This document shows, piece after piece, positions 1 through 64,000 of a stretch of DNA of 64,000 nucleotides. Numbering within the stretch: position 1 is the first letter of the stretch; every line of letters begins with the position of its first letter. The DNA is from Armatimonadota bacterium. Lineage in GTDB: Bacteria; Vulcanimicrobiota; JACPDS01; JBDRKI01. The position numbers were made by a program, and so were the translations under genes. The notes beneath the pieces were generated by a model. It ran no database searches, had not been told where the DNA came from, and worked only from the letters and a program-made list of their open reading frames with translations. The stretch spans positions 12,342 to 76,341 of the forward strand of contig JBDRKI010000099.1 in the NCBI GenBank assembly GCA_043814095.1, in the 5' to 3' direction.

Positions 1-366
1 GTTATCGGGCACCCTTATACCTACTGTCTTTTTAGGATGCATAAGTATTCTCGGGGTAAGTTTCGTGGAATTTAAAATAAAGGTGTAGGGGCCGGGCAGA
101 AGTTCTTTCATTATCTTGTAGGCGTTATTGGAAAGCATCGCGTATTTCGCAACCTGCCCTATATCAGAGCATATGAATGTAAGAGGTTTATTTTTTTTGA
201 AATTCTTAAGCGTGTATATCTTCTCTATGGCCTGATGTGAATGTATGTCGCACCCGATACCGTAAACGGTATCGGTGGGATAGCATATCACCCCGCCTTT
301 TTTTAACATATCAACGGCGATATTTATAAGCTTTTCTTTCGGATAATCTTTATCAAAATAGAGCAT
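1..366 (-). CDS. tsaC: L-threonylcarbamoyladenylate synthase (TsaC/YrdC/Sua5 family), N-terminal part only. The CDS runs off the window start.
   Basis: I translated the minus strand myself: MLYFDKDYPKEKLINIAVDMLKKGGVICYPTDTVYGIGCDIHSHQAIEKIYTLKNFKKNKPLTFICSD... This is the classic YrdC motif (YPTDTVYG). The ATG is at 366 and the frame stays open to the window edge. Confidence 0.6.
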   Translation of the reverse strand, partial: MLYFDKDYPKEKLINIAVDMLKKGGVICYPTDTVYGIGCDIHSHQAIEKIYTLKNFKKNKPLTFICSDIGQVAKYAMLSNNAYKIMKELLPGPYTFILNSTKLTPRILMHPKKTVGIRVPDN

Positions 367-477
367 AATATTTATTATAACTTTTACAAGATAAAAGTCA
401 AAAATTATTATTATTGAATTATTCCCTTAAGACAAAGGTAAATAAGTAAATTATATAGAATCTTTTATATAATTTAT

Positions 478-1881
478 ATGAATGAAAAACAGAAAAAAAC
501 CTTAAAAATAATGCTTTTGATTCTTCTCGTTTTCATATTCCTTTTTAACTCATATTTTTTAATACCCGGAAAATACAGGAAAACCGCGGAAAAATACTTA
601 GAATCGGCCGTTTACTTTCCTTCCGACCTCTTAAGTTTTTACGGCAAAACAATCGTGGTATTCGCGCCCCACTGCGATGACGAAGTGCTGGGATGCGGCG
701 GACTTATTAAAAAAGCGGTATCGGCCGGCGCAAAAGTGCACATTGTTCTTATTACAAACGGGGAAGGTTTTAAATACGCCGTTGAAGCTAAATTTTTAAA
801 AGTTACGCCGAGCGTTGAAAATTATATTGATTTCGCCCGTATAAGACAGAAAGAGAGCCTTTCCGCGTTAAAACATCTGGGGATTGACCCGAAAAATATT
901 TTCTTTCTCGGGTATCCTGACAGGGGCATAGCAAGAATGTGGGAGACAAACTGGGGTAGGGATAACCCGTTTTACTCACCTTATACAAAAAACTACTCAT
1001 CGCTTTATGAAAACAGCTTCACAAAAAACACCCCTTACTCAGGGGAGGCGCTTTTTTCCGATATAGAAAAAATACTTAAAATCACGGGTCCGGATATTAT
1101 CTATATACCGCATACCATGGATGCACATCCCGATCACTGGGCCGCAAACTGCTTTATAACCGCCGCGGTTGAGAAAGAAAAGCATGGCAAAAAACCGCGG
1201 GTGCTGGCTTACCTCGTGCACAGAGGAAATTGGCCTTATCCTTCCGGAATACACACGTCTCTTGCCTTAATACCTCCAAAAATCCTGCAGAAAACAGGCA
1301 CCCAGTGGGAGATACTCCCCCTCGGGGAACTGGTTGCCCGAGAAAAACTTGCCGCTATAAAAGAATACAAAACACAGCTTCTCTTTATGAAAAACTACCT
1401 TTTTTCCTTCGCGAGAAAAAACGAGGTTTTCGGCGCCTATCCCGGAGTTAAAATTAAAAACATGGAAACAAACATGACAGGGGAAATTGTAATAAAAAAC
1501 CCTTCAGGCGATACAATGAAAAAAAAGACGGAGAAAGACTGCGCCATTGATAAAATATGCGCTTATAAATATAACGGAAACTTGTATATAACCGTTAAAA
1601 CGGTAAAAAACATCTCCGGAAAAACAAGGATAACTTTGTTTTTGACCCTGTTTTACGGTGAGAATAAATTAAAAAGGAAAGAAATAACTTATGACTGCGG
1701 TATGCGAGAGAATAATGACGCGCTTAAAAGATTTACCGTGCTACGCAATAAAAATATGGCAACCTTTATAATCCCCCTTAAACAGATAAATAACCCCCGG
1801 AAAATATTTCTGGGGGCTAAGTCCTACAACGGCAAAAGCTTGGTTGACCGCACATCTTACAGGATGCTTATTCTGGAATAA
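478..1881 (+). CDS. PIG-L/LmbE family N-acetylglucosaminyl deacetylase. It has an N-terminal TM helix and a roughly 150 aa C-terminal beta-rich extension of unknown function.
   Basis: PIG-L family signature: HCDDEVLGCGG, followed by HxxDxHPDH-like motifs (HTMDAHPDHW). There is an N-terminal hydrophobic segment. The gene sits divergent from the lpx cluster. Confidence 0.6.
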   Translation: MNEKQKKTLKIMLLILLVFIFLFNSYFLIPGKYRKTAEKYLESAVYFPSDLLSFYGKTIVVFAPHCDDEVLGCGGLIKKAVSAGAKVHIVLITNGEGFKYAVEAKFLKVTPSVENYIDFARIRQKESLSALKHLGIDPKNIFFLGYPDRGIARMWETNWGRDNPFYSPYTKNYSSLYENSFTKNTPYSGEALFSDIEKILKITGPDIIYIPHTMDAHPDHWAANCFITAAVEKEKHGKKPRVLAYLVHRGNWPYPSGIHTSLALIPPKILQKTGTQWEILPLGELVAREKLAAIKEYKTQLLFMKNYLFSFARKNEVFGAYPGVKIKNMETNMTGEIVIKNPSGDTMKKKTEKDCAIDKICAYKYNGNLYITVKTVKNISGKTRITLFLTLFYGENKLKRKEITYDCGMRENNDALKRFTVLRNKNMATFIIPLKQINNPRKIFLGAKSYNGKSLVDRTSYRMLILE

Positions 1882-1884
1882 AAT

Positions 1885-3129
1885 TTATTTTACTTTTTTT
1901 AATCCTTTATCCAGTCTAATATCTTTCATTTTTTCTTCCTTCTCCAGCTTTTCCATTATCTTTTTTGTGTCCCTTGCTATAACGAGCTCTTCGTTTGTGG
2001 GTATCACAAACACATTTACCTTGCCCGAGCTTATTAAGATATCATTCTTCTCGTTAAGCTTTTCATCCAGCTTAACACCCATAAATTCCAGGCCTTTTAA
2101 TGTAAGGGTTCTGGTAATGGGCGATTTTTCGCCAACCCCTGCGGTAAATACTATTGCGTCCACGCCTCCCATAATAGCCGCGTACGCCCCTATATATTTC
2201 TGTATGCGGTGGCAGTATACCTCAAAAGCCACCTTGTGATGCGGGGTTCCTTCAAAATACCCTTCTTCTATCTCTCTCATATCATTTGTAATCCCGCTTA
2301 TGCCCTTGACTCCGCTTTTTTTGTTTAATACATCATCCATTTCGGCAGTGGTAAGCTTTTCGGAATCCATGATATAAAGGACAAGAGCCGGATCTATATC
2401 ACCGCAGCGCGTGCCCATCACAAGGCCTTCTAATGGAGTAAAGCCCATTGATGTATCTATTGATATGCCGTTTTTAACCGCTGCCATTGACGCGCCGTTG
2501 CCAAGGTGGCAGGTAATTATCTTGCACTGGTTATAATGTTTATTCATAAGCTCTGCCGCTTTATGGGATACATAATGATGGGAAGTACCGTGGAACCCGA
2601 ATCTTCTCACGCCCAGCTTTGTATAATATTCATAAGGAAGCGCGTAAAGATAAGATTCTACCGGCATCTTTGAGTGAAAAGCCGTGTCAAAAACAGCGAC
2701 ATTGGGAACATCGGGCATAAGCTCCTTACAGACTTCTATGCCCTTTAAATTATGCGGGTTGTGAAGGGGCGCAAATTTTATACAGTTTTTTATCTCTTTT
2801 ATAACTTCATTGTTTACATATACCGAATCGGTAAATTTTTCACCGCCGTGAACCACCCTGTGGCCTATGCCTGAAAGTTCTTTTTTATCTTTTATGACAC
2901 CGTACGATTTATTCGATATTGTCTCAAACACAAGGTTTATCGCTTTGTCGTGATCAAGTCTGCCGACTTCTTTTTTCATCCTATCTTTACCTGCCGGGTG
3001 ATATCTTAAAACAGCGCTCTCCTGGCCTATGCATTCAATAAGACCCACAGCCAGAGAGCTCTCGGTTTTATAACTAAACACCTGAAACTTAACAGATGAA
3101 CTCCCGCAGTTTAAAACAAGTATTTTCAT
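1885..3129 (-). CDS. ackA: Acetate kinase
   Basis: Canonical N-terminus MKILVLNCGSSSVKFQ, and typical AckA length with a short Lys/Glu-rich C-terminal tail. Confidence 0.85.
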   Translation of the reverse strand: MKILVLNCGSSSVKFQVFSYKTESSLAVGLIECIGQESAVLRYHPAGKDRMKKEVGRLDHDKAINLVFETISNKSYGVIKDKKELSGIGHRVVHGGEKFTDSVYVNNEVIKEIKNCIKFAPLHNPHNLKGIEVCKELMPDVPNVAVFDTAFHSKMPVESYLYALPYEYYTKLGVRRFGFHGTSHHYVSHKAAELMNKHYNQCKIITCHLGNGASMAAVKNGISIDTSMGFTPLEGLVMGTRCGDIDPALVLYIMDSEKLTTAEMDDVLNKKSGVKGISGITNDMREIEEGYFEGTPHHKVAFEVYCHRIQKYIGAYAAIMGGVDAIVFTAGVGEKSPITRTLTLKGLEFMGVKLDEKLNEKNDILISSGKVNVFVIPTNEELVIARDTKKIMEKLEKEEKMKDIRLDKGLKKVK

Positions 3130-3143
3130 AACAGCCTCCGTTT

Positions 3144-4538
3144 TTAATTAAGAACGACGGTATCCCTGTATTCCGGAATATTAACTTCCCATTTATATTT
3201 TTTCTCTATTTTTTCTTTTAAAGATTCTATCGCCTTTTCTTCGCCGTGCACAAGAAAAACCTTTGAAGGGTCGGATTCAAGATTAAAGAGCCAGTATAAT
3301 ATCTCTTCATAATCCGCATGGGCGGAGAAGCCGTTTATGACTTTTATCTTTGCTTCCACCGGGAAAATCCGGCCGAATATCTTTATATTCTTCTCCCCCT
3401 CTAAAATTCTTCTCCCGCGGGTTCCCTCGGCCTGATACCCGCTGAAAAGTATCGTGTTTTTAGGGTCGCTTATGCGGTGAACAAGGTGATGCAGTATCCT
3501 GCCTCCCGTGCACATCCCGTCAGCGGATATAATAATATTCCCCGCGCCTAATTTATTCAGTTTTTTGGACTCTTCGTGCTTTCTCACGTAATGAAGGTTG
3601 TGGCAGAGTATGGGGGACTGCCCTTTATCTTCAAGCTTCTGCGTTTCTATATCATGGTAGTTTTTATACTTTAAAAATATTTTGGTCGCATTAATCGCCA
3701 TGGGAGAATCAATATACACATTTGTCTTTTTGCTGATCCTTCCGGTATCCTGAAGCCTTTTAATATAATAAAGGATGGCCTGGGTCCTGCCCACAGAGAA
3801 CGCGGGTATTAACAGAACGCCTCCGGCCGAGAAGGTATCATTAATGACTTTTTCCAGTTCAAACTCGTTGCTTTCCGAAGAATGAAGCCGGTTCCCGTAA
3901 GTTGATTCCAGAACAAGATAATCCGCTTTATATACCGGTGAGGGATTTTTTAATATAGGCACCTGGTAATGGCCGAGGTCTCCCGAGAAAATAATCCTTC
4001 TTACTTTCCCGTCATATCTTAATATAATCTCAAGTATCGCCGAACCGAGGAGATGCCCGGCATCCAGAAACTTAACCTGTATATTATCGGAAATTTTGTA
4101 TACCTGATTATAATTTCTCGGCACAAAATACTTAAGGGATTCTTCAGCGTCTCTTACGGTATACAGGGGCATGGCAACTTCATATTTTGAAAACCCCTTT
4201 TTGTTGGCGTAAGCGGCGTATTCTTCCTGCAGGTGCGCCGAATCAAGAAGAAGGATCTGACACAGGTCCACAGTGGGCTTTGTCGCCCATATCTGACCCT
4301 TAAATCCTTCTTTTGTGAATTTAGGTATATATCCCGTATGATCTATATGCGCGTGCGTAAGGATGCAGTAATCTATATCTGCGGGGTTAACGGGGAGTTT
4401 TTCCCAGTTCCTGCGCCTTAATTCCCTTAATCCCTGATACAAACCGCAGTCTATCAAAATATTAACACGCCCGTCGGTTAAATAAAACTTGGATCCTGTA
4501 ACTGTTTTGGTAGCGCCTAAAAATTGTAATCTAAACAT
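3144..4538 (-). CDS. MBL-fold metallo-hydrolase with beta-CASP/RNA-specificity domain (RNase J-like ribonuclease family)
   Basis: HAHIDHTG motif (HxHxDH) near the N-terminus. The roughly 460 aa length is typical of beta-CASP RNA-metabolising MBL proteins. Confidence 0.6.
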   Translation of the reverse strand: MFRLQFLGATKTVTGSKFYLTDGRVNILIDCGLYQGLRELRRRNWEKLPVNPADIDYCILTHAHIDHTGYIPKFTKEGFKGQIWATKPTVDLCQILLLDSAHLQEEYAAYANKKGFSKYEVAMPLYTVRDAEESLKYFVPRNYNQVYKISDNIQVKFLDAGHLLGSAILEIILRYDGKVRRIIFSGDLGHYQVPILKNPSPVYKADYLVLESTYGNRLHSSESNEFELEKVINDTFSAGGVLLIPAFSVGRTQAILYYIKRLQDTGRISKKTNVYIDSPMAINATKIFLKYKNYHDIETQKLEDKGQSPILCHNLHYVRKHEESKKLNKLGAGNIIISADGMCTGGRILHHLVHRISDPKNTILFSGYQAEGTRGRRILEGEKNIKIFGRIFPVEAKIKVINGFSAHADYEEILYWLFNLESDPSKVFLVHGEEKAIESLKEKIEKKYKWEVNIPEYRDTVVLN

Positions 4539-5706
4539 TTATCTCCTGAATAACTTTCTGGGCTATTTTTTTTGCCCCGCCCGGCGGGCCCATTCTCTCA
4601 CGCCCTATTTTGGCCATATATTCGTATTTCGCGGGATTTTCTAAAATAGAAATTACTTCACCTGCAATCTTAACCGGATCTTTATCAACAACGCTTAAAG
4701 CGTCCCCTAAAAGCCCTTTTTGGCGAAGCCTGTACCACCCGAGATTGCCGTCCGGCGTCTTTTCGGAAAACGCGACAACGGGTTTTCCCAGCCCTACCGC
4801 CTGTTCGTTCGCCGTGCCGGCCTGGCCCATAATAATATGGGCCCTGGTTATTATATCCCCGAAAATACCCCGTGTAAGATACACTGTGGAATTTCCCTTT
4901 TTCAGCTCCCCGACAATGCCTTTTGTGTAATTTGTCGGAGTAAGCTCCCATCCCAGACTTATAGATGGCGCCACCATATCTCCCATATCAACCGAAGAAG
5001 CAAGCGCCGTGAAGTATTTTACATCCCAGTTAACTTTTTTGCCCAATACTTCAACCGCCTGAAGAATCATTGAAAAATCTTTATACACATCTTCGCGGCT
5101 CCCAGGAAGTATGCCCACGACAACCTGCGGGTACTGTGTTCCCATGTTGCAGTCAACAGGATTTATGCAGTCCATCATGACATTCCCCGCAAAAACCGCG
5201 TTAATGCCGTAATCCCGCAGATCCGAAGCTGTAACCTCATCCCTGGGAAAAACAGTATCGCAGTATTTTTTAAAAAGTTTTTTTTCTTTATCCGAATAAG
5301 GACAGAAATAATTTGATTTTGCCGTCCCCACAAAAATTTGTTTTCTTTTTGTAAAAAAAGAATTTAAAATAACCGGGTAAGAATCACCCACTGACAATGA
5401 AAGATCTGTTTTTGAACGTATTTTTAATATTGAATTTATCTGCCCGAATGTCAAGCCTATAAGCCCGGCTTTTACATCGTTAAAAAGCATCTTTGCGTGA
5501 TTGGAAGGCACTAGCCCCCCGCTCGGCATAAGTTTGGTAGGACCGAGTTTTTTTACATCAACATTATTATAGGCATGCCCCTTGCCCACAAGGGGTAAGG
5601 CATATACGGTAATCCCCTGATCCGCTTTTTTAATCTCTGAAATTACTTGGGCGGCTATCTCGTCTTCGCCGTAGCCGTTGCTTAATACCAAAATATTCTT
5701 ATCCAT
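4531..5706 (-). CDS. Lipid-A-disaccharide synthase-related glycosyltransferase (GT19 family paralog, TIGR03492-like)
   Basis: It shares the LpxB-family ILPGSR motif (VVGILPGSREDV) and has GT-B-like organisation. It is distinct from the canonical lpxB at 8365..9519. Confidence 0.5.
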   Translation of the reverse strand: MDKNILVLSNGYGEDEIAAQVISEIKKADQGITVYALPLVGKGHAYNNVDVKKLGPTKLMPSGGLVPSNHAKMLFNDVKAGLIGLTFGQINSILKIRSKTDLSLSVGDSYPVILNSFFTKRKQIFVGTAKSNYFCPYSDKEKKLFKKYCDTVFPRDEVTASDLRDYGINAVFAGNVMMDCINPVDCNMGTQYPQVVVGILPGSREDVYKDFSMILQAVEVLGKKVNWDVKYFTALASSVDMGDMVAPSISLGWELTPTNYTKGIVGELKKGNSTVYLTRGIFGDIITRAHIIMGQAGTANEQAVGLGKPVVAFSEKTPDGNLGWYRLRQKGLLGDALSVVDKDPVKIAGEVISILENPAKYEYMAKIGRERMGPPGGAKKIAQKVIQEINV

Positions 5707-5715
5707 AAAACACCC

Positions 5716-6480
5716 TTATAATTTTATAAGTTCGGTGGTTTCTATATCAAATTTTTTACTTCCCGGTTCTTTGCCCTTTTCTTTTTTATATACATTTAAA
5801 TTTATCTTTGTTATATACCTTCCGTGGCTGCCGGAATAAAAAATAAAGCTGTTCCCTGCCGCTACCGGCTCTTTTAGCGCTTTATGGTCATGCCCTCCTA
5901 AAAAGATAAGGCTCTCTTGAAGGCTTTCCGCGATCTTTATGCATCTTTCGTATTCAAGATGCATAAGCACGATTATAATGTCTGCTTTATCTTTTATCTC
6001 CTCGATTACATCTTTAAGAGATATTATATAATCCGTAAATTCAAATCCCGATAAGTTTTTCAAAAAAGAGCCCGGACCATACTGCCGGGGGGTTATCCCC
6101 GTTACGGCTATGTTTACCCCGTTTAAGTTCTTAATAATATACCGTTTTATAAGATTTTCATTTTTCAGGTCTTTCAGGTTGGCGGAAACAAAAGGCATTT
6201 CTGTCTGTTTTACCCTGTTTTTAAAAATACTTCTCAGGTAATGAAACTCCCTGTTTCCCACAGCCACCGCATCATAGCCCGCGTCACGCATTTTATCCAG
6301 TATATCTTCTCTTTTTTTAAAAACAGTTGAGCTTCCCCATATCGCGTCTCCGGAATCCAGAAGCAGGCTGTTCTGCCTGTTTATGGGGAGCTGTTCCAGA
6401 TAAGGAAAAACCGCCCTCTCATTATGCAGATCGGTTGTGTGATAAATTAAAATCTTTTCACCTGCCATATCCCGTTCCAT
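5716..6480 (-). CDS. Cytoplasmic calcineurin-like metallophosphoesterase with UshA/5'-nucleotidase N-domain signature motifs. Candidate UDP-2,3-diacylglucosamine pyrophosphatase, i.e. an LpxH/LpxG functional analog.
   Basis: Motifs HTTDLHN, LDSGDAIWGSS, GNREFH and GGHDH match the UshA-type metallophosphatase signature. There is no signal peptide. The gene is embedded between GT19-family genes. Confidence 0.5.
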   Translation of the reverse strand: MERDMAGEKILIYHTTDLHNERAVFPYLEQLPINRQNSLLLDSGDAIWGSSTVFKKREDILDKMRDAGYDAVAVGNREFHYLRSIFKNRVKQTEMPFVSANLKDLKNENLIKRYIIKNLNGVNIAVTGITPRQYGPGSFLKNLSGFEFTDYIISLKDVIEEIKDKADIIIVLMHLEYERCIKIAESLQESLIFLGGHDHKALKEPVAAGNSFIFYSGSHGRYITKINLNVYKKEKGKEPGSKKFDIETTELIKL

Positions 6481-8408
6481 ATCATCCCGACTATTGAGGC
6501 ATCGCGGTTAATCATTAAAGCCATTATGATCATCATAGCGGCGATAATGGCCAGCGTGTGTATCTCAGCCTTAAAAATAACCTGCCAGTTAAAACGTCCC
6601 TGCAGTTCAAAATAAGGGCGCAGCGCGTTAGGTATAATTCTCGGGACCATTTTAGCGTATATAAGGTAGGGTTCCCCGAAGGTTTCGTATAAATATACTT
6701 CTTCCAGAGGAATTATGATGCCGTAAACTACCATATATCCCATAAGAAAGAGCATAAGCACGATAACTCTTTCTACGGACAGCATACCGCCTATGGCCAT
6801 AAAATAAAAGCCAAGGGCTGTTACGCAGTTGCCCAGATACAGGGGATTTTTAATATAGGCGTAGGGGCCCGCCGTAACAAGCTGCGGGGCCATAAGCTCG
6901 CTTTCCCTCGTGGTTGAGCCCGCGTACCCGACACCCCAGATACGCAGAAATTCGCCCCCGAAAACAAAGATAAGTCCGAACAAAAACGAATACAGCGTGG
7001 GACGCGCGATAAAAAGCACAAAAACAGCCAGAGGCGCGAGAATCCAACCGCGCCATCCGAAAACAAACTCCCTGAAAGGCGTGCGTATTTTATGCGCATT
7101 GGCAAATAAATTTACGCTTGAATCAAGCGAACTTAATATAAGTTCGGCTATCTTCGTTGAAGCATCATGCTTGCCTTTAGTCACCTCAATTAATTCGTGG
7201 CTCATTTTTTCCCTTACATCATCATTCTTTAAAAGCTCCGCGGCCACATTCGTAACTTCTTCAGCTTTCTGTTCCACAATAACTTCAGGCACAATTTCTT
7301 TATCGGCAATCTGGTTTGGAAGCGCCGTAAATTTAATTCTCTTTAGTATCCAGTAAAGAAGCTTCTTCCTGAAAAAGGAGCCCATCGGAAGCGAACCCAG
7401 AAAGCCGGTAAGCCCGCCGCGCGGTATTTTCGCGCGCCATGTTGATGAAACAATCATGGGTTTTCCGAGCGCGGCCACTTCAGCGGTATTGGTGCCAGGT
7501 ATGGTAAGCACAAGGTCGGATAAATTAATCACATCATACTGCATGCCCTGGAGCACCCTTACCTTAAGGCCTTTCTCCGTTTTTATAAACAACGAGCCGT
7601 TATTGGTTATAAGCTCGGCTTTTGTGCCCTCCAGCCCGCTGCCGGAAGGAGTAAGGCATTTTTCAAGATCTTTTAAAGATAAAAACGGTGATACGCCGAG
7701 TAAAAACTGTATGTTGCTGAAACGGTCTTTCAGCTCTTCCGCCACTTTTAAATAGTAAGGAAGGCTTTCTTTCACATGATAGAACCTGCTGCCCGGAAGT
7801 ATGCCGACAGTATGAGAAGTCTCTTCTATGCCCCACTGTTTGCTCACAGCCAGCTTATCAAGGGTGGGCTTTGCCTGTTCAACCATTAGATTCCCGACAA
7901 CCACAATCCTGTCTTTTTTAAACCCCAAATCTGCCATCTCCTGGGCTATTGCCTCATCCTGCACGCCGAGGTAATCAAAATATTTATTCCATTTTGACGC
8001 TTTTACCGAATATGCGACCGAAGGATACCTGAGCCTTCTGGAGACTATAAGAGCGTGCCAGAAATCCCCGCCCAGAAAAACCACGCTCCCGAAAGCGGCG
8101 GGAGAATATTTTTTAAGCCTGAAACCGAAAAGAAACTGTACAAACTCTTTAGGATTTATAACAACATCAACACCGTCAATGGCTTTGGCAATTTCTTCTT
8201 CTTTACCGCTCGCGTAAGGACACGGTACAAGCATAACAATTATGCGTATCTCCGGACGACTTAATTTTAACTTTGCAATTGTTATTCTCACCCATGAAGA
8301 AAGCTCTCCCGGACTGTTTGTTATTATAACTATATCTTTTTTCTTATCATCAACTTTAAGCATATTACTCCTCAACTTTATTAATAATATCGCGGATGAG
8401 CCCGGCAA
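6447..8408 (-). CDS. Two-domain fusion protein. N-terminal GT19 (LpxB-like) glycosyltransferase domain; C-terminal polytopic ICMT/PEMT-family methyltransferase domain (LmtA-like).
   Basis: The N-terminal ~430 aa carry ILPGSR (HTVGILPGSRFYHV) and a GT19-like layout. The C-terminal ~220 aa have several TM helices and the ICMT motif region (NPLYLG...EE..L...FGEPY..Y...VPRIIP). Confidence 0.5.
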   Translation of the reverse strand: MPGSSAILLIKLRSNMLKVDDKKKDIVIITNSPGELSSWVRITIAKLKLSRPEIRIIVMLVPCPYASGKEEEIAKAIDGVDVVINPKEFVQFLFGFRLKKYSPAAFGSVVFLGGDFWHALIVSRRLRYPSVAYSVKASKWNKYFDYLGVQDEAIAQEMADLGFKKDRIVVVGNLMVEQAKPTLDKLAVSKQWGIEETSHTVGILPGSRFYHVKESLPYYLKVAEELKDRFSNIQFLLGVSPFLSLKDLEKCLTPSGSGLEGTKAELITNNGSLFIKTEKGLKVRVLQGMQYDVINLSDLVLTIPGTNTAEVAALGKPMIVSSTWRAKIPRGGLTGFLGSLPMGSFFRKKLLYWILKRIKFTALPNQIADKEIVPEVIVEQKAEEVTNVAAELLKNDDVREKMSHELIEVTKGKHDASTKIAELILSSLDSSVNLFANAHKIRTPFREFVFGWRGWILAPLAVFVLFIARPTLYSFLFGLIFVFGGEFLRIWGVGYAGSTTRESELMAPQLVTAGPYAYIKNPLYLGNCVTALGFYFMAIGGMLSVERVIVLMLFLMGYMVVYGIIIPLEEVYLYETFGEPYLIYAKMVPRIIPNALRPYFELQGRFNWQVIFKAEIHTLAIIAAMMIIMALMINRDASIVGMIWNGIWQVKRF

Positions 8409-9519
8409 CTTTATTAATTACGCCGCCGGATTCAAAATTTTCTTTAATTCTTCGTAAATCGCAGAGCATATCCCTTCTGGCGGGACTTTCTTTAATAAGC
8501 TCGCGCGCAAGCACGCTTATCCTGCGCGGACTTATGTCTTTTTGAATAAATTCAGGAACGACTTCTTTTCCCAGAATAATATTAGGCAGAGAAATATGCT
8601 TAAGGTACGGGAATAATATCTTTGCCGCCGTATAATCAAACCAGTTTAACCTGTATAAGACTATCATGGGGGTTAAAAAATACGCGGCCTCAAGAGTCGC
8701 TGTCCCGCTTGAAGTTATAATAAGATCGGATGCCTGCATTACATCATAAGCGGACCGGGTAACCCGTACAGGAAAGCCTGTCTTTGCCCTTGTTAAGTAA
8801 TCCCTTATAATCTTCTCTATATGGGGCGATGAAGCCGGTATCATAAAGAAGGTCTCCGGGTCTTTCTCGTGAATCAGCATGGAAGTCTCTATCATACTGC
8901 CCAGAAGGAGCCTGACTTCATGAGCCCTGCTGCCGGGAAGAAGCCCTATAACCTTATCTTCTTTTATCCTGTACTCTTTTTTTATGCTGTGTTTATCCCT
9001 GCGCGCATCCTCTATTGCGTCAACTATTGGGTGGCCGAAATAATAAACTTTTTTTCCTGCTTTTTCATACATATTTTTAGTATGTTCAAAAACAGGTACG
9101 ACATAATCAAAGAACCGGGCGTAACGGCGGGTTTTATCAAGATTTTCTTTCCTCCATGCGGAAGGCGGAAAATAATACATCATCTTGATGTTGTGTTTTT
9201 TAACATACTCCGCTATGCGCACATTTATTGCGGGCGAATCTATTAAAATCAAAAGATCGGGCTTGAATTTCACTATATCTTTTTTAAGCTTATCCACCTT
9301 AAACCACAGGTAGGGAACTTTCTTAACGGCTTCCCATATGCCTATAACTCCCCATGAAGAAGTATCCGTAAAATGTTCAAGCTCCTCGGATTTTAAACTG
9401 TGTCCGCCGGCTCCAAGAAACACAATATTATTATCCATCTGCTTCAGTTTCTTTACCAGTAATGAAGAATGCAGATCTCCAGAGGATTCAAACGAAGTTA
9501 TGGCTATTTTTTTGTTCAT
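8365..9519 (-). CDS. lpxB: Lipid-A-disaccharide synthase
   Basis: 384 aa. The N-terminus SFESSGDLHSSLL parallels the LpxB motif AGEVSGDxLGA, and the LLPGSRxxEV motif is present. It sits immediately downstream of lpxA. Confidence 0.8.
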   Translation of the reverse strand: MNKKIAITSFESSGDLHSSLLVKKLKQMDNNIVFLGAGGHSLKSEELEHFTDTSSWGVIGIWEAVKKVPYLWFKVDKLKKDIVKFKPDLLILIDSPAINVRIAEYVKKHNIKMMYYFPPSAWRKENLDKTRRYARFFDYVVPVFEHTKNMYEKAGKKVYYFGHPIVDAIEDARRDKHSIKKEYRIKEDKVIGLLPGSRAHEVRLLLGSMIETSMLIHEKDPETFFMIPASSPHIEKIIRDYLTRAKTGFPVRVTRSAYDVMQASDLIITSSGTATLEAAYFLTPMIVLYRLNWFDYTAAKILFPYLKHISLPNIILGKEVVPEFIQKDISPRRISVLARELIKESPARRDMLCDLRRIKENFESGGVINKVAGLIRDIINKVEE

Positions 9520-9586
9520 AAAAAATTACAGGGCCGGTTTTGTGAAATTCAAAATTGAAATTCTCAAAACTGGCCCCGGTACTCCA

Positions 9587-10369
9587 TTATTTTCCGACTA
9601 TTCCCAGCCTTGACGGATTATTTAAAAAATCTACCAAATGGCGGACTTCTTTGTCTGAATTAAGATTGCTGTTAATTTCATCAACAGCCTGACCTATATT
9701 GAGTTTGGAATCCATAATATATTTGTACGCTTTTTTAAGCTCTTTTCTTCCTTTTTCGTCAATGCCTTTACGCGCCAATCCCCTGTAGTTTATACCGTAA
9801 AGTTTGATAGGCTGGCCGTCAGCGATTGAAAAAGGAGGCACGTCTTTTACTACCTTGGAAAAACCGCCTACCATTGCCATCTTGCCTATTTTGGCAAACT
9901 GGTGGATACCCGTCATACCGCCTATAACGGCATGATCTTCCACTTCAACATGACCGGAAAGCCCTGTTGAATTGGCGATTACTATGCCGCTGCCGAGCAC
10001 GCAGTTGTGTGCCACGTGCACAAAAGCCATAAGCATATTATCGTTTCCGATAACTGTCTTTCCGCCTTCGTCCGCGGCCCTGTGAACGGTTATGAATTCG
10101 CGCAGTATATTATTGTCGCCTATCTCAACATAGCTTTCAAAATCCTTGTATTTTAAATCCTGGGGGGGAGCGCCTATAACGGATGAGACCCCTATCTTGT
10201 TGTTACTGCCTATTTTAGTCCATCCCTCTATAACACAGTGAGAAGCTATTTTGGTATTATCGCCTATTATGACATTTTTCCCGATTATGGAATAAGGGCC
10301 TACCTCTACTCCCTTGCCTAATTTGGCCCCTTGATCAATGATAGCCGTAGGGTGTATCACTTGCTTCAC
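9587..10369 (-). CDS. lpxA: Acyl-ACP:UDP-N-acetylglucosamine O-acyltransferase
   Basis: 260 aa with left-handed beta-helix hexapeptide repeats. The N-terminus IHPTAIIDQGAKLGKGVEVGPYSIIG is typical of LpxA. Confidence 0.85.
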   Translation of the reverse strand: MKQVIHPTAIIDQGAKLGKGVEVGPYSIIGKNVIIGDNTKIASHCVIEGWTKIGSNNKIGVSSVIGAPPQDLKYKDFESYVEIGDNNILREFITVHRAADEGGKTVIGNDNMLMAFVHVAHNCVLGSGIVIANSTGLSGHVEVEDHAVIGGMTGIHQFAKIGKMAMVGGFSKVVKDVPPFSIADGQPIKLYGINYRGLARKGIDEKGRKELKKAYKYIMDSKLNIGQAVDEINSNLNSDKEVRHLVDFLNNPSRLGIVGK

Positions 10370-10370
10370 C

Positions 10371-11354
10371 TCAATTTTTTGTCATGGCCAGATATTCTTC
10401 AGCAAGCTCTCTGTTGCGTTTTACCGTTTTCATGGAGCTTACAATCTGCATGGCCAGCTCCAGCGCGCGTTTGCCGTCTTCCCCCGAAACCATGGGGGTT
10501 TTATGCTGTGACACGCATTCTATGAAATGAGCCAGCTCCAGGCGCAGAGGTTCGTCTTTCTCAACATATATATGCTCAAATGTATTGGGTTTGCCGTTCA
10601 TGGGCGGTTTCATTAAAGTTACCGCCTGGTTTATAAAATCAAGAAGCAGGGTCCTGCCGTTCTCAATAACCTTCATCTGCCTTAGCTTCTCACCGCTTAC
10701 CCTGGAGGATAAAAGCTGGGCGACACAGCCGTTTTTAAATGTGATCTTCACTATCGCCAGATCCTCAAAATCAGAGTATACGGATATCCCTGTTGCCTGA
10801 ATCTCCTTAATATCCGATTTAACAATATTAAGAAGTATATCAAGATCATGAACCATTAAATCCCAGACAATGCCCACGTCTAAATTCCTGTTTGTGGGGA
10901 AAGACATTCTCTGGGCTTCAATAAATAAAGGTTCGTTTATAAGTTTTTTAAACATCAGCATCGCGGGATTAAACCTCTCCAGGTGGCCTACCTGCAGAAT
11001 CATGTCTTTGCCGTTTGCCATATCTATTAATTCTTTGGCCTGACTCAAATCGGTTGTTATAGGTTTTTCAATCATTACATGTATATTTCTGCTTAAAAAA
11101 TCTTTGGCAATCTGATGGTGAAGATTTGTCGGAACTGCAATATTGACGGCGTCTACTTTTGCAAAAAGATCCTTATAATCAACGTAATAATCGGTCTGCA
11201 GCTTTCTCGCGACTCCTTCGCCGAGATCTTTCTGAATATCAACAAGGCCGGTCAGCTCAACATTTTCCATTTCCGAATATATTCTGGCGTGGTGCCTGCC
11301 CATGTTGCCTACACCTATAACACCAACTCTGATTTTATTACTCAAAGCGTTCAC
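10371..11354 (-). CDS. Gfo/Idh/MocA family NAD(P)-dependent oxidoreductase, GnnA-like candidate (UDP-GlcNAc 3-dehydrogenase)
   Basis: Rossmann N-terminus IRVGVIGVGNMGRHHARIY. The gene sits inside the lpx operon between lpxC-fabZ and lpxA. Confidence 0.55.
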   Translation of the reverse strand: MNALSNKIRVGVIGVGNMGRHHARIYSEMENVELTGLVDIQKDLGEGVARKLQTDYYVDYKDLFAKVDAVNIAVPTNLHHQIAKDFLSRNIHVMIEKPITTDLSQAKELIDMANGKDMILQVGHLERFNPAMLMFKKLINEPLFIEAQRMSFPTNRNLDVGIVWDLMVHDLDILLNIVKSDIKEIQATGISVYSDFEDLAIVKITFKNGCVAQLLSSRVSGEKLRQMKVIENGRTLLLDFINQAVTLMKPPMNGKPNTFEHIYVEKDEPLRLELAHFIECVSQHKTPMVSGEDGKRALELAMQIVSSMKTVKRNRELAEEYLAMTKN

Positions 11355-11446
11355 CTCTGCTTAAACAGCGTATTTTTCCCGTATATTGTGATTATTATCT
11401 TACAAAAGATATCTTATGTCAATATTAAAATATATTATTATATCTC

Positions 11447-12712
11447 TTATTTTTCCACCACGAGGGCAAACATAAGTTCGCCTTCAGCCACCACCTTGTC
11501 TTCCACTTTAGCGATGACTTTAACCTTGCCCATCTGGTTGCTTCTTAAGCTGATAACATCGGCCTCAATTAAAAGCTGGTCTCCCGGAACAACGGCTTTT
11601 CTGAATTTTACCTTGTCTATCCCGGCAAAGAAAGGGGTTATTTTTTTGTCTCTGCGCCCGTTTAAAAGCATAATGCCGCCCACCTGGGCCATTGCCTCAA
11701 TAATTAAAACACCCGGCATAATCGGATTCCCGGGGAAATGACCGTTAAAGAACGGCTCGTTTATCGTTACGTTTTTTATCCCGACAGACCTTTTATCGTT
11801 CTCAAGCTCAAGAATCCTGTCCACCAGCAAAAACGGATAACGGTGCGGTAAAATACCGAATATCTCTTTAATATTAATGTCAGCCACTGTACCCTCCTTA
11901 ACCACAGGCAGTCTTTTGATAAAATCAATATCCAGACTATGGCTGGATTTATAAGCGTAAATATGCGCCTTAAGCGGTTTTCCCAAAACGGCCAGATCTC
12001 CGATAAGGTCCAGTCCTTTATGGCGGACAATCTCGTCATCAAAACGGAGTTTGGTCATTATACTATCCTGTTTTATAACCACTGCGTTATCAAGAGAGCC
12101 GCCAAGAGCCAGATTTCTTTCCTTTAAGCTCTCTACTTCCTCCCAGAAACCAAAAGTTCTCGCGGGAGCAACTTCGGAAAGAAAATCATTTTTTTCCTTA
12201 ATAAAATCAAAACTCTGGGCACCTACCATGGGATGGTTAAAATTTACCAGAGTTGTAATTTTCAGTTCATCCGCGGGATGAGCGGTTATGAAAGAGTCGC
12301 CCTTTTTAAACGAGAACGGCTCTTTTATTATAAGATAGGATTTATCGGCGTTCTGTTCAAGCAGATGAGATTTTATCTCGGCGGCAAAAGGAAGAGCACT
12401 CCCGTCTAAAGCCGGTATTTCTTCGCCGCTTACCTCTATAAGCAGGTTATCAACCCCGTAAGCGTAAAGCGCCGCCAGAAGATGTTCCACCGTCCTGACA
12501 TTACAGTTTTTTGTTCCTACGGATACGGAACGAACTGTAGACAATACACCAGCCGGACACAATTCAATCTCGGGCGTTCCTGGAAGATCTACACGTTTAA
12601 ATTTAATGCCGTAATTTTCTTCCCTGGGAATCAATCTGACTTTTACCTCTGTACCCGAGTGAAGGCCTATGCCGGAAAATTCCAGTTCTTGTTTTAATGT
12701 TTTCTGCTTCAT
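11447..12712 (-). CDS. lpxC-fabZ: Bifunctional UDP-3-O-acyl-GlcNAc deacetylase / 3-hydroxyacyl-ACP dehydratase (LpxC-FabZ fusion)
   Basis: The N-terminal part is LpxC-like ([21 protein letters not shown]...). The C-terminal ~140 aa are FabZ-like ([22 protein letters not shown]). Confidence 0.85.
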
Positions 12713-12749
12713 TTTAAACCGTTATTTATTTTGTTTTGATTAGATTGAC

Positions 12750-13784
12750 TTATTTTGCCTTATTTTCAAGTTCTTCTATTCTTTTATTAAAACTTTCAAT
12801 GGTTTTAGAGAGGGATGTCATATATGACTGCATTTTTAATTCTTCCCTGTGGCTCTTTGCGGGGAAACCGCTTACCATGCTTTTGGGTTTTATCTCTTTT
12901 GTAACACCGGCGCGTCCGAGCACCATTGTGTCATGCCCTATCTTCACGTGATCGGATACCCCCACCTGGGCCGCCAGTATAACCCGGTCTCCGACTTTGG
13001 AAGATCCTGCTACACCGGTCATGGCAACGATTATACAATCTTCACCTATCTCAACATTATGTGCTATATGAACAAGGTTGTCTATCTTAGTGCCCCTGCC
13101 TATCCTGGTAGCGCCTGTTGTGGCTCTGTCCACGCAGGTATTTGAACCGATCTCCGCCTCATCTCCTATATGCACGGTGCCGAGCTGGGGTATCTTAAAA
13201 TTCTTAGCGCCTTCCTTAACATAGCCGAAGCCTTCGGAACCTATTACCGCGCCGCTGTATATGATCACACTGCGCCCCATAAAAACCCTGTCAAATATGA
13301 CAGCATTGGGATAGATTACCGTTCCTGCGCCTATTTCAGCGCCTTCACCTATATAAACACCGGCATGAATCTGAACATTATCACCGATAACGGCGCCCTT
13401 ATTAATCACCGCGTTCGGACCCACGGCAACATCTTTGCCGAGCCGCGCTTCAGGGTCTATAACCGCCTTCTCGTGTATGCCGTTAAGAGGCGTTTTTACT
13501 TCAAACAAACCCAAAACTTTCGCAAACGCAAGCTTTGGATCGCCGGCAACAAGAAGGGTCTTGCCCCTAATGTCAGTATATTTAATTTTATTGCTCGCGA
13601 TAATAACGCCTGCCGTGGAGTTTAAGGCCTTCTCAAAATTTCTCGTATCCGCCGCCCAGATGATGGAACTCGGACCGGAAATTTCCACATCATCGCCTTT
13701 TAATTCGGCTTTTATTTCCCGCGCTATTTCGCTTGCTTTAAAAGACATTTCAATACCTTTACTGCAGTTTATTTTTAATTTCAT
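12750..13784 (-). CDS. lpxD: UDP-3-O-acylglucosamine N-acyltransferase
   Basis: 344 aa with beta-helix hexapeptide repeats. It occupies the lpxD position between skp and fabZ. Confidence 0.8.
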   Translation of the reverse strand: MKLKINCSKGIEMSFKASEIAREIKAELKGDDVEISGPSSIIWAADTRNFEKALNSTAGVIIASNKIKYTDIRGKTLLVAGDPKLAFAKVLGLFEVKTPLNGIHEKAVIDPEARLGKDVAVGPNAVINKGAVIGDNVQIHAGVYIGEGAEIGAGTVIYPNAVIFDRVFMGRSVIIYSGAVIGSEGFGYVKEGAKNFKIPQLGTVHIGDEAEIGSNTCVDRATTGATRIGRGTKIDNLVHIAHNVEIGEDCIIVAMTGVAGSSKVGDRVILAAQVGVSDHVKIGHDTMVLGRAGVTKEIKPKSMVSGFPAKSHREELKMQSYMTSLSKTIESFNKRIEELENKAK

Positions 13785-14166
13785 CGGTTATATCTATTCC
13801 GCCGTATTCCACGGCAAAATCCACCACTACAATATTCAGTTTCTTTTTCTTCGCGATTTGCGCAACCACTTCTTCAAGCTTTTCATCAAGAGCGTTGCCT
13901 TTTTCCTTCCATTTTTCGTTCATCTGCTCAATAACCGCCTTTTGTTTGTCCGTTATCTTAGACGGGTCTTTGGGCAGTTTGCCGAGCAGAAGATCGCTCT
14001 CAACCTGGTACTCGCTCATCAAGTCCCTGTATTCCGCCCAGTTGGCAAGAAGCTTATACCTGTTAATAATGCCTGTTTTTAAATTTGCCGGCTTACACCC
14101 GGTGACAGAAATAATAATCCCCATACATATAAACAACACTGCCGCGACTATAACTATTTTTTTCAT
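13759..14166 (-). CDS. Small OmpH/Skp family periplasmic chaperone-like lipoprotein
   Basis: Signal peptide with a lipobox-like Cys (VTGCKP). The C-terminal OmpH-like segment is KKLNIVVVDFAVEYGGIDITDEIKNKL. Confidence 0.5.
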   Translation of the reverse strand: MKKIVIVAAVLFICMGIIISVTGCKPANLKTGIINRYKLLANWAEYRDLMSEYQVESDLLLGKLPKDPSKITDKQKAVIEQMNEKWKEKGNALDEKLEEVVAQIAKKKKLNIVVVDFAVEYGGIDITDEIKNKLQ

Positions 14167-14175
14167 ACGTCCTCC

Positions 14176-15489
14176 TTATTCCATTTCCATAACCTGTTTG
14201 GTCAGATCAACAGCATCTATATCCAGAATATATTCTCCTACAACATAAGATATATTCTCCGGTATTGCGGCTTTTCCGACCTTCTGGCTTATACTGCTTA
14301 TAATCTCGTCGTAAAGACGGTCCCTCTGCTCTTCAAGTATTTCAATCTGTTTTTCCAGTTCTTTCCTTCTTTCGTCAGAAAGCTTGTCCAGAGATTCTTT
14401 TTTATCCATGGCCTTTTCTACAAGCTCTTTTTCCTGCTTTTCAAGCTTTTTCTGCAGTTCAATCCTTTTGTCCTCAAACTGTTTCTCATATTTAGCGGAA
14501 AGCTCTTCAACCTGTTTCTGGTACGCTACTCTTTTTTCTTCCAGTTTCTGCTTGGCATATTTATACTGGGGTGATGAGAGTTCTTTCTTGCTGGAATATT
14601 TCTCATAAAGCCCTTTTCCTTTTATCTGGGCCATAACGTCTTTTTCAAGATCCTCGTTATACCGGGCAACTTCCCGCTCTATTTCATTAACTCTTTTCAG
14701 CTTATATTCTTCAAACTTTTTATCAAGCTGGAGCTGTTTAATTTCCGCAAGGTGCGATTCTCTCGCGTTCAGAGCTTTAAGCTGATTGATCACTTCTTCC
14801 CTTTCCTCGGGCGTTACAGCGTTGTCGCGTTTAAAAACCAGGTTGATTTTTTCATTCTGATTTTTAAGCTGTATTTCCCTCTCGTAAGCGGAAAGTTCCT
14901 GGCGCTGTTTCTCTTTAATACCCCTTAGCTCCTCAGTTAATTTTTTCTGCAGTTCAAGGCGCTTTGCCGCAACCTGTTTTTCCTTAAACGCAATTAAGTC
15001 CTTGACAAACTGGTCCAGGCTCTGCTGGAGCGTCTGGGATGTAACTTTTTTGGGCGGGGCCAGAAGTTCTTCGGGGCTCGGTCCCTGCGATTGAAGTATT
15101 TTTATCTGCTCAACTATCTGGTTTTTTTCTGCTTCCATCTGCGAACCAAGCTCGGCCTGTTCTTTCTGCAGTCTCTTCTGTATCTGGAGCAGCTCTTCAC
15201 CGAGCTGCTGGGCCGCCTGCTGCTGCTTTTTCTCCATCATAACGGCCACGCTCTTTAAGGGGTCAAGCTCCATATCCAGCTGTTCCTGCAGGCCCATAAG
15301 CTGTTCGTTAAGCTTTACAAGCTTATCATAATCAGGATGGGCTTCTATAAGCTTATCCAGTTCAACCACGCCGAATTTACCGTAAGGCATATCCGCGCTG
15401 TTAACGGGGGTTTTAAATATGAAGAAACTGGCGGCAAATACAATGCCGACAAGCACCGTTACTGTTATCGCATATTTTAAAAATCTCAT
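14176..15489 (-). CDS. OmpH/Skp family protein with a roughly 300 aa Lys/Glu/Gln-rich coiled-coil insertion
   Basis: N-terminal TM/signal. The sequence starts and ends like OmpH (GVVELDKLIEAHPDY ... ISYVVGEYILDIDAVDLTKQVM) and has a long heptad-like charged repeat region between. Confidence 0.55.
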   Translation of the reverse strand: MRFLKYAITVTVLVGIVFAASFFIFKTPVNSADMPYGKFGVVELDKLIEAHPDYDKLVKLNEQLMGLQEQLDMELDPLKSVAVMMEKKQQQAAQQLGEELLQIQKRLQKEQAELGSQMEAEKNQIVEQIKILQSQGPSPEELLAPPKKVTSQTLQQSLDQFVKDLIAFKEKQVAAKRLELQKKLTEELRGIKEKQRQELSAYEREIQLKNQNEKINLVFKRDNAVTPEEREEVINQLKALNARESHLAEIKQLQLDKKFEEYKLKRVNEIEREVARYNEDLEKDVMAQIKGKGLYEKYSSKKELSSPQYKYAKQKLEEKRVAYQKQVEELSAKYEKQFEDKRIELQKKLEKQEKELVEKAMDKKESLDKLSDERRKELEKQIEILEEQRDRLYDEIISSISQKVGKAAIPENISYVVGEYILDIDAVDLTKQVMEME

Positions 15490-15518
15490 ATTAACACGAT
15501 CCCTCTATAATCAAACTT

Positions 15519-16343
15519 TTATTTCTCGGTCTGGGCCCTGAATTCCTTAACTACTTCTTCGGTCACATTGACGCCGCCGAACATTATGCTGTTCTTGCTT
15601 AAAATAAGGCTTAATCCCTTATTTTTTGATATCTGCTCAACGACTTTGATAACGGTATCGTTTACTGGAGAATATATTTCCGCTCTTTTCTTGTAAAAAT
15701 CCATCTCATACTGCCTTGTAAGTTTTTCCCTTTCCTTGCTTCCAAGCTTCTTGATCTGCGCTTCAATCTGGCCCTGCAGGCCTTTATAGTAAGCGGCAAG
15801 CTTCTCGTCCGCGTCACGGAACGCTTTTAACCTTCTTATAACTTCCTGATCAAAATATCCCACGGGTGAATTAAATTTCGCAGGAAGAGAGCTTAATTTT
15901 AATTCTTTCTCGCTGCCGACCATTTTAATAACATCATCTGTTATGTCTTTAATCCCGTAAACGGATATCTTTTTGTCAACGACCACGCTCATACCGCTCT
16001 TGCCTGCCACGACTTCTATCGCGGCCTCAACTCTTTCTTTCAGCGGATTTAAAAGAACTGCTCTTTTCTGCTCAAGCTGCTGCTGGTATGTTATAAGGAG
16101 CTCGCTCTGCTTGGCTTTTGACAGGTCTTTTGCTTTTTTGTTGTACAGATCGTAAACTTCTTTAGCGAAAGTTTCATACTGTTTTAACGCGCCGGCAAAT
16201 TTTTCAGACGCGAATATTTTATCCTGATCAACACAGCCCACCTGTGCCGCCGGATTTGATAAGCTTCCTATAAGAAACTTCACACCGAAAATAATACCTA
16301 CAATTACCAGAACTATTACTGCTGCAGTAATAAACTTTTTCAT
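15519..16343 (-). CDS. skp: Tandem-domain OmpH/Skp periplasmic chaperone
   Basis: Signal/TM anchor followed by two successive OmpH-like units. Each ends in (V/I)DxT(D/E)EV(I/V)K-type motifs (DITDDVIKMV; VNVTEEVVKEF). The gene is immediately downstream of bamA. Confidence 0.6.
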   Translation of the reverse strand: MKKFITAAVIVLVIVGIIFGVKFLIGSLSNPAAQVGCVDQDKIFASEKFAGALKQYETFAKEVYDLYNKKAKDLSKAKQSELLITYQQQLEQKRAVLLNPLKERVEAAIEVVAGKSGMSVVVDKKISVYGIKDITDDVIKMVGSEKELKLSSLPAKFNSPVGYFDQEVIRRLKAFRDADEKLAAYYKGLQGQIEAQIKKLGSKEREKLTRQYEMDFYKKRAEIYSPVNDTVIKVVEQISKNKGLSLILSKNSIMFGGVNVTEEVVKEFRAQTEK

Positions 16344-16365
16344 GATTTAAACCTCCTTGTTTTTA

Positions 16366-18495
16366 CTAAAACGACTGTCCCATGCCGATTGAGAACCTGC
16401 CTTTACCGCCGCCCCTTACGGCATAGTCTATCCTTATAACGCCTACTGCCAGGCCGATCTTCTGGAAGACAAGCCTTAAACCAACGCCTACGTCCTTGCG
16501 CAGGGTTGAATCCTGTCCCGGCGACCATGCGTTGCCCGCATCGGCAAAAACCGCGGCCTTTAAAAGATCTATCTTGCCCACTGGGAACCTGTACTCGGCG
16601 TTCGCAAGAAGCATCCTTGAGCCGAATATTGAGTTATCCTCGTAAGCTCTTAAAGTATCAACACCGCCTATGTAAAAATACTCCATTGCCGGGGGTATTC
16701 CCGATATCGCCCCTCCCCACAACCTTAAAGCTATGCTTCTTTCTTTTTTAAGTGGGAAATATCTTCTTATTTCGGCCTGATACTTGCTGAAGTTATAAGA
16801 ACCCTTTAGTGAATTTCCGGCCACCATGCCGGATGTATTTATATAATAACCCTTATAGGGATTAAATACGTCATCTCTTGTGTCATATATGCCGGTAAGG
16901 GATACCGCGTTTAAAGAACCGCTGCCCATGGCTATCGGCGTATATTCCGACGCCGCGCTTTTGTTCATAGCTATGGTTTCCCTTCTTAATCCTATAATGC
17001 CGCGAAGGTCAAGACCCAGCCATCTTCCGTAAGAGACTGTGCCGCCTCCCCTGTGATCGTCATAATAGGAGTACAGGACAGGTTCGGTATCGTATATGGG
17101 CTGTCTCAGTTCCCTGTAAGTACTGTTGAAAACCGAGAAACCTATCTGATCGGCGCGCTTGTTAATCGCCGGCGAATAATAAGATACTGCCCATGAATCT
17201 ATATTGAAGCCCCTCTGCCAGCTTGTTGATATACTCTGGCCGTTTCCTCCCAGATTCCTCATATTGGCGGTAACCCCGCCCGTTAAGCCGCTTCTGGATG
17301 TCGCGCTAACGCCGCCGCCGCCGTAGCCCACGCCGAAGGTAAAGAAGTTATACTTCTTTGGCTCTTTAACTTTCCATATGACTATATATTTGTCGGGAGC
17401 CGAACCCTGCTCTGTTTCTATCTCTATATTGTCAAAAAGCTGCAGGTCCTGGAGATGCCTGTGATCTCTCATTATGCTTTCACTGCGCAGGAACATTCCC
17501 TGCTTCATCTTTAATATGCGCATAATGAAATATGTTTTGGTTTTTACATTGCCGGTTACTTCCACTTTTTCAACGGTAACTTCCGCAACATCAATATTTA
17601 CAATCCCCTTGTCATAATCTATCTGCGGCTGCTGTATGTTGGCAAAATAGTCTTTCTCTTTGTAAAAATCTAAAAGATTCGTAAGATCTTTTGATAGAAC
17701 TTTTTTATTAAAAAGCTCCCCTGGCTTTAAATTTATTATCTTTTTCAGCTTTTCTTCGGAATAGGTTTTATTGCCGGTTATGTTTACTTCCGTTATCATC
17801 ATCGCTTCTCTTATGTCTATCTTTATCTCGCCTTCAGGGGTCCATATTATATCCTTAATATGGTTCGGGAGCCAGTAGCCGAGATCTTCATTATAATAAT
17901 TTCTTATCACCGCAAGGTCGCCGCTTAAAACTTTATTGTTAAGAATCTTACCGATCTTGGTTTCCATAAGAGCCAGAAGTTTATCAGTAGTAACTATTTT
18001 ATTACCGGTTATTTCTATCTCTTTAACTATCGGATTTTCCAGAACCGTGAATACCACCTTTACGCCGTCGTCAAAAGGAACTTCCGAGTAATTTACGTCG
18101 GAGAAGTATCCCATATCCAGGATGGCGCGCCTGTCCCTTATAAGTTTGGGCTCTAGAACAGGATCGCCCGTTTTGGTTATTAAAACATTTTTTATTTCAT
18201 CTGCGGGAATTGCATTATTTCCCTCTATAACAACCGCGGTTACAAGTTTAGGTTTCTCGCTTACCACATCTTCCGGAAGAGGAAGCCCCTCATAAGGGAT
18301 CTCTTCTACGGTTTCTTCTTTATCGGTATCTTCCATGGATGCGGGAAGCTCTTCTTCCGTATGCACCGGCTGGGGAACGGCAGGCTTTTTGTCCTTGTTA
18401 TCCTCGGCCAAAACAGCGCTTGTTATTAACGCGATAACAGCCAGAAGAAGTATCAATATAATTATTTTTGATCTGCCGTATAATAATTTATTCAT
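16366..18495 (-). CDS. bamA: Outer membrane protein assembly factor BamA
   Basis: 709 aa with signal peptide, POTRA-like repeats and a C-terminal beta-barrel ending GQSF. It sits in the conserved position upstream of skp-lpxD. Confidence 0.85.
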   Translation of the reverse strand: MNKLLYGRSKIIILILLLAVIALITSAVLAEDNKDKKPAVPQPVHTEEELPASMEDTDKEETVEEIPYEGLPLPEDVVSEKPKLVTAVVIEGNNAIPADEIKNVLITKTGDPVLEPKLIRDRRAILDMGYFSDVNYSEVPFDDGVKVVFTVLENPIVKEIEITGNKIVTTDKLLALMETKIGKILNNKVLSGDLAVIRNYYNEDLGYWLPNHIKDIIWTPEGEIKIDIREAMMITEVNITGNKTYSEEKLKKIINLKPGELFNKKVLSKDLTNLLDFYKEKDYFANIQQPQIDYDKGIVNIDVAEVTVEKVEVTGNVKTKTYFIMRILKMKQGMFLRSESIMRDHRHLQDLQLFDNIEIETEQGSAPDKYIVIWKVKEPKKYNFFTFGVGYGGGGVSATSRSGLTGGVTANMRNLGGNGQSISTSWQRGFNIDSWAVSYYSPAINKRADQIGFSVFNSTYRELRQPIYDTEPVLYSYYDDHRGGGTVSYGRWLGLDLRGIIGLRRETIAMNKSAASEYTPIAMGSGSLNAVSLTGIYDTRDDVFNPYKGYYINTSGMVAGNSLKGSYNFSKYQAEIRRYFPLKKERSIALRLWGGAISGIPPAMEYFYIGGVDTLRAYEDNSIFGSRMLLANAEYRFPVGKIDLLKAAVFADAGNAWSPGQDSTLRKDVGVGLRLVFQKIGLAVGVIRIDYAVRGGGKGRFSIGMGQSF

Positions 18496-18632
18496 CTTTA
18501 TGCTCCTTGATTATGTAAAAGTTTGCCGTTATATTGCATGTGTAGCAAAAAAGTCTTTTATCTTTCTATAAGTTATACCACAATCCTCTTAATATATCAA
18601 TATCTAATATATTATAATAAATTAGCACTGTT

Positions 18633-21600
18633 TTAGTACTGGTAGGTGGCCTTTATCCCGTAAAAATAGTTACCGAACTGGTCATTCTCAACCATAAGCA
18701 TTGTCCTTCTCTGGAGCTTGTATTCCATGCCCCATATCTCATTCATTATGCCCTGCATGCCGTAAACTCTTGTATAGGTCATGAAGAACTTATCATCACT
18801 GCCTATGGCTTTGGCTATTTTTACAGACCATATACCCGGTCCGCCGTAATCAAACCCTACATCCCCCGATAATATATTCTGGCTTATTGACTGTATAAGC
18901 GGCTGGAGAACGCTCATCTGGAGAGCGCTGTACATATACTTTGAGAACAATCCCTGGTTTCCGGCAAGCGGCACGCTGGGCAGAATTTTAGACGCCAGAA
19001 GCGCGACAATCTGGTCCTCTGAAAGCGGCGGATCCGAAGTAAAGGCGCTTACCGGTCTGTCAATACTGCCGCTTAATTCCACGAATATGTCCACATCGCT
19101 CACGGTTGTACGGGCTTCAAGATCAATCTTGGGCATCATGTCTTCCCTGCCGTCAAAAAACGCCATGCCGTCTATAATCTTAAAAGACGTGTTATAGAAA
19201 TTAATACTGCCCTGGGAGAAATTAATCTGCCCTTTTAAAGTGGGCTTTGCGTCCCGCCCCCTTATCTCTAAAAGGCCCGTACTCTTAAAATGTGTGCTTA
19301 AAACGTTTGACTGGCTGTTAAGCCATACATTATCAAGTATAAGGTCCAAGTTGTATGCCGTTGAATCCAGCTCGGCAGGGGCTTTCTTTCCGGGCTTCTC
19401 GCCCATTTTCTTGGCAACATTGGCAAGCTCTAAAAGATTAAGGTTCCCGCCTATGGCCTTTAACATGCCCGCTAATTTCTTGTCATGCGAAGGACCCTTA
19501 AGACTTATATCCCCGTCCAGTTCGCCGCTGTAGTATTTGGCGGAATAAATTTTTAAACTGCTTAACTTTAAATTTAAATCGTATTCTTCCGGCAGGAACC
19601 CCTCAAAAGATATATCCCCGCTTAAATTAAAGCTCCCGCCGCCCATCTTAGCGCCGAATTCATCAAACCGGAGCCGGTCATCAACAAAAGTTATTTTTAT
19701 GTCTATATCCTCCATGGGGGTATCAACCTGGTTAAATTTAATATAGCCGTTTTTAACCGTTACGTTGCCGTGCATCTCTATATCGTAAATAGGGCCGGAA
19801 AATTTAATCTCGCCGTTTATGGGTCCGGTGGAAGTTTCAACAATGTCGCCCAAAAGATTTAATATACTTAAATCTTTCTCCGAAAACTTAACATTAAACT
19901 CAAGCGGGGCTGATGTATAAAACTCACCCCTCTGTATAACTATTGGCATATTTCCGTAAGCTTTTATCTGGTGCTTGCCCTTTAAAACCTTCCAGTCTTT
20001 AAACTGCAGCATACCGTCCGCCCCGGTTATAATCCCGCTGAATTCGTCAAACCCGAACCCGTCAAAACTGCCCTTATATAATCTAAAACCGCCTTCTATA
20101 TCAGGCGATAAACAGCTGTTGCTGGCGGCAAAAACAGAGTTCAGCATTCCGGATATTCTGTGGCCTCCCGGGAGAAACGGGTTTAAAAAACCTACATCAA
20201 GGTTATTTGTGTTTAATTTAATCTCTATATTTCCAGCGGTATTTATCGTACCTGAAGCTTTCGCCCACCCGGCGCTCTGCGTAAGCACGACATCATTTAT
20301 TGTCCAGTTTTTATCTTCAAGCCCAAGGTCCACTTTCAACGAATCAATCTTGGTTTTATCAAAAAGGCCGTCCTTTAAACTGCCCCTTAAAACAAGCTTG
20401 GGATTGGCAAGAACTCCTCCAAGCATCATATATGAATCTATAGTGCCGTTTAACCTGTCTTTCAAGCCGGACTTCATAAGGGCAAGAATAGTAGAAAGAC
20501 TGCCCGAGACTGAGGTAAGCTCAAGGTCAAACACCGGCTGCTTGTCTTCCGGAGCGCCGAACGCGGCAAATAGATTCTTGCCGCCCGAGGCGGAAAAATC
20601 TATGCTTCCGGAAAGATTATACGAAGGAACTTTACCCCTGCCCGCTTTCTGTTTTATGCCTCCCGGGGAATCTTTTTCTTCTTCTATGTATAACGGGTTC
20701 AGATTTAAAACACTGTTTTCAAAATCCGCATTACACAGCGCTTTTGAAAATTTCTTGTCATTTATGACAACATTCTCGTATTCCAGCTTAGCTATAACAT
20801 GCGGAGAAGAAACGGATCCGAGCACTTTTATATTAAATTTGCCGGCGCCTTCCACTTCCCCCAGATAATCACTCATAAACGGCATCTCGGCAAGGGGGAA
20901 ATCATCCGCGTAAAAAGTAAATTCCAGAATACCCCTGTCATTTATACTGCCGAAACCAAGGATTTCCCCTTTATTAACGGTGAGCTTCAGATCCGAAAGA
21001 ACATAGCTTCTGTTGCTTGATGTAAGGTCAAGTTTCAGCTCCTTAAACACTTTTCCCATTAATTTTAAATTAAAAATATCTATGCTTCCCGAAATTGCGG
21101 GTTTAGACATTTCCCCTTTTACCGAAAAATTGGAGGACAGTTTTCCTTCTATATCCTGGGAAGAGAAAGCCGTGGCCTGCATTATCTTTTTTATGTTAAG
21201 CTTGTTTGTAATTATATTTAAGTCCATGCTCTTTTTGCCGGAGACATCTATGCTCCCGCAGATACATAATTTTCCGTCACCCTGATAAAACTCTACGGGC
21301 TTAAAATTCAAACGGTTGTCCGCGTATTCAAAATCCGTTTTCAGGGTAAAGAAATCATCGTTTATTAGGCCGCCGGGGATATTAAGAAAGCCCAGCATAT
21401 TCAGATTATTGTTTTTATACTTAAGGCTTCCCGCCGTTGAAACCTCAAATTTTATATCTTTTGTCTTAACCATGTCCGGCGAAGAGATGCCGAAAAGATT
21501 TAAGACCTCATCAACGTTTGAAAGCTTCCTGTTTATAAGGTGGTATTTAACATCCGCGTCATTAAGGGAGATCTCGCCCGTTAACCCCAGGAACATTGTC

Positions 21601-23960
21601 TTCCCGAAAAGGGAGAGCGTGTCAAAAATAAGCCTATCGGCTGAAAATTCCAGATCATAATAACCGCTCTCCATGGGGAGGGTCGCGAGCATTCCCTCTT
21701 TAAGGTCAAAGTTCCCGGAAGCAAAATACGTGCCGTTTCTAATGCGCAGTATTGAATCTAAATATATCACTCCTTTTATTAAATCGGGCCTTGCGATTAT
21801 GCTTGCCACATCTATATTATTGGCGCTTAATACCGAAAGGGCCGTCCCTCCGTTTTTATAGAAATTATTAAAGCCCGTCATGTTTATATTCTTAATTTTC
21901 TCGTCAAGCCCGAACGAATAAAAATATCCTTTATGTTTATTCCCGTCAAAATAAAGATTTATATCCGAACTTTTCCCGAACAGCTTAAAATTATCACGCG
22001 CAAAAGTCCTGTTAAGGGAAGAAAGATCAGCCCCCATGCAGAGAAGGTAGCCCTGCAGCTCCTCGGCTTTATTATTCTGGTAATATCCGAAGTTTACCGG
22101 CGCTCCCAAAACAATACCCGCGCCTTTATCAAGAAGCAATTTATCCGGCTCAAAATAAGCGTCAAAGCCAAGCCTGCCGGCGGAAAGCCCTTCGGCCGCG
22201 AAAGAGGCGTTTTTAAGAAAAGCAAAAAACCTGGGATCTTTAAATGTGCCCCTTAACCCGCCTCCCAAGCTTAATCTGCCCGTAAAAGGCCCTAATGTCT
22301 TAAAACCCCTTCCGGAGAAATTCAAATTTTTAGCCCAAATATTAAAATCCATAACCGAGCTTTTAAAATCAACTTCCCCTCCGGCTTCAGCGACTTTTTT
22401 ACTGCCCTGGAATATACCGGCTTTTTTCAGGTAAAAAAGGTCTGCCCCGAAAACAAAGCTCGCGCTGGCCTTGCCCGGAACACGCGTGATAAAGAGCATC
22501 TCGCTAAGATCGGCACTCCCGAACATAACGGGATCTTTTACCGGGCCCGCCACGCAGAAATAAAAATCGGATTTAAAATCAACGGTATCATTCTTAAACC
22601 CCGGGATTATTCTTCCGAGTTCAAGGCCGCTGCCCTTAACAGACAAAATAACTTCCTGCGGTTCTTTTACCATATACATACCGCTTGCGGATAGTTTACC
22701 GTCTCCCGCTTTCGCGGTTATATCATTAACAAAAAGAATGTCATCATAAAATTCCAGACCGAATAAAATATCTTTTAATCTGCCCGGGGCGGAACTGTCT
22801 TTAAGAAGGTAAGCTACGTTTTCCGCTTCTATATCCGCTTTTATAACAGGCAGATCCCCCTTCCCTTTTATACTTATAAAAGCGGAAGCATTGCCAGTTA
22901 TATCAATCTCAAAATCCGAGGTCCAAAATTTTCCGATCTGCTTAAGATCAAAATCAACCGCCTCTATGTCAACGATTAAAAACGGCCATGCGAAATCGGT
23001 AATAACGCCCTTAGCGGAAACAGGCACTGTCCCGAACAGCGCGTCAATGCCTTTTGAGAACAGGCAGTTGTCGGATATATCAATCTTGCCGGTCATATCA
23101 TGGAACTCATACGGAAACCCTTTGCAGTAAAAAGCGCCGTCATCCACATATAAGCTTCCCTGGTAGTCTGTAATACCGCTTTTTAACCCTGTTATAAACC
23201 AGATATCAAGATCGGCAACGCCGTCCCTGAAAAAGAAATCCCTGTTAACGAAAAGATAATTTATATAATCAACAAGCAGTATATCGGAAGCGCTAAGAAG
23301 GGTGTAAAGGTTGCCCTTTCTCATGCTCCCCTCTACGGTCATCTTTTTACCGCCCTGTGAAATACTGCCAGATACCGTATTGTTCCTGTCAAAATAATTA
23401 TAACGGAAATTTATCTTATCAAGTTTTGTACTTCTTTTAGCGACAAAAATATCTTCTATCTTAACTTTGCCGCCCTCTACTATTATCTCCCCTTTATATA
23501 TCCCCTTAATCTTTACTTCTTCGTCTTTTTTCTTCTTTTTCTTGCCCTGCTTAAAAATGGTAGATACATTCCATGTTCCATGATCAAGTTTTTTAAGATA
23601 AACAGAGGGCTCAACAACTTTTACCTTATCAACAAAAGCCCTGCCCATAAAAACATTGAATATCCCGTACCTTATATCGATCTCCTTAACAGATATAACG
23701 GAATTATTATTCCCGTCCCTTACCTTTATATCATCAGCAACAAGTCTGTTAATCTTTACGGCCATCCCCCCTATATTTATCCTGCCGTTCGTAAAAAAGG
23801 CAAACCCGTACATAACAGCTGTTTTAACCAGAAAGCTGAACGAGAAACATATAAGTAATAGTAATACTATTACTATAATTATCTTTTTTCTTTTTTTAAT
23901 AAAATTAAGCATAATATAATTTAAATAACTTCTAAATTTTAATAAAATAACCTTCTGCAT
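18633..23960 (-). CDS. tamB: Translocation and assembly module TamB-like (AsmA/DUF490 family) giant envelope-spanning protein
   Basis: 1775 aa. It has an N-terminal TM anchor, a long beta-rich repetitive body and a conserved C-terminal DUF490-like region. The gene is adjacent to and co-directional with bamA. Confidence 0.65.
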   Translation of the reverse strand: MQKVILLKFRSYLNYIMLNFIKKRKKIIIVIVLLLLICFSFSFLVKTAVMYGFAFFTNGRINIGGMAVKINRLVADDIKVRDGNNNSVISVKEIDIRYGIFNVFMGRAFVDKVKVVEPSVYLKKLDHGTWNVSTIFKQGKKKKKKDEEVKIKGIYKGEIIVEGGKVKIEDIFVAKRSTKLDKINFRYNYFDRNNTVSGSISQGGKKMTVEGSMRKGNLYTLLSASDILLVDYINYLFVNRDFFFRDGVADLDIWFITGLKSGITDYQGSLYVDDGAFYCKGFPYEFHDMTGKIDISDNCLFSKGIDALFGTVPVSAKGVITDFAWPFLIVDIEAVDFDLKQIGKFWTSDFEIDITGNASAFISIKGKGDLPVIKADIEAENVAYLLKDSSAPGRLKDILFGLEFYDDILFVNDITAKAGDGKLSASGMYMVKEPQEVILSVKGSGLELGRIIPGFKNDTVDFKSDFYFCVAGPVKDPVMFGSADLSEMLFITRVPGKASASFVFGADLFYLKKAGIFQGSKKVAEAGGEVDFKSSVMDFNIWAKNLNFSGRGFKTLGPFTGRLSLGGGLRGTFKDPRFFAFLKNASFAAEGLSAGRLGFDAYFEPDKLLLDKGAGIVLGAPVNFGYYQNNKAEELQGYLLCMGADLSSLNRTFARDNFKLFGKSSDINLYFDGNKHKGYFYSFGLDEKIKNINMTGFNNFYKNGGTALSVLSANNIDVASIIARPDLIKGVIYLDSILRIRNGTYFASGNFDLKEGMLATLPMESGYYDLEFSADRLIFDTLSLFGKTMFLGLTGEISLNDADVKYHLINRKLSNVDEVLNLFGISSPDMVKTKDIKFEVSTAGSLKYKNNNLNMLGFLNIPGGLINDDFFTLKTDFEYADNRLNFKPVEFYQGDGKLCICGSIDVSGKKSMDLNIITNKLNIKKIMQATAFSSQDIEGKLSSNFSVKGEMSKPAISGSIDIFNLKLMGKVFKELKLDLTSSNRSYVLSDLKLTVNKGEILGFGSINDRGILEFTFYADDFPLAEMPFMSDYLGEVEGAGKFNIKVLGSVSSPHVIAKLEYENVVINDKKFSKALCNADFENSVLNLNPLYIEEEKDSPGGIKQKAGRGKVPSYNLSGSIDFSASGGKNLFAAFGAPEDKQPVFDLELTSVSGSLSTILALMKSGLKDRLNGTIDSYMMLGGVLANPKLVLRGSLKDGLFDKTKIDSLKVDLGLEDKNWTINDVVLTQSAGWAKASGTINTAGNIEIKLNTNNLDVGFLNPFLPGGHRISGMLNSVFAASNSCLSPDIEGGFRLYKGSFDGFGFDEFSGIITGADGMLQFKDWKVLKGKHQIKAYGNMPIVIQRGEFYTSAPLEFNVKFSEKDLSILNLLGDIVETSTGPINGEIKFSGPIYDIEMHGNVTVKNGYIKFNQVDTPMEDIDIKITFVDDRLRFDEFGAKMGGGSFNLSGDISFEGFLPEEYDLNLKLSSLKIYSAKYYSGELDGDISLKGPSHDKKLAGMLKAIGGNLNLLELANVAKKMGEKPGKKAPAELDSTAYNLDLILDNVWLNSQSNVLSTHFKSTGLLEIRGRDAKPTLKGQINFSQGSINFYNTSFKIIDGMAFFDGREDMMPKIDLEARTTVSDVDIFVELSGSIDRPVSAFTSDPPLSEDQIVALLASKILPSVPLAGNQGLFSKYMYSALQMSVLQPLIQSISQNILSGDVGFDYGGPGIWSVKIAKAIGSDDKFFMTYTRVYGMQGIMNEIWGMEYKLQRRTMLMVENDQFGNYFYGIKATYQY

Positions 23961-24011
23961 TACGAATTAATTTAGTAGTCGCAAAAAATTCATTATTATT
24001 TATATTTTCAA

Positions 24012-24050
24012 TAAAAAACCGCCATGAATAACTTATCATAACGGTTTTTT
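24012..24050 (-). terminator. Intrinsic terminator-like hairpin with U-tracts on both sides (bidirectional)
   Basis: ACCG-CC-ATGA ... TCAT-AA-CGGT imperfect stem, flanked by AAAAAA upstream and TTTTTT downstream. It lies between the CPBP islet and the tamB start. Confidence 0.4.
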
Positions 24051-24303
24051 GTATATATTTCTAGCTATTAAGCTGATTCCTTATGTAGAACTAATATTTA
24101 TACCGCCGTTTTCCTGTATATTCCATAACGCTTTTAGCTATATCAGTGCAACTTATTTACGAAAGAACCACATATAACAAATGGAAAACTCATAGAAAAT
24201 ACATACCAGAGGGGCCATTATGTTCTTACTTCATGAAGAGCCATAATCACATTTGATTTTTGATTCGGCTTTCGACGTATTCGTCAAATCAGGCCTAAAT
24301 CAA

Positions 24304-24501
24304 TTAATTCGGAAGATAAACAATCAGCAATGAAACGCAAAGCCACAATATAACAACCCAAAACTGCCATGTCAAAAGCATACTTCTAACATTATCCCTA
24401 AAGCCCCCAAGTCGTATTCTATCAGGTTCTGTATATGATGTTTCTTTTGGATATGCTGTTTTACACAAGAAAAAAGAGACGTTAAATGCACTGTAGGCCA
24501 A
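24304..24501 (-). pseudogene. Duplicated 3' remnant of a CPBP-family protease gene
   Basis: The C-terminal 45 aa (KETSYTEPDRIRLGGFRDNVRSMLLTWQFWVVILWLCVSLL) parallel the C-terminus of the adjacent CPBP (KETPNAEVDTVRFKGFWGNIKSLFGLWQFWSIMLLFLFILL). Confidence 0.5.
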
Positions 24502-24538
24502 TATATGCGAATCGTCTCGTCAAAAATCTACAAAAAAC

Positions 24539-25438
24539 CTAATGCTTTATAAAAGAACTCAATAAAATAAAAAGAAACAACAGCATAATACTCCAAAACT
24601 GCCATAGGCCGAATAAGCTTTTTATATTGCCCCAAAATCCTTTAAACCTAACCGTGTCTACCTCGGCATTGGGGGTTTCTTTTATTAACAATTTAAACAA
24701 TAATATTATCAATATAATTGATAGTATTATTAAAACGGGGGGAAGATGGTATTTAGTATATGCGCTAAATTTATAGGTGTAAAAATAAGCAAATAATATA
24801 GCTGTGGCATTAAAAGTTCCGTGGGCTAACATGCTCGAAAAAATTGAGCCTGTCCTATAGACCAAATAACCCAAGACCAAACTCACAAAAATAGAAGATA
24901 TAATATGTGAGATGCAGTTCATGTGTAGGGCACCAAAAAGAAACGAAGCGATAACAATCGCTTGAATAAAGCCAAATTTTTTAAAAGCATTCAAAAGATA
25001 GCCTCTAAAATAAAATTCTTCGTATAATGGAGCGATAATTACCATTAAAAAGATAAATAAATAAGAATCTAAATTATTATTTGATTTGGGATAGGGATCA
25101 GCAATAATAACGACTGAAGCGCAGAAAGATTTAATTAAATAATATAAGTAAGTGCCTGTGAAAAAACTAATAACACCGATTAGAATTGATAAAATTACTA
25201 TTCGGTAATTTATTTTTTTAATACTAAAAGCATTTATAATATTAAGCTTTTGCTTTTTTGCCGCTATGAGAAGTATTAAAATAAGAAATATATTGTTAAT
25301 AACATCACTAAAATATTTAAACCCAAACAAATTTTTGTTAATACTGTATAGTACTCCCCCTAAAATAAGCATAATCAAAAATAAATTTAATGCGTTTCTT
25401 ACCGAAGAATGCCTAATCTCTTGAATATCATTTTGCAT
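24539..25438 (-). CDS. CPBP family intramembrane glutamic endopeptidase (CAAX protease/Abi family)
   Basis: Polytopic membrane protein with the EExxxR motif (EEFYFRGYL) and a FxxxH motif (LFGALH). The gene is very AT-rich compared with its flanks. Confidence 0.7.
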   Translation of the reverse strand: MQNDIQEIRHSSVRNALNLFLIMLILGGVLYSINKNLFGFKYFSDVINNIFLILILLIAAKKQKLNIINAFSIKKINYRIVILSILIGVISFFTGTYLYYLIKSFCASVVIIADPYPKSNNNLDSYLFIFLMVIIAPLYEEFYFRGYLLNAFKKFGFIQAIVIASFLFGALHMNCISHIISSIFVSLVLGYLVYRTGSIFSSMLAHGTFNATAILFAYFYTYKFSAYTKYHLPPVLIILSIILIILLFKLLIKETPNAEVDTVRFKGFWGNIKSLFGLWQFWSIMLLFLFILLSSFIKH

Positions 25439-25751
25439 ATCGAACCTTTCGCATACAATTGCGCCGAATAACCGCCCTGATATAACTTCAGGGCGGCTAT
25501 TATCTCTCTACGAATCGCTCTTATATGAGAATCGCAGAGTTACCAACCCGACCCGCCGCCAGAGCTTTTCTGTGCTTCCTTTGATTTTTTTTCAGCTTTC
25601 TTGACATCTTGTTTTGATGCCCATTTGCCGGCCGATTCACCGACCTTCTTTGCTGCGATATTTGCCCCTTGTATTATACCGTTTATGATTTCTACATAAG
25701 GATTGGCGGGGGGAGTTGGTATAGTAGGAGGAATAAACTATTTAAAAAATG

Positions 25752-25796
25752 TTAAGCCCTTAACGAATATTCTGCTAATATTTATTAAGGGCTTGA
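25752..25796 (-). terminator. Intrinsic terminator downstream of mreB
   Basis: Inverted repeat TTAAGCCCTTAA...TTAAGGGCTTGA (10-11 bp stem, 21 nt loop), followed on the minus strand by CATTTTTTAAA. Confidence 0.45.
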
Positions 25797-25809
25797 TTGA
25801 TTTTTAAAT

Positions 25810-26790
25810 TTAATTATATGCGGCACCGTTTACGAATATGGCGTTCCCTGTTCCTATTGCCACGCATGATATCGGATCTTCCGCTATCTTAACGGGCATG
25901 CCCGTCGCTTTTGTTATTAAAATATCCAGTCCGCAGAGAAGCCCGCCGCCGCCCGTTAAAACAATGCCTTTGTCTATTATGTCGGCTGAGAGCTCGGGAG
26001 GTGTTTTTTCAAGCACGCTTTTTACCGCTTCAACCATAAGGGTAAGGGGCTCTTCCAATGCTTCCCTTACTTCTTCTGAATTAATTGTTATTGTTTTGGG
26101 AAGCCCGTTTATAAGGTCGCGTCCCCTTATTTCCATGGTTCTGGGTGTTTCTTCCGGATATGCCGAACCTATTTTTATTTTAATGTCCTCGCTTGTTCTT
26201 TCGCCTATCATGAGGTTATACGTTTTCCTTATATACCTTACTATCGCTTCATCCATTTTATTGCCGGCAACCCTTATTGATTCTCCGACAACTATGCCGC
26301 CTAAAGATATAACGGCTATGTCCGTTGTTCCGCCGCCTATATCAACGACCATATTCCCGCAGGGTTCTTCAACTTTAAGACCCGCGCCTATGGCCGCGGC
26401 CATGGGTTCTTCTATAAGGAATGCTTTCCTCGCGCCCGCGCTTAAAGCGGCTTCAAGAACGGCTCTTTTTTCAACCGAAGTTACTTCCATGGGAACACAT
26501 ACGATAACTGAAGGCTTGAAGAATCTTCTTTTGCCGCAGACTTTGTTTATGAAATATTTTAACATGGCTTCGGTTACTTCATAATCGGCGATAACGCCTT
26601 CGCGGAGAGGCCTTATGGCAACGATATTCGCGGGTGTTCTGCCAAGCATCTGGCGCGCCTGCTCGCCTACCGCAAGAATTTTATTCGTGTTTTTATCTAT
26701 CGCGACAACGGAAGGTTCTTTTAAAACTATACCTTTGTTATGCGCGTGCACAAGAACTGTAGCTGTTCCAAGATCAATCCCTATATTCAT
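25810..26790 (-). CDS. mreB: Rod shape-determining protein MreB
   Basis: [12 protein letters not shown]...[12 protein letters not shown]...[11 protein letters not shown]...VDIGGGTTD: actin-fold motifs throughout. 326 aa. Confidence 0.85.
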
Positions 26791-26804
26791 GGTGTCCCCC
26801 TTTA

Positions 26805-28058
26805 TTACTCCGCTCTCTTTATATTTCCGCCCAAGCTTGTTATTTTATCTTCAAATTTTTCATAACCGCGCTCTATGTATTCCACGCCGAAAACTTCACT
26901 CCGGCCCTCAGCCGCAAGAGCGGCCGCGACAAGCGCGCCGCCCGCGCGCAGGTCCCCTGCTTCCACCGGCGCACCCGTTAAGGTTTTTACGCCCCTTACG
27001 ACGGCTCCCCTGTTCCTTATTATTATATCGGCTCCCATTCTCCGCAGTTCGTCAACATATCCGAACCTGCCGTTAAAGATGGTCTCCTCAACAAAGCTTA
27101 CGCCTTTCGCGGTTGTAAGCATCGCAACAAGCGGAGGCTGAAGATCGGTAGGAAACCCAGGATAGGGTTCCGTGGCTATCTCTACCGCGTTATAATTCTT
27201 TAAAGCCTTTAATTGTATAGTATCACTTGTAGTTTTTGTGTCAATACCCGTTCTTTCCAGAACTTCAAGTACGGCCTTTAGATGATTCGGGTTGACTTTA
27301 TTTATTAAAATATCGCCTTTTGTTTTTGCGGCGGCGAAAAGGTAAGTCCCTGCTTCTATCCTGTCGGGTATAATTTCATATTCGGCGCCGTGAAGCCTGC
27401 TCACGCCGTCTATTATAAGTTCTTTGGTGCCTATACCTTTTATTCTGGCGCCGCACTTATTTAAAAAATGCGCGAGGTCGTTAACTTCCGGCTCGCATGC
27501 GGCATTATCAATTAATGTTTCGCCTTTTGCCATGCACGCGGCCATCATAACATTTTTAGTCGCGCCCACGCTTGACCTGGCAAAGTAAATTTTATTTCCC
27601 GTAAGGCCCCTGGCCCTGGCATCAAGTATGCCGTGTTCAAGAGAAACTTTGGCACCGAGCTTTTCAAAGCCGTGGATATGAAGATCAACCGCCCTGCTTC
27701 CTATAACGCATCCGCCGGGGAGAGGAACTTCCGCCCTGTTAAACCTTGCAAGAAGAGGGCCTGTAATATCAAATGAGGCATGAATTTTTTTTACAAGCTC
27801 GTAAGGCGCGGGGGTTTCTGTCATGGCTGAAGAGTCAATGAAAACTTCGCCGCTTCCTTCAAAAGTTATATCGGCTCCGAGCTTTTTTAAAAGCTGGACC
27901 ATAACCCTTACATCCGATATGTCGGGAACGTTGCTCAGGTAAACTTTTCCCGACACAAGAATGGAAGCCGCCATAATGGGAAGCGCGGCGTTTTTCGCGC
28001 CACTTGCGGTTATTTCTCCCCTTAAAGGAGTCCCGCCATCAATTACATACTTTGCCAC
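26805..28058 (-). CDS. murA: UDP-N-acetylglucosamine 1-carboxyvinyltransferase
   Basis: N-terminus [31 protein letters not shown]. 417 aa. Confidence 0.85.
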
Positions 28059-28070
28059 ACATACTCCCGG

Positions 28071-28487
28071 TTATATATTTTTTTTAGCAAGATTAAGCTT
28101 TACTATTTCCTGTTTAAGCTGTATCTCAAGGGTATCCGTATTTAAATCGGGCTTTTCCCTTGCGGCTGAAAGCTCATGCTCTATTCTTTCTTTCTCTCTT
28201 AAAACTTCTTCATAGTCTATTTCTTCAGCTCTTTCCGCGAAATCAACAAGCAGGGTTGCTTTATTCTCCCTGACCTGGAGAAATCCGTCGCCTATCGCGA
28301 AATGCATAATCTTAAATTCGGTCCGGACAAAAAGCTCGCCGGAAATAACCATGCCCATCAAAGGGGCGTGATGTGCCAGCACGCAGATCTGCCCGTCCTC
28401 CATATAAAGGGTGATGCCGCATACGGCTCCTTTAAATTTCAGCCTCTCGGGTGTTATTATCTCAAGCAAAAAAGTTACGTCTGCCAA
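28071..28487 (-). CDS. atpC: F1 ATP synthase epsilon subunit
   Basis: 138 aa at the end of the atp operon, with an epsilon-like N-terminal beta-sandwich and C-terminal helices. Confidence 0.75.
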   Translation of the reverse strand: MADVTFLLEIITPERLKFKGAVCGITLYMEDGQICVLAHHAPLMGMVISGELFVRTEFKIMHFAIGDGFLQVRENKATLLVDFAERAEEIDYEEVLREKERIEHELSAAREKPDLNTDTLEIQLKQEIVKLNLAKKNI

Positions 28488-28501
28488 AGGGACCCCCTTA
28501 G

Positions 28502-29944
<1,443 letters not shown>

Positions 29945-30790
29945 CTATTTTTTAAGCGCCTCAACGCCGCCCGCGACTTCAAGTATCTCGTTGGTTATGG
30001 CTTCCTGCCTGGCCCTGAAATACTGCAGTGTCAGTTCCGAGGATAATTTCTCGGCGTTATCGGTCGCGTTGGTCATAGCGTGCAGTCTGGCCACAAGCTC
30101 TGTTGTTTTAGCTTCCAGCAGAATGCTGTATACGGTAACTTCAAGATATCTTTTTAAAAGAACATCCAGGGTTGATGTCTTATCGGGTTCAAAAATATAG
30201 TCTATTGACGCGGCAGCTGTTTTCTCCGTCTTAATGGGAAGTACTTTTTCAACTACCGGAGCGTGCGATAAAGAAGTTATGCTTTTTACGTAAAAACAGT
30301 TTACTTCATCAATTTCTTTTGAGATAAATTTTACGGCGATCTCAGCGGCGAGCTGTTTCGCGAAAGAGTAGCTGGGGGCCCATCCCAGGTACTGATCTAT
30401 AAGATTAAAATTCCTATGGCCGAAATATTTATAGGCCTTGATGCCCAGAGCTATGGTCTCAAAAGAGATCTGCTGTTCTTTTATCCCGGCCTGGGCAAAT
30501 TTAATAATGCTGTGATTATATGAGCCGCAGAGGCCCTTATCGGCTGTTATTACTATATTGAGAGCCTTCACGGGGTCTCTATATTCCATAAGAGGGTTAA
30601 CGGCCTCTGATGTCTGATTAACAAGCTCTATGGTCATCTCCCTGATTTTATAGGAATAGGGTTTCGAAGACTTGTTTATCAGTTCAACTTTTTTTATGCG
30701 TGAAGCCGCAATCATCTTCATCGCCCTTGTAATCTGCGAGATGTTGTTCACGCTTTTTATTTTTTGCTTAAGATCTCTTACGCCTGCCAC
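29945..30790 (-). CDS. atpG: F1 ATP synthase gamma subunit
   Basis: 281 aa, and its position between the alpha and beta genes. Confidence 0.8.
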   Translation of the reverse strand: MAGVRDLKQKIKSVNNISQITRAMKMIAASRIKKVELINKSSKPYSYKIREMTIELVNQTSEAVNPLMEYRDPVKALNIVITADKGLCGSYNHSIIKFAQAGIKEQQISFETIALGIKAYKYFGHRNFNLIDQYLGWAPSYSFAKQLAAEIAVKFISKEIDEVNCFYVKSITSLSHAPVVEKVLPIKTEKTAAASIDYIFEPDKTSTLDVLLKRYLEVTVYSILLEAKTTELVARLHAMTNATDNAEKLSSELTLQYFRARQEAITNEILEVAGGVEALKK

Positions 30791-30799
30791 AGCTTCTCC

Positions 30800-32317
30800 T
30801 TAATTAATTTCGGAAGAAATGCTTTCTTTAAACGACATGAAGGAGTCGTGTATAAGCTTCACTATCTCGTCATCAACCGCTTTTCTCTGCTTTATATATT
30901 CAAGCAACTGGGGATACTTGTCTTTTATAAATTTAATATAGCGTCCTTCATACTTTTCAATATTTTTAATCTGCACTTCTCTTAAATATCCGTTTACCGC
31001 AAGATATATAAGGACAATCTGGCTTGCCACATCAACGGGAACAAACTGCTTCTGTTTCAAAACCTGTGTTATTCTTGCGCCTCTTTCAAGCTGTTCCTGG
31101 GACGTTTTATCAAGCTCATCCGATGAAAACTTGGTAAAGGCGGCCAGCTCCCTGTACTGCGCGAGATCAAGACGCAGCGGTCCGGCAACCTGCTTCATTC
31201 CCTTTATCTGCGCGGCGCCTCCGACCCTTGATACGGAAAGCCCGACATCAACCGCGGGTCTTATGCCCTGGTAGAAAAGGTCGGTATCAAGGTATATCTG
31301 GCCGTCGGTAATTGATATAAGGTTGGTGGGGATATATGCCGAGACATCCCCTAACTGCGTTTCAATAATGGGGAGAGCGGTTATAGAGCCGCCGCCCAGA
31401 TCTTCGCTGAGCTTGGCCGATCTTTCAAGCAGTCTTGAATGAAGGTAAAACACGTCCCCGGGATAAGCTTCCCTTCCTGGAGGCCTTCTTAAAAGAAGCG
31501 ATATCTCCCTGTAAGCTTTCGCGTGTTTTGTAAGATCATCATAAATAATAAGGACATCTTTGCCCTGATACATAAAATGCTCCGCCATGGCGCATCCCGC
31601 GTAAGGAGCTATATAGAGCATTGACGGGGGCTCATTGGCGTTAGCGGTTATAATTATGGTGTAATCCATGCATCCGTATTTAGTTAAGGTATCAACTATG
31701 GAGGCGACATTGTTCGTTTTCTGGCCTATAGCCACATAAATGCAGATTACGTTTTCTTCCTTCTGATTTATAATCGCGTCTATCGCTATCGCGGTTTTTC
31801 CCGTCTGCCTGTCGCCTATGATAAGCTCTCTCTGGCCCCTTCCTATGGGCACAAGAGCGTCTATGCATTTTAATCCTGTCTGCAGAGGCGTATCCACCGG
31901 CTGGCGCTGTATAACTTTAGGAGCCGGAAATTCTATCGGTCTGTAAGTTTCCGGCTTTATCTCGCCTTTTTCGTCCACGGGCTGGCCCAGCGCGTTTAAG
32001 ACGCGCCCTTTATAGGCGTCTCCGACGCCTACCTGCACGATACGCCCGGTGCCCTTTACGGGATCCCCTTCTTTAATATGCCTGTCATCACCGAGGATAA
32101 CACAGCCTATGCTGTCTTCCGCCAGGTTAAAAACTATGCCGTAAACTCCACCGGGAAATTCAAGCAGCTCCCCTGCTTTCGCGTCGCTGAGGCCGTATAC
32201 CGTAGCGATATTATCACCTACCTGCATGCAGGTACCGTACTTTATCTCTTCAATTATCGGCCTGTAGTTTTCTATCTCTTTTTTTATTATAGTGCTTATT
32301 TCTTCGGGTCTTATCAT
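30800..32317 (-). CDS. atpA: F1 ATP synthase alpha subunit
   Basis: P-loop GDRQTGKTA, 505 aa. Confidence 0.9.
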
Positions 32318-32335
32318 GACGACACCTCATATTAT

Positions 32336-32884
32336 TTAATTTACGGCTGTTGCTTTTTCCCTAAACTGTTCAAGGTAGTTTCTTAAGCTTCCGTCTATAA
32401 CCACGTCCCCGGCCTTTACGACAATACCGCCTATTAACTCCGGCAGTATGACTTCTTCAACCTCTATTTTTCCGGGTTTTGTTCCGGAAGTTTTATACAG
32501 GGATGTTATGATGTTTTTCTTCTGCTCATCCGTTAATTTATAGGGGGTGTAGGCCTGCACTTTTAAAACCTTGTTGTAATCATCAATAATAGACGAATAT
32601 TCCTTTACAATCACGGGGAGAGTTTTTTCCCTTCTCTTTTTTACCAGCACGTGCAGGAAATTCACAATATCCTGATCCGTGTCTTTAAAAATCTGGGATA
32701 TTATATTATTCTTTACCTGTTTTGATATAACCGCGCAGTTAAAAACCCCCCTTAATTCCATGTTTTTGGAAAACACGTCATTAACATCTGTAAGGATTTT
32801 TTTGTATTCTTCTATTTTATTTTTCTCCAAAGCCATCAAAAAAAGCGCTTCGGCATAAACTTTGGCAATAGTAATATCAACCAT
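32336..32884 (-). CDS. atpH: F1 ATP synthase delta (OSCP) subunit
   Basis: 182 aa. Its position is between the b and alpha genes. Confidence 0.7.
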   Translation of the reverse strand: MVDITIAKVYAEALFLMALEKNKIEEYKKILTDVNDVFSKNMELRGVFNCAVISKQVKNNIISQIFKDTDQDIVNFLHVLVKKRREKTLPVIVKEYSSIIDDYNKVLKVQAYTPYKLTDEQKKNIITSLYKTSGTKPGKIEVEEVILPELIGGIVVKAGDVVIDGSLRNYLEQFREKATAVN

Positions 32885-33394
32885 TTATCTTGCGACTCTC
32901 CTTGTAAATTCATCTATTATCGCGCACTGGGTCTTTTCGTTCATTGATTCTTTAAGTATCTTTGTCGCGACTTCAACCGCAGCCGATGCAATCTGGGCTT
33001 TAAGCTCGTCCTGCGCCCTTTTTCTTTCTCTTTCTATCTCGGCAAAAGCTCTTTCGTTGATGCGCCTTACATCTTCCCTTCCGGATTCCACAATCTCGGT
33101 CTTTTCTTTCTGGGCTTCATTTACGGCATCCTGAAGAACTTTCGCCGCTTCGGTTTTTGCCCCGGCCATCTTGGACTCATACTCTTCCTTAAGCTTAATT
33201 GCCTGCGCATTAATGCTGTCGGCTTCATCCAGAGTATCCCTTACCTGTTTCTCTCTTTGTGATATTGCCGCTTTCAGCGGCTTGTAGAGAAAAGCGTTTA
33301 AGAAGAAAAGCAGGATAAAAAAATTAATAATCTGGATAATAATAGTCGGATAACTAAATTCTAAAAGAGTTCCCTGCATGTGATTACCCCTCAA
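32885..33394 (-). CDS. atpF: Fo ATP synthase b subunit
   Basis: N-terminal TM helix followed by a long charged helix. 169 aa. Confidence 0.7.
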   Translation of the reverse strand: MRGNHMQGTLLEFSYPTIIIQIINFFILLFFLNAFLYKPLKAAISQREKQVRDTLDEADSINAQAIKLKEEYESKMAGAKTEAAKVLQDAVNEAQKEKTEIVESGREDVRRINERAFAEIERERKRAQDELKAQIASAAVEVATKILKESMNEKTQCAIIDEFTRRVAR

Positions 33395-33461
33395 ACCGGC
33401 AAATAACAGAAAACGGACACCCCTTCTGCAGGAACGCCGTATCTTCTGCTAAAGCCGTTTA

Positions 33462-33695
33462 TTACTTTCCCACTATCCATAAAAGGATTGAGATAAGAAG
33501 CGCGTAAAGACAGAGTGATTCAATAAAAGCAAGACCGATAAGCAGGGCGGTCTGAATCTTTCCCGATGCTTCGGGATTTCTGCCGATTGCTTCCATCGCT
33601 TTGCCGATTGCATTGCCCTGCGCAAGCGCCGCGCCGAACGCGCCGAACGCTATTGCCAGCGCTGCTCCTATTAACGCAAAAAATGCTTTTTCCAT
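33462..33695 (-). CDS. atpE: Fo ATP synthase c subunit
   Basis: 77 aa two-helix hairpin with the conserved carboxylate in helix 2 (LAFIESLCLYAL). Confidence 0.85.
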   Translation of the reverse strand: MEKAFFALIGAALAIAFGAFGAALAQGNAIGKAMEAIGRNPEASGKIQTALLIGLAFIESLCLYALLISILLWIVGK

Positions 33696-33750
33696 GTTTT
33701 CTCCTCCTAATTTATTTTTTATTAAAAAACCCGCTCTTGCGGGATAAATC

Positions 33751-34662
33751 CTAATGATCCTCAGTTACTATATGGGCTATGTATGAAAGCGAAAGAACCA
33801 TAAATATCATTGCCTGTATAAATCCGGTAAGGCCACCTATAACGGTTACAAAGGCCGAATTAAACCACACAAGAATTTTCGTTGTTCCGGTAATAAAATT
33901 AAGCTGGCCGGCCATAACAACGAGCCCCAGGAATACAGAGAGCGCAAGATGCTCGCCCATGACATTTCCCATAAGACGGATGCTCAGAGATAAAACCCTT
34001 GCCAGTTCTTCGATAATGTTCAACACAAAGAAAAGAACCAGCAGAAACGGGCACAGTATGTATTTAATCGCACCGTCCATGCTGGACCATATAACCGGTA
34101 CCGGATAAAAATAATGGGCGAACCATCTCCAGAAGCCTATCAGATATTTTTTCGGGCCCTTTAAATTTTCCTCTGTCTTAACTTTTTTAAGGGCATTAGC
34201 CATGCCGTAATAAGTAAACCCGAGAAACGAAACCAGCGCATAAGCAACTGTGGTATTAATATCTCTTGAGGGCGGTATGAAGGTCGGAATCATTGCTATC
34301 CAGTTGGCACATAAGATAAAAAGAAATATCGTCATGGCAAATGGGATATAGTTTTTGCCCTTGGGGCCCATCATGCTCTGCGCAAAGCCGCCCACCCAGT
34401 TATAGATAATCTCAAACATACACTGAAAGGGGCGGGGTATAATTCTTGACCTTCTGCCGGCAATAAATCCTATAATTATAAGCAGGAGTATTATTCCCCA
34501 TGAATACACCAGTGTGTCAAGATGAACTTTATACCCAAAAAGATAGGCATTACAGAATCCCATGGCATGCTCGCCTATAGAACCGCCGTGAGAAGCCGCC
34601 GCCTGCGCGCCTTGATGCGCGCCTTCCGTGGCTACAGTTGCTGTTGAAACACCGTGCGCCAT
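33751..34662 (-). CDS. atpB: Fo ATP synthase a subunit, possibly with an N-terminal extension
   Basis: Polytopic protein with the conserved LSLSIRLMGNV(M)GEH region. The first ~35 codons are unusually GC-rich, and the true start may be an internal Met. Confidence 0.8.
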   Translation of the reverse strand: MAHGVSTATVATEGAHQGAQAAASHGGSIGEHAMGFCNAYLFGYKVHLDTLVYSWGIILLLIIIGFIAGRRSRIIPRPFQCMFEIIYNWVGGFAQSMMGPKGKNYIPFAMTIFLFILCANWIAMIPTFIPPSRDINTTVAYALVSFLGFTYYGMANALKKVKTEENLKGPKKYLIGFWRWFAHYFYPVPVIWSSMDGAIKYILCPFLLVLFFVLNIIEELARVLSLSIRLMGNVMGEHLALSVFLGLVVMAGQLNFITGTTKILVWFNSAFVTVIGGLTGFIQAMIFMVLSLSYIAHIVTEDH

Positions 34663-34725
34663 ATTTTAATCCCTCTTTATAGTTAAAAATTTCACAATCA
34701 CTGACATAAAAATAAAAGCTGTCCG

Positions 34726-35010
34726 TCAGGCCAAACTCTTACTTTTATAAATTCTGTATTTAATATATACCTGCATCAGGAACCATCCTGAAATTATACA
34801 CCAGATATTTAATTTTACATAAATAACAAAAAATATCAAGACCAGGACCTCAATTATAAGTTTCACCCCGAGCATAGCGGACCAAAAAACTCTTTTATTA
34901 CAGTATTTTTTGAAAACAAGGTCCAGTATTTTTTTTAAGCTTATAAAACTTAAATATGATATTAAAACACCTAATATGAAACTTATAATATATATTAATA
35001 CCTTTTCCAT
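34726..35010 (-). CDS. Small membrane protein, AtpI/AtpZ-type ATP synthase operon-associated protein
   Basis: 94 aa, three hydrophobic helices, and located upstream of atpB. Confidence 0.4.
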   Translation of the reverse strand: MEKVLIYIISFILGVLISYLSFISLKKILDLVFKKYCNKRVFWSAMLGVKLIIEVLVLIFFVIYVKLNIWCIISGWFLMQVYIKYRIYKSKSLA

Positions 35011-35015
35011 CGTAA

Positions 35016-35297
35016 TTAACTTTTCAGGAACGGCTTTATTAATTTAAATGCCGCATACGCGCCTATAAGTATTCCCATGATAACAAAAAGAGGAAAATAA
35101 AGATCGTTCCCTGTTTTGTCCGAGATATAGTTGCCTGCCAGTATTCCGAATACTATGCAAATGACCATCGTAAAACCCAGCGACATACCCAGGTTAAGAC
35201 TGCTGGCAAATGCTTTGTTGTACTTTTTGTCTTCCGGCCCTCTTGCCTCTTCAATTTTTTCTTTCAGGAGTTCCGGCGTTATTTTTTCTTTGTTCAT
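35016..35297 (-). CDS. AtpZ/AtpI family small membrane protein (putative F0F1-ATPase-associated subunit)
   Basis: 93 aa with two TM helices. It is the first gene of the atp operon. Confidence 0.45.
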   Translation of the reverse strand: MNKEKITPELLKEKIEEARGPEDKKYNKAFASSLNLGMSLGFTMVICIVFGILAGNYISDKTGNDLYFPLFVIMGILIGAYAAFKLIKPFLKS

Positions 35298-36436
35298 TCT
35301 TTATACTCTTTCACTTTCTTTTTCGTTTCTCCGAAATAATTTAAAATTATGCCCGTTATTCTTTCGGCGGCGCGCCCGTCACCGTAGGGATTCATTGTCT
35401 TTGACATTTTTAAATACACTTTTTTATTCGTTAAAAGCTTATTCGCCAAACTAAAAATCTTATCGGTATCCGTCCCCGCCAGAACGGCAACCCCTTTTTT
35501 TATTCCTTCCGGGCGCTCGGTTGTTTTTCTTAAAACAAGAACCGGTTTTCCTAAAGAGGGGGCTTCTTCCTGTATCCCGCCGGAATCGGTCAGTATAATA
35601 TACGAGGCATTAAGGTATTTAACAAGCTCCGGATACGGGAGCGGTTCTAAAAGATTAACCCTGTCAATTCCCTTAAGCACGGAATACACCGTTTCCCTGA
35701 CTTTGGGATTTTTATGCACGCTGAAAACAATCTCAACGTCTTTAAATTTTTCTACTATCTTTTTAAGCCCCGTACACATATCGTGCATTGGAGAACCCAG
35801 GTTTTCCCTCCTGTGGGCTTCTACAAAAATTATCTTTCTTTTTTTGCTTTTTATTCTGTCAATAAGATCTATATGTTTTCTCTTTTCCTTTTTCAATACA
35901 TAGTAAAGCGCGTCTATAACCGTATTGCCCGTTATGTATATATTGTCTTTTATCCCGCACTTTACAAGATTATTGTATGCCCATTTTGTGGGCGCAAAAT
36001 GAAGCCGGGAAACAACAGATACAAATCTCCTGTTGACTTCTTCGGGATAGGGATTATGTATGTCATCTGTGCGCAGACCCGCTTCAATATGCCCTACCGG
36101 TATTTTATGGTAAAATGCGGCAAGCGCGGATGCAAAAGCGCTTGTCGTATCTCCCTGCACAAGCACGATATCGGGGGAAAATTTATCTAAAATTTTTCCC
36201 ATGCCGGTAAGAGCTCTTGAAGTTATGTCAAAAAGCGTCTGGTTTTTCTGCATTATGTTAAGATCCGCATCCGGTTTTAAATTAAACAAAGATAAAACCT
36301 GATCCAGCATATGCCTGTGCTGGGCGGTAACGACTATTTTTGAATCTATTTTTTTATTCTTTGAAAACTCAAGCAAAACCGGAGCCATCTTTATGGCTTC
36401 AGGCCTTGTGCCGAAAACAGTCATGACTTTTATCAT
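35294..36436 (-). CDS. wecB: UDP-N-acetylglucosamine 2-epimerase (non-hydrolysing)
   Basis: N-terminus KVMTVFGTRPEAIKMAPV, 380 aa. Confidence 0.85.
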   Translation of the reverse strand: MIKVMTVFGTRPEAIKMAPVLLEFSKNKKIDSKIVVTAQHRHMLDQVLSLFNLKPDADLNIMQKNQTLFDITSRALTGMGKILDKFSPDIVLVQGDTTSAFASALAAFYHKIPVGHIEAGLRTDDIHNPYPEEVNRRFVSVVSRLHFAPTKWAYNNLVKCGIKDNIYITGNTVIDALYYVLKKEKRKHIDLIDRIKSKKRKIIFVEAHRRENLGSPMHDMCTGLKKIVEKFKDVEIVFSVHKNPKVRETVYSVLKGIDRVNLLEPLPYPELVKYLNASYIILTDSGGIQEEAPSLGKPVLVLRKTTERPEGIKKGVAVLAGTDTDKIFSLANKLLTNKKVYLKMSKTMNPYGDGRAAERITGIILNYFGETKKKVKEYKE

Positions 36437-36445
36437 ATCATCCTC

Positions 36446-37432
36446 TTAGGTAAATACTATATATAAACCAAACAGACATAACAGTGCGTTAATTATATAT
36501 ATGGTTAAAACCACCTTCTTGTGCGAAAGCCCCATGTTTAATAATTTATGATGCAGGTGTTCTTTGTCCGCTTTAAATATTGACTGCCCCTTAAACATTC
36601 TCCTGGTAACCGCATAGGTTGTGTCAAAAATAGGTATCCCCATAATAATTATGGGGATAATAAAGACCATTGTGGCAGCCACCTTAAAAGCCCCCATTAT
36701 TGACAATGACGAAAACACCATCCCTATGAAAAGGCTCCCCCCGTCGCCTAAAAATATTTTAGCAGGATAAAAATTATATTTTAAAAATCCCAGGGCCGAA
36801 CCGGCAAGGGCAAGCATAAGAACTGTTACGGCCATCTGTCCCTTGGACGCGGTAATTACGGCGAAAGCAACCGCGGATATCGCCGTTACGCCGCAAAGAA
36901 GGCCGTCCAGACCGTCAAGAAAATTAAGGGCGTTTGTCAGCCCCACAATCCAGATCAGTGTTAAAACCAGGCTTATGCCTTTATTAAGGTACAAGATTTT
37001 AACTTGCGGCAGGGATATAAAATCTATTGAGAACCCGAAATAATAAAGCGCGCAGGCTATGCATATCTGGAAAAGAAGTTTTATTTTCGCCGATAGATTT
37101 TTTTTATCGTCAATTAATCCTATTATAAGTATTGTCGTGCCGCATATAAATAAACCTATAAGCTTGTTTACGGTGCCGGCAACGTTTCCTACGGAAAAAC
37201 TTCCATGAGAATGAAACATAATAAACGCTATGAGAAGAAGAACCGTTAAAAAGAATCCCAGGTATACGGCCACCCCTCCCCCGAGAGGAATGGGTTTTTT
37301 ATGCACTTTCCTTGCCGCCGGAGCGTCCAGCAGTTTGTGTTTTTCAGCCGCTTTTTTTACTGCCGGAGTAACCAGAACGGTTATTATTAAACTTCCAAGA
37401 AACGCGGCTATAAATAAAAAATTGTAGTTCAA
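36446..37432 (-). CDS. wecA: Undecaprenyl-phosphate GlcNAc-1-phosphate transferase (glycosyltransferase family 4, WecA/MraY superfamily)
   Basis: Polytopic membrane protein with MraY/WecA family motifs (LIDD, NALNFLDGLDGL). 328 aa. Confidence 0.7.
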   Translation of the reverse strand: MNYNFLFIAAFLGSLIITVLVTPAVKKAAEKHKLLDAPAARKVHKKPIPLGGGVAVYLGFFLTVLLLIAFIMFHSHGSFSVGNVAGTVNKLIGLFICGTTILIIGLIDDKKNLSAKIKLLFQICIACALYYFGFSIDFISLPQVKILYLNKGISLVLTLIWIVGLTNALNFLDGLDGLLCGVTAISAVAFAVITASKGQMAVTVLMLALAGSALGFLKYNFYPAKIFLGDGGSLFIGMVFSSLSIMGAFKVAATMVFIIPIIIMGIPIFDTTYAVTRRMFKGQSIFKADKEHLHHKLLNMGLSHKKVVLTIYIINALLCLFGLYIVFT

Positions 37433-37983
37433 GACAGGCCTTCCGCTTCTTTGCTGGCCGGAGCTTGAGAAGCCATACAGGACAGGACAACTTTATTGCC
37501 GCCTGAGTCTTTTGCCCCCAAAATGGCGTCATGCCCCGCTGAAATCAGCTCGTCTATCGTAGAACCGCATTCCGGATACGAAACAACTCCCACATTTATA
37601 GCAACCTTTATCTCCGGCACATTCGCGGTGCCTATGAATGTGTGCTCTTCAACAGCTTTGCGCAAACGCTCTCCGGCGATTCTGGCGCCTTCGAGCGGGG
37701 TCTCCGGCAGAATGGCGATAAAAGTCTCGCCGCCGTATCTTCCCGCGAGGTCAACCGTTCTGTATATTTTCAGTATGAGAGCTCCGAACTGTTTTAAGAT
37801 AGAATAAGAAACTCCCCATTTTACGTCATAATCCTTGATAAAATAATTATAGTCTAACTCAAAAAGAAGAAGAGCCAGCGGCCTTTTATACCTTTTAGCC
37901 CGCTCAAGTTCATTAGTAAGCCTTTTTTCGAAATACTTCTTATTGTAAAGCCCTGTGAGTTTATCAATAAGACTATCCTGCAT
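37429..37983 (-). CDS. Stand-alone GGDEF domain protein with a degenerate active site (GGETF) and an intact I-site (RTVD). Likely a c-di-GMP-binding effector rather than an active cyclase.
   Basis: DKLTGLYNKKYFEKRL...RYGGETFIAILPET. RxxD lies five residues upstream of the GG(D/E)EF position. The second catalytic acidic residue is Thr. Confidence 0.6.
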   Translation of the reverse strand: MQDSLIDKLTGLYNKKYFEKRLTNELERAKRYKRPLALLLFELDYNYFIKDYDVKWGVSYSILKQFGALILKIYRTVDLAGRYGGETFIAILPETPLEGARIAGERLRKAVEEHTFIGTANVPEIKVAINVGVVSYPECGSTIDELISAGHDAILGAKDSGGNKVVLSCMASQAPASKEAEGLS

Positions 37984-38002
37984 AATAACCTCTCAAATAT
38001 CC

Positions 38003-39427
38003 TTAAAAGCTTTTCCCGACACCGAATATGGAAGTTTTAAGCTGGGGATCAAACACATTTCTCTGGCCGCCCAGAAGGTAAAACCCCGCGCCCACTTTAA
38101 CCCTTCCTATGGCATCTACTTTTGTATTTTGAGTATCATAAGCATCAACCGATACTTCAAAGAATTTTCCTATCCTGGTGTCAAAGCCTATGCCGAGATT
38201 AGACCTTATTATGCCGAGTCTCGGGAATATCATGTCTTTATAATTAGTACCGGCCTGGAGATTATATAATGCGCCGTGACCTATATTGTCCGCTCCTATT
38301 TTATAATTCATTTTTCCGTCAGGGAAAAGCCTTAGATTCATATTGGGGGTTGAAAGTCCGGTTGCCTTAACCCATTCACCCTCAACATCCAGCCTGAATA
38401 ATTTATTTTTCTTCTCCCCGTCACCGCCGATTATGTCATTTACGTTTGAAAACATTACATTGGCCTGGTGAACCGTCTTTTTTGCTTCGCTTATTGTTTC
38501 TTTTAAGTCCTGCCTTATCTGCGGGTCGCTTGTTATTATCCTTATATCCGACGCTATGCCGGCTATGTTCTCCGACGCATCCTTTATGTTTGAAAGAGTA
38601 GCGGCTATATCTTCACTGAACTCTTCTTTGGTTACTATCTCATTTATTTTAGCAACCGCTGAATTTAAATTTACGGACATCTCTTTTATGTTCGTGACAA
38701 TAACCTTCAGGTCATCTTCGTTATGGTTTGCCATCCTGTTAACAGAACCGCTGAACCCCATAAGGTCGGAAGTTATCCTGTCAACAGAGCCCCTAAGATC
38801 GGCAACCATGCCTTTAACATCATTGCTTATTGATGATATGCTGCTGTCTATATTTTTAGACGCGCTGTAGAAATTTGATACCGTTCCCTTGAATTCCGCC
38901 TGCATCTTAGGATCGCCCACCAGCTTATTTATCTGGGCTACGGCTTCCCTTAACTGCCTTAAAGTCTGCTGTCCTTCAACAAGCATTCTTTCAACCGATA
39001 CCGGCGGCTGACCAAGAACTATATCTCCGGGGTTAAGGGGCGCCGCGGGTATCTGCGGACCGGAGAGCCCCTCCTCTTTGGGCCTGGGATATATCTCAAC
39101 CCATTTGTCGCCGAATAAAGACCCTAAAATAGTAAATATGGCATCTTTCTCTATCTGCAGTCCCTTATATGTTATTATAAGGGTGACCTCCACCCTGCCG
39201 TTCGGCAGTATCTCTATCTTCTTAACCTTGCCGACGGTAACACCCGAGAGAGAAACCTTGGCCTGTGGCTGAAGCCCGGCTATCTGATCAAAGACAACTC
39301 CTATCTCGTAACCGCTCTCCCTGTCCTTCCAGCTGCCTATCTGCGAGAATATAAGACCTACGATTATCAATGCCAGCAAAGTGATCATTCCTACTTTCGC
39401 CGCTGATGAAATTTCCAAAACCATCAC
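38003..39427 (-). CDS. mlaD: MCE-domain protein (MlaD family), with a long helical region and a beta-rich C-terminal extension
   Basis: N-terminal TM, then an Mce domain (VGVVFDQIAGLQPQAKVSLSGVTVGKV). 474 aa versus ~180 for typical MlaD. The C-terminus ends IFGVGKSF. The gene is adjacent to mlaF and mlaE. Confidence 0.7.
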   Translation of the reverse strand: MMVLEISSAAKVGMITLLALIIVGLIFSQIGSWKDRESGYEIGVVFDQIAGLQPQAKVSLSGVTVGKVKKIEILPNGRVEVTLIITYKGLQIEKDAIFTILGSLFGDKWVEIYPRPKEEGLSGPQIPAAPLNPGDIVLGQPPVSVERMLVEGQQTLRQLREAVAQINKLVGDPKMQAEFKGTVSNFYSASKNIDSSISSISNDVKGMVADLRGSVDRITSDLMGFSGSVNRMANHNEDDLKVIVTNIKEMSVNLNSAVAKINEIVTKEEFSEDIAATLSNIKDASENIAGIASDIRIITSDPQIRQDLKETISEAKKTVHQANVMFSNVNDIIGGDGEKKNKLFRLDVEGEWVKATGLSTPNMNLRLFPDGKMNYKIGADNIGHGALYNLQAGTNYKDMIFPRLGIIRSNLGIGFDTRIGKFFEVSVDAYDTQNTKVDAIGRVKVGAGFYLLGGQRNVFDPQLKTSIFGVGKSF

Positions 39428-39440
39428 CCCTTCATTATGT

Positions 39441-40187
39441 CTATACCTTTATCGGTCCTTTTATGCTTCCGTGAATAAACTGCTGTACAACCGGATCTTT
39501 TGACTTTATAAACTCATCTTTTGTGCCGCATGCCACTATCTTGCCGTTATACAGCATGGCTATTTTATCACCTACCTGATACGCGCTCTCTAAATCATGA
39601 GTAACGACAACCGAGGTCGCGCTTAATCGTTTTTTTAAATCATTTATCAAGCCGCTTATAACATTGCTCATTATGGGATCAAGCCCCGTTGTGGGCTCAT
39701 CATAAAGTATTACCTCCGGTTTTATGGCTATAGTCCTGGCAAGAGACGCCCTTTTCTGCATGCCCCCGGAAAGCTGTGCCGGCATAAGATGCGATTTGCC
39801 TTCAAGATCCACGATAGAGAGCATCTCGCCCACAACCTGCTGTATCTCTTCTTCCTTCATGTGGGTGGCAAATTCCCTTAACCCGAACGCCACATTGTCC
39901 CCCACGTTAAGCGAGTCAAAAAGAGCCGGGCTCTGAAAAACCATTCCTACTTTTCTTCTTACCCTATCAAGTTCTTTACCCGAAAGGTTTGTTACATTTT
40001 TTCCCTCTATATATATATCACCACTAAAAGGCCTTAAAAGTCCTGTTATGGCCTTAAGAAGGGTGCTTTTGCCCACCCCGCTCAAACCCATAACAACAAG
40101 AGTCTCGCCTTTTTCAACGTCCAGGTTTATATTCTTTAATATGTCTTTTGATCCGAGCCTTATAACAAGGTTTCTTATCTTTATCAT
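39441..40187 (-). CDS. mlaF: ABC transporter ATP-binding protein MlaF
   Basis: Walker A GLSGVGKST, signature LSGGMQKR, 248 aa. Confidence 0.8.
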   Translation of the reverse strand: MIKIRNLVIRLGSKDILKNINLDVEKGETLVVMGLSGVGKSTLLKAITGLLRPFSGDIYIEGKNVTNLSGKELDRVRRKVGMVFQSPALFDSLNVGDNVAFGLREFATHMKEEEIQQVVGEMLSIVDLEGKSHLMPAQLSGGMQKRASLARTIAIKPEVILYDEPTTGLDPIMSNVISGLINDLKKRLSATSVVVTHDLESAYQVGDKIAMLYNGKIVACGTKDEFIKSKDPVVQQFIHGSIKGPIKV

Positions 40188-40210
40188 AACCCTTTACCTT
40201 AATTTATTAT

Positions 40211-40981
40211 TTAAAACAACCATGCGGACATAAAATAATTCGTGACAAAAACAAGTATTATTGAATATACAACGGAACCGGTAGTAGCCTTACCGACACC
40301 GGCGGCCCCGCCTGAAGTATTTAATCCCTGGAAACAGCTTATCAGGGCTATCTCTACGGCAAACACGGCGGCTTTGTAAAGCCCGCCCCATAAATCCTGC
40401 ATATCAAGCATTGTTCTTATGGAATCAAAAAATGTATGGTACTGCACATTAGCCATATATTTCGCCACAATGGCTCCGCCAACTGTCCCGAAAAGATTCG
40501 CAAATAACGTAAGTATGGGTATCATAACAATGCACGCCAGCAATCTGGGCACAACAAGCTGTTTAACCGGGCTTACCGCCATGGCCTTAAGAGCGTCTAT
40601 CTGCTCGGTAACTTTCATCGAACCAATCTCCGCCGTAATGGCGCTGCCCGCCCTGCCCGCCACAACTATGGCCGTAAGCATCGGGGCAAATTCCCTGCCC
40701 ATGGCCATTGCGACACCGCCGCCCACAAGAGTGCCGACACCGTATTTTACGGCCAGCTGGGCAAGCTCAAGCGATATAACCATACCGGCAAAACAGGTTG
40801 TAAGGACAACTATGGATAAAGAGTTAACCCCCAGTATGGCCATCTGGTCAAGGGTCAGATTAATTTTTACGTTGCCTTTAAATATATATGAAAGTGTTTC
40901 AAAAAAAAGCATTACTATGCCGCCGATATAATCGAACAGCCTTATTAACCATAACCCTATATCTTCAAATATTGCAAACAT
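40211..40981 (-). CDS. mlaE: ABC transporter permease MlaE
   Basis: 256 aa polytopic permease with MlaE-like topology, adjacent to mlaF. Confidence 0.75.
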   Translation of the reverse strand: MFAIFEDIGLWLIRLFDYIGGIVMLFFETLSYIFKGNVKINLTLDQMAILGVNSLSIVVLTTCFAGMVISLELAQLAVKYGVGTLVGGGVAMAMGREFAPMLTAIVVAGRAGSAITAEIGSMKVTEQIDALKAMAVSPVKQLVVPRLLACIVMIPILTLFANLFGTVGGAIVAKYMANVQYHTFFDSIRTMLDMQDLWGGLYKAAVFAVEIALISCFQGLNTSGGAAGVGKATTGSVVYSIILVFVTNYFMSAWLF

Positions 40982-41107
40982 AAGTTTTTAATTTCTTTAT
41001 AATAAAAATTATTCCTTTTTTATTAAACTTAACAATCATTATAAATTTTTTACACCGATAATCTAAGAAAAGTTACCGCCAAAAAGAACACTTGTTCGGT
41101 TTTCAAA

Positions 41108-41136
41108 TTGACAAAATACCCCGTTCTGATATAATT
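41108..41136 (+). promoter_or_regulatory. Consensus sigma70-type promoter (TTGACA - 17 bp - TATAAT)
   Basis: TTGACA at 41108..41113 and TATAAT at 41131..41136 with exactly 17 bp between them. A short hairpin TCAGGtctcatCCTGA plus a T-tract follows, before the SLT gene. Confidence 0.5.
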
Positions 41137-41209
41137 TTATTAATTGAATATTCAGCATAATATAATTCAGGTCTCATCCTGAAATTTGTTTTTTACGGGG
41201 TTATTTATC

Positions 41210-41950
41210 ATGAAGAAGAAACTTTTTAAAATATTCGCACTAACAATTATGGTAAGCATATTAAGCGCGGCTTCAATGTTCGCTGTCTGTTTCGCGGCAG
41301 AAAAAAACACCTGCGTTCTCCCAAATGACTTATCATCGGTAGGGGAGATTGCCTCAAGCATTAATCCTGTAAACATTTACTCCAAAGCAGCCAAAAACTA
41401 CGAAGAATTAAAAAAGACATATAAAAATAAAGAGCACCTGGGAAGAATCGGTTTCGGGAAACCAAAAGTATTAAAACCTATTTATATTTCCTGCTATAAA
41501 ACTCACGCGCTGTCAAACAAACACATAACACTGGCCTCAAGAAGCGGGAATCCCGCGCATTCCCATAAAGTTAAAGTTGATATAGCCCCCCTTATAGAAA
41601 AATACGCGAACAAGTACAAAGTAGACCCGCACCTTGTAAAGGCCATCATGAAAACAGAATCAAACTTTAATCCTTACGCCGTAAGTCCATGGGGAGCCAA
41701 AGGACTTATGCAGTTAATGCCGGCAACGGCAAAATCTCTGGGAGTTACCGATATATTTGACCCCGAGCAGAATATTCATGCAGGAACAAGATACATAAAA
41801 GGGCTTATAGAGAGAATGGGAAATATGACTTTTGCCATAGCCGCATATAACGCAGGGCCGTACAACGTTAAAAAATACGGGGGTGTTCCTCCTTTCGCGG
41901 AAACAAGAAATTTTGTAAGAAAAGTCATGAGGCACTATAATAATAGATAA
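41210..41950 (+). CDS. Soluble lytic murein transglycosylase (SLT domain) with signal peptide
   Basis: SLT motifs ESNFNPYAVSPWGAKGLMQLMPATA and AYNAGPYNV. The likely true start is MKKKLFK at 41210. Confidence 0.75.
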   Translation: MKKKLFKIFALTIMVSILSAASMFAVCFAAEKNTCVLPNDLSSVGEIASSINPVNIYSKAAKNYEELKKTYKNKEHLGRIGFGKPKVLKPIYISCYKTHALSNKHITLASRSGNPAHSHKVKVDIAPLIEKYANKYKVDPHLVKAIMKTESNFNPYAVSPWGAKGLMQLMPATAKSLGVTDIFDPEQNIHAGTRYIKGLIERMGNMTFAIAAYNAGPYNVKKYGGVPPFAETRNFVRKVMRHYNNR

Positions 41951-41975
41951 TTTAAAATAACACTCAAAAGCAAAA

Positions 41976-42008
41976 AGCGGAGCTTAATTTTAAGACTCCG
42001 CTTTTTTA
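41976..42008. terminator. Bidirectional intrinsic terminator between the SLT gene and the Q-rich protein gene
   Basis: AGCGGAG...CTCCGCT stem, flanked by an A-run and TTTTTT. Confidence 0.5.
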
Positions 42009-42029
42009 TATACTCTTATCCTTATTCGT

Positions 42030-42740
42030 TTAATTTTCCGAACAGGGAGGACATGTATTCTGCTGCTGCTGCTGGCCCTGCTGCCACGAAGGATGCGGCT
42101 GATCTCCCGGATGCATAAACAGTACCGCCATGGCCTGTATTGTGCCGCCTGAAAGCTGGCCGCTTACCGTTACCTTGTCACCCTGCCGTATCTGGCTGAT
42201 TGATGAGAACTGTCCGGCGGGCTCGGCTCCGTTCGCAAACGTAGTCATGGGAGATATAACAACATTTAAGGGTCCCTGCTGTGTATTCAGAACAATCGCT
42301 TGCGGCGCCACACTGCTGACTATTCCTCCGGCAAACTGGGGCTGCTGCCCCTGCTGCTGTTGCTGTTCCATGTACTGAGGATAAGTCTGCGGAGATGAAT
42401 TCTGCGGCTGGGCTTTAAACTGGGGCAAAAATATTATTTTCTGCGCCTTAATAGTCTGGGTCTGAAAATTAGCCATACCGGCAACACCGACCATGTCCCC
42501 CGGAGAAATATTGTTAATAGATGCCGGTGCTCCGGTTATTTTATTCGTAATTGTAGCCTGCGGGGAAACATATATGGTGATTCTCTGACCCTGCTGTCCC
42601 GTTAAAATAAGAATTCCCTGCGCGGCATTAACTTCAGCGCATTCCGCGCTTCCTTCAAAATACTGCTCCTGCTGAGCACACGCAAAAGAAACAGAAAGAA
42701 ACAATAAAACAAGACTTAATACAAGTATTTTTTTATACAT
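42030..42740 (-). CDS. Secreted Gln-rich protein with two internally duplicated beta-domains and a C-terminal CPPC motif (function unknown)
   Basis: Signal peptide. The two halves align (ILILTGQQGQRITIYVSP... / IVLNTQQGPLNVVISP...). It has poly-Q linkers and ends NTCPPCSEN. Confidence 0.45.
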   Translation of the reverse strand: MYKKILVLSLVLLFLSVSFACAQQEQYFEGSAECAEVNAAQGILILTGQQGQRITIYVSPQATITNKITGAPASINNISPGDMVGVAGMANFQTQTIKAQKIIFLPQFKAQPQNSSPQTYPQYMEQQQQQGQQPQFAGGIVSSVAPQAIVLNTQQGPLNVVISPMTTFANGAEPAGQFSSISQIRQGDKVTVSGQLSGGTIQAMAVLFMHPGDQPHPSWQQGQQQQQNTCPPCSEN

Positions 42741-42920
42741 ACTTCCTCCCTGTAAATAAATTTAATTCTTATAAATTCTAATAAACTGATTAAAATCCTT
42801 TGAAATTATATTGTGAATATTTTTCAAAAAAATATAAAATTTGGAAGGTTTTGCTTTAACAAAAGTATAATTTATTATAATAATTAAATTTAAACAATAA
42901 AAACAGGAGGTTAATTTTTT

Positions 42921-44132
42921 ATGAAAAAAATTACTTTTAAATTTCTTTTGCTGGCATTAATAATGACTTTTTCCGTCTTTATTATATCCGGCTGTGCGGT
43001 AGTTGAAACATCAACAGGCACAACTTCCGCCGTAACATCAGCAATCAAAATAATAGCGGCGGGACAGTTCAGCTCCTTTAACGGCAGCTCTTATAACAAC
43101 TTAGTTCAGCTTGATGATACCGGCACTATTGACGGTAATTTTAATGCGGGAACAGGTCCTGCCGGACCTGTTTATACAACAGCTTTACAGGATGACAAAA
43201 AAGTAGTCATCGGCGGATTCTTCACTTCGTTCAACGGAGATACTCATAATTACATAGCCCGAATTCTTGCAAACGGCACGATTGACGAAGATTTTTCGTC
43301 CGGCACAGGCGCGAATTCCTTCATAACCACAATGGCTCTGCAAAATGACGGAAAAATACTGATCTGCGGGATGTTTACAACATATAACGGAACAGCAAGG
43401 GTAAGAATAGCAAGACTAAATGCCGACGGGACACTGGATACGAATTTTGATCCCGGAGACGGCGCAAACCAGAGAATAAACTCAATCGCGCTACAAACCA
43501 ACGGGAGCATACTCATCGGCGGTATATTCACGGCATACAACGGAACTGCAAGAGCCATGCTGGCCAGAGTAAATCCCGACGGAACTCTTGATGCGGCATT
43601 TGATCCCGGTACTGGCGCTAACAACAATGTTAGCTCAATAAATGTATTAAGCGACGGAAAAATACTGATTACCGGAGCATTCACAACCTACAACGGGACA
43701 ACCGTTAACAGAATCGCCAGACTTAATGTAGACGGCACCATTGACAACACCTTTAATAACGGCGGAGCGGGAGCCAACGATTCTATCAGGTCAGCGGCAG
43801 TATTAAGCGACGGAAGCATCATAATATGCGGCATATTTACAACATATAACGGAACAGCAAGATCAAGAGTGGCAAAGTTAAGCTCAGACGGCACGCTCAA
43901 TGAAGATTTTGATCCCGGCACAGGCGCTGATGCTGAAGTTAATACCTTAAAAGTACAGAGTACCGGCAAAATACTGATCGGCGGTGACTTTACAAATTAC
44001 AACAGAACAGACATAAACAGGATAGCCAGACTAAATGCCGACGGGACCCTTGATACAAGCTTTAATCCCGGCACGGGAGCATCAACGGATTCTGACTGGA
44101 TATATACAATCCAGACAACAACTTCAACTTAA
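42921..44132 (+). CDS. Lipoprotein made of about seven ~47 aa delta-60-type repeats (predicted beta-propeller)
   Basis: Lipobox ISGC. The repeats are regular: GT(I/L)DxxF(N/D)xGTGAN..I.....Q.DGKILIGG.FT.YNGT.R.RIARLN.DGTLD, 7 times with ~47-48 aa period. A strong RBS AGGAGG lies at 42908. Confidence 0.6.
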   Translation: MKKITFKFLLLALIMTFSVFIISGCAVVETSTGTTSAVTSAIKIIAAGQFSSFNGSSYNNLVQLDDTGTIDGNFNAGTGPAGPVYTTALQDDKKVVIGGFFTSFNGDTHNYIARILANGTIDEDFSSGTGANSFITTMALQNDGKILICGMFTTYNGTARVRIARLNADGTLDTNFDPGDGANQRINSIALQTNGSILIGGIFTAYNGTARAMLARVNPDGTLDAAFDPGTGANNNVSSINVLSDGKILITGAFTTYNGTTVNRIARLNVDGTIDNTFNNGGAGANDSIRSAAVLSDGSIIICGIFTTYNGTARSRVAKLSSDGTLNEDFDPGTGADAEVNTLKVQSTGKILIGGDFTNYNRTDINRIARLNADGTLDTSFNPGTGASTDSDWIYTIQTTTST

Positions 44133-44166
44133 TTAATTTCTTAAGTTAAATATATATTTATCAGTC

Positions 44167-44190
44167 AAAGACGCGCTTTTGCGCGTCTTT
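44167..44190 (+). terminator. Hairpin terminator after the delta-60 repeat gene
   Basis: AAGACGCGC-TTTT-GCGCGTCTT perfect 9 bp stem. Confidence 0.4.
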
Positions 44191-44242
44191 GCATTAAAAT
44201 CCTTAATATTTTCTGTTTTATATGTAATATTTAAAAAAACTC

Positions 44243-44271
44243 TTGACCTTTTTGTAAAATTAAATTATAAT
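44243..44271 (+). promoter_or_regulatory. Sigma70-type promoter of the tRNA operon (TTGACC - 17 bp - TATAAT)
   Basis: TTGACC at 44243..44248, TATAAT at 44266..44271. A second TATAAT lies 5 nt before the first tRNA. Confidence 0.5.
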
Positions 44272-44315
44272 TTGAATCTGTTACAGGATTATAAATTATA
44301 GTATAATTTATATGC

Positions 44316-44390
<75 letters not shown>

Positions 44391-44399
44391 TAACAACAT

Positions 44400-44475
44400 G
44401 GCCTCGTCGTCTAACGGTTAGGACATCACCCTTTCACGGTGAAGATTGCGGGTTCGAATCCCGCCGAGGTCACCA
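44400..44475 (+). tRNA. tRNA-Glu (anticodon TTC)
   Basis: Acceptor GGCCTCG/CGAGGTC, anticodon stem TCACC/GGTGA, loop CTTTCAC, T-loop TTCGAAT, CCA encoded. It closely parallels bacterial tRNA-Glu. Confidence 0.8.
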
Positions 44476-44486
44476 TATTTTTATAA

Positions 44487-44561
44487 GGGCGGATAGCTCA
44501 GCGGGAGAGCATCTCGTTTACACCGAGGAGGTCGCAGGTTCAATCCCTGCTCCGCCCACCA
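44487..44561 (+). tRNA. tRNA-Val (anticodon TAC)
   Basis: Acceptor GGGCGGA/TCCGCCC, D-stem GCTC/GAGC, anticodon stem TCTCG/CGAGG, loop TTTACAC, T-loop TTCAATC, CCA encoded. Confidence 0.8.
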
Positions 44562-44577
44562 CAATGAAAATACAAAA

Positions 44578-44606
44578 AAGACTGTCTTAAAAAGACAGTC
44601 TTTTTA
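44578..44606. terminator. Bidirectional intrinsic terminator after the tRNA cluster
   Basis: Perfect inverted repeat AAGACTGTCTT-AAA-AAGACAGTCTT, flanked by AAAAAA and TTTTT. Confidence 0.6.
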
Positions 44607-44628
44607 TATCAATAATATTTAAGAAACT

Positions 44629-44919
44629 TTATGCCCCAAGCATATCCTTTATTAAGCTTTTTAACTCAACATTGCTAGTTTTCGCGTATATTTCAAAAAT
44701 ATCAATAAGCCTGACATTGCTAATCAATGAAGGATTCTCTTTTTTTATCTCTTCTTTTACTTTTGTGAGCTTGTCTAAAAAATTTAACTTTGCTTCGGCA
44801 TACCTGATTTGTTTTTTTCTTGAATATTTTCCAGGACCCATAAAATATTCGGGGATAGTTTCATAATTTTTAACGCCTGTATCCATAAAGCCACCACCCC
44901 TTCTTTTCATATTATACAT
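44629..44919 (-). CDS. Hypothetical small basic protein (96 aa)
   Basis: ORF only. No motif I recognise. Confidence 0.3.
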   Translation of the reverse strand: MYNMKRRGGGFMDTGVKNYETIPEYFMGPGKYSRKKQIRYAEAKLNFLDKLTKVKEEIKKENPSLISNVRLIDIFEIYAKTSNVELKSLIKDMLGA

Positions 44920-44962
44920 ATATCATACCAGAAATCACATATTTACACAATAACACATTAAA

Positions 44963-46384
44963 TTATCCGCGCAGATTGTTAATTAGCGACCTTGTCATAT
45001 TTAATATTTTTGGGGGCATATTTCTTGAAATTATGCCTTTTAAGCAGTAAATTATGTTTGAAAGAAGAGGCCTTCTGCCCTTATATATATTATAATAAAA
45101 CCAGTCAAATTCTTTCTGGATCTTATGCCTTGAAAATCCGGGAAGATCAAGAAATGCTTTTTTTCTTTCCATTCCCGTGTAGGAATTATTGCTTATTAAT
45201 CCTTGTTCTTCGCATAAATTATAAAGTTCGGTGCCGGGATAGGGGTAAAAGATGCCTAATCTGGCTTCATCGGGAGAACATTCTCTGGCGCATTGTATTG
45301 TTTCTTTAAAATCACACGGGGTTTCGGTTGGAAGCCCGACCATCATATACAGATTTACTTTAAGCCCGGCGACCCTTGCTTGTTTAACCGCCTTTATTAT
45401 ATCTTCATTAGAATAACGCCTCTTGAGTATTTCTTCCCTGATTCTTCCGTTCCCTGATTCCAGTCCTATATTTACAAATTCAAAATTTGCTTTCTTTAAT
45501 GAGTTAAAAAGCCCCGAATAATCAACACCCGGGATTATTCTTAAATTTGCTCCGTAACTTAATTTATTTTTAACCGTTCTGTTAAATTCTTCAAGTTCTG
45601 AACATAAGTTTAGGGCAAACTCCGTATTTACTCCTATAGTTTCTATCTCAAAATATATACAGCTTGAGTTCGGGAATAATCTCAAAAGATCTTTTATCTC
45701 TTTTAATATATTGCCCGGGGACATTAACCTTACATACCGGCCCCTAGCAAGCCCGGCCAGCACATGGTTACAGCAGTACGTACACCGGAAGGGACACCCT
45801 CTTCCTATAAGAACAGGTTGGGTGGATTTTACATCTTTAATACATTTTGCCCAAATCTTTCTGTCAGGAAAAGGTAATTTACCTAAATCCTGGAGAAAAT
45901 CCCTTACAGGATTTTTTTCTATCTCCCTTCCTTGTTTAATCCATAAATTCTTTATTCTTGACGGCTTTTGATCTTTTTCCAGCTGTTCTACAAGCTCCAG
46001 AACCGGGTATTCACCCTCCCCTATACATAAAGCATCAAATGGATCTTTTATTACTTCATCGGGATTTAAGGATACATGCGGGCCGCCTGCTATAAGGTAA
46101 ATGCCGGGGTATTTCATTTTTATATATCCGGCTGTTTTGGAAATAAAATCATATTCGGTGGCAAGAGCGGTGAAACATATTAATTTTGGATTAAATTCTT
46201 TTACAGTTTTATCTATTAATTTTTCTTTGTCTTTTAACCCCAGAACAAGCAGATCGGTATTATGACCGTTAAGCTTTAAAACAGATGAGATATACGATAT
46301 CCCCATCCTTATATCTATCCAGTGACCTAAAGGCTTAATCGGGTCCGTATAATCTAATGATCCTGTTATGAATAATATATTCAT
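44963..46384 (-). CDS. B12-binding domain-containing radical SAM protein (class B rSAM)
   Basis: N-terminal cobalamin-binding-like Rossmann region (ILFITGSLDYTD). The radical SAM cluster motif CPFRCTYC (CxxxCxxC) follows. Confidence 0.65.
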   Translation of the reverse strand: MNILFITGSLDYTDPIKPLGHWIDIRMGISYISSVLKLNGHNTDLLVLGLKDKEKLIDKTVKEFNPKLICFTALATEYDFISKTAGYIKMKYPGIYLIAGGPHVSLNPDEVIKDPFDALCIGEGEYPVLELVEQLEKDQKPSRIKNLWIKQGREIEKNPVRDFLQDLGKLPFPDRKIWAKCIKDVKSTQPVLIGRGCPFRCTYCCNHVLAGLARGRYVRLMSPGNILKEIKDLLRLFPNSSCIYFEIETIGVNTEFALNLCSELEEFNRTVKNKLSYGANLRIIPGVDYSGLFNSLKKANFEFVNIGLESGNGRIREEILKRRYSNEDIIKAVKQARVAGLKVNLYMMVGLPTETPCDFKETIQCARECSPDEARLGIFYPYPGTELYNLCEEQGLISNNSYTGMERKKAFLDLPGFSRHKIQKEFDWFYYNIYKGRRPLLSNIIYCLKGIISRNMPPKILNMTRSLINNLRG

Positions 46385-46538
46385 TAATTTTATCCCCTAC
46401 TATATTATAACTGTTAAATTTTTTATATGAAAGGATTTATCCTTTTTATTTCATATAAATATAATTATGGAAGGATTTTATTATTTTTTAAAGAAAACTT
46501 TTAAACTTATATAAATTTAAAAAGGAGGACAACAAGCC

Positions 46539-47675
46539 ATGAAAAGATTTTATACTTTCTTCGCGTTCATAGCGGTGCTTGCCGGTATCGGCATCCTGCT
46601 CTACGGATGCGGCGGAGTGGCAAGTTCACTGCTTACCGCTACCAACTCCGGCGCGATAGCCCTGACCGCGACACTGACAGGAGCCGCGGCAAGGTCCGTA
46701 AGCCCGGTATCAAAATCAATAAAAGCGGCGGGCGACATGGATGATTATTCCTACTGCCATGACAATCCATGGTATCTAGACAAGCTCCAGATACCCAGCT
46801 CTTACAAAGTAGGGCTCGGAGAAACAAAAATTATGCAGGAAGACGATTATAATTCCGCCACGGCACATACTTTCAGCCTGGGCAATGTAAACGGAGAAGC
46901 CGTATCTGTTTCCAATCCTTTTGTTGTAGATATGACCTCCGGAACATTTACAATATCAAGCGGCCAGTCCCTGCCCACACCGGGAACTTACACTCACATG
47001 GGAAATACGATTGCTTATATAGAGCAGACACTTACCGGAGCCCTTGACCCTATCAACCCGTCAGAAGTTTCAACGGGGAGATTGAGGGTATATCCCTCAA
47101 CAGTCAATGGTATCCAGGCAGGAGACATACTGCTTTATGACGCAGATGAAGGATGGTGCTGGATAAACAGAACAACATACGCATTGACACCCATAACTTC
47201 ACCAAGACCGGGCGGCTCTGCATCGGGCTGGGATTATCCCCATATCGGGAACATGATAACCGGCGAACCGACAGTTGAAACAGGCGTTGAAGTAATCCAG
47301 GACTCATTCTGGTCATTAAGAACAACAAACAACTTGCCTACATTCATGGCGGCAGAAGCAGCGGCCCTGGCCGCAAACGGCTATGTATTCAAAGACACAA
47401 TGGCGCTGGGAACCCCAATTACAATCGCAGCCGGAAATTCTTATACATTAACTCTTGATTTTGATATTTCAGCAACTGTTGACGGATACTTCACGGGCGC
47501 CATGGCAGTACCCGGCGAAACAGGCACATTCTTCTGGGATGACGCCTTTGCCGACGGCTACTTTAAACCATTCCTGGCATTCGCGTCGGGCGGCGACCAG
47601 ACAGACGGAAACGGATCCCCGGGATTCCATCCCCTGCCGCCGACAATTACGGCAACAGCGACATCTACTAATTAA
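46539..47675 (+). CDS. Hypothetical lipoprotein, Gly/Thr/Ala-rich, with a GC-rich coding sequence
   Basis: Signal peptide with lipobox LYGCGG. I found no recognisable domain. Local GC is clearly above that of the neighbouring genes. Confidence 0.5.
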   Translation: MKRFYTFFAFIAVLAGIGILLYGCGGVASSLLTATNSGAIALTATLTGAAARSVSPVSKSIKAAGDMDDYSYCHDNPWYLDKLQIPSSYKVGLGETKIMQEDDYNSATAHTFSLGNVNGEAVSVSNPFVVDMTSGTFTISSGQSLPTPGTYTHMGNTIAYIEQTLTGALDPINPSEVSTGRLRVYPSTVNGIQAGDILLYDADEGWCWINRTTYALTPITSPRPGGSASGWDYPHIGNMITGEPTVETGVEVIQDSFWSLRTTNNLPTFMAAEAAALAANGYVFKDTMALGTPITIAAGNSYTLTLDFDISATVDGYFTGAMAVPGETGTFFWDDAFADGYFKPFLAFASGGDQTDGNGSPGFHPLPPTITATATSTN

Positions 47676-47689
47676 TTAATAAATTTACC

Positions 47690-47728
47690 AAAAAAACCGT
47701 CCCTATTTTTCGGGACGGTTTTTTTTAT
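47690..47728. terminator. Bidirectional intrinsic terminator
   Basis: AAAAAAACCGTCCC-tattttt-GGGACGGTTTTTTTT. Confidence 0.6.
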
Positions 47729-47751
47729 TTCTCACATAATTATTTATAATG

Positions 47752-48201
47752 CTATATTTTTATTGTAAAATTCATCTTGTAAGTTTTAACGCCGGGGAAG
47801 ACCTGCAGTTTTAGTTTCGTTTTTGCCTCTATCTGTTTTAAAATATCTTTTAATCTTTTCTTTGAGGAAGCAGATACCGTAAACCATATATTGTATTCTC
47901 CGTCCCTTAAAAAATTATGCGTAACTTCCGGAAACTTATTTATAATCTCCGCTGTCTTTTTAATTTTACTGCCGGATACCGCGCATGCGGCAAGAACAAC
48001 CTTTCTTCCGGTTTTATCCGAATTAAAGCTGGGTGTAATACGCCTTATCAGGCCTTTTTTCTTAAACTTTTTTATAATATCAATTACTTTTGCTTCCGTT
48101 ATGTTAACTTTTTCGGATATCTTCTTATAGGGACGTTCCGTTACGGGAAAATCGTCCTGCAGAATATTCAAAAGTTTTTTTTCCATGGAAGTAAATTTCA
48201 T
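47752..48201 (-). CDS. ahbB: Siroheme decarboxylase subunit (AhbA/AhbB, NirD/L/G/H family, Lrp/AsnC-like)
   Basis: LLNILQDDFPVTERPY...IRRI...THNFLRDGEYNIWFT: the characteristic family pattern, in 149 aa. Confidence 0.6.
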   Translation of the reverse strand: MKFTSMEKKLLNILQDDFPVTERPYKKISEKVNITEAKVIDIIKKFKKKGLIRRITPSFNSDKTGRKVVLAACAVSGSKIKKTAEIINKFPEVTHNFLRDGEYNIWFTVSASSKKRLKDILKQIEAKTKLKLQVFPGVKTYKMNFTIKI

Positions 48202-48204
48202 ATC

Positions 48205-49206
48205 CTATCCTTTCGCGCTCATAATACAGAACGGATCCTGCATAAGATAATCGCCGTAAACAGCGTAAGCGTGAGCGCGGCATCCCCCGCATATATTCTT
48301 ACTGTCGCAGGAAGCGCAGCTCCCTTTTAAGTCCTGAAGGCGCAGCTCATTGAACAATCTGCTTTCTGTCCATATCCTGCTGAATTTTTTATCCCTGACA
48401 TTACCGGCGCTCACCGGCAGATAAGGGCACGGGTGGACTTCCCCTCCGGGGAGAATAACACAGTATGAGGCTCCGGCAAGACAACCCTTTGTATAAGGAA
48501 GATTAAGCCCCGCTTTTTTCGCAATACGCATAAATGAAGGCGCGCATGTGGGTTTTATCTCTATTTCTATTTCCTTATTCTTAATTTTTCTCGCTATATT
48601 TTCCAGCAGCTTCTCCTGGTCTTCAGGCGATATCTGATCAGAAGTTATGTCTTTGCCCCGTCCGGCGCCTACAAGAAAGAAAAGATGGTGGGCCCGCGCG
48701 CCGCATTTTACGGCAAAATCCGTAATTTTATCTATCTGATTTATATTATCCTTTGTAACCGTTGTGTGGATCTGGAATTCTAAATTTATTTTCTTTAAAT
48801 TTTCCATTGCAAGAAGCGCCTTTTTAAAAGCGCCTTCAGATTTTCTAAACGCGTCGTGCTCTTTTTCCGATATAGAATCCATGCTTATGCCCGCTCTTTT
48901 TAAGCCGGAGCGTTTCAGCTCCAGGGCAACTTCCCTGTTTATAAGGGTGCCGTTTGTCCCGAGGACAACCCTTAATCCTTTATCCGAAGCGTATTTTATT
49001 ATCCGGAAAATATCTTTTCTTAGAAGAGGCTCCCCTCCGCTTAATATTAAAATTTTAAAACCGCATAATACAATCTCATCAACCAAAGACAAAGCTTCCT
49101 GTGTTGTAAGCTCGTCGTGAGAAGGCGAGCCTGCGTCCCTGTAGCAGTGAACACAGTTAAGGTTGCATGCTTTTGTTATGTTCCATGAAATAATTACAGG
49201 CTGCAT
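48205..49206 (-). CDS. Radical SAM protein of the AhbC/AhbD/NirJ type (alternative heme biosynthesis)
   Basis: CNLNCVHC (CxxxCxxC) radical SAM motif, a C-terminal Cys-rich SPASM-like region, and neighbours ahbA/B-like and hemB. Confidence 0.55.
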   Translation of the reverse strand: MQPVIISWNITKACNLNCVHCYRDAGSPSHDELTTQEALSLVDEIVLCGFKILILSGGEPLLRKDIFRIIKYASDKGLRVVLGTNGTLINREVALELKRSGLKRAGISMDSISEKEHDAFRKSEGAFKKALLAMENLKKINLEFQIHTTVTKDNINQIDKITDFAVKCGARAHHLFFLVGAGRGKDITSDQISPEDQEKLLENIARKIKNKEIEIEIKPTCAPSFMRIAKKAGLNLPYTKGCLAGASYCVILPGGEVHPCPYLPVSAGNVRDKKFSRIWTESRLFNELRLQDLKGSCASCDSKNICGGCRAHAYAVYGDYLMQDPFCIMSAKG

Positions 49207-49207
49207 A

Positions 49208-50179
49208 TTATTTTAACCAGACTGCCGCATCTTTAGCGTGATAAGTTAAGATTATATCCGCGCCGGCCCTTTTTATAGAATGAAGGATCTCCATGACGAT
49301 TTTTCTTTCATCAACCCACTCGCGTTGGGCGGCGGCCTTTACCATTGAATACTCGCCGCTTACATTGTATGCGGCTATTGGATGCATAAATCTCTGCTTT
49401 GCCTCTTTTATGACATCAAGGTAAGCAAGCGCAGGCTTTACCATAACAATATCGGCCCCTTCTTCTATATCAAGAGAAATCTCCCTTAACGCCTCCCTTA
49501 TATTACAGCCGTTCATCTGGTATGACTTCCTGTCGCCGAAAGAAGGCGCGGAACCGGCGGCTTCCCTGAAAGGCCCGTAAAAAGAGCTCGCGTATTTTGC
49601 CGCGTAAGAAAGTATGCCTACATTATCAAAGCCGTTATCATCAAGAGCTTCCCTTATAACGGCGACTCTCCCGTCCATCATGTCGGACGGGGCAACCATA
49701 TCAACCCCGGCTTTTGCCTGCGCTATCGCGATCCTCGCAAGATAATCAAGCGTTCTGTCATTATCAACTTTCCCGCCGTCTATAATCCCGCAGTGCCCGT
49801 GGGATGTATATTCGCACATGCAGATATCCCCTATTACGAGAAGATTCAACTTCTCTTTTTTTAATGCGCGGACGGCCTGCTGTATGATGCCTTCATCGCT
49901 CCATGCGTCAGAACCCTCATCGTCTTTTTCCGGGGGTATCCCGAAAAGAATAATCGCGGGTATTCCCAAAGATTCAACTTCTTTGACTTCTTCAATGAGT
50001 TTATCAACGGAAAAGTGATAACACCCCGGCATAGCTTGAATCTCTTTCTTAATACCGGTGCCCGGGACAACAAATAAAGGATAAATAAAATCCTTAACGC
50101 TTAAGTTTGTTTCCGAGACCATCTCCCTTAATATCGGATTTTCTCTTAATCTTCTCATCCTGGTATCCGGAAATCCCAT
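49208..50179 (-). CDS. hemB: Porphobilinogen synthase (delta-aminolevulinate dehydratase)
   Basis: [14 protein letters not shown]...DFIYPLFV N-terminus, 323 aa. Confidence 0.85.
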
Positions 50180-50188
50180 AAATACCTC

Positions 50189-50944
50189 CTAGTTAATTTT
50201 CAACTTCGCGAATTCCCTTAAAGCTTCCAGCTCTTCCATTTTATTTATTCCTATGCACGCCGAATGAATAAATTCCTTATCCAGCGCGAACTTTACCGCT
50301 TCTTCAAACTTATGCGCCGTTCTGCCTTCGCCCAGCACTTTCATGACATAAATACCCTTGCCGTTTCCGTGCGCTACCTTTAGGGCATTATCATAATCCC
50401 GTATCCCGGCGTCCATATGATCTTCGTCTATATTGTAATTTGTCATAATAACATCAATCTCCGAAAGGTTAACCAGAAATTCCAGTATATCTATGGAGTG
50501 GGTAGATGCGCCGACCGCCTTAATAATTCCTTCTTTTTTAAATTTATGCAGTTCACTTAAAGCGCTTGACCTGTCCATGTAATCCTGCATGTCATCAACT
50601 TCATGCATAAGCATTATATCTATATAGTCCGTGTTCAATTCTTTCAGTGATTCTTCAACGCCGAGACGCATATCTTCGCCTGTCTGAGCGTGAGATTTCG
50701 TGGCAATTATAACTTTATCCCTTTTTACCGTCTTAAGGGCTTCGGCAATATGCGGGTGAGTACCGTAATCATCTGATGTGTCCCAGAAATTCATGCCGAA
50801 ATCAATGCTCCTGGCGAGTATAATGCCGTAATATTCGCAGGATACATCCGCCTGCGAGCTTCTGCCTCCGACGCCGTATGTCCCGGTGCCTATACAGAGC
50901 CGGGGAACTTCTATGCCGGTATTCCCGAATTTTACTTTGTTCAT
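50189..50944 (-). CDS. Aldo/keto reductase family oxidoreductase
   Basis: FGNTGIEVPRLCIGTGTYG...FWDTSDDYG AKR pattern. Confidence 0.65.
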   Translation of the reverse strand: MNKVKFGNTGIEVPRLCIGTGTYGVGGRSSQADVSCEYYGIILARSIDFGMNFWDTSDDYGTHPHIAEALKTVKRDKVIIATKSHAQTGEDMRLGVEESLKELNTDYIDIMLMHEVDDMQDYMDRSSALSELHKFKKEGIIKAVGASTHSIDILEFLVNLSEIDVIMTNYNIDEDHMDAGIRDYDNALKVAHGNGKGIYVMKVLGEGRTAHKFEEAVKFALDKEFIHSACIGINKMEELEALREFAKLKIN

Positions 50945-50968
50945 GATCCTGCTCCGCGGAATAAATAT

Positions 50969-52519
50969 TTATTTTTCAACATCTATCCTGCTCTCAAATT
51001 TATAATCTATTACTTTTTTCTCCCTCATATAATCAGCAACAACATCCCTTATAATCGCGTATTGTTTTAAATCGGTGCAGTCTTCAAGATCTTCATACTT
51101 ACCGCCCACAAATGCCATAAAACTGTTCGTGGCGATTTTATAAGTCTTCTCCGGATCTATTTTTTCAAAACCGCCCGTTTTATCTTTAATATAAATATCC
51201 CGCACGCAGTTACCGGTGTCTTCGGGATAAAATTTCATCTTCATGCCGGAGACAAACAATCCCCTGTCATCGGGTCCGAAAGATTTATTCAGCATTGAGA
51301 CAATATTCTTCCCTTTTATGTTCATCGTAACAAGTGTATTATCAAAAGGCAGGCATTTAAACACATCCCCGAAGGTAATTTCTCCCTTATAGAAAGAGTC
51401 CCTTATCCCGCCGGGGTTGTAAAAAGTCATATCCGCGCCGGATGTTTCCTGCATCACATCGCATATAAAGTTGCCCAGGGGGATATCTTTTTTGTTCGCC
51501 TTGCCTTTTCTCTTGTTAATTAAATCAGTTTTATTAACCGCAAGAACCTCTTCCATCTTGCTTTTTACAAGATTATTGTAATGGTTAACCATATTTGCTA
51601 TTTTAGGATCTTCTTTAATCTTTGAAGGATCTATTTTTGTAATTTCTGTTCCTTTTGTAAACTTCTTTATCTTCTTGGTATCTTTATCAACAACAAGAAC
51701 CATCTTCCCCAGATACTCGCCCTTGCATCCCGCCTGGGTTACCGGCACCCCTTTTATAATAATAGGCTTATGCAGGGGGATATGCGTATGCGCACCGATA
51801 ATAACATCCGCTCCTTCCATATTTTTAACAAGCTTTATATCATTATCCTTGCCCATGTGGGAGAGCACTACAATTATATCCGCGCACTTTTGCTTAAGTT
51901 CGGGATAATACTTACCGAATACTTTCTCCGGGTTCTCAAATGTAAGGTCATCAACCACTTTAGGGCTTGTGGTAAAAGGGGTATCTTCTCCGGTAAGTCC
52001 TATTACCGCTACTTTAACACCTTCTATTTCCTTAATTATATAGGGTTTAAATAGAAGCTGTCCCTGCTTATTTCTCACATTGGCGCATAAAACGGGGAAT
52101 TTGCTCTGGCTTATCCTCTTAAATAAAACATCCTGCCCCCAGTCAAACTCGTGATTGCCCACAACGGATGCGTCATATCCCATTTCATTCATTATATCCG
52201 CTATGGGCTTGCCTTGGAATATATTTGATACGGGATCCCCCTGGTACATATCTCCCCCGTCAAGAAGAATAATCCGGCCGGGATTTTTATCCCTTTCCTC
52301 TTTTATAAGGGTGGAGATATGCGCAAGCCCCCCTGCTTTTATATCCTTATCCTTCACGTTCTCGGTATGGGGCGCGGCATAACCGTGTATATCGTTCGTA
52401 TGCAGGATTACAATCTCTAAATCAGCCGCTCTGCAAATATTAAAAGACAAAAAAAACGCAATAATTAAAACTGCCAGAATTAAAAAGATATTTTTTTTCA
52501 TTTTCAACTCCTGCTGCAC
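50969..52519 (-). CDS. Secreted bifunctional metallophosphatase/5'-nucleotidase (UshA family)
   Basis: Signal peptide. The N-terminal domain has HTNDIHGY, GGDMYQGD and GNHEFD, and the C-terminal is a 5'-nucleotidase domain. 516 aa. Confidence 0.75.
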   Translation of the reverse strand: MQQELKMKKNIFLILAVLIIAFFLSFNICRAADLEIVILHTNDIHGYAAPHTENVKDKDIKAGGLAHISTLIKEERDKNPGRIILLDGGDMYQGDPVSNIFQGKPIADIMNEMGYDASVVGNHEFDWGQDVLFKRISQSKFPVLCANVRNKQGQLLFKPYIIKEIEGVKVAVIGLTGEDTPFTTSPKVVDDLTFENPEKVFGKYYPELKQKCADIIVVLSHMGKDNDIKLVKNMEGADVIIGAHTHIPLHKPIIIKGVPVTQAGCKGEYLGKMVLVVDKDTKKIKKFTKGTEITKIDPSKIKEDPKIANMVNHYNNLVKSKMEEVLAVNKTDLINKRKGKANKKDIPLGNFICDVMQETSGADMTFYNPGGIRDSFYKGEITFGDVFKCLPFDNTLVTMNIKGKNIVSMLNKSFGPDDRGLFVSGMKMKFYPEDTGNCVRDIYIKDKTGGFEKIDPEKTYKIATNSFMAFVGGKYEDLEDCTDLKQYAIIRDVVADYMREKKVIDYKFESRIDVEK

Positions 52520-53283
52520 CTTGCCTTAACTATCTCGGCAAGTATGCTTACGGCGATCTCCGCCGGCGTTTCAGCCCCTATGGATAACCCTATAGGGGAT
52601 TTAACTTTTTTGAACCTGTTTTTATTTATCCCTTTTTTCGCGAGAGCCCCGAAAACAGTCTTAACTTTTCTGCCGCTTCCTATCATGCCCAGGTATTTCG
52701 GATCATATTCAAGACATTTTTCCAGAATATCCTGATCAATCCTGTGGGAATAAGACGCTATAACAATATATGTCCTTTTATTTATCTTTAATTCCTCAAA
52801 AGCTTTTACAAAGCCCTTATTTACAACTTTAACATTTTTAAATCTTTTTTTATTCGCATAATCAGACCTGTCATCAACAACGGTTATATCAAACCCGAGC
52901 TCTTTAGCCATATTAACAAGCGGGACCGCTATATGCCCTCCCCCAAACACCACCAGTTGTTCGCTCTTATTGACATCATCTAAAAAAATCTTCATTTTTC
53001 CTCCGCACGCGACACCCAGCCCGCTTGGAGCGGTTGTAAGGTCATATTCCAGTAATTTGCTTTTTCCCGTGCCCATAAGTTTTTTGGCCTCGGAAACAAC
53101 AGTAAGTTCCACTTTCCCCCCGCCTACCGTACCGTAAGCCGCGCCATCTTCAGAAATAAGCATCTTGGCGCCCAGCCTGCGCGGGGCAGAACCGGTGGAT
53201 TCCACAACCACCGCCATGACCGCGTTCCCATTCCTCTTTATAATTCTCACTATATCTTCATAGATCTTTACATCGTGGCTCAT
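52504..53283 (-). CDS. XdhC/CoxI family accessory protein
   Basis: AVMAVVVESTGSAPRRLGAKMLI... and a C-terminal Rossmann-like half (VVFGGGHIAVPL). Confidence 0.65.
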   Translation of the reverse strand: MSHDVKIYEDIVRIIKRNGNAVMAVVVESTGSAPRRLGAKMLISEDGAAYGTVGGGKVELTVVSEAKKLMGTGKSKLLEYDLTTAPSGLGVACGGKMKIFLDDVNKSEQLVVFGGGHIAVPLVNMAKELGFDITVVDDRSDYANKKRFKNVKVVNKGFVKAFEELKINKRTYIVIASYSHRIDQDILEKCLEYDPKYLGMIGSGRKVKTVFGALAKKGINKNRFKKVKSPIGLSIGAETPAEIAVSILAEIVKARCSRS

Positions 53284-53342
53284 ACATATAGTCTCCTTTT
53301 AATCTCCTGTAATTTTAGACAAAGCCGTTTCTTTTACCTGCC

Positions 53343-53376
53343 AAATAAAAGAAAAAGGCGGCCATAAAGACCGCCT
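53343..53376 (-). terminator. Intrinsic terminator downstream of the 53405..53881 gene
   Basis: On the minus strand: AGGCGG-tctttatgg-CCGCCT followed by TTTTTCTTTTATTT. Confidence 0.5.
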
Positions 53377-53404
53377 TATCTCAACACTAACCTAAAATAT
53401 CTGT

Positions 53405-53881
53405 TTAGGAATCGGTTAATGTAAAGGTTATGACTCTTGAACCGTCAGCGGGAAGACCGGCTGCAACGTTAGCATCTAAGTACAGTGTGTAATTAATTGC
53501 TGACTGTGCAACTGTTTCAATGCTGGTTACCAGATCCTGAGCCGTTGTATTAAGCGTCTTTTCGCCGGCAGTAGAACCGGTAGAAGGTGCATCTGTTTCG
53601 ATATTAATCATCGTGGCTGTAGGCATATTAGCGTTAAGTGCACCGGTTATCTTTTTGCCGGTAGTGTCGTTTGTGGTTATGGCATACTGGCAAACTACGC
53701 TGTCTTCATCGGGCTCTGAACCTGCTGTTGCCGCGTTAATGGTTAAGGTTTCGTCCGCGTCAAAAGCAATTTCGTTAATCGCGTCTATTTCAAAATACAC
53801 AGTCTGAGTGTCGGTTGAACCGGCAAACGCAGCTGCGCTCATGAAAGCTATCGCGATAAGGACTATTATCAGCTTTTTCAT
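53405..53881 (-). CDS. Small secreted protein of unknown function (158 aa, Thr/Ala/Asp-rich, beta-sandwich-like)
   Basis: Clear signal peptide (AAAFAGS). I recognise no enzymatic motif. Confidence 0.45.
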   Translation of the reverse strand: MKKLIIVLIAIAFMSAAAFAGSTDTQTVYFEIDAINEIAFDADETLTINAATAGSEPDEDSVVCQYAITTNDTTGKKITGALNANMPTATMINIETDAPSTGSTAGEKTLNTTAQDLVTSIETVAQSAINYTLYLDANVAAGLPADGSRVITFTLTDS

Positions 53882-54126
53882 TTAGGCTTCCTCCTTTCTT
53901 TTTGTTTTATTTAATGGCATTTAGCCTTTAAATCTTGCTCGCGGGAAGTGCCTTTCCCCCTTCCCACCTATATTATACCCCACCCCCGCATATACGGATA
54001 TAGGTCAAACGGAGTAAAATTATAGGTCAAATGGGGTATTTTTATTCTTAAAAGCAGGAAATATGCCCGCAAAACGGTAAATAGTGTCCGACCGGGGATA
54101 TACCCCTTTTTAAATATGGAGGATAA

Positions 54127-54759
54127 ATGCTTAATAAAGAAACAAAGAAGATTTTTGACGTAATATGTAAAAAATTTGACGAAATGAATAAATTAAGGGA
54201 TAACGCCATAACACGGCACAGGGAAATAATAAAGATATCTTCGTTATCCATAAGGGCCACCCACAGGGAGGATTACAAAGAGGCGGAAAACCTTATAAAA
54301 CAAGCTCAGGAAAAATCAGAAAAGCTTAATGCCGGACTTAAAAACTATCCCCAGATTTATTACAGCGGGTTTATACATGACTGCCAGAAGGAATTCGCCG
54401 AAAGCTGTATCACCCTTGCGCTGATAAGAGACGAAAAAATAGCCACTCCCGCCGATATAGGGGTTGACTATCCCGCTTATTTAAACGGGATGTGCGAGGC
54501 AATAGGCGAAGTCAGGAGGCATATTGTTGACAGAATGAGGAAAAATGATCTGAAAAACAGCGAAGAACTTCTTCTTCTAATGGATGAAATATATTACATG
54601 ATGATATCAATAGATTACCCCGACGCGATAACAATGGGCTTAAGAAGAACAACCGATATCGCAAGATCGTTAATAGAAAAAACCAGAGGAGAGCTTACCC
54701 TTCACATGAGACAGAACTCCCTGGAAGAGAAAATGCATAAACTTGAAAAGAAACTGTAA
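54127..54759 (+). CDS. Translin-family-like alpha-helical protein (tentative)
   Basis: About 210 aa, all-helical. The C-terminal region (YLNGMCEAIGEVRRHIV) resembles the translin/TRAX signature. Low certainty. Confidence 0.35.
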   Translation: MLNKETKKIFDVICKKFDEMNKLRDNAITRHREIIKISSLSIRATHREDYKEAENLIKQAQEKSEKLNAGLKNYPQIYYSGFIHDCQKEFAESCITLALIRDEKIATPADIGVDYPAYLNGMCEAIGEVRRHIVDRMRKNDLKNSEELLLLMDEIYYMMISIDYPDAITMGLRRTTDIARSLIEKTRGELTLHMRQNSLEEKMHKLEKKL

Positions 54760-54765
54760 AGCAAA

Positions 54766-54797
54766 AGAGACCGCTCTTCTTGAACGGTCTCTTTCAT
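54766..54797. terminator. Bidirectional terminator hairpin
   Basis: AGAGACCG-ctcttcttgaa-CGGTCTCT, between convergent genes. Confidence 0.45.
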
Positions 54798-54814
54798 TAT
54801 TCTTTGTATTATGC

Positions 54815-56899
54815 TTATTCTTCTTCGTCGCCTTTTTTCTTGGATGCGGCGAGAACCGATTCCGCCAGGTTCGGAGCAAGTTCTTCATAATGAGAGAAAA
54901 TCATCTTAAACATGCCGCGCCCCTGGGTTATGCTCTTAAGGTCAATTACGTATTTCTGCATCTCTGCCAGGGGAACCTGTGCTTTAATAAGCTGGTCGCC
55001 GTTGCCCTGGGGATCCATGCCCATAATTCTTCCTCTTTTTGAATTAAGATCGCCTATGCAGTCGCCCATATAGGAATCAGGCACTAAAAGCTCAAGATTA
55101 TATATCGGCTCTAAAAGAACGGGGCTCGCGCTGTCAACTGCTTTTCTTAAGCCCATGGCTGCCGCGATTTTAAACGCCATATCGGAAGAGTCTACCGTAT
55201 GGTATGAACCGTCATAAAGGGTAACTTTAACGCCTACCATGGGATAAATTGATAGTATCCCGTCGGACATCGCTTCTTTTACGCCCTTCTCAACCGAAGG
55301 AATGTAGTTTTTGGGCACAACGCCGCCCACTATTTTATCAACAAATTCAAATTCTTTTTCTCTGGAGAGGGGCTCTATTTCAAGCCATACATGCCCGTAC
55401 TGACCGCGTCCGCCGGACTGCTTCTTGTATTTTCCTTCCGCCTTGGCCTTGCCTTTTATGGTCTCTTTATAAGCTACTTTCGGTGTTGCAAGTTCAACTT
55501 CCACGCCGAATTTTCTCTTTAGCTTATCCATATTTATATCTATGTGCAGGTCGCCCATGCCTTTTATGATATTTTCTTTTGTTTCAATGTTCCTGACGCA
55601 GATAAAGGTCGGGTCTTCTTCGGAAAGCTTGGAAAGCGCGCTGCCAAGCTTGTCTTCGTCAGCGCGGCTCTTCGGGAACACGGCCATATGAAGAACGGGT
55701 TCCGGAAATTCAATCTTAGGATATATTATCGGCTTGTCTTTGGCGCAAAGCGTATCCTGTGTGGTTGTTTCCTGGAGTTTAGATGCCACAAATATATCCC
55801 CTGCGAAAAGCTCTTTTATTTCCTGCTGATGCTTGCCCTTTGAAACAAATATATTGCTTAATTTTTCGTCTCTTTCTTTTGTCGCGTTATATACGACCAT
55901 ATCCTCTTTTAATGTGCCGGAATAGATCTTTATCATATTAAGTTTACCGACAAAAGGATCGGCTGCTGTCCTGAAAACAAAAGCGGAAAACGGCGCAGAA
56001 GAAGAAATTTCTCTTTCTTCTTCCTGTCCCGACTTCGGGTTAATCCCTTTTACGTTTCCAACTTCGTTCGGGGCGGGTATGCAATCGGCCACAAAGTCCA
56101 TGACAAGGTCTGCGCCCATATTGCCGTAAGCCGAACCGCATAAAACAGGTATGATTTTGCCTTCTTTTGTTCCCTTTTTAATGGCTGTTTTGATTTCTTC
56201 TGTCGTAAGAGGCGTGCCGTCAAGATATTTTGTTATGAGAGCATCATCTGTTTCCGCGGCTGATTCCATAAGCTGTTCGCGGTATTTATTGTAATCGGCT
56301 TCCATATCGGACGGTATATCTATTTTCTTGGACTGCTTGCCGTCAAATTCATATGCCGCTCCTTCTATAAGGTCAATAACTCCCTTGAAGTTCTCGGCGG
56401 CGCCTACGGGAAGCTGGACCGGTGCTATATGGGTTGAAAACCGTGATTTCATCTCTTCATACAGCTGGTAGAAATTTGCGTTTTCCTTGTCCATTTTATT
56501 TATAAATATCATCTTTGGCATTTTAGTTTTACTTAAATATTTCCAGTTAATTTCAAAACCCACTTCAATCTGGCTGTTTGCCGACGCGAGAAGAACGGCG
56601 CCTTCGGCTACCCTTAACCCGCTTTTTACTTCTGATACAAAATCCAAAAATCCGGGGGCGTCAAGACAGTTTATCTTGTAATCCTTCCACGGACACGGGG
56701 CAATTGCAAGACTTATGGAAGTCTTTCTCTTTATCTCATCCTGATCAAAATCCGTTGTTGAGTTGCCGTCATCAACCCTGCCCAGCCGGTCTACAGCCTT
56801 GCTGGTATAAAGCATTGCTTCGACCAGTGTTGTTTTACCTGTTCCCTGGTGACCCAGCAAAACGATATTTCTTATCTTTTCAGTAGGATATGCATTCAT
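54815..56899 (-). CDS. Elongation factor G paralog (EF-G2-like translational GTPase) with a switch II His-to-Phe substitution
   Basis: G1 GHQGTGKTT, G4 NKMD, five-domain length of 694 aa. Switch II reads DAPGFLDF where EF-G has DTPGHVDF. Confidence 0.7.
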   Translation of the reverse strand: MNAYPTEKIRNIVLLGHQGTGKTTLVEAMLYTSKAVDRLGRVDDGNSTTDFDQDEIKRKTSISLAIAPCPWKDYKINCLDAPGFLDFVSEVKSGLRVAEGAVLLASANSQIEVGFEINWKYLSKTKMPKMIFINKMDKENANFYQLYEEMKSRFSTHIAPVQLPVGAAENFKGVIDLIEGAAYEFDGKQSKKIDIPSDMEADYNKYREQLMESAAETDDALITKYLDGTPLTTEEIKTAIKKGTKEGKIIPVLCGSAYGNMGADLVMDFVADCIPAPNEVGNVKGINPKSGQEEEREISSSAPFSAFVFRTAADPFVGKLNMIKIYSGTLKEDMVVYNATKERDEKLSNIFVSKGKHQQEIKELFAGDIFVASKLQETTTQDTLCAKDKPIIYPKIEFPEPVLHMAVFPKSRADEDKLGSALSKLSEEDPTFICVRNIETKENIIKGMGDLHIDINMDKLKRKFGVEVELATPKVAYKETIKGKAKAEGKYKKQSGGRGQYGHVWLEIEPLSREKEFEFVDKIVGGVVPKNYIPSVEKGVKEAMSDGILSIYPMVGVKVTLYDGSYHTVDSSDMAFKIAAAMGLRKAVDSASPVLLEPIYNLELLVPDSYMGDCIGDLNSKRGRIMGMDPQGNGDQLIKAQVPLAEMQKYVIDLKSITQGRGMFKMIFSHYEELAPNLAESVLAASKKKGDEEE

Positions 56900-56957
56900 A
56901 ATTCCTCCACTTTTTAGCAGACAACATATAGGGATAAATACTACACGTTAAACGCTA

Positions 56958-57116
56958 TTATTTATTGTATTCTTGAGGTATCTTTTTGCCTTTTTTCTCG
57001 GCGCATTCTTTATGCCATTTTTTGCCGGAAATTTTCGCTAAAGCTTTGCCTTCTAATAAGCCGCCGCACCCTCTGCATTTCGGCGAACCTGCTTTTTTCG
57101 GACTGCCCTTTGCCAT
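56958..57116 (-). CDS. Lys-rich zinc-ribbon miniprotein (52 aa). It is not in the supplied ORF track.
   Basis: I translated it myself: MAKGSPKKAGSPKCRGCGGLLEGKALAKISGKKWHKECAEKKGKKIPQEYNK. It has a CxxC...HxxC motif and a strong RBS (AAGGAGG with 6 nt spacing). Confidence 0.5.
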   Translation of the reverse strand: MAKGSPKKAGSPKCRGCGGLLEGKALAKISGKKWHKECAEKKGKKIPQEYNK

Positions 57117-57133
57117 ATATTCCTCCTTGGTAA

Positions 57134-57844
57134 TTATTTATCAAAATAAATAGGCGCATCTAAATGCGCGTTGCCTTCAACCTGAAGTTTCCTGTCAAGA
57201 ATTTTAATATATAATATATTAGTCACTATTTGGATTTCTGTCAAATCCACCAGGGGGTTAATTTCTTTCTCCAGGGTATCCCTCACAAATGAAGGAAGCG
57301 GAATCCCGCTTACCGTTATGCTTGCGCATTGAAAATTTATCTTTTTTGAATCCTCAGCTTCAAGTATTCCCGATACTTTAACCGGAAGGTTAAAACCCAT
57401 AACTTTTTTATTTGTGCTTACAAGTATTTTGTCTTTTTTCAACTCTACCGCAAGATCCGGATATTCCTTTAAATTCTCGTCTTTATATTTATTTATGGCC
57501 TCTTCGCCCGCTGTTATTATAAAATCGGCCTTCCCTATTTTCTTTATCTTATCCATATCAAAAGATACGTTATAAAGATGTACTTTCACGTTTTCCAGAA
57601 CAGGGCTTCCCGGCGGTGCCACGTCTTCCGCCATAAGATAAAGATCCTTTATGTTACCTGTCAGAATATCCATAAAATTAGTATCTTTTATCTTAACCGT
57701 ATATTTTTTGGCAGGCCCTATCCACTGCGGAAGCCTTTTCTCAAGCTCTTTTTCTATGGGGTGCATCTTATTGGCAAGCAGTATGGATGTCAGCACATAT
57801 AAAATTAAGGCTGTTATTGCTATAATAACTACTGTTTTTTTCAT
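57134..57844 (-). CDS. DUF2993/LmeA-like membrane-anchored protein
   Basis: N-terminal TM helix followed by a ~200 aa beta-rich domain that resembles LmeA family architecture. Confidence 0.4.
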   Translation of the reverse strand: MKKTVVIIAITALILYVLTSILLANKMHPIEKELEKRLPQWIGPAKKYTVKIKDTNFMDILTGNIKDLYLMAEDVAPPGSPVLENVKVHLYNVSFDMDKIKKIGKADFIITAGEEAINKYKDENLKEYPDLAVELKKDKILVSTNKKVMGFNLPVKVSGILEAEDSKKINFQCASITVSGIPLPSFVRDTLEKEINPLVDLTEIQIVTNILYIKILDRKLQVEGNAHLDAPIYFDK

Positions 57845-57873
57845 TTAAAAACGCCTCTTTGATAACTTTTAGA

Positions 57874-58308
57874 TTAAGAAGATGATTTAACAGGGGGAAG
57901 GTAGGCTATCGCATCTATCTCCACATTCACGCCTTTGGGCAGGGCGCTTACCTGCACGCATGCTCTTGCCGGTGGATCTGCTTTAAAGTATTCTTCATAT
58001 ACCTTATTCACCCGTCCAAAATCTTCCAGATTTGTAAGATAAACCGTTGTTTTTACGACTCTATCCGCGGAGGTTTTGGCTTTCTCCAGTATTTTTATAA
58101 GGTTTTTTAAAACCTGGTGGGTCTGCTCTTCTATTGAGGATGTTTTAAGCTCGCCCGTCCAAGGGTCCGCCGGTATCTGACCGGAAACAAATATGAGCTC
58201 CCCCGCCTTTATTTTTATTCCCTGCGAATAAGGGCCTATTGCAGATGGAGCGTCTTTTGTCGCGATAATTTCTTTTACCATGTTAATCCTCCTGAAAATT
58301 TCAGACAA
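57874..58308 (-). CDS. ridA: RidA family protein (YjgF/TdcF enamine/imine deaminase)
   Basis: ATKDAPSAIGPYSQGIK...VKTTVYL...ARACVQVSALP. The likely true start is the internal MVKEII. Confidence 0.8.
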   Translation of the reverse strand: MSEIFRRINMVKEIIATKDAPSAIGPYSQGIKIKAGELIFVSGQIPADPWTGELKTSSIEEQTHQVLKNLIKILEKAKTSADRVVKTTVYLTNLEDFGRVNKVYEEYFKADPPARACVQVSALPKGVNVEIDAIAYLPPVKSSS

Positions 58309-58392
58309 ATAAACTATTTTTTTATAATCAAGGTATCGAGTTTCCCCGATACCTTGATTATATTATTTAATCTTCAAATTATATATTTACTT

Positions 58393-59736
58393 TTATTTAT
58401 CCTTGTTTTCTTCTTTTTTCTCGTCAGTTTTTATTTTTATGTTTCCGATTCCCAGATCATTAGGTCTTGCAAGCCTGTTAAGCACGCTTCTTGCGCCCTG
58501 ATCGCTGGCAACCGTTATGGCTTCAAGCGCTTTTCCTATGTCAAATCCGGCCTTATCGGTTTCCGATCCGGCAAACACCCTGAAATCGGCGTTTTCCAGC
58601 GCCTTCGCGCCGGCTATTCCCACCGCTTCCTGCATTGCTACTATTTTTTCGGCCACTAATGCTCTTATCGCTTCATCTCCGAACTTATTCAGCGCTTCCT
58701 GCAGTTTCTCTTTGGCGTCAGCTTCAGCGTATCCTTTTTCCCTGATAGGCGCCGCCAGTCCCTTGGCCTGCTCTTCCAGGAACGATCTTTCTCCCTCACC
58801 CTTCAGGCGCTGCTGCTGTTTGTATATTTCTTCAACTTCCTTATCCTGTGCCGCTATTACCAGCTTTTTTTCTTTTTCTATTTCGGCATTTTTTATCTTA
58901 TCTACTTTTGTAACTTCCAGCTGCTCCCTGACCGCTTCTTTTTCTTTTTCGGCGATTAAACGGTTTTTTTCCTGAATTCTCTTAGCCACTTCTTCATCTC
59001 TCTGAATTTCACGTTTTCTCGCTTCCTCGTCGGCTATGGCTTCCTTTAATCTTGCTGCCCTTCTCTGATCCGCATTTTTCTGTCTTGCTTCGGAATTTAT
59101 CTGCTCTTCTATAATTGACGATATATCGGTTATCACGTGCGAAGCTTCCTTATCAAGCCCCTGCGGTTTAACCGGATCTTTAAATTCCACCAGTTCTATA
59201 TCCTTAAGATCCAGCCCCCAGGCATCTATGGCGCTGGCAAGCGCCGGCGTTATTTGCCTGATTATTTCGTCCCTGTTATTAATTATTTCCCTGATGGTCT
59301 TCTTCGTTGTGGCATCCCTGGTCGTTGCCTGCACCACCCTGGCAATCTGCTCCGCCAGCTCTAACATGTCGCCGCTGAACCTTTGAGCCGCAACTATGGG
59401 TTTTTTCACGGCAACATAAGCTATGATATCGCATAAGAATCTTGCCCTGTCTATATCGAATGCCAGGAATTCCTGCACTCTCACCGGTATTATTTTAAGC
59501 GGTATTTTATGAACCCTCATTCCCAGGCCGAACAAGAAGAACCATGACGGTATATTGAAGTATGCCCCCTTGCTGTCTTGGGTGTATTCCGGGTGCGACG
59601 AGAAAACCCTCATCTTTCCCCTCTGTATTACTACATGCGCGTAGTCCGCCGGCACCACGGTATATATTTTGGCAAGAATGATTATGAATAAAACGACAGC
59701 TCCTATGCCTATCAATAACTGTGTATTCATTTCCAT
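58393..59736 (-). CDS. Flotillin-like SPFH/band 7 domain protein (FloT/YqiK-like)
   Basis: N-terminal TM, an SPFH domain, and a long EA-rich coiled-coil (EAREA-type repeats). 447 aa. Confidence 0.7.
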   Translation of the reverse strand: MEMNTQLLIGIGAVVLFIIILAKIYTVVPADYAHVVIQRGKMRVFSSHPEYTQDSKGAYFNIPSWFFLFGLGMRVHKIPLKIIPVRVQEFLAFDIDRARFLCDIIAYVAVKKPIVAAQRFSGDMLELAEQIARVVQATTRDATTKKTIREIINNRDEIIRQITPALASAIDAWGLDLKDIELVEFKDPVKPQGLDKEASHVITDISSIIEEQINSEARQKNADQRRAARLKEAIADEEARKREIQRDEEVAKRIQEKNRLIAEKEKEAVREQLEVTKVDKIKNAEIEKEKKLVIAAQDKEVEEIYKQQQRLKGEGERSFLEEQAKGLAAPIREKGYAEADAKEKLQEALNKFGDEAIRALVAEKIVAMQEAVGIAGAKALENADFRVFAGSETDKAGFDIGKALEAITVASDQGARSVLNRLARPNDLGIGNIKIKTDEKKEENKDK

Positions 59737-59797
59737 ATTTTCACCTCAAATTATTTATTTTTAATTCCTTTTTTTAACTGCGGTTGATTTCTAATAC

Positions 59798-60049
59798 TTA
59801 TTCTCTCGCGCTCAGCAGTATAGAACCTTCGTATATTTTAGAACTGATCATTTGATGCAGCAGCTTGGTTATAAGGCCGTCCTTGGACACATAAATAGAC
59901 CTGCCGTTATCTATATCGCCGTACGCCTGTTCCAAATCTTCCAGTGTCTTAAAAACAATTTTGTCTGTTTTTAATTTGTCGCCCAGGCTGAATTCTTCAA
60001 CCTCATATATTTTTTTATGGTCTTCCATTTTTAATAAGCCTCCTTTCAT
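59798..60049 (-). CDS. Hypothetical small protein (83 aa)
   Basis: ORF only. Confidence 0.3.
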   Translation of the reverse strand: MKGGLLKMEDHKKIYEVEEFSLGDKLKTDKIVFKTLEDLEQAYGDIDNGRSIYVSKDGLITKLLHQMISSKIYEGSILLSARE

Positions 60050-60142
60050 TTAAAGAAAACTCTTAACAAGTATTAATTTATCAATTAGTTAAAGTTTTGT
60101 CAATAATACAGGAAAGGTATTAAATCGAAAAATGCTTTTATT

Positions 60143-60895
60143 TTAAGCAAAAAATCTCTTTACCCGCTCAAGATCATCAAGTTTATCCACATTTACCGCG
60201 GATTCTGGACGCTCCAGTATAACCGCCCTTGCGGACACGCTGAAAAGTTCATATGCCTTATTCTCAAGATCTCTTATGCTTAACTGCTTTGTTAAAAATT
60301 TAAATATTGTTTTTATGCCCAAAGACGTTATTAATTTCCACGGGGTTTTTCTTAATCTTGCAACCTCATCCAGACCGGATTTAATCTTCCTTACCGCCCT
60401 CGGCTCTAAAAGAAAAAATCCCGTTCCGCAGAAAACCCCGTCCTTCAATGAAAGGTAGGTTCTGGTCATCCCGGGAAATTTCTTTATGTAATCTTCTTTT
60501 TTCACAATCCCGTAAATAATCTGCGCGGGCTTTACGCCTGCCTTATCCAGAAATTCTTTTACCGAATCTTTGCTGATAATCGGCATATCACACGGAACAA
60601 CTAAAACTTTCGGCCAGTCATCAACTTCCTTAAGCCCGTTAAGCAGTGAATCTATCATGGTACCGCCGCCGTCCACATTTATATCAACTTTATCCCTTAA
60701 AAATTTCGGCGTGGAATCTTTATCCGAAACAAGAACTATTCTGGATACATAAGGGGATTCTTTTAAGGCGTCTATTACATACTCAACCAGATATTTTGAC
60801 TCAATATTTATAAAAGCTTTGGATTTTATTCTGGTATGACCGGCAAGATCTTCTTCTATTTTTCCGCCCGCTAAAATTACCGCGGCAGTCTGCAT
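60143..60895 (-). CDS. MobA-like NTP transferase domain protein (nucleotidyltransferase)
   Basis: AVILAGGK N-terminal motif, 250 aa. It lies downstream of metF in the same orientation. Confidence 0.5.
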   Translation of the reverse strand: MQTAAVILAGGKIEEDLAGHTRIKSKAFINIESKYLVEYVIDALKESPYVSRIVLVSDKDSTPKFLRDKVDINVDGGGTMIDSLLNGLKEVDDWPKVLVVPCDMPIISKDSVKEFLDKAGVKPAQIIYGIVKKEDYIKKFPGMTRTYLSLKDGVFCGTGFFLLEPRAVRKIKSGLDEVARLRKTPWKLITSLGIKTIFKFLTKQLSIRDLENKAYELFSVSARAVILERPESAVNVDKLDDLERVKRFFA

Positions 60896-60908
60896 ATTTT
60901 ACACCTAT

Positions 60909-61805
60909 TTATTGTACATTCTGTCTGTCATAATAAAGGCCTGACAGCTTCATGATTTCTATGACCGGCCTTGATTTGCCGCGGGTCATTATATGCACCC
61001 CGGCGCATTTATTTCTTATCTTCTCTATAATCTTTGAAGTCTGCTCTATGCCCTTATGAAGAGGGTTCTCGGCTTCTTCAAGTTCTTTTAAAATAGTATC
61101 CGGGATTACTATGCCGGGGATATTTTCCCTCATAAATTTAGCCATTTTAAGTGATTCTATGGGCATAATTCCAGCAATTATTTTTACACCGGAAGAAATC
61201 TGCTTTGCCCTGTCCATAAATTCAATGAACACATCGGCATCATAAACCGTCTGTGTCTGGAAGAACGCGGCGCCCTGTTCTATCTTTTTCTTCATTTTTA
61301 TAAGCTCTATATCCAGCGATGTGCTGAAAGGGTTAACCGCCGCCCCTGAGAAAAAGTGCGTTGAACCGGTAAGCTTATTGCCCGCGTCGTCAATTCCGTT
61401 ATTTAGCCCCCTGATAATCGCCAGAAGCTGTACCGAATCTATGTCAAAAACGCTTTTCGCTCCTTTATGGTCTCCGAAAGAAGGATGATCTCCCGTAAGA
61501 GCAAGCACGTTTCTTATCCCGAGCCAGTGCGCTCCTAAAAGATCGGACTGCAGGGCAAGCCTGTTCCTGTCCCTGCATGTTAACTGGAGTATAGGTTCTA
61601 TACCGAAATCAACAAGCACATGCGACAGGGCTATAGGAGAAGCTCTCATGATAGATCTCTGGTTATCGGTAACATTAATGGCGTCAACAACGCCGTGAAG
61701 GCGGTCAACCTTATCCCTTATATAGCTTGTGTCAGTGCCCTTGCTCGGAGCAAGCTCCGTTGTTATGACAAACTGACCTGATTTTATCTTCTGTTTGAAA
61801 TCCAT
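60909..61805 (-). CDS. metF: Methylenetetrahydrofolate reductase
   Basis: 298 aa TIM-barrel MetF family. It is co-transcribed with a MetV-type partner upstream. Confidence 0.65.
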   Translation of the reverse strand: MDFKQKIKSGQFVITTELAPSKGTDTSYIRDKVDRLHGVVDAINVTDNQRSIMRASPIALSHVLVDFGIEPILQLTCRDRNRLALQSDLLGAHWLGIRNVLALTGDHPSFGDHKGAKSVFDIDSVQLLAIIRGLNNGIDDAGNKLTGSTHFFSGAAVNPFSTSLDIELIKMKKKIEQGAAFFQTQTVYDADVFIEFMDRAKQISSGVKIIAGIMPIESLKMAKFMRENIPGIVIPDTILKELEEAENPLHKGIEQTSKIIEKIRNKCAGVHIMTRGKSRPVIEIMKLSGLYYDRQNVQ

Positions 61806-61807
61806 AA

Positions 61808-62458
61808 TTAACCCTTGTCTCTTTTTGCCTTAAGCGCCTGCGGTTTTATTGAACTGTGATAATTTTTAGGACCCCAGTATTCATTGATATTTTCAAGCTT
61901 GCCTGCTTTTTTAAGCGCCTCATAAATCATTGCCCACGCGCAGTCCCTGTCGGAATTAACTTCGCATTTTCCGTCAACCGAACCCCCGCACGGCCCGTTA
62001 AGAAGCCCTTTGGCGCATCTTGTAACGGGACATATCCCGCATGTTTTATCAAGCACGCATTCCCCGCACATACTGCATCTTTCGTCATAATCGCCGAGTC
62101 TTTTAATTACTCCCAGAAATAACGAATCAAGCGCGGGTATAACTCTTTTATCAATAAGATCGCTAACCGAAGATGTGCCGCTGCCGCAGCACATTGTAAG
62201 GATGCAGTCAACTTTATCAAGGTTAACCTTGGCAAATTCTTTCTTAACAATTCTTTCGTCGCAGGGCACTTCAAGAACTTTGTAATAAACAATTTTTTTG
62301 CCCATTCCCTCAAGCTTTTCCTTCATCTGCGCGACCTGGTCTTCGCCGCCTGTCTGGCAGCTGGTAGCGCATCTTCCGCATCCCACTATGGCAATATTAT
62401 TATAGTCTTTTAAATTGTCTTCTATAACCTTAAAATCTTTAAACTTAGTAATAATCAT
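61808..62458 (-). CDS. metV: MetV-type Cys-rich protein (methylene-THF reductase C-terminal-domain family, MetF partner)
   Basis: Multiple Cys clusters (GCGRCATSC; CSMCGECVLDKTCGICPVTRCAKGLLNGPCGG). The gene is directly upstream of and overlapping metF. Confidence 0.6.
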   Translation of the reverse strand: MIITKFKDFKVIEDNLKDYNNIAIVGCGRCATSCQTGGEDQVAQMKEKLEGMGKKIVYYKVLEVPCDERIVKKEFAKVNLDKVDCILTMCCGSGTSSVSDLIDKRVIPALDSLFLGVIKRLGDYDERCSMCGECVLDKTCGICPVTRCAKGLLNGPCGGSVDGKCEVNSDRDCAWAMIYEALKKAGKLENINEYWGPKNYHSSIKPQALKAKRDKG

Positions 62459-62489
62459 AATATACCCGCTTAAAATATATTAACATATT

Positions 62490-62576
62490 TGGTGCCGAAG
62501 CCCGGAATCGAACCGGGATGGAGTTGCCCCCACCGGTTTTTGAGACCGGCGCGTCTACCAATTCCGCCACTTCGGC
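62490..62576 (-). tRNA. tRNA-Leu (anticodon CAA), with a long variable arm
   Basis: Reverse complement: GCCGAAGTGGCGGAATTGGTAGACGCGCCGGTCTCAAAAACCGG...GGTTCGATTCCGGGCTTCGGCACCA. Anticodon loop CTCAAAA. 87 nt. Confidence 0.85.
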
Positions 62577-62647
62577 ACGCAATTCCCGTTTAAAGCAAAA
62601 TTATTATCCGTATAATACGGATAATAATTTATATAAAAATTATAATT

Positions 62648-63385
62648 TTACCTTATCCAGTTTAGCACAACCATTACGGCGGACGCAATACTTATAATCC
62701 CTATCCCCGCTATCCATAAAATACGCTTAAATGTCTTATTCCCCGACATAACAGTTTCTTTAAGATCCTGTATTATCTTGCTTTTTTCTTCTGAATCCTT
62801 TAACTGCTTAAACTTTAAATCTTCCAAAGACTGCAGAAGATCCTGCTTCTCCGCTTCGGCGGCTACCGATGATTTTAAGCTCTGCCTCATAAGCGCTTCC
62901 AGATGTTCTATCTGTTCTTTGATCTCTTTTACTTCCCCGCCGTTTTTGGAAGGCGTGGTCTGTTCAATTATTAAATTTAATCCTTCATAAACGGTCTCAA
63001 AATCATTCTTGTATTCATCCTTAAGATTCTTTATCTCGTCAAGTATACCCTTAATAATCCTTGAGGGAGTCTGGGCCTGGGTTGTTACAGCCATATCATC
63101 ACCTCTTTTTCCGGGAGATATGCCCTCCTCGGGAAGCGACAGCTCTTCCGCCTGCAGTATCCGGCGGGCTTTATCTATGGAATTTTTCTCCGACTGCACA
63201 ACATGTTTTATCCTCTTTATCATCTCTATATCATCTGTTGAATACAGTCTCTGCTTATTTTTATCCCCGCTTCTTTTCGGGCGCAGAAATTCGGTAAAAG
63301 ATTTTTCCCAGTACCTTATGGTATGGGGATTAACCCCTGTAAGCTCGCTCACTTCTTTAATTAAATAAAATATAGGACCTTCCAT
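62648..63385 (-). CDS. MerR family HTH regulator with a C-terminal coiled-coil and TM anchor
   Basis: HTH YLIKEVSELTGVNPHTIRYWEK. The C-terminus has a hydrophobic helix (ILWIAGIGIISIASAVMVVL). I prefer the ATG at 63385 to the TTG at 63397. Confidence 0.6.
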   Translation of the reverse strand: MEGPIFYLIKEVSELTGVNPHTIRYWEKSFTEFLRPKRSGDKNKQRLYSTDDIEMIKRIKHVVQSEKNSIDKARRILQAEELSLPEEGISPGKRGDDMAVTTQAQTPSRIIKGILDEIKNLKDEYKNDFETVYEGLNLIIEQTTPSKNGGEVKEIKEQIEHLEALMRQSLKSSVAAEAEKQDLLQSLEDLKFKQLKDSEEKSKIIQDLKETVMSGNKTFKRILWIAGIGIISIASAVMVVLNWIR

Positions 63386-63400
63386 ATTGCCCCGCAAATT

Positions 63401-63505
63401 CTAAAGTTTTTTTAACATTTCCTTGATCACAGGTTTAATTTTTGGAATTTCTTCTGTTACTGTTTTCCATAAAATTTCCATGTCCACGCCGCAATACCTA
63501 TCCAT
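63401..63505 (-). pseudogene. HepT (HEPN/DUF86) toxin remnant: only the C-terminal ~34 codons remain
   Basis: I translated MDRYCGVDMEILWKTVTEEIPKIKPVIKEMLKKL. It matches the HepT C-terminal consensus (HxYxxVDxExVWxxVxxDLPxLKxxIEKIL). Its start overlaps the MNT stop (TAATG). An in-frame stop lies 16 codons upstream. Confidence 0.55.
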
Positions 63506-63810
63506 TATATATACACGGCCTCCGCAAGAATGCGCTTCCCGATACCCGGCTTTAACGCTTTTTTAGAAACAAGATCAACCCTGCCGCCCAGCAGTTTGCT
63601 TAGATATTCCTCCATGTCCATAAACTCGAATAAGCCTACGGGCTCTTTAAATTCCACAAGCATATCTATATCGCTTTTTTTCGCAGGACGCCCTTTTACA
63701 TAGGAGCCAAATACCGCTATGTTTTTTACCTTAAACTGCTTTTTAAGCAGTTCTTTACAATTTAATAAAATTTGTTTTATGGTTTCTATTTTCTCCATCT
63801 TTCTAATCAC
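63505..63810 (-). CDS. mnt: MNT-type nucleotidyltransferase (Pol beta superfamily) antitoxin
   Basis: GSxxxGxxxxxSDxD motif (FGSYVKGRPAKKSDIDMLVEF), 101 aa. Confidence 0.7.
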   Translation of the reverse strand: MIRKMEKIETIKQILLNCKELLKKQFKVKNIAVFGSYVKGRPAKKSDIDMLVEFKEPVGLFEFMDMEEYLSKLLGGRVDLVSKKALKPGIGKRILAEAVYI

Positions 63811-64000
63811 CGAATTTATCGTGCTTTATTTTTCTCCAGAAGACTGAAATATTCCTTTATAATAAAATAAAAGATTCCGGCAAAATATCAAAATCTTTCA
63901 TACTGTCTAAAAATGTTAGTTAAATTTTAAAAGTGCACACTTTAAGAATTAAAAGTGCACAAGCTGTAATTCACTATTTTTAACTCTCTGGACATCTATA

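Follow-up and report, generated by a model that had tools for sequence, protein, structure and literature searches.

Two GT19-type paralogs beside lpxB in a recurrent lipid A operon as candidate lipid-A-proximal glycosyltransferases

The window, i.e. the whole stretch of 64,000 nucleotides that was analysed, carries three GT19-type open reading frames on the minus strand, where the first-pass annotation had placed them (4531..5706, 6447..8408 and 8365..9519). The source MAG is labelled "Armatimonadota bacterium". The gene order TamB-BamA-Skp-LpxD-LpxC/FabZ-GnnA-LpxA-LpxB-[GT19b::methyltransferase]-MPE-TIGR03492 is the standard outer-membrane and lipid A operon of the group (Table 1). It includes a metallophosphoesterase (MPE) gene, between the GT19b::methyltransferase and TIGR03492 genes, that was absent from the earlier description. 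The GnnA-like protein scores 271.7 bits on NF040723, under the cutoff of 450; its gene is kept at the same position in relatives, often adjoining a DegT aminotransferase.

Table 1. Genes and domains of the lipid A locus, in window positions
Feature	Position	Strand	Basis
TIGR03492 protein, "lipid-A-disaccharide synthase-related protein", 391 aa	4531..5706	-	TIGR03492, 298.8 bits
MPE, single-domain UshA/5'-nucleotidase-type metallophosphoesterase, 254 aa	5716..6480	-	Pfam Metallophos; family profile vs PDB
Membrane methyltransferase domain, PEMT/ICMT/LmtA-like	6447..7076	-	C-terminal part of the 638-aa GT19b fusion protein
GT19b domain, divergent GT19-like GT-B glycosyltransferase domain	7077..8363	-	N-terminal ~429 aa of the 638-aa fusion protein
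lpxB, canonical lipid-A-disaccharide synthase, 384 aa	8365..9519	-	TIGR00215, Pfam LpxB, motifs, NJ tree
lpxA	9587..10369	-	TIGR01852, 318.6 bits (cutoff 231)
Gfo/Idh/MocA oxidoreductase, GnnA-like (UDP-GlcNAc 3-dehydrogenase-like)	10371..11354	-	Pfam GFO_IDH_MocA match
lpxC-fabZ fusion	11447..12712	-	Pfam LpxC 308.6 bits, FabA 118.1 bits, NF009667 458.9 bits
lpxD	12750..13784	-	TIGR01853, 324 bits (cutoff 242.5)

Judged by its sequence, the lpxB product is a bona fide LpxB ortholog. It scores 251.9 bits on Pfam LpxB and 210.8 bits on TIGR00215 (cutoff 190.25), retains the E-x-SGD, catalytic D, PGSR, SGTATLE and LPN..VPE motifs, and groups with the LpxB proteins of E. coli and Anoxybacter in 100 of 100 bootstraps of an NJ tree. 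For the middle ORF the Pfam LpxB score is 54.8 bits, over a gathering score of 22.6, but the TIGR00215 score is just 53.6 bits, against a cutoff of 190. Its true start is most likely the ATG at 8363, 1 nt past the lpxB stop, which is favoured by a GAGGAG Shine-Dalgarno motif that precedes it by 5 nt; the resulting protein has 638 aa, as in the NCBI annotation, and the 44-nt overlap with lpxB disappears. The gene thus begins directly downstream of lpxB, with translational coupling. The description of this ORF as GT19-like holds for its N-terminal part, while the start had to be moved and the C-terminal ~210 residues are not GT19 but a multi-helix methyltransferase. On Pfam this domain reaches 26.0 bits for PEMT (cutoff 25) and 22.4 bits for ICMT (cutoff 24), its best NCBIfam match is TIGR04571 LmtA (47.4 bits, cutoff 325), its match in the PDB is the ICMT 4a2n (E 1.4e-3), and a hydropathy scan gives about five hydrophobic segments. 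The methyltransferase was found in 42 related loci, in most of them as a separate gene just 3' of GT19b (cluster c5, 39 loci), and the GT19b::methyltransferase fusion also occurs beyond the window.

The third ORF scores 298.8 bits on TIGR03492, exceeding the cutoff of 219.2, has no Pfam match, and reaches 31.8 bits on the LpxB equivalog TIGR00215 (cutoff 190). TIGR03492 is an NCBIfam hypothetical equivalog without assigned function, and a literature search found no paper on it or on the GT19b/TIGR03492 paralogs.

Full-length hhalign comparisons connect all three families: LpxB and GT19b with a probability of 100% (E 2e-40), LpxB and TIGR03492 with 99.6% (E 3e-24), GT19b and TIGR03492 with 99.8% (E 1e-27). 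By these alignments they are one GT19-type superfamily, with homology far past chance, and each forms its own clade in 100 of 100 NJ bootstraps. The claim of a canonical lpxB with two further GT19-like ORFs is thus borne out by Pfam, TIGR00215, TIGR03492 and hhalign. Identity among the families is only ~20-25%, as distant as unrelated GT-B families. The catalytic and nucleotide-binding residues have been defined in E. coli LpxB (PMC5785501). PGSR and T277 are kept in all three families, as are E281 or the E beside it and an acidic residue in the D98 position or close to it, whereas GT19b and TIGR03492 have other motifs where the N-terminal acceptor domain of LpxB has E15 and S17. An ILPGSR motif had been ascribed to all three window proteins; both paralogs have it, but LpxB reads LLPGSR. 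The GT19b family is marked by TNSPGE, LVPCPYASG, FLGGDxWHA, PGSR, IPGTNTAE and LPN..VPE, and in TIGR03492 proteins SNGxGED, VGD, PGSR and GTANEQ are invariant and the LPN segment is missing. The AF2 models of GT19b (pLDDT 92.6) and TIGR03492 (pLDDT 94.5) both adopt a GT-B fold, and LpxB 5w8s is the fourth-ranked Foldseek match of the former.

The triple arrangement had been regarded as exceptional; it is ordinary for this lineage. The cassette LpxA-LpxB-GT19b-methyltransferase-phosphoesterase-TIGR03492 recurs. Of 80 related genome loci, 35 have all three paralogs; among the 42 loci that extend 5 kb or more to either side, the figure is 23. The three also occur together in the cultured Anoxybacter fermentans, where the order is LpxA-LpxI-LpxB-GT19b-GT2-MsbA-TIGR03492-GalU-like-...-LptB-LptFG. 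The nearest relatives of the window's GT19b come from MAGs labelled Armatimonadota/Armatimonadetes or Bacillota, the wider set of loci mostly from MAGs labelled Eremiobacterota, Vulcanimicrobiota and Xenobia. In Sericytochromatia, Margulisbacteria and cyanobacteria, GT19b and TIGR03492 are also found well away from lpx genes; to our knowledge, the late lipid A pathway of cyanobacteria is unsolved. Gene fusions include LpxB::GT19b (805-830 aa, 12 genome loci), GT2::GT19b (P0345), MPE::TIGR03492 (P0197, P0235) and LpxK::TIGR03492 (L131/L132). In 80 metagenome loci the neighbours of TIGR03492 include an MsbA-like ABC transporter (30), GT2 (20), MPE (16), GT4, WaaL-like ligases and LptC/A/B/FG, and the extra paralogs are repeatedly inserted between lptC and lptA or beside msbA. 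New for TIGR03492 are the tight pairing or fusion with a UshA-like phosphoesterase, the LpxK fusion and the Lpt/MsbA/WaaL neighbourhood. Nucleotidyltransferase neighbours vary by lineage (GalU-like in Anoxybacter, ManC in Marinamargulisbacteria, KdsB-like in L132). Locus L132 has LpxK and the KdsB-like gene alongside both extra paralogs, hence TIGR03492 is not restricted to LPS without Kdo or phosphate. In a search of limited sensitivity with E. coli WaaA and LpxH queries, no homolog of either turned up within 10 kb at any of 163 loci, nor in the window; for WaaA, LpxK and LpxH alike, absence refers to the 10 kb around the loci.

The MPE protein matches Pfam Metallophos with 25.7 bits, and its family profile finds the N-domains of UshA/5'-nucleotidases in the PDB (E 1e-29), with no match to LpxH; its predicted chemistry is that of UshA. 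It has neither a signal peptide nor a C-terminal domain and is read as a cytoplasmic single-domain enzyme. Every metal ligand is retained, and all 55 members carry GNRE[FL], which matches the His-to-Arg change and GNR(D/E)-type motif of LpxH (PMC3087551). Among the fetched loci MPE occurs in 55 and LpxI in 8, and none has both. These features make MPE a candidate for a new UDP-2,3-diacylglucosamine pyrophosphatase (hydrolase). On the other hand, MPE partners TIGR03492 and not LpxB, which would be unexpected for a pure LpxH analog: 36 loci contain both MPE and TIGR03492, and the gene maps show the two side by side, also in cases of an inverted pair.

The earlier suggestion that further sugars are transferred to lipid A or its precursors is a reasonable reading of the predicted catalytic base, the PGSR nucleotide-phosphate motif and the T...E ribose motif retained in all three families, and it is strengthened by the fusions with LpxB, LpxK, GT2 and the LmtA-like methyltransferase. 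The divergent route to the disaccharide, proposed alongside it, appears less likely, as canonical LpxB is always alongside, the acceptor-domain motifs are changed, and both paralogs also occur far from lpx genes. Fusions together with MsbA, GT2/GT4, WaaL and Lpt neighbours indicate that both extra paralogs may follow LpxB in the pathway and use lipid A precursors as substrates, and GT19b and TIGR03492 are most likely lipid-A-proximal glycosyltransferases. In the pathway that we propose, MPE most likely cleaves UDP-2,3-diacylglucosamine to lipid X, replacing LpxH/LpxI/LpxG, and LpxB, by orthology, would form the tetra-acyl disaccharide. Once LpxB has acted, and ahead of flipping by MsbA, GT19b and TIGR03492 would serve as nucleotide-sugar-dependent GT-B transferases at the cytoplasmic side of the inner membrane and attach lipid-A-proximal sugars to lipid A precursors, whether in a first-core step like that of WaaA or to decorate the backbone; fusions and neighbourhoods point to this role. 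The fused ICMT/LmtA-like domain would anchor GT19b in the membrane; judging from its superfamily, its methylation target is probably a phosphate of lipid A or the carboxylate of a sugar. We give this proposal as a whole, in which the three GT19-type genes are old paralogs, each with its own function, and not recent duplicates, somewhat better than even chances.

Instead, the main role of GT19b might be to assist LpxB, structurally or co-catalytically, in a C-terminally swapped heterodimer or, when fused, a pseudo-dimer, tuning or anchoring disaccharide synthesis without a separate transfer. The dimer of E. coli LpxB is obligate and C-terminally swapped, and its active sites are composite (PMC5785501); GT19b retains the LPN and VPE motifs of the swapped segment, is translationally coupled or fused to LpxB, and by alignment lacks the hydrophobic membrane patch of LpxB while being joined here to a membrane protein. 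We nevertheless consider this unlikely: PGSR, T..E and the acidic residue at the base position, kept in nearly all GT19b members, argue for catalysis, a GT2::GT19b fusion exists, and in Sericytochromatia, Margulisbacteria and Tanganyikabacteria GT19b has no lpxB within 10 kb and lies beside MsbA, GT2, GT4 or ManC. A role of the extra paralogs as alternative synthases of the disaccharide, for another backbone sugar (GlcN3N vs GlcN, hybrid backbones) or acylation state, is quite improbable. The GnnA-like dehydrogenase, with DegT in relatives, makes GlcN3N-type precursors likely, and for Leptospira, whose lipid A contains GlcN3N and which has LmtA, both an lpxB1 and an lpxB2 are reported (PMC4758666); but Anoxybacter-type clusters hold all three paralogs without GnnA, E15 and S17 are replaced in both paralogs, the families are as far apart in identity as unrelated GT-B families, and cyanobacterial TIGR03492 lies away from lpx genes.

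That TIGR03492 is not a transferase but an epimerase-like enzyme modifying or hydrolysing UDP-sugars, which would join the UshA-like phosphoesterase in supplying or recycling a nucleotide sugar, seems very unlikely to us, even though Foldseek places non-hydrolysing UDP-GlcNAc 2-epimerases above glycosyltransferases (E ~1e-14, TM ~0.6), Epimerase_2/WecB HMMs match weakly, and the protein adjoins or is fused to the UDP-sugar-hydrolase-type MPE. LpxB also gives weak Epimerase_2 matches, the sequence profile of TIGR03492 is by far nearest to LpxB, its PGSR leaving-group arginine and acidic base residue are invariant, and the domain-swapped LpxB crystal chain lowers the structural score, the rmsd being ~21 A even with GT19b (Foldseek). 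Equally little credence is given to service in another glycoconjugate (glycolipid, capsule or cell-wall polymer), with the place in the lpx operon a historical accident. Indeed, the paralogs lie apart from lpx genes in cyanobacteria and at many loci of Sericytochromatia and Margulisbacteria, and GT2, GT4 and Wzy_C neighbours are also typical of polysaccharide loci; against this stand independent fusions to four lipid A enzymes or enzyme types (LpxB, LpxK, LmtA-like methyltransferase, and MPE inside lpx operons), the repeated insertions between lptC and lptA or beside msbA, and labelled source organisms that all belong to diderm lineages.

It is useful to compare the proposed lipid-A-proximal system with known enzymes. 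All three window proteins are full-length GT-B homologs of LpxB (CAZy GT19; E. coli 5W8S/5W8X) and have in common PGSR, the T...E ribose motif and the acidic catalytic-base residue. The differences are that GT19b and TIGR03492 fall far under the equivalog cutoff (53.6 and 31.8 vs 190 bits), carry NSPGE and SNGxGED, respectively, in place of the N-terminal E-x-SGD, form a clade each, and lack the hydrophobic patch (GT19b, by alignment) or the LPN swapped-segment motif (TIGR03492). WaaA/KdtA is the GT30 Kdo transferase that carries out the first sugar transfer onto lipid IVA. The proposed role of GT19b and TIGR03492 would similarly be a cytoplasmic-face GT-B step after LpxB/LpxK and before MsbA, and in Anoxybacter-type clusters GT19b, GT2 and TIGR03492 occupy the usual lpxK/waaA/kds place of diderm Firmicutes; the likeness is one of context only, since the two are GT19-type and not GT30, with no family-level homology. 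LmtA of Leptospira interrogans is an ICMT/Ste14-like lipid A 1-phosphate O-methyltransferase (TIGR04571). The C-terminal domain in the window is likewise a multi-helix ICMT/PEMT-superfamily methyltransferase in a lipid A operon, but it is fused to a GT19-like domain and, at 47 bits against a 325-bit cutoff, is no LmtA ortholog. Finally, the candidate MPE holds the operon position of LpxH/LpxI/LpxG, shares no fetched locus with LpxI, is a calcineurin-type metallophosphoesterase like LpxH and LpxG, and has the GNR(D/E) His-to-Arg change in common with LpxH, whereas it differs in coming from the UshA/5'-nucleotidase N-domain family, without a C-terminal domain, and in adjoining TIGR03492.

The window holds three members of the GT19 (LpxB) superfamily in one lipid A locus, as the first-pass annotation had claimed; the Pfam, TIGR00215 and TIGR03492 models and full-length profile-profile homology all bear this out. 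They lie on the minus strand, which carries every gene between 23960 and 3144 in close packing. The table lists these genes in the direction of transcription, as obtained from HMM searches, followed by the other window genes discussed here. A scan for promoters and terminators inside the operon gave no signal above the shuffled expectation.

Genes of the lipid A operon, in transcription order, and other genes of the window
Feature	Position	Strand	Basis or remarks
TamB-like protein	18633-23960	-	assigned by size and position alone
BamA-like protein	16366-18495	-	assigned by sequence similarity to the gene in the BamA position of related loci
Skp/OmpH-like genes (three)	15519-16343, 14176-15489, 13759-14166	-	OmpH model 27.9 bits for 13759-14166 (cutoff 32.4), the one of the three that was searched
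LpxD	12750-13784	-	HMM
LpxC-FabZ fusion	11447-12712	-	HMM; 421 aa
GnnA-like Gfo/Idh/MocA oxidoreductase	10371-11354	-	HMM
LpxA	9587-10369	-	HMM
LpxB	8365-9519	-	TIGR00215 210.8 bits, cutoff 190.25
GT19b-methyltransferase fusion	6447-8363 (ORF-list start 8408)	-	653 aa in the ORF list; 638 aa if begun at the likely start
Methyltransferase domain of the fusion	6447-7076	-	last ~210 residues
Metallophosphoesterase (MPE), calcineurin-type	5716-6480	-	254 aa
TIGR03492 protein	4531-5706	-	298.8 bits, cutoff 219.2
Beta-CASP/MBL nuclease	3144-4538	-	8-nt overlap with the TIGR03492 stop
PIG-L family protein	478-1881	+	467 aa
Rce1-like membrane protein	24539-25438	-	CPBP/CAAX-protease family
UDP-GlcNAc 2-epimerase	35294-36436		
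GT4 MraY/WecA-like transferase	36446-37432		
MlaD/MlaF/MlaE-type lipid transport operon	38003-40981	-	beside a GGDEF protein
5'-nucleotidase/UshA-type protein	50969-52519	-	full length

One of the three exceeds the TIGR00215 equivalog cutoff, matches Pfam LpxB (PF02684) with 251.9 bits and is by these measures LpxB itself. The active-site residues listed for E. coli LpxB by Bohl et al. (PMC5785501), i.e. E15, S17, D98, P198-R201, T277, E281 and N316, are all kept in it and across 37 LpxBs of the lineage; a look-up of its exact sequence gave no record. The second, GT19b, forms the first ~429 residues of a protein fused to a methyltransferase. The most likely start of this ORF is the ATG at 8363, 1 nt past the lpxB stop and downstream of a GAGGAG Shine-Dalgarno sequence, which gives the same 638 residues as the NCBI call ABIH00_09300 in the source MAG 'Armatimonadota bacterium'. 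GT19b reaches 54.8 bits against PF02684 (gathering score 22.6) and stays below the LpxB equivalog cutoff (TIGR00215, 53.6 vs 190.25 bits); these models place it in the GT19 superfamily but not among the LpxB orthologs, and no family model is dedicated to it. The family is modest but real: of 1.84 billion representatives of clusters at 50% identity, 234 match at E <= 1e-30. Its recognition corrects the names 'lipid-A-disaccharide synthase' or 'hypothetical' that its members now carry. The third protein spans positions 1-395 of 396 of the TIGR03492 model and is on that score a member of this named family without an assigned function. It matches no Pfam family at E <= 0.01, PF02684 included, so that its homology to LpxB is seen in profile-profile comparison only.

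Although the three window proteins share only 20-25% identity in BLASTP, the family alignments match over their full length in hhalign: LpxB with GT19b at 100% (E 2e-40, 356 columns), LpxB with TIGR03492 at 99.6% (E 3e-24) and GT19b with TIGR03492 at 99.8% (E 1e-27). AlphaFold2 models of TIGR03492 (pLDDT 94.5) and GT19b (92.6) have a GT-B fold. Foldseek places LpxB 5W8S at rank 4 for GT19b and UDP-GlcNAc 2-epimerases at rank 1 for TIGR03492; the structural score of LpxB is low because the crystal chain is domain-swapped. The E. coli residues were mapped onto 51 GT19b, 37 TIGR03492 and 38 LpxB sequences, the last comprising the E. coli reference and 37 proteins of the window and its related loci. 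The P-G-S-R motif and T277 are common to all three families, and R201, invariant in LpxB, is Arg in 36 of the 37 TIGR03492 proteins and, in GT19b, Arg in 37 members and Lys in 14. E281 is retained in GT19b; in the invariant GTANEQ of TIGR03492 the Glu is shifted by one residue towards the N-terminus. At or beside the catalytic-base position D98 all have an acidic residue (GGD/E in GT19b, VGD in TIGR03492). What differs is the N-terminal motif on the acceptor side: E-x-S-G-D in LpxB, with E15 and S17, is replaced by an invariant N-S-P-G-E in GT19b and by S-N-G-x-G-E-D in TIGR03492. In the alignment, the columns of the hydrophobic membrane patch of LpxB (66-76) are gapped in 50-51 of the 51 GT19b members. 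GT19b retains the LPN...VPE segment, which is exchanged between subunits in the LpxB dimer, and TIGR03492 lacks the LPN segment. Since the nucleotide-binding and catalytic residues are kept and the N-terminal motif is changed, both paralogs appear to be active nucleotide-sugar enzymes whose acceptor sites have changed.

The extra genes could be recent, lineage-specific duplicates of lpxB, or the long fusion protein could be an artefact of a frameshift or of assembly, and we reject both explanations. In a neighbour-joining tree of 126 sequences (Kimura distances capped, being undefined at p > 0.85), the phylogenetic check proposed in the first-pass annotation, LpxB, GT19b and TIGR03492 each form a clade in 100/100 bootstraps, with E. 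coli LpxB falling beside the window LpxB. These deep clades, all three common to Firmicutes-like and Spirochaetota-labelled genomes, argue against recent duplication, and on sequence grounds the genes represent three ancient paralogous families. As for the fusion, the identical architecture recurs in at least 13 independent clusters. Its C-terminal domain passes the PEMT cutoff (26.0 vs 25), stays just under that of ICMT (22.4 vs 24), matches PDB 4a2n at E 1.4e-3, has about five hydrophobic segments and shows GPY..NPxYxG and EE..FG..Y motifs. Against the LmtA model (TIGR04571) it scores 47.4 bits where the cutoff is 325; it is thus assigned to the ICMT/PEMT superfamily and is LmtA-like, not LmtA.

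The triple arrangement had been thought unusual, a view that the wider survey overturns. A GT19b profile scan across GTDB, in which a single genome stood for each species, returned 80 loci, labelled Eremiobacterota, Vulcanimicrobiota or Xenobia, UBP9, Ca. Bruticola, Sericytochromatia, Tanganyikabacteria and Margulisbacteria, with a few MAGs that carry Spirochaetota or Halanaerobiales labels. The three GT19-type genes occur together in 35 of the 80, and in 23 of the 42 that extend 5 kb or more on each side. In tblastn searches with the window proteins the cassette GnnA-LpxA-LpxB-GT19b-methyltransferase-(gap)-MPE-TIGR03492 recurs repeatedly, and the cultured Anoxybacter fermentans DY22613 carries LpxC-FabZ-LpxA-LpxI-LpxB-GT19b-GT2-MsbA-TIGR03492-GalU-like-...-LptB-LptFG. 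The arrangement is typical of the lineage, an outcome that the first-pass annotation itself had named as refuting.

There are a few points in the surrounding genes that should be mentioned. LpxC and FabZ form a single protein in the window and are mostly separate, adjoining genes in related loci. The GnnA-like gene, of the UDP-GlcNAc 3-dehydrogenase type, lies inside the lpx operon, a position that suggests a GlcN3N-containing lipid A. The usual partner of GnnA, a DegT/GnnB-type aminotransferase, adjoins in relatives (L006:6430-7563, L051); no such gene turned up in those ORFs of the window that were searched. About 31 related loci have a conserved protein of ~600 aa without a Pfam match between lpxD and lpxC (clusters c8/c33; L006:3379-5169, L120:576-2384); it is absent from the window, where lpxC-fabZ directly follows lpxD. 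The beta-CASP nuclease looks co-transcribed, as it overlaps the TIGR03492 stop; its top NCBIfam match is the type VII CRISPR Cas14 model (420 bits, well below the 800 cutoff), followed by aCPSF1 (313 bits). Just downstream of the operon, past the nuclease and ackA and on the opposite strand, is a protein of the PIG-L family (GlcNAc-PI de-N-acetylase-like); a stretch at its N-terminus is hydrophobic, possibly a TM helix, and it has an additional C-terminal region of ~230 aa. The Mla operon, with the GT4 transferase and the epimerase next to it, adds further envelope genes to the window. An Rce1-like gene comes after the TamB-like gene in the window, directly after TIGR03492 in many Eremiobacterota-type loci (cluster c13; L027:14177-14962, L120:10639-11931, L045) and 3' of GT2 in GT19b modules of Sericytochromatia, so that two 'CAAX-processing' enzyme families, Rce1-like and ICMT-like, are both recurrent in these LPS clusters.

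The phosphoesterase between the two paralogs deserves separate discussion. UshA splits UDP-sugars into UMP and sugar-1-phosphate, and LpxH does likewise with UDP-2,3-diacylglucosamine. The MPE family profile matches UshA and 5'-nucleotidase chains in the PDB at E 1e-29, and no LpxH appears at E <= 10 in the same search of all PDB sequences, LpxH structures included; phmmer with an E. coli LpxH query, a search of limited sensitivity, gave no match either. All five metal-binding motifs are kept (DxH, GD, GN, H, GHxH), the third being GNRE in 55/55 members in place of GNHE. The same His-to-Arg change is noted for LpxH (PMC3087551), and this GNR(D/E) feature is all that MPE has in common with LpxH. 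Unlike UshA and the 5'-nucleotidases, MPE has no C-terminal substrate-binding domain (no 5_nucleotid_C match), no hydrophobic N-terminus or signal peptide and no GNHE catalytic histidine; we thus assign it to the UshA/5'-nucleotidase N-domain family as a cytoplasmic, single-domain, UshA-derived member that is not LpxH. By way of internal contrast, the window also encodes an ordinary UshA-type protein with a 5_nucleotid_C domain, GNHE and a hydrophobic N-terminus (apparent signal peptide). Among 161 loci with labelled matches, MPE occurs in 55, LpxI in 8 and both in none. Given this lack of co-occurrence and the UshA-type chemistry shared with LpxH, MPE is a good candidate for an additional UDP-diacylglucosamine pyrophosphatase that was recruited independently; a literature search for such a hydrolase found nothing specific. 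The partner of MPE, sometimes by fusion, is TIGR03492 and not LpxB. The compact cluster LpxA-LpxB-MPE-TIGR03492-WaaL-LptC-LptB-LptFG (L129, L130, L160) suggests that the MPE-TIGR03492 pair ancestrally followed lpxB and that GT19b-methyltransferase would have been inserted later.

What the two paralogs might do is best approached through their fusions and neighbours. Twelve genome loci, and several protein clusters as well, have LpxB fused to GT19b (805-830 aa); GT2 and GT19b are fused in protein P0345, and MPE and TIGR03492 in P0197 and P0235. In loci L131 and L132, LpxK is joined to TIGR03492 in a protein of 708 aa (8984-11110 (+); Pfam LpxK 271.6 bits, residues 5-336). Next to this fusion come a KdsB-like cytidylyltransferase and then a WaaL-TPR protein, in a locus that also has LpxI-LpxB-GT19b-MsbA-AsnB. 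Among 80 metagenome loci with TIGR03492, an MsbA-like ABC exporter is a neighbour in 30, GT2 in 20 and MPE in 16, where the gene maps show MPE directly 5' of TIGR03492. Further neighbours are GT4 genes, WaaL/Wzy_C-type ligases and LptC/LptA/LptB/LptFG, and in the Anoxybacter-type cluster TIGR03492 lies between lptC and lptA. GT19b comes first in a GT19b-MsbA-GT2-Rce1-like-GT4 module in Sericytochromatia and follows a GDP-mannose pyrophosphorylase-type gene in Marinamargulisbacteria. Because all fused partners handle lipid A precursors on the cytoplasmic side of the inner membrane, we infer that both paralogs do so as well. To judge from fusions and neighbourhoods, they would act after LpxB, around the LpxK step and ahead of flipping by MsbA. 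The simplest chemistry for an LpxB relative would be sugar transfer to a hydroxyl of the acylated glucosamine, a lipid-A-proximal transfer that could add the first core sugar or decorate the backbone. That both are lipid-A-proximal glycosyltransferases acting after LpxB is the reading we favour, by a slight balance.

Two further readings can be weighed. TIGR03492 as a replacement for LpxK is rejected, since it occurs fused to LpxK; the fusion probably accounts for the wrong JGI label 'tetraacyldisaccharide 4'-kinase' on some plain, unfused members (P0160, P0170). A strictly Kdo-free role is countered by L132, which has both paralogs along with LpxK and a KdsB-like cytidylyltransferase. A phmmer search of limited sensitivity with E. 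coli queries, covering neighbourhoods rather than whole genomes, gave no WaaA or LpxH homolog in the window or within 10 kb in 163 loci. The nucleotidyltransferases next to the paralogs vary by lineage and so point to no single donor sugar.

Lipid A synthesis is textbook biochemistry, elucidated in Proteobacteria. Of interest here is that two conserved LpxB-superfamily enzymes and a distinct phosphoesterase are found in the window and ~160 related loci, physically fused to known lipid A enzymes in different lineages, and provide concrete candidate genes for missing late steps. Literature searches on TIGR03492, 'lipid-A-disaccharide synthase-related', LpxB paralogs/GT19 and Eremiobacterota LPS gave nothing specific; Leptospira lpxB1/lpxB2 were the sole LpxB paralogs mentioned in the literature found. 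Multiple independent fusions and the occurrence in phyla including cyanobacteria make the question experimentally approachable, and carriers such as A. fermentans, Leptolyngbya sp. O-77 and Pseudanabaena are cultured or sequenced.

It is useful to compare these loci with known lipid A systems. Cyanobacteria are reported to have LpxA/C/D/B only and to make an LPS that lacks Kdo, heptose and phosphate, and they and several other phyla to be without LpxH, LpxK and WaaA (PMC3087551). Oxygenic cyanobacteria that carry TIGR03492 include Leptolyngbya sp. O-77, Pseudanabaena, Cuspidothrix, Trichormus azollae and a MAG of Synechocystis sp. (loci L136, L139, L142-L147, L150-L156, L158 and L161); lpx genes do not adjoin it there, and in L136 and L144 it is divergent from a BamA-like gene, beside a two-component system. 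We speculate, well aware that this is doubtful, that TIGR03492, with GT19b where present, might be the missing enzyme by which Terrabacterial diderms, including those with the cyanobacterial 'four-enzyme' pathway, attach the first core sugar to lipid A independently of a Kdo transferase, and that the GNRE-type, UshA-derived MPE might represent a class of UDP-2,3-diacylglucosamine pyrophosphatase that evolved independently, the fourth beside LpxH, LpxI and LpxG. If true, these enzymes would together make up an alternative late Raetz pathway. In Anoxybacter-type clusters the place held by lpxK/waaA/kds in Negativicutes and Halanaerobiales (PMC5007114 for comparison) is taken by GT19b, GT2 and TIGR03492.

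Follow-up and report, generated by a model that had tools for sequence, protein, structure and literature searches.

A GT19-like glycosyltransferase paralogue fused to an ICMT/LmtA-like methyltransferase domain in a bacterial lipid A operon

The fusion gene and its operon

The window, i.e. the whole 64-kb stretch of DNA that was analysed, carries a lipid A cluster with the gene order tamB-bamA-skp-lpxD-lpxC/fabZ-gnnA-like-lpxA-lpxB-fusion-phosphoesterase-TIGR03492. The fusion gene joins a GT19/LpxB-like paralogue, called PARA below, to a methyltransferase (MTase) domain, and the canonical lpxB lies directly upstream of it and is translationally coupled to it. The features are as follows.

9587-13784, minus strand: upstream early lipid A genes, whole block, consisting of the next four entries
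12750-13784, minus strand: lpxD
11447-12712, minus strand: lpxC-fabZ fusion
10371-11354, minus strand: UDP-GlcNAc 3-dehydrogenase-like (GnnA-like) gene
9587-10369, minus strand: lpxA
8365-9519, minus strand: canonical lpxB, lipid A disaccharide synthase (Pfam LpxB 251.9 bits; TIGR00215 210.8 bits, cutoff 190.25)
8361-8373, minus strand: translational coupling signal (GAGGAG 8373-8368, lpxB TAA 8367-8365, fusion ATG 8363-8361)
6447-8363, minus strand: fusion CDS PARA::MTase, 638 aa plus stop, NCBI MFH1454154.1
7113-8363, minus strand: PARA, N-terminal GT-B domain, GT19/LpxB-like paralogue (aa 1-417), closest to LpxB
7053-7112, minus strand: inter-domain linker (aa 418-437), differing in length and sequence from fusion to fusion
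6450-7052, minus strand: ICMT/PEMT-fold membrane methyltransferase domain (aa 438-638), assigned by Pfam, family profile and fold
5716-6480, minus strand: UshA/5'-nucleotidase-like metallophosphoesterase, a member of the conserved module, overlapping the fusion end by about 20-34 nt
4531-5706, minus strand: TIGR03492 'lipid-A-disaccharide synthase-related protein' (298.8 bits, cutoff 219.2; also by synteny), the third GT19-like gene and the last of the module

The initial annotation had described a single ORF with GT19/LpxB-like and ICMT/PEMT-fold domains, and such an ORF is indeed present, on the minus strand, which had been left unstated. The maximal uninterrupted ORF spans 6447-8408 and would give 653 aa from a TTG start. 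The ATG at 8363-8361, giving 638 aa, is more likely to be the start than the TTG at 8408, because GAGGAG stands ahead of it and it begins one base past the lpxB TAA. The 638-aa product is identical to MFH1454154.1, deposited as 'hypothetical protein ABIH00_09300', and the methyltransferase motifs quoted originally are found in it at 506-511 (NPLYLG), 554-555 (EE), 562-566 (FGEPY) and 573-578 (VPRIIP).

In most relatives the PARA and methyltransferase genes are separate and only a few bases apart, so that one indel could fuse them, but it is extremely improbable that two neighbouring genes were merged here through faulty sequencing or assembly of this MAG. Thirteen full-length fusion homologues of 34-78 % identity, from independent assemblies and independent projects, align across an uninterrupted junction with conserved flanks and read in a single frame through a stop-free linker that is variable at about residues 415-430, which excludes a frameshift or misassembly for the junction. 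PARA::MTase fusions are moreover known from several clades, an exhaustive search adds the fusion representatives P0006, P0071 and P0241, and the AF2 model of the whole chain is confident (pLDDT 93.6, pTM 0.88). PARA and MTase are genuinely encoded by one gene here, within the lipid A operon of a diderm bacterium that has not been cultured.

No lpxK, waaA, gnnB or msbA gene was found in the rest of the 64-kb window. An Rce1-like CAAX protease (24539-25438) was considered as the partner of a protein ICMT and rejected, as it lies at a distance of 16 kb and none of the related loci has it.

The two domains and their conserved residues

The N-terminal domain is recognised by Pfam LpxB (PF02684) with 54.8 bits on the fusion, above the gathering threshold of 22.6, and the PARA family profile matches the LpxB structure 5w8s with E = 2e-17, LpxB being by far its best sequence relative. 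By contrast, it scores only 53.6 bits with TIGR00215, the LpxB equivalog (cutoff 190.25), and 54.4 bits with TIGR03492 (cutoff 219.2). Assignment of the domain to TIGR03492 was rejected, the true TIGR03492 gene being two genes downstream in the same module; that protein is also a GT19-like paralogue but of a distinct family (299 bits as against 54 for the fused domain), and it has neither the L-P-N motif nor the PARA-specific motifs.

Motifs conserved in PARA are T15-N-S-P-G-E20, L45-V-P-C-P49, G98-G-D100-x-W-H-A104, P190-G-S-R193, I288-P-G-T-N-T-A-E295, P314-x-G-G317, P349-N350 and P359-E360. The donor-site equivalents of LpxB P198-R201 (P190-G-S-R193), T277/E281 (G290-T291...E295) and N316 (P349-N350) are invariant or at least 90 % conserved among 77 sequences that are only 38-55 % identical; in LpxB, P198-G199-S200-R201, T277 and E281 have UDP-binding roles (PMC5785501). 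PARA and LpxB (GT19, PF02684; E. coli structures 5W8S/5W8X) thus have in common the GT-B fold, the P-G-S-R motif, the G-T...E ribose/phosphate ligands and the L-P-N motif, and both are encoded in lipid A operons. Elsewhere the two differ: E15-T-S17 of LpxB (in A-G-E-T-S-G-D) is replaced by N16-S-P18 within an invariant T-N-S-P-G-E, the S-P-x-V-W-A-W-R segment of the LpxB N-domain is deleted, and PARA has the extra segments LVPCPYASG and K-I-P-R-G-G-L, the latter a PARA-specific insertion. G98-G99-D100 aligns one column off LpxB D98, the predicted catalytic base, with D100 conserved in 71 and H103 in all of the 77 sequences. As judged from these alignments, PARA keeps the UDP-binding residues of LpxB and its acceptor side differs. 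The motifs peculiar to PARA (TNSPGE, LVPCPYASG) are as constrained as those common to both families, which argues for a distinct specificity and against redundancy with LpxB.

PARA is an undescribed family of GT19-like paralogues. The initial annotation had proposed that the fusion couples disaccharide formation to methylation; its GT19-like domain stands, but a literal coupling is unlikely, since the fused domain does not appear to be a disaccharide synthase: a canonical lpxB is encoded directly upstream, the TIGR00215 score is low, and E15/S17 and WAWR are missing.

The whole-chain fold search returned GT-B matches only, among them MGDG synthase and processive diacylglycerol glucosyltransferase, which masked the ICMT domain, and the C-terminal domain was therefore modelled separately (pLDDT 90). 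The top Foldseek match of this model is Ma-ICMT (4a2n; probability 1.00, TM 0.52/0.57), followed by Tribolium ICMT and then by steroid 5-alpha-reductases. The family profile likewise matches Tribolium ICMT (E = 5e-11) and Ma-ICMT (1.4e-8). With Pfam, PEMT (PF04191) is reached marginally (26.0 bits, threshold 25), whereas ICMT (PF04140) falls short (22.4 bits, threshold 24); these searches, which had been proposed at the outset, gave one hit of two, and together with the structural matches they place the domain in the ICMT/PEMT superfamily as first claimed.

Residues conserved in this domain are R438-G439, G470-E-x-x-R474, G479-Y-x-G-x-x-T-R486, G499-P-Y501 and N506-P-L-Y509 in the first half, and E554-E555, F562-G563, Y566, Y569, V573, P578 and E600 in the second. 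The cofactor motif of the RHPxY-hydrophobic-EE type reads K505-N-P-L-Y509...E554-E555, with N, P, Y and EE invariant, and the (K/R)NPLY...EE...FG..Y..Y motifs are invariant in the family. Ma-ICMT (4A2N) and Tribolium ICMT (5V7P), as members of ICMT/Ste14 (PF04140), have the same five-helix core, a SAM site at the cytoplasmic membrane interface and the common (R/K)xPxY...EE...FG..Y motif. The family differs from them in having Asn throughout for the motif His and an extra invariant G-Y-x-G-x-x-T-R loop, and its context is one of lipid A genes, not prenylated proteins. The invariant R474 aligns with ICMT Arg173, a ligand of the substrate carboxylate, which argues for an anionic O-acceptor; the second carboxylate-binding arginine of ICMT, R246, aligns with the hydrophobic I550, so that this is no plain ICMT acceptor site.

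The LmtA family (TIGR04571) is the best-scoring curated family for all 57 sequences scanned (56 stand-alone proteins and the C-domain of the window), with a best E-value of 4.7e-24 as against 1.8e-11 for protein ICMT, although this nearness is to be read with caution because NCBIfam holds few ICMT-type models, and the placement relative to LmtA and ICMT is one by HMM scores. Scores are below cutoff for both TIGR04571 (47.4-48.7 bits, cutoff 325) and the protein prenylcysteine family NF040696 (33-35 bits, cutoff 160). The comparison with LmtA made in the initial annotation holds at the level of nearest curated family. LmtA of Leptospira interrogans was reportedly described by Boon Hinckley et al. 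in 2005 as a lipid A Kdo2 1-phosphate O-methyltransferase. Like the C-domain it is an ICMT/Ste14-type polytopic SAM-dependent methyltransferase associated with lipid A, functionally in its case and by genomic context in ours. The C-domain is not its orthologue, however (47-49 bits, against the cutoff of 325): LmtA consists of about 250 aa and stands alone, whereas the C-domain is fused, has a predicted activity and belongs to a lineage unrelated to spirochaetes.

Five TM helices are predicted in the C-domain (at about 439-453, 457-478, 510-526, 531-553 and 596-619) and no TM-grade segment in aa 1-417; if the GT-B domain and both SAM-motif loops are taken to be cytoplasmic, K+R residues number 10 inside and 4 outside. 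This predicted topology is coherent with a cytoplasmic GT-B domain and cytoplasmic SAM-motif loops. PARA in the fusion is covalently tethered to an integral membrane domain, whereas LpxB, a peripheral protein on the cytoplasmic side of the inner membrane, attaches through a hydrophobic patch.

Distribution and fusion states

The PARA family occurs in at least 114 GTDB species genomes, and dozens of genomes show the same lipid A gene order as the window. Eremiobacterota-like lineages have kept lpxB, PARA and the methyltransferase in this order, with three fusion states among them: all genes separate, LpxB::PARA and PARA::MTase. PARA and MTase are separate in 29 of 85 loci, with the genes -13 to +12 nt apart in 26 of these 29; LpxB::PARA is found in 11 of the 85, with the MTase just downstream, and PARA::MTase in six, which do not form one clade on the PARA tree and go back to at least three separate origins. 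Canonical LpxB accompanies PARA in every lpx-linked locus, and a late module of five genes is conserved, comprising lpxB, PARA, the MTase, the UshA-like phosphoesterase and the TIGR03492 glycosyltransferase. As genomic evidence goes, the three fusion states make an unusually strong case that LpxB, PARA and the methyltransferase work together.

A GT2::PARA fusion adjoins GT9 and ArnT-like genes in a cluster of the LPS-core type, and this supports the view that PARA is a true glycosyltransferase of LPS assembly. PARA is also found with no methyltransferase or lpx gene nearby, in Sericytochromatia, Margulisiibacteriota and Aerophobetes; its primary role thus needs no methylation, and in these groups its link to lipid A is predicted only by homology.

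Proposed function and alternative readings

Our preferred reading, to which we give about an even chance, is that the fusion is a bifunctional enzyme modifying lipid A or a precursor of it by UDP-sugar-dependent glycosylation and SAM-dependent O-methylation at the cytoplasmic face of the inner membrane, probably with methylation at the 1-phosphate. What the analysis establishes is the identity and fold of the two domains, the conserved cofactor-binding residues, the logic of the topology, the synteny and the recurrence of the fusion; which lipid is the substrate, which sugar is donated, which group is methylated and in what order the reactions run is given here as we infer it. The enzyme would be embedded in the inner membrane, its two active sites on the cytoplasmic side, and act directly after the canonical LpxB encoded upstream, probably touching it physically. 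PARA would be a catalytically competent, UDP-sugar-dependent GT-B enzyme derived from LpxB with a remodelled acceptor site; it would synthesise no disaccharide and most likely glycosylate the tetra-acyl disaccharide 1-phosphate made by LpxB, or a close derivative of it. The C-domain, as an ICMT/LmtA-type SAM-dependent O-methyltransferase, would tether the glycosyltransferase to the membrane and methylate an anionic oxygen of that lipid, with the 1-phosphate, the target of LmtA in Leptospira, as the most likely site; methylation of a phosphate by this domain is a plausible inference.

It is unlikely that PARA is itself a disaccharide synthase coupled to an LmtA-type 1-phosphate methylation, either as another LpxB isozyme (perhaps one for GlcN3N-type substrates) or as the second protomer of an LpxB heterodimer. 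LpxB is its closest solved and curated relative and the donor-site residues are conserved; GlcN3N substrates are plausible in view of the GnnA-like gene in the operon and of an additional DegT/GnnB-like gene at locus L001; E. coli LpxB is a C-terminally swapped homodimer (PMC5785501), and the LpxB::PARA fusions fit a heterodimer-like pairing; Leptospira has both lpxB1 and lpxB2. Yet a canonical LpxB is present in every lpx-linked PARA locus, TIGR00215 scores far under its cutoff, and PARA is without E15/S17 and WAWR, has its own insertion and keeps its distinctive motifs under equal constraint. The nearly invariant residues PGSR and T...E, the sole known role of which is binding of the UDP leaving group and ribose, speak against a non-catalytic N-domain, i.e. 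a lipid or UDP binder, or a scaffold that docks the MTase on LpxB or delivers the LpxB product, with methylation as the sole chemistry. Replacement of the N-terminal E-x-S motif, which is important for LpxB activity (PMC5785501), and the choice of fusion partner, LpxB in one clade and the methyltransferase in others, would fit such an adaptor, but PARA is widespread where there is no methyltransferase at all and is fused to a GT2 glycosyltransferase in the LPS-core-type cluster, and we regard this reading as highly unlikely.

With the same architecture, the methyltransferase could instead esterify a carboxylate, for example on a uronic or ulosonic acid just added to lipid A by the fused glycosyltransferase, in which case the reaction would be that of ICMT itself with a glycolipid as substrate. 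The solved relatives of the C-domain are carboxyl methyltransferases, R474 corresponds to the carboxylate ligand Arg173, and a fusion of this kind would be most economical if the methyltransferase acted on the group that the glycosyltransferase adds; nevertheless the phosphate methylase LmtA outscores protein ICMT in 57 of 57 sequences, the conserved module has no gene for a UDP-sugar dehydrogenase or uronate epimerase, and ICMT R246 is not conserved, which leaves carboxylate methylation improbable. It would be very unlikely indeed that the module targets another glycolipid or carrier lipid (a glycosyl-diacylglycerol, a polyprenyl-phosphate-linked sugar or a hopanoid) and lies near lpx genes merely through clustering of envelope genes: nine loci with separate PARA and MTase genes and most loci with PARA only have no lpx gene within 6 kb, and the GT-B fold matches include MGDG synthase and a processive diacylglycerol glucosyltransferase, but in 11 loci PARA is directly fused to a bona fide LpxB and in more than 30 it sits in a tight operon, flanked by lpxB and the remaining module genes, and LpxB is by far the best sequence relative of PARA, and LmtA the best of the methyltransferase.

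The preferred reading of a bifunctional enzyme points to an undescribed two-step lipid A decoration outside Leptospira. The arrangement had been called unfamiliar in the initial annotation, and a search of the literature on LmtA, LpxB paralogues, GT19 and Eremiobacterota lipid A/LPS likewise found no description of it or of the PARA paralogue. GT19 is generally regarded in CAZy as having one activity, that of LpxB; with PARA and TIGR03492 there would be two more GT19-derived activities, both candidates for post-LpxB steps where the Raetz pathway may be incomplete. Methylated lipid A phosphate is reported only in Leptospira, where it is tied to altered TLR4 recognition (PMC10248169). An LmtA-like enzyme built into the lipid A operon in a widespread and unrelated lineage, both environmental and gut-associated, would mean that this chemistry is no spirochaete oddity.

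A broader proposal, which we hold to be doubtful, is that the five genes form an alternative late lipid A pathway of Eremiobacterota-like diderms. In such a pathway the phosphoesterase would replace LpxH/I/G, two LpxB-derived glycosyltransferases would extend the disaccharide in place of or besides LpxK/WaaA, and an LmtA-like methyl cap would be put on the 1-phosphate, with LpxB, PARA and MTase in one membrane complex and PARA pairing with LpxB in the manner of the swapped homodimer. If true, a phylum whose lipid A has yet to be analysed would make a methylated, extra-glycosylated form of it, and Leptospira would lose its place as the sole source of methyl-phosphate lipid A.

The fused gene and the lipid A operon

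The fusion, a gene combining an N-terminal GT19/LpxB-like domain with a C-terminal methyltransferase of the ICMT/PEMT fold, sits inside a cluster typical of outer-membrane and lipid A genes, all of them on the minus strand.

Genes of the cluster (window coordinates, strand, assignment)
18633-23960, minus: tamB
16366-18495, minus: bamA
14176-16343, minus: two skp/ompH-like genes
12750-13784, minus: lpxD
11447-12712, minus: lpxC-fabZ fusion
10371-11354, minus: GnnA-like gene (UDP-GlcNAc 3-dehydrogenase-like)
9587-10369, minus: lpxA
8365-9519, minus: canonical lpxB (Pfam 251.9 bits; TIGR00215 210.8 bits, above cutoff)
6447-8363, minus: the fusion
5716-6480, minus: UshA-like metallophosphoesterase, overlapping the end of the fusion
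4531-5706, minus: TIGR03492 "LpxB-related protein" (298.8 bits against a cutoff of 219.2)

The operon carries three GT19-type genes, namely lpxB, the fusion (by its N-domain) and the TIGR03492 gene. Canonical lpxB and the TIGR03492 gene are both present separately, and the fused GT19 domain represents neither of them. The disaccharide formation considered for it in the initial annotation is unlikely, a canonical LpxB being encoded just upstream.

The maximal open reading frame at 6447..8408, first described as a single one, is uninterrupted; it lies on the minus strand and counts 653 codons from a TTG. A better start is the ATG at 8363-8361, preceded by GAGGAG at 8373-8368 and by the TAA of the upstream gene at 8367-8365; it gives a 638-aa product, with translational coupling to the gene upstream, identical to MFH1454154.1 (NCBI, "hypothetical protein ABIH00_09300", from a MAG labelled Armatimonadota). 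A search of 5.8 billion proteins recovered full-length homologues of 580-637 aa, with 34-78 % identity, from independent assemblies, and 13 full-length homologues could be aligned end to end, with the frame unbroken and the flanks conserved around a short, variable linker at residues about 415-430. When 1.84 billion cluster representatives were searched exhaustively with a profile, few fusions came up (P0006, P0071, P0241 and the fragment P0011), so that the architecture is rare but recurrent, and AlphaFold2 gave a confident model of the whole chain (pLDDT 93.6, pTM 0.88; 147-sequence alignment). Given the in-frame homologues, the recurrent representatives and this model, the frameshift or chimeric join against which the initial annotation had cautioned is very unlikely, and the fusion is almost certainly real. 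Databases name the family proteins "hypothetical" or, wrongly, "lipid-A-disaccharide synthase". The fusion profile also recovered P0357, a 604-aa protein with two PEMT/ICMT-type domains in tandem.

Other features of the envelope genes were recorded. LpxC and FabZ form one 421-aa protein in the window (11447-12712) and apparently likewise in locus L010, and are separate in most related loci (L001, L002, L004 and others). The GnnA-like gene between lpxC-fabZ and lpxA suggests a GlcN3N-type (amide-linked) lipid A, like that of Leptospira; a partner aminotransferase (DegT/GnnB-like) adjoins it in L001 (5913-7992) and is absent among the scanned window ORFs. In several related loci, the interval from lpxD (or skp) to lpxC encodes a conserved protein, about 600 aa long, that has no Pfam match (L001 2840-4633; L087 1430-3226; L004 4790-6616) and is not found at the corresponding position in the window. 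Further envelope genes on the strand of the fusion (35294-41000, minus) encode a WecB-like UDP-GlcNAc 2-epimerase and a GT4-family (WecA/MraY-type) transferase, then a GGDEF protein, together with MlaD-MlaF-MlaE lipid transport. An Rce1-like CAAX/CPBP intramembrane protease (24539-25438, minus) was considered as a partner for a protein-ICMT role and rejected, as it lies 16 kb off and is syntenic in no related locus.

The two domains and their predicted orientation

The first two thirds of the fusion match LpxB PF02684 (54.8 bits against a Pfam cutoff of 22.6), and the NCBIfam lpxB and TIGR03492 models each match weakly (about 54 bits). Residues whose roles are given in the LpxB structure paper (PMC5785501) were projected onto the alignment and considered with family conservation. 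In PARA, the GT19-like paralogue family to which this domain (residues 1-417) belongs, the UDP site is intact, with P190-G-S-R193 corresponding to P198-R201 of LpxB, T291/E295 to T277/E281 and P349-N350 to N316. E15-T-S17 of LpxB is replaced by an invariant N16-S-P18, the WAWR segment conserved in LpxB is missing and the predicted base D98 falls one column off G99/D100, while the motifs L-V-P-C-P-Y-A-S-G and G-G-D-x-W-H-A and a K-I-P-R-G-G-L insertion are invariant and peculiar to PARA. An intact UDP site, replaced acceptor-side motifs and invariant motifs of its own are as expected for a UDP-sugar glycosyltransferase that is active but uses a different acceptor, possibly also a different donor sugar; to judge from these residues, PARA does not seem to be a pseudo-enzyme in decay.

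For the last third, two Pfam models had been proposed, of which PEMT PF04191 matches above its cutoff (26.0 against 25 bits) and ICMT PF04140 below (22.4 against 24 bits). A profile built from 57 members of the methyltransferase family finds Tribolium ICMT (E = 5e-11) and Methanosarcina ICMT (E = 1.4e-8), and the domain modelled alone (residues 438-638; pLDDT 90, pTM 0.85) has Ma-ICMT as its best Foldseek match (probability 1.00, TM 0.52/0.57), followed by Tribolium ICMT and steroid 5-alpha-reductases. PF04191, the profile match and the structural match together confirm an ICMT-type domain, and the motifs first quoted for it are present, the cofactor motif being (K/R)-N-P-L-Y ... E-E ... F-G-x-x-Y-x-x-Y with Asn for the usual His. 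The suggested likeness to LmtA holds in rank but not in score: in all 57 scanned sequences the LmtA model (best E = 4.7e-24) beats protein-ICMT (1.8e-11) and MddA, yet all fall far under its cutoff, the C-terminus of the fusion scoring 47 bits against 325 (NCBIfam LmtA_Leptospira, E = 2e-12). Unlike this family, ICMT lacks the invariant G-Y-x-G-x-x-T-R loop.

Hydropathy gives five membrane helices, all in the C-terminal part and none within residues 1-417. Placing the GT-B domain in the cytoplasm puts both SAM-motif loops on that side too, with K+R counts of 10 inside against 4 outside, and the basic stretch ahead of the first helix in stand-alone methyltransferases fits the same orientation. 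From these features, both active sites should face the cytoplasmic leaflet, the site of lipid A precursor synthesis.

Arrangement of the module in related genomes

A scan with the N-domain alignment (one genome per GTDB species) found PARA in 114 genomes, mainly of Eremiobacterota/Xenobia/Vulcanimicrobiota, UBP9, Ca. Bruticola, Sericytochromatia, Margulisiibacteriota and Aerophobetes by their NCBI titles, several of which are obviously mislabelled. Arrangements were determined from stop-to-stop ORFs scored against PARA and methyltransferase HMMs and against the window lpx proteins.

Gene arrangements in 84 loci and the window ("::", fused in one protein)
PARA alone: 39 loci
PARA then separate methyltransferase: 29 loci
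LpxB::PARA fusion, methyltransferase just downstream: 11 loci
PARA::methyltransferase fusion: 6 loci

Spacing between PARA and a separate methyltransferase is -13 to +12 nt in 26 of 29 loci. The full order lpxC-fabZ-gnnA-lpxA-lpxB-PARA-methyltransferase-phosphoesterase-TIGR03492 recurs widely; in L088 the last five genes make up a separate unit, apart from lpxA/C/D, and the PARA-methyltransferase pair stands on its own in L003. In an approximate neighbour-joining tree of the PARA domain, PARA::methyltransferase fusions occur in at least three separate places, beside unfused relatives, and LpxB::PARA fusions form one clade. Both junctions in the lpxB/PARA/methyltransferase triad show recurrent fusion. 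The "PARA alone" loci make up what is essentially a clade apart (Sericytochromatia, Margulisiibacteriota, Aerophobetes), so that the methyltransferase is a later partner of PARA.

The LpxB::PARA proteins (L004, L026, L028-L032, L034, L036, L045, L050; e.g. L004 10001-12448) are about 815-850 aa long, come from Ca. Bruticola, UBP9 and gut or rumen MAGs, and are annotated merely as "lipid-A-disaccharide synthase"; a separate methyltransferase always follows. Given the swapped homodimer that LpxB forms in E. coli (PMC5785501), LpxB::PARA may mimic a heterodimer. A 739-aa GT2::PARA fusion (L085 8001-10220; L086 5641-7860) has as neighbours a GT9 (heptosyltransferase-family) gene, two ArnT-like PMT_2 genes, a small GT2 and an MsbA-like ABC transporter, a setting that fits PARA as a real glycosyltransferase in LPS assembly. 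In L037, the methyltransferase gene (3381-3956) lies between lpxA and lpxB, not after PARA, still within the lpx cluster.

NCBI labels of MAGs with very similar operons are inconsistent (Armatimonadota, Bacillota, Chloroflexota, Burkholderiales, Chitinophagales, Syntrophothermus; L005-L084), which makes the "Armatimonadota" label of the window source doubtful; the window locus groups with Xenobia/Eremiobacterota-type genomes.

Proposed role

Observed are two folded, conserved domains, intact UDP and SAM motifs, a coherent topology and a position directly after lpxB. LpxB, PARA and the methyltransferase would act consecutively on one membrane lipid, probably in contact, PARA transferring a sugar from a UDP-sugar onto the product of LpxB, or a compound closely derived from it, and the methyltransferase O-methylating an anionic group. 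The affinity of the methyltransferase to LmtA would make the 1-phosphate the most likely acceptor. The main alternative is that the methylated group is a sugar carboxylate. In ICMT, two arginines, Arg173 and Arg246, hold the substrate carboxylate; the invariant R474 of the fusion aligns with Arg173, and the Arg246 position is I550. A lipid A-related role of the fusion is likely, and methylation of the 1-phosphate specifically is proposed more tentatively.

In broad terms the fusion would work like LpxB plus LmtA, but it belongs to neither family: it stays below the two equivalog cutoffs and differs at several of the residues that define them. Eremiobacterota are diderm, have LPS genes and include one cultured species; no description of their lipid A was found in the searchable literature. 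Methylated lipid A phosphate is undescribed outside Leptospira according to a 2023 study (PMC10248169). The initial annotation did not know the arrangement as a described one, and our literature search agreed, with no paper found on it or on GT19 paralogues; on genomic grounds, the fusion would be new among lipid A-modifying enzymes.

The stand-alone phosphoesterase (5716-6480, minus; 254 aa) overlaps the fusion stop by about 20-34 nt, is conserved straight after the methyltransferase gene in over 30 loci and resembles the N-domain of UshA/5'-nucleotidases, with no similarity to LpxH or LpxG. Since UshA is a UDP-sugar hydrolase, this protein is a candidate UDP-2,3-diacylglucosamine hydrolase, functionally analogous to LpxH/LpxI/LpxG. 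The TIGR03492 gene ("lipid-A-disaccharide synthase-related protein"), which in many related loci is conserved at the end of the module and in several loci of the Sericytochromatia and Margulisiibacteriota types lies about 2 kb away from PARA, encodes a candidate second glycosyltransferase.
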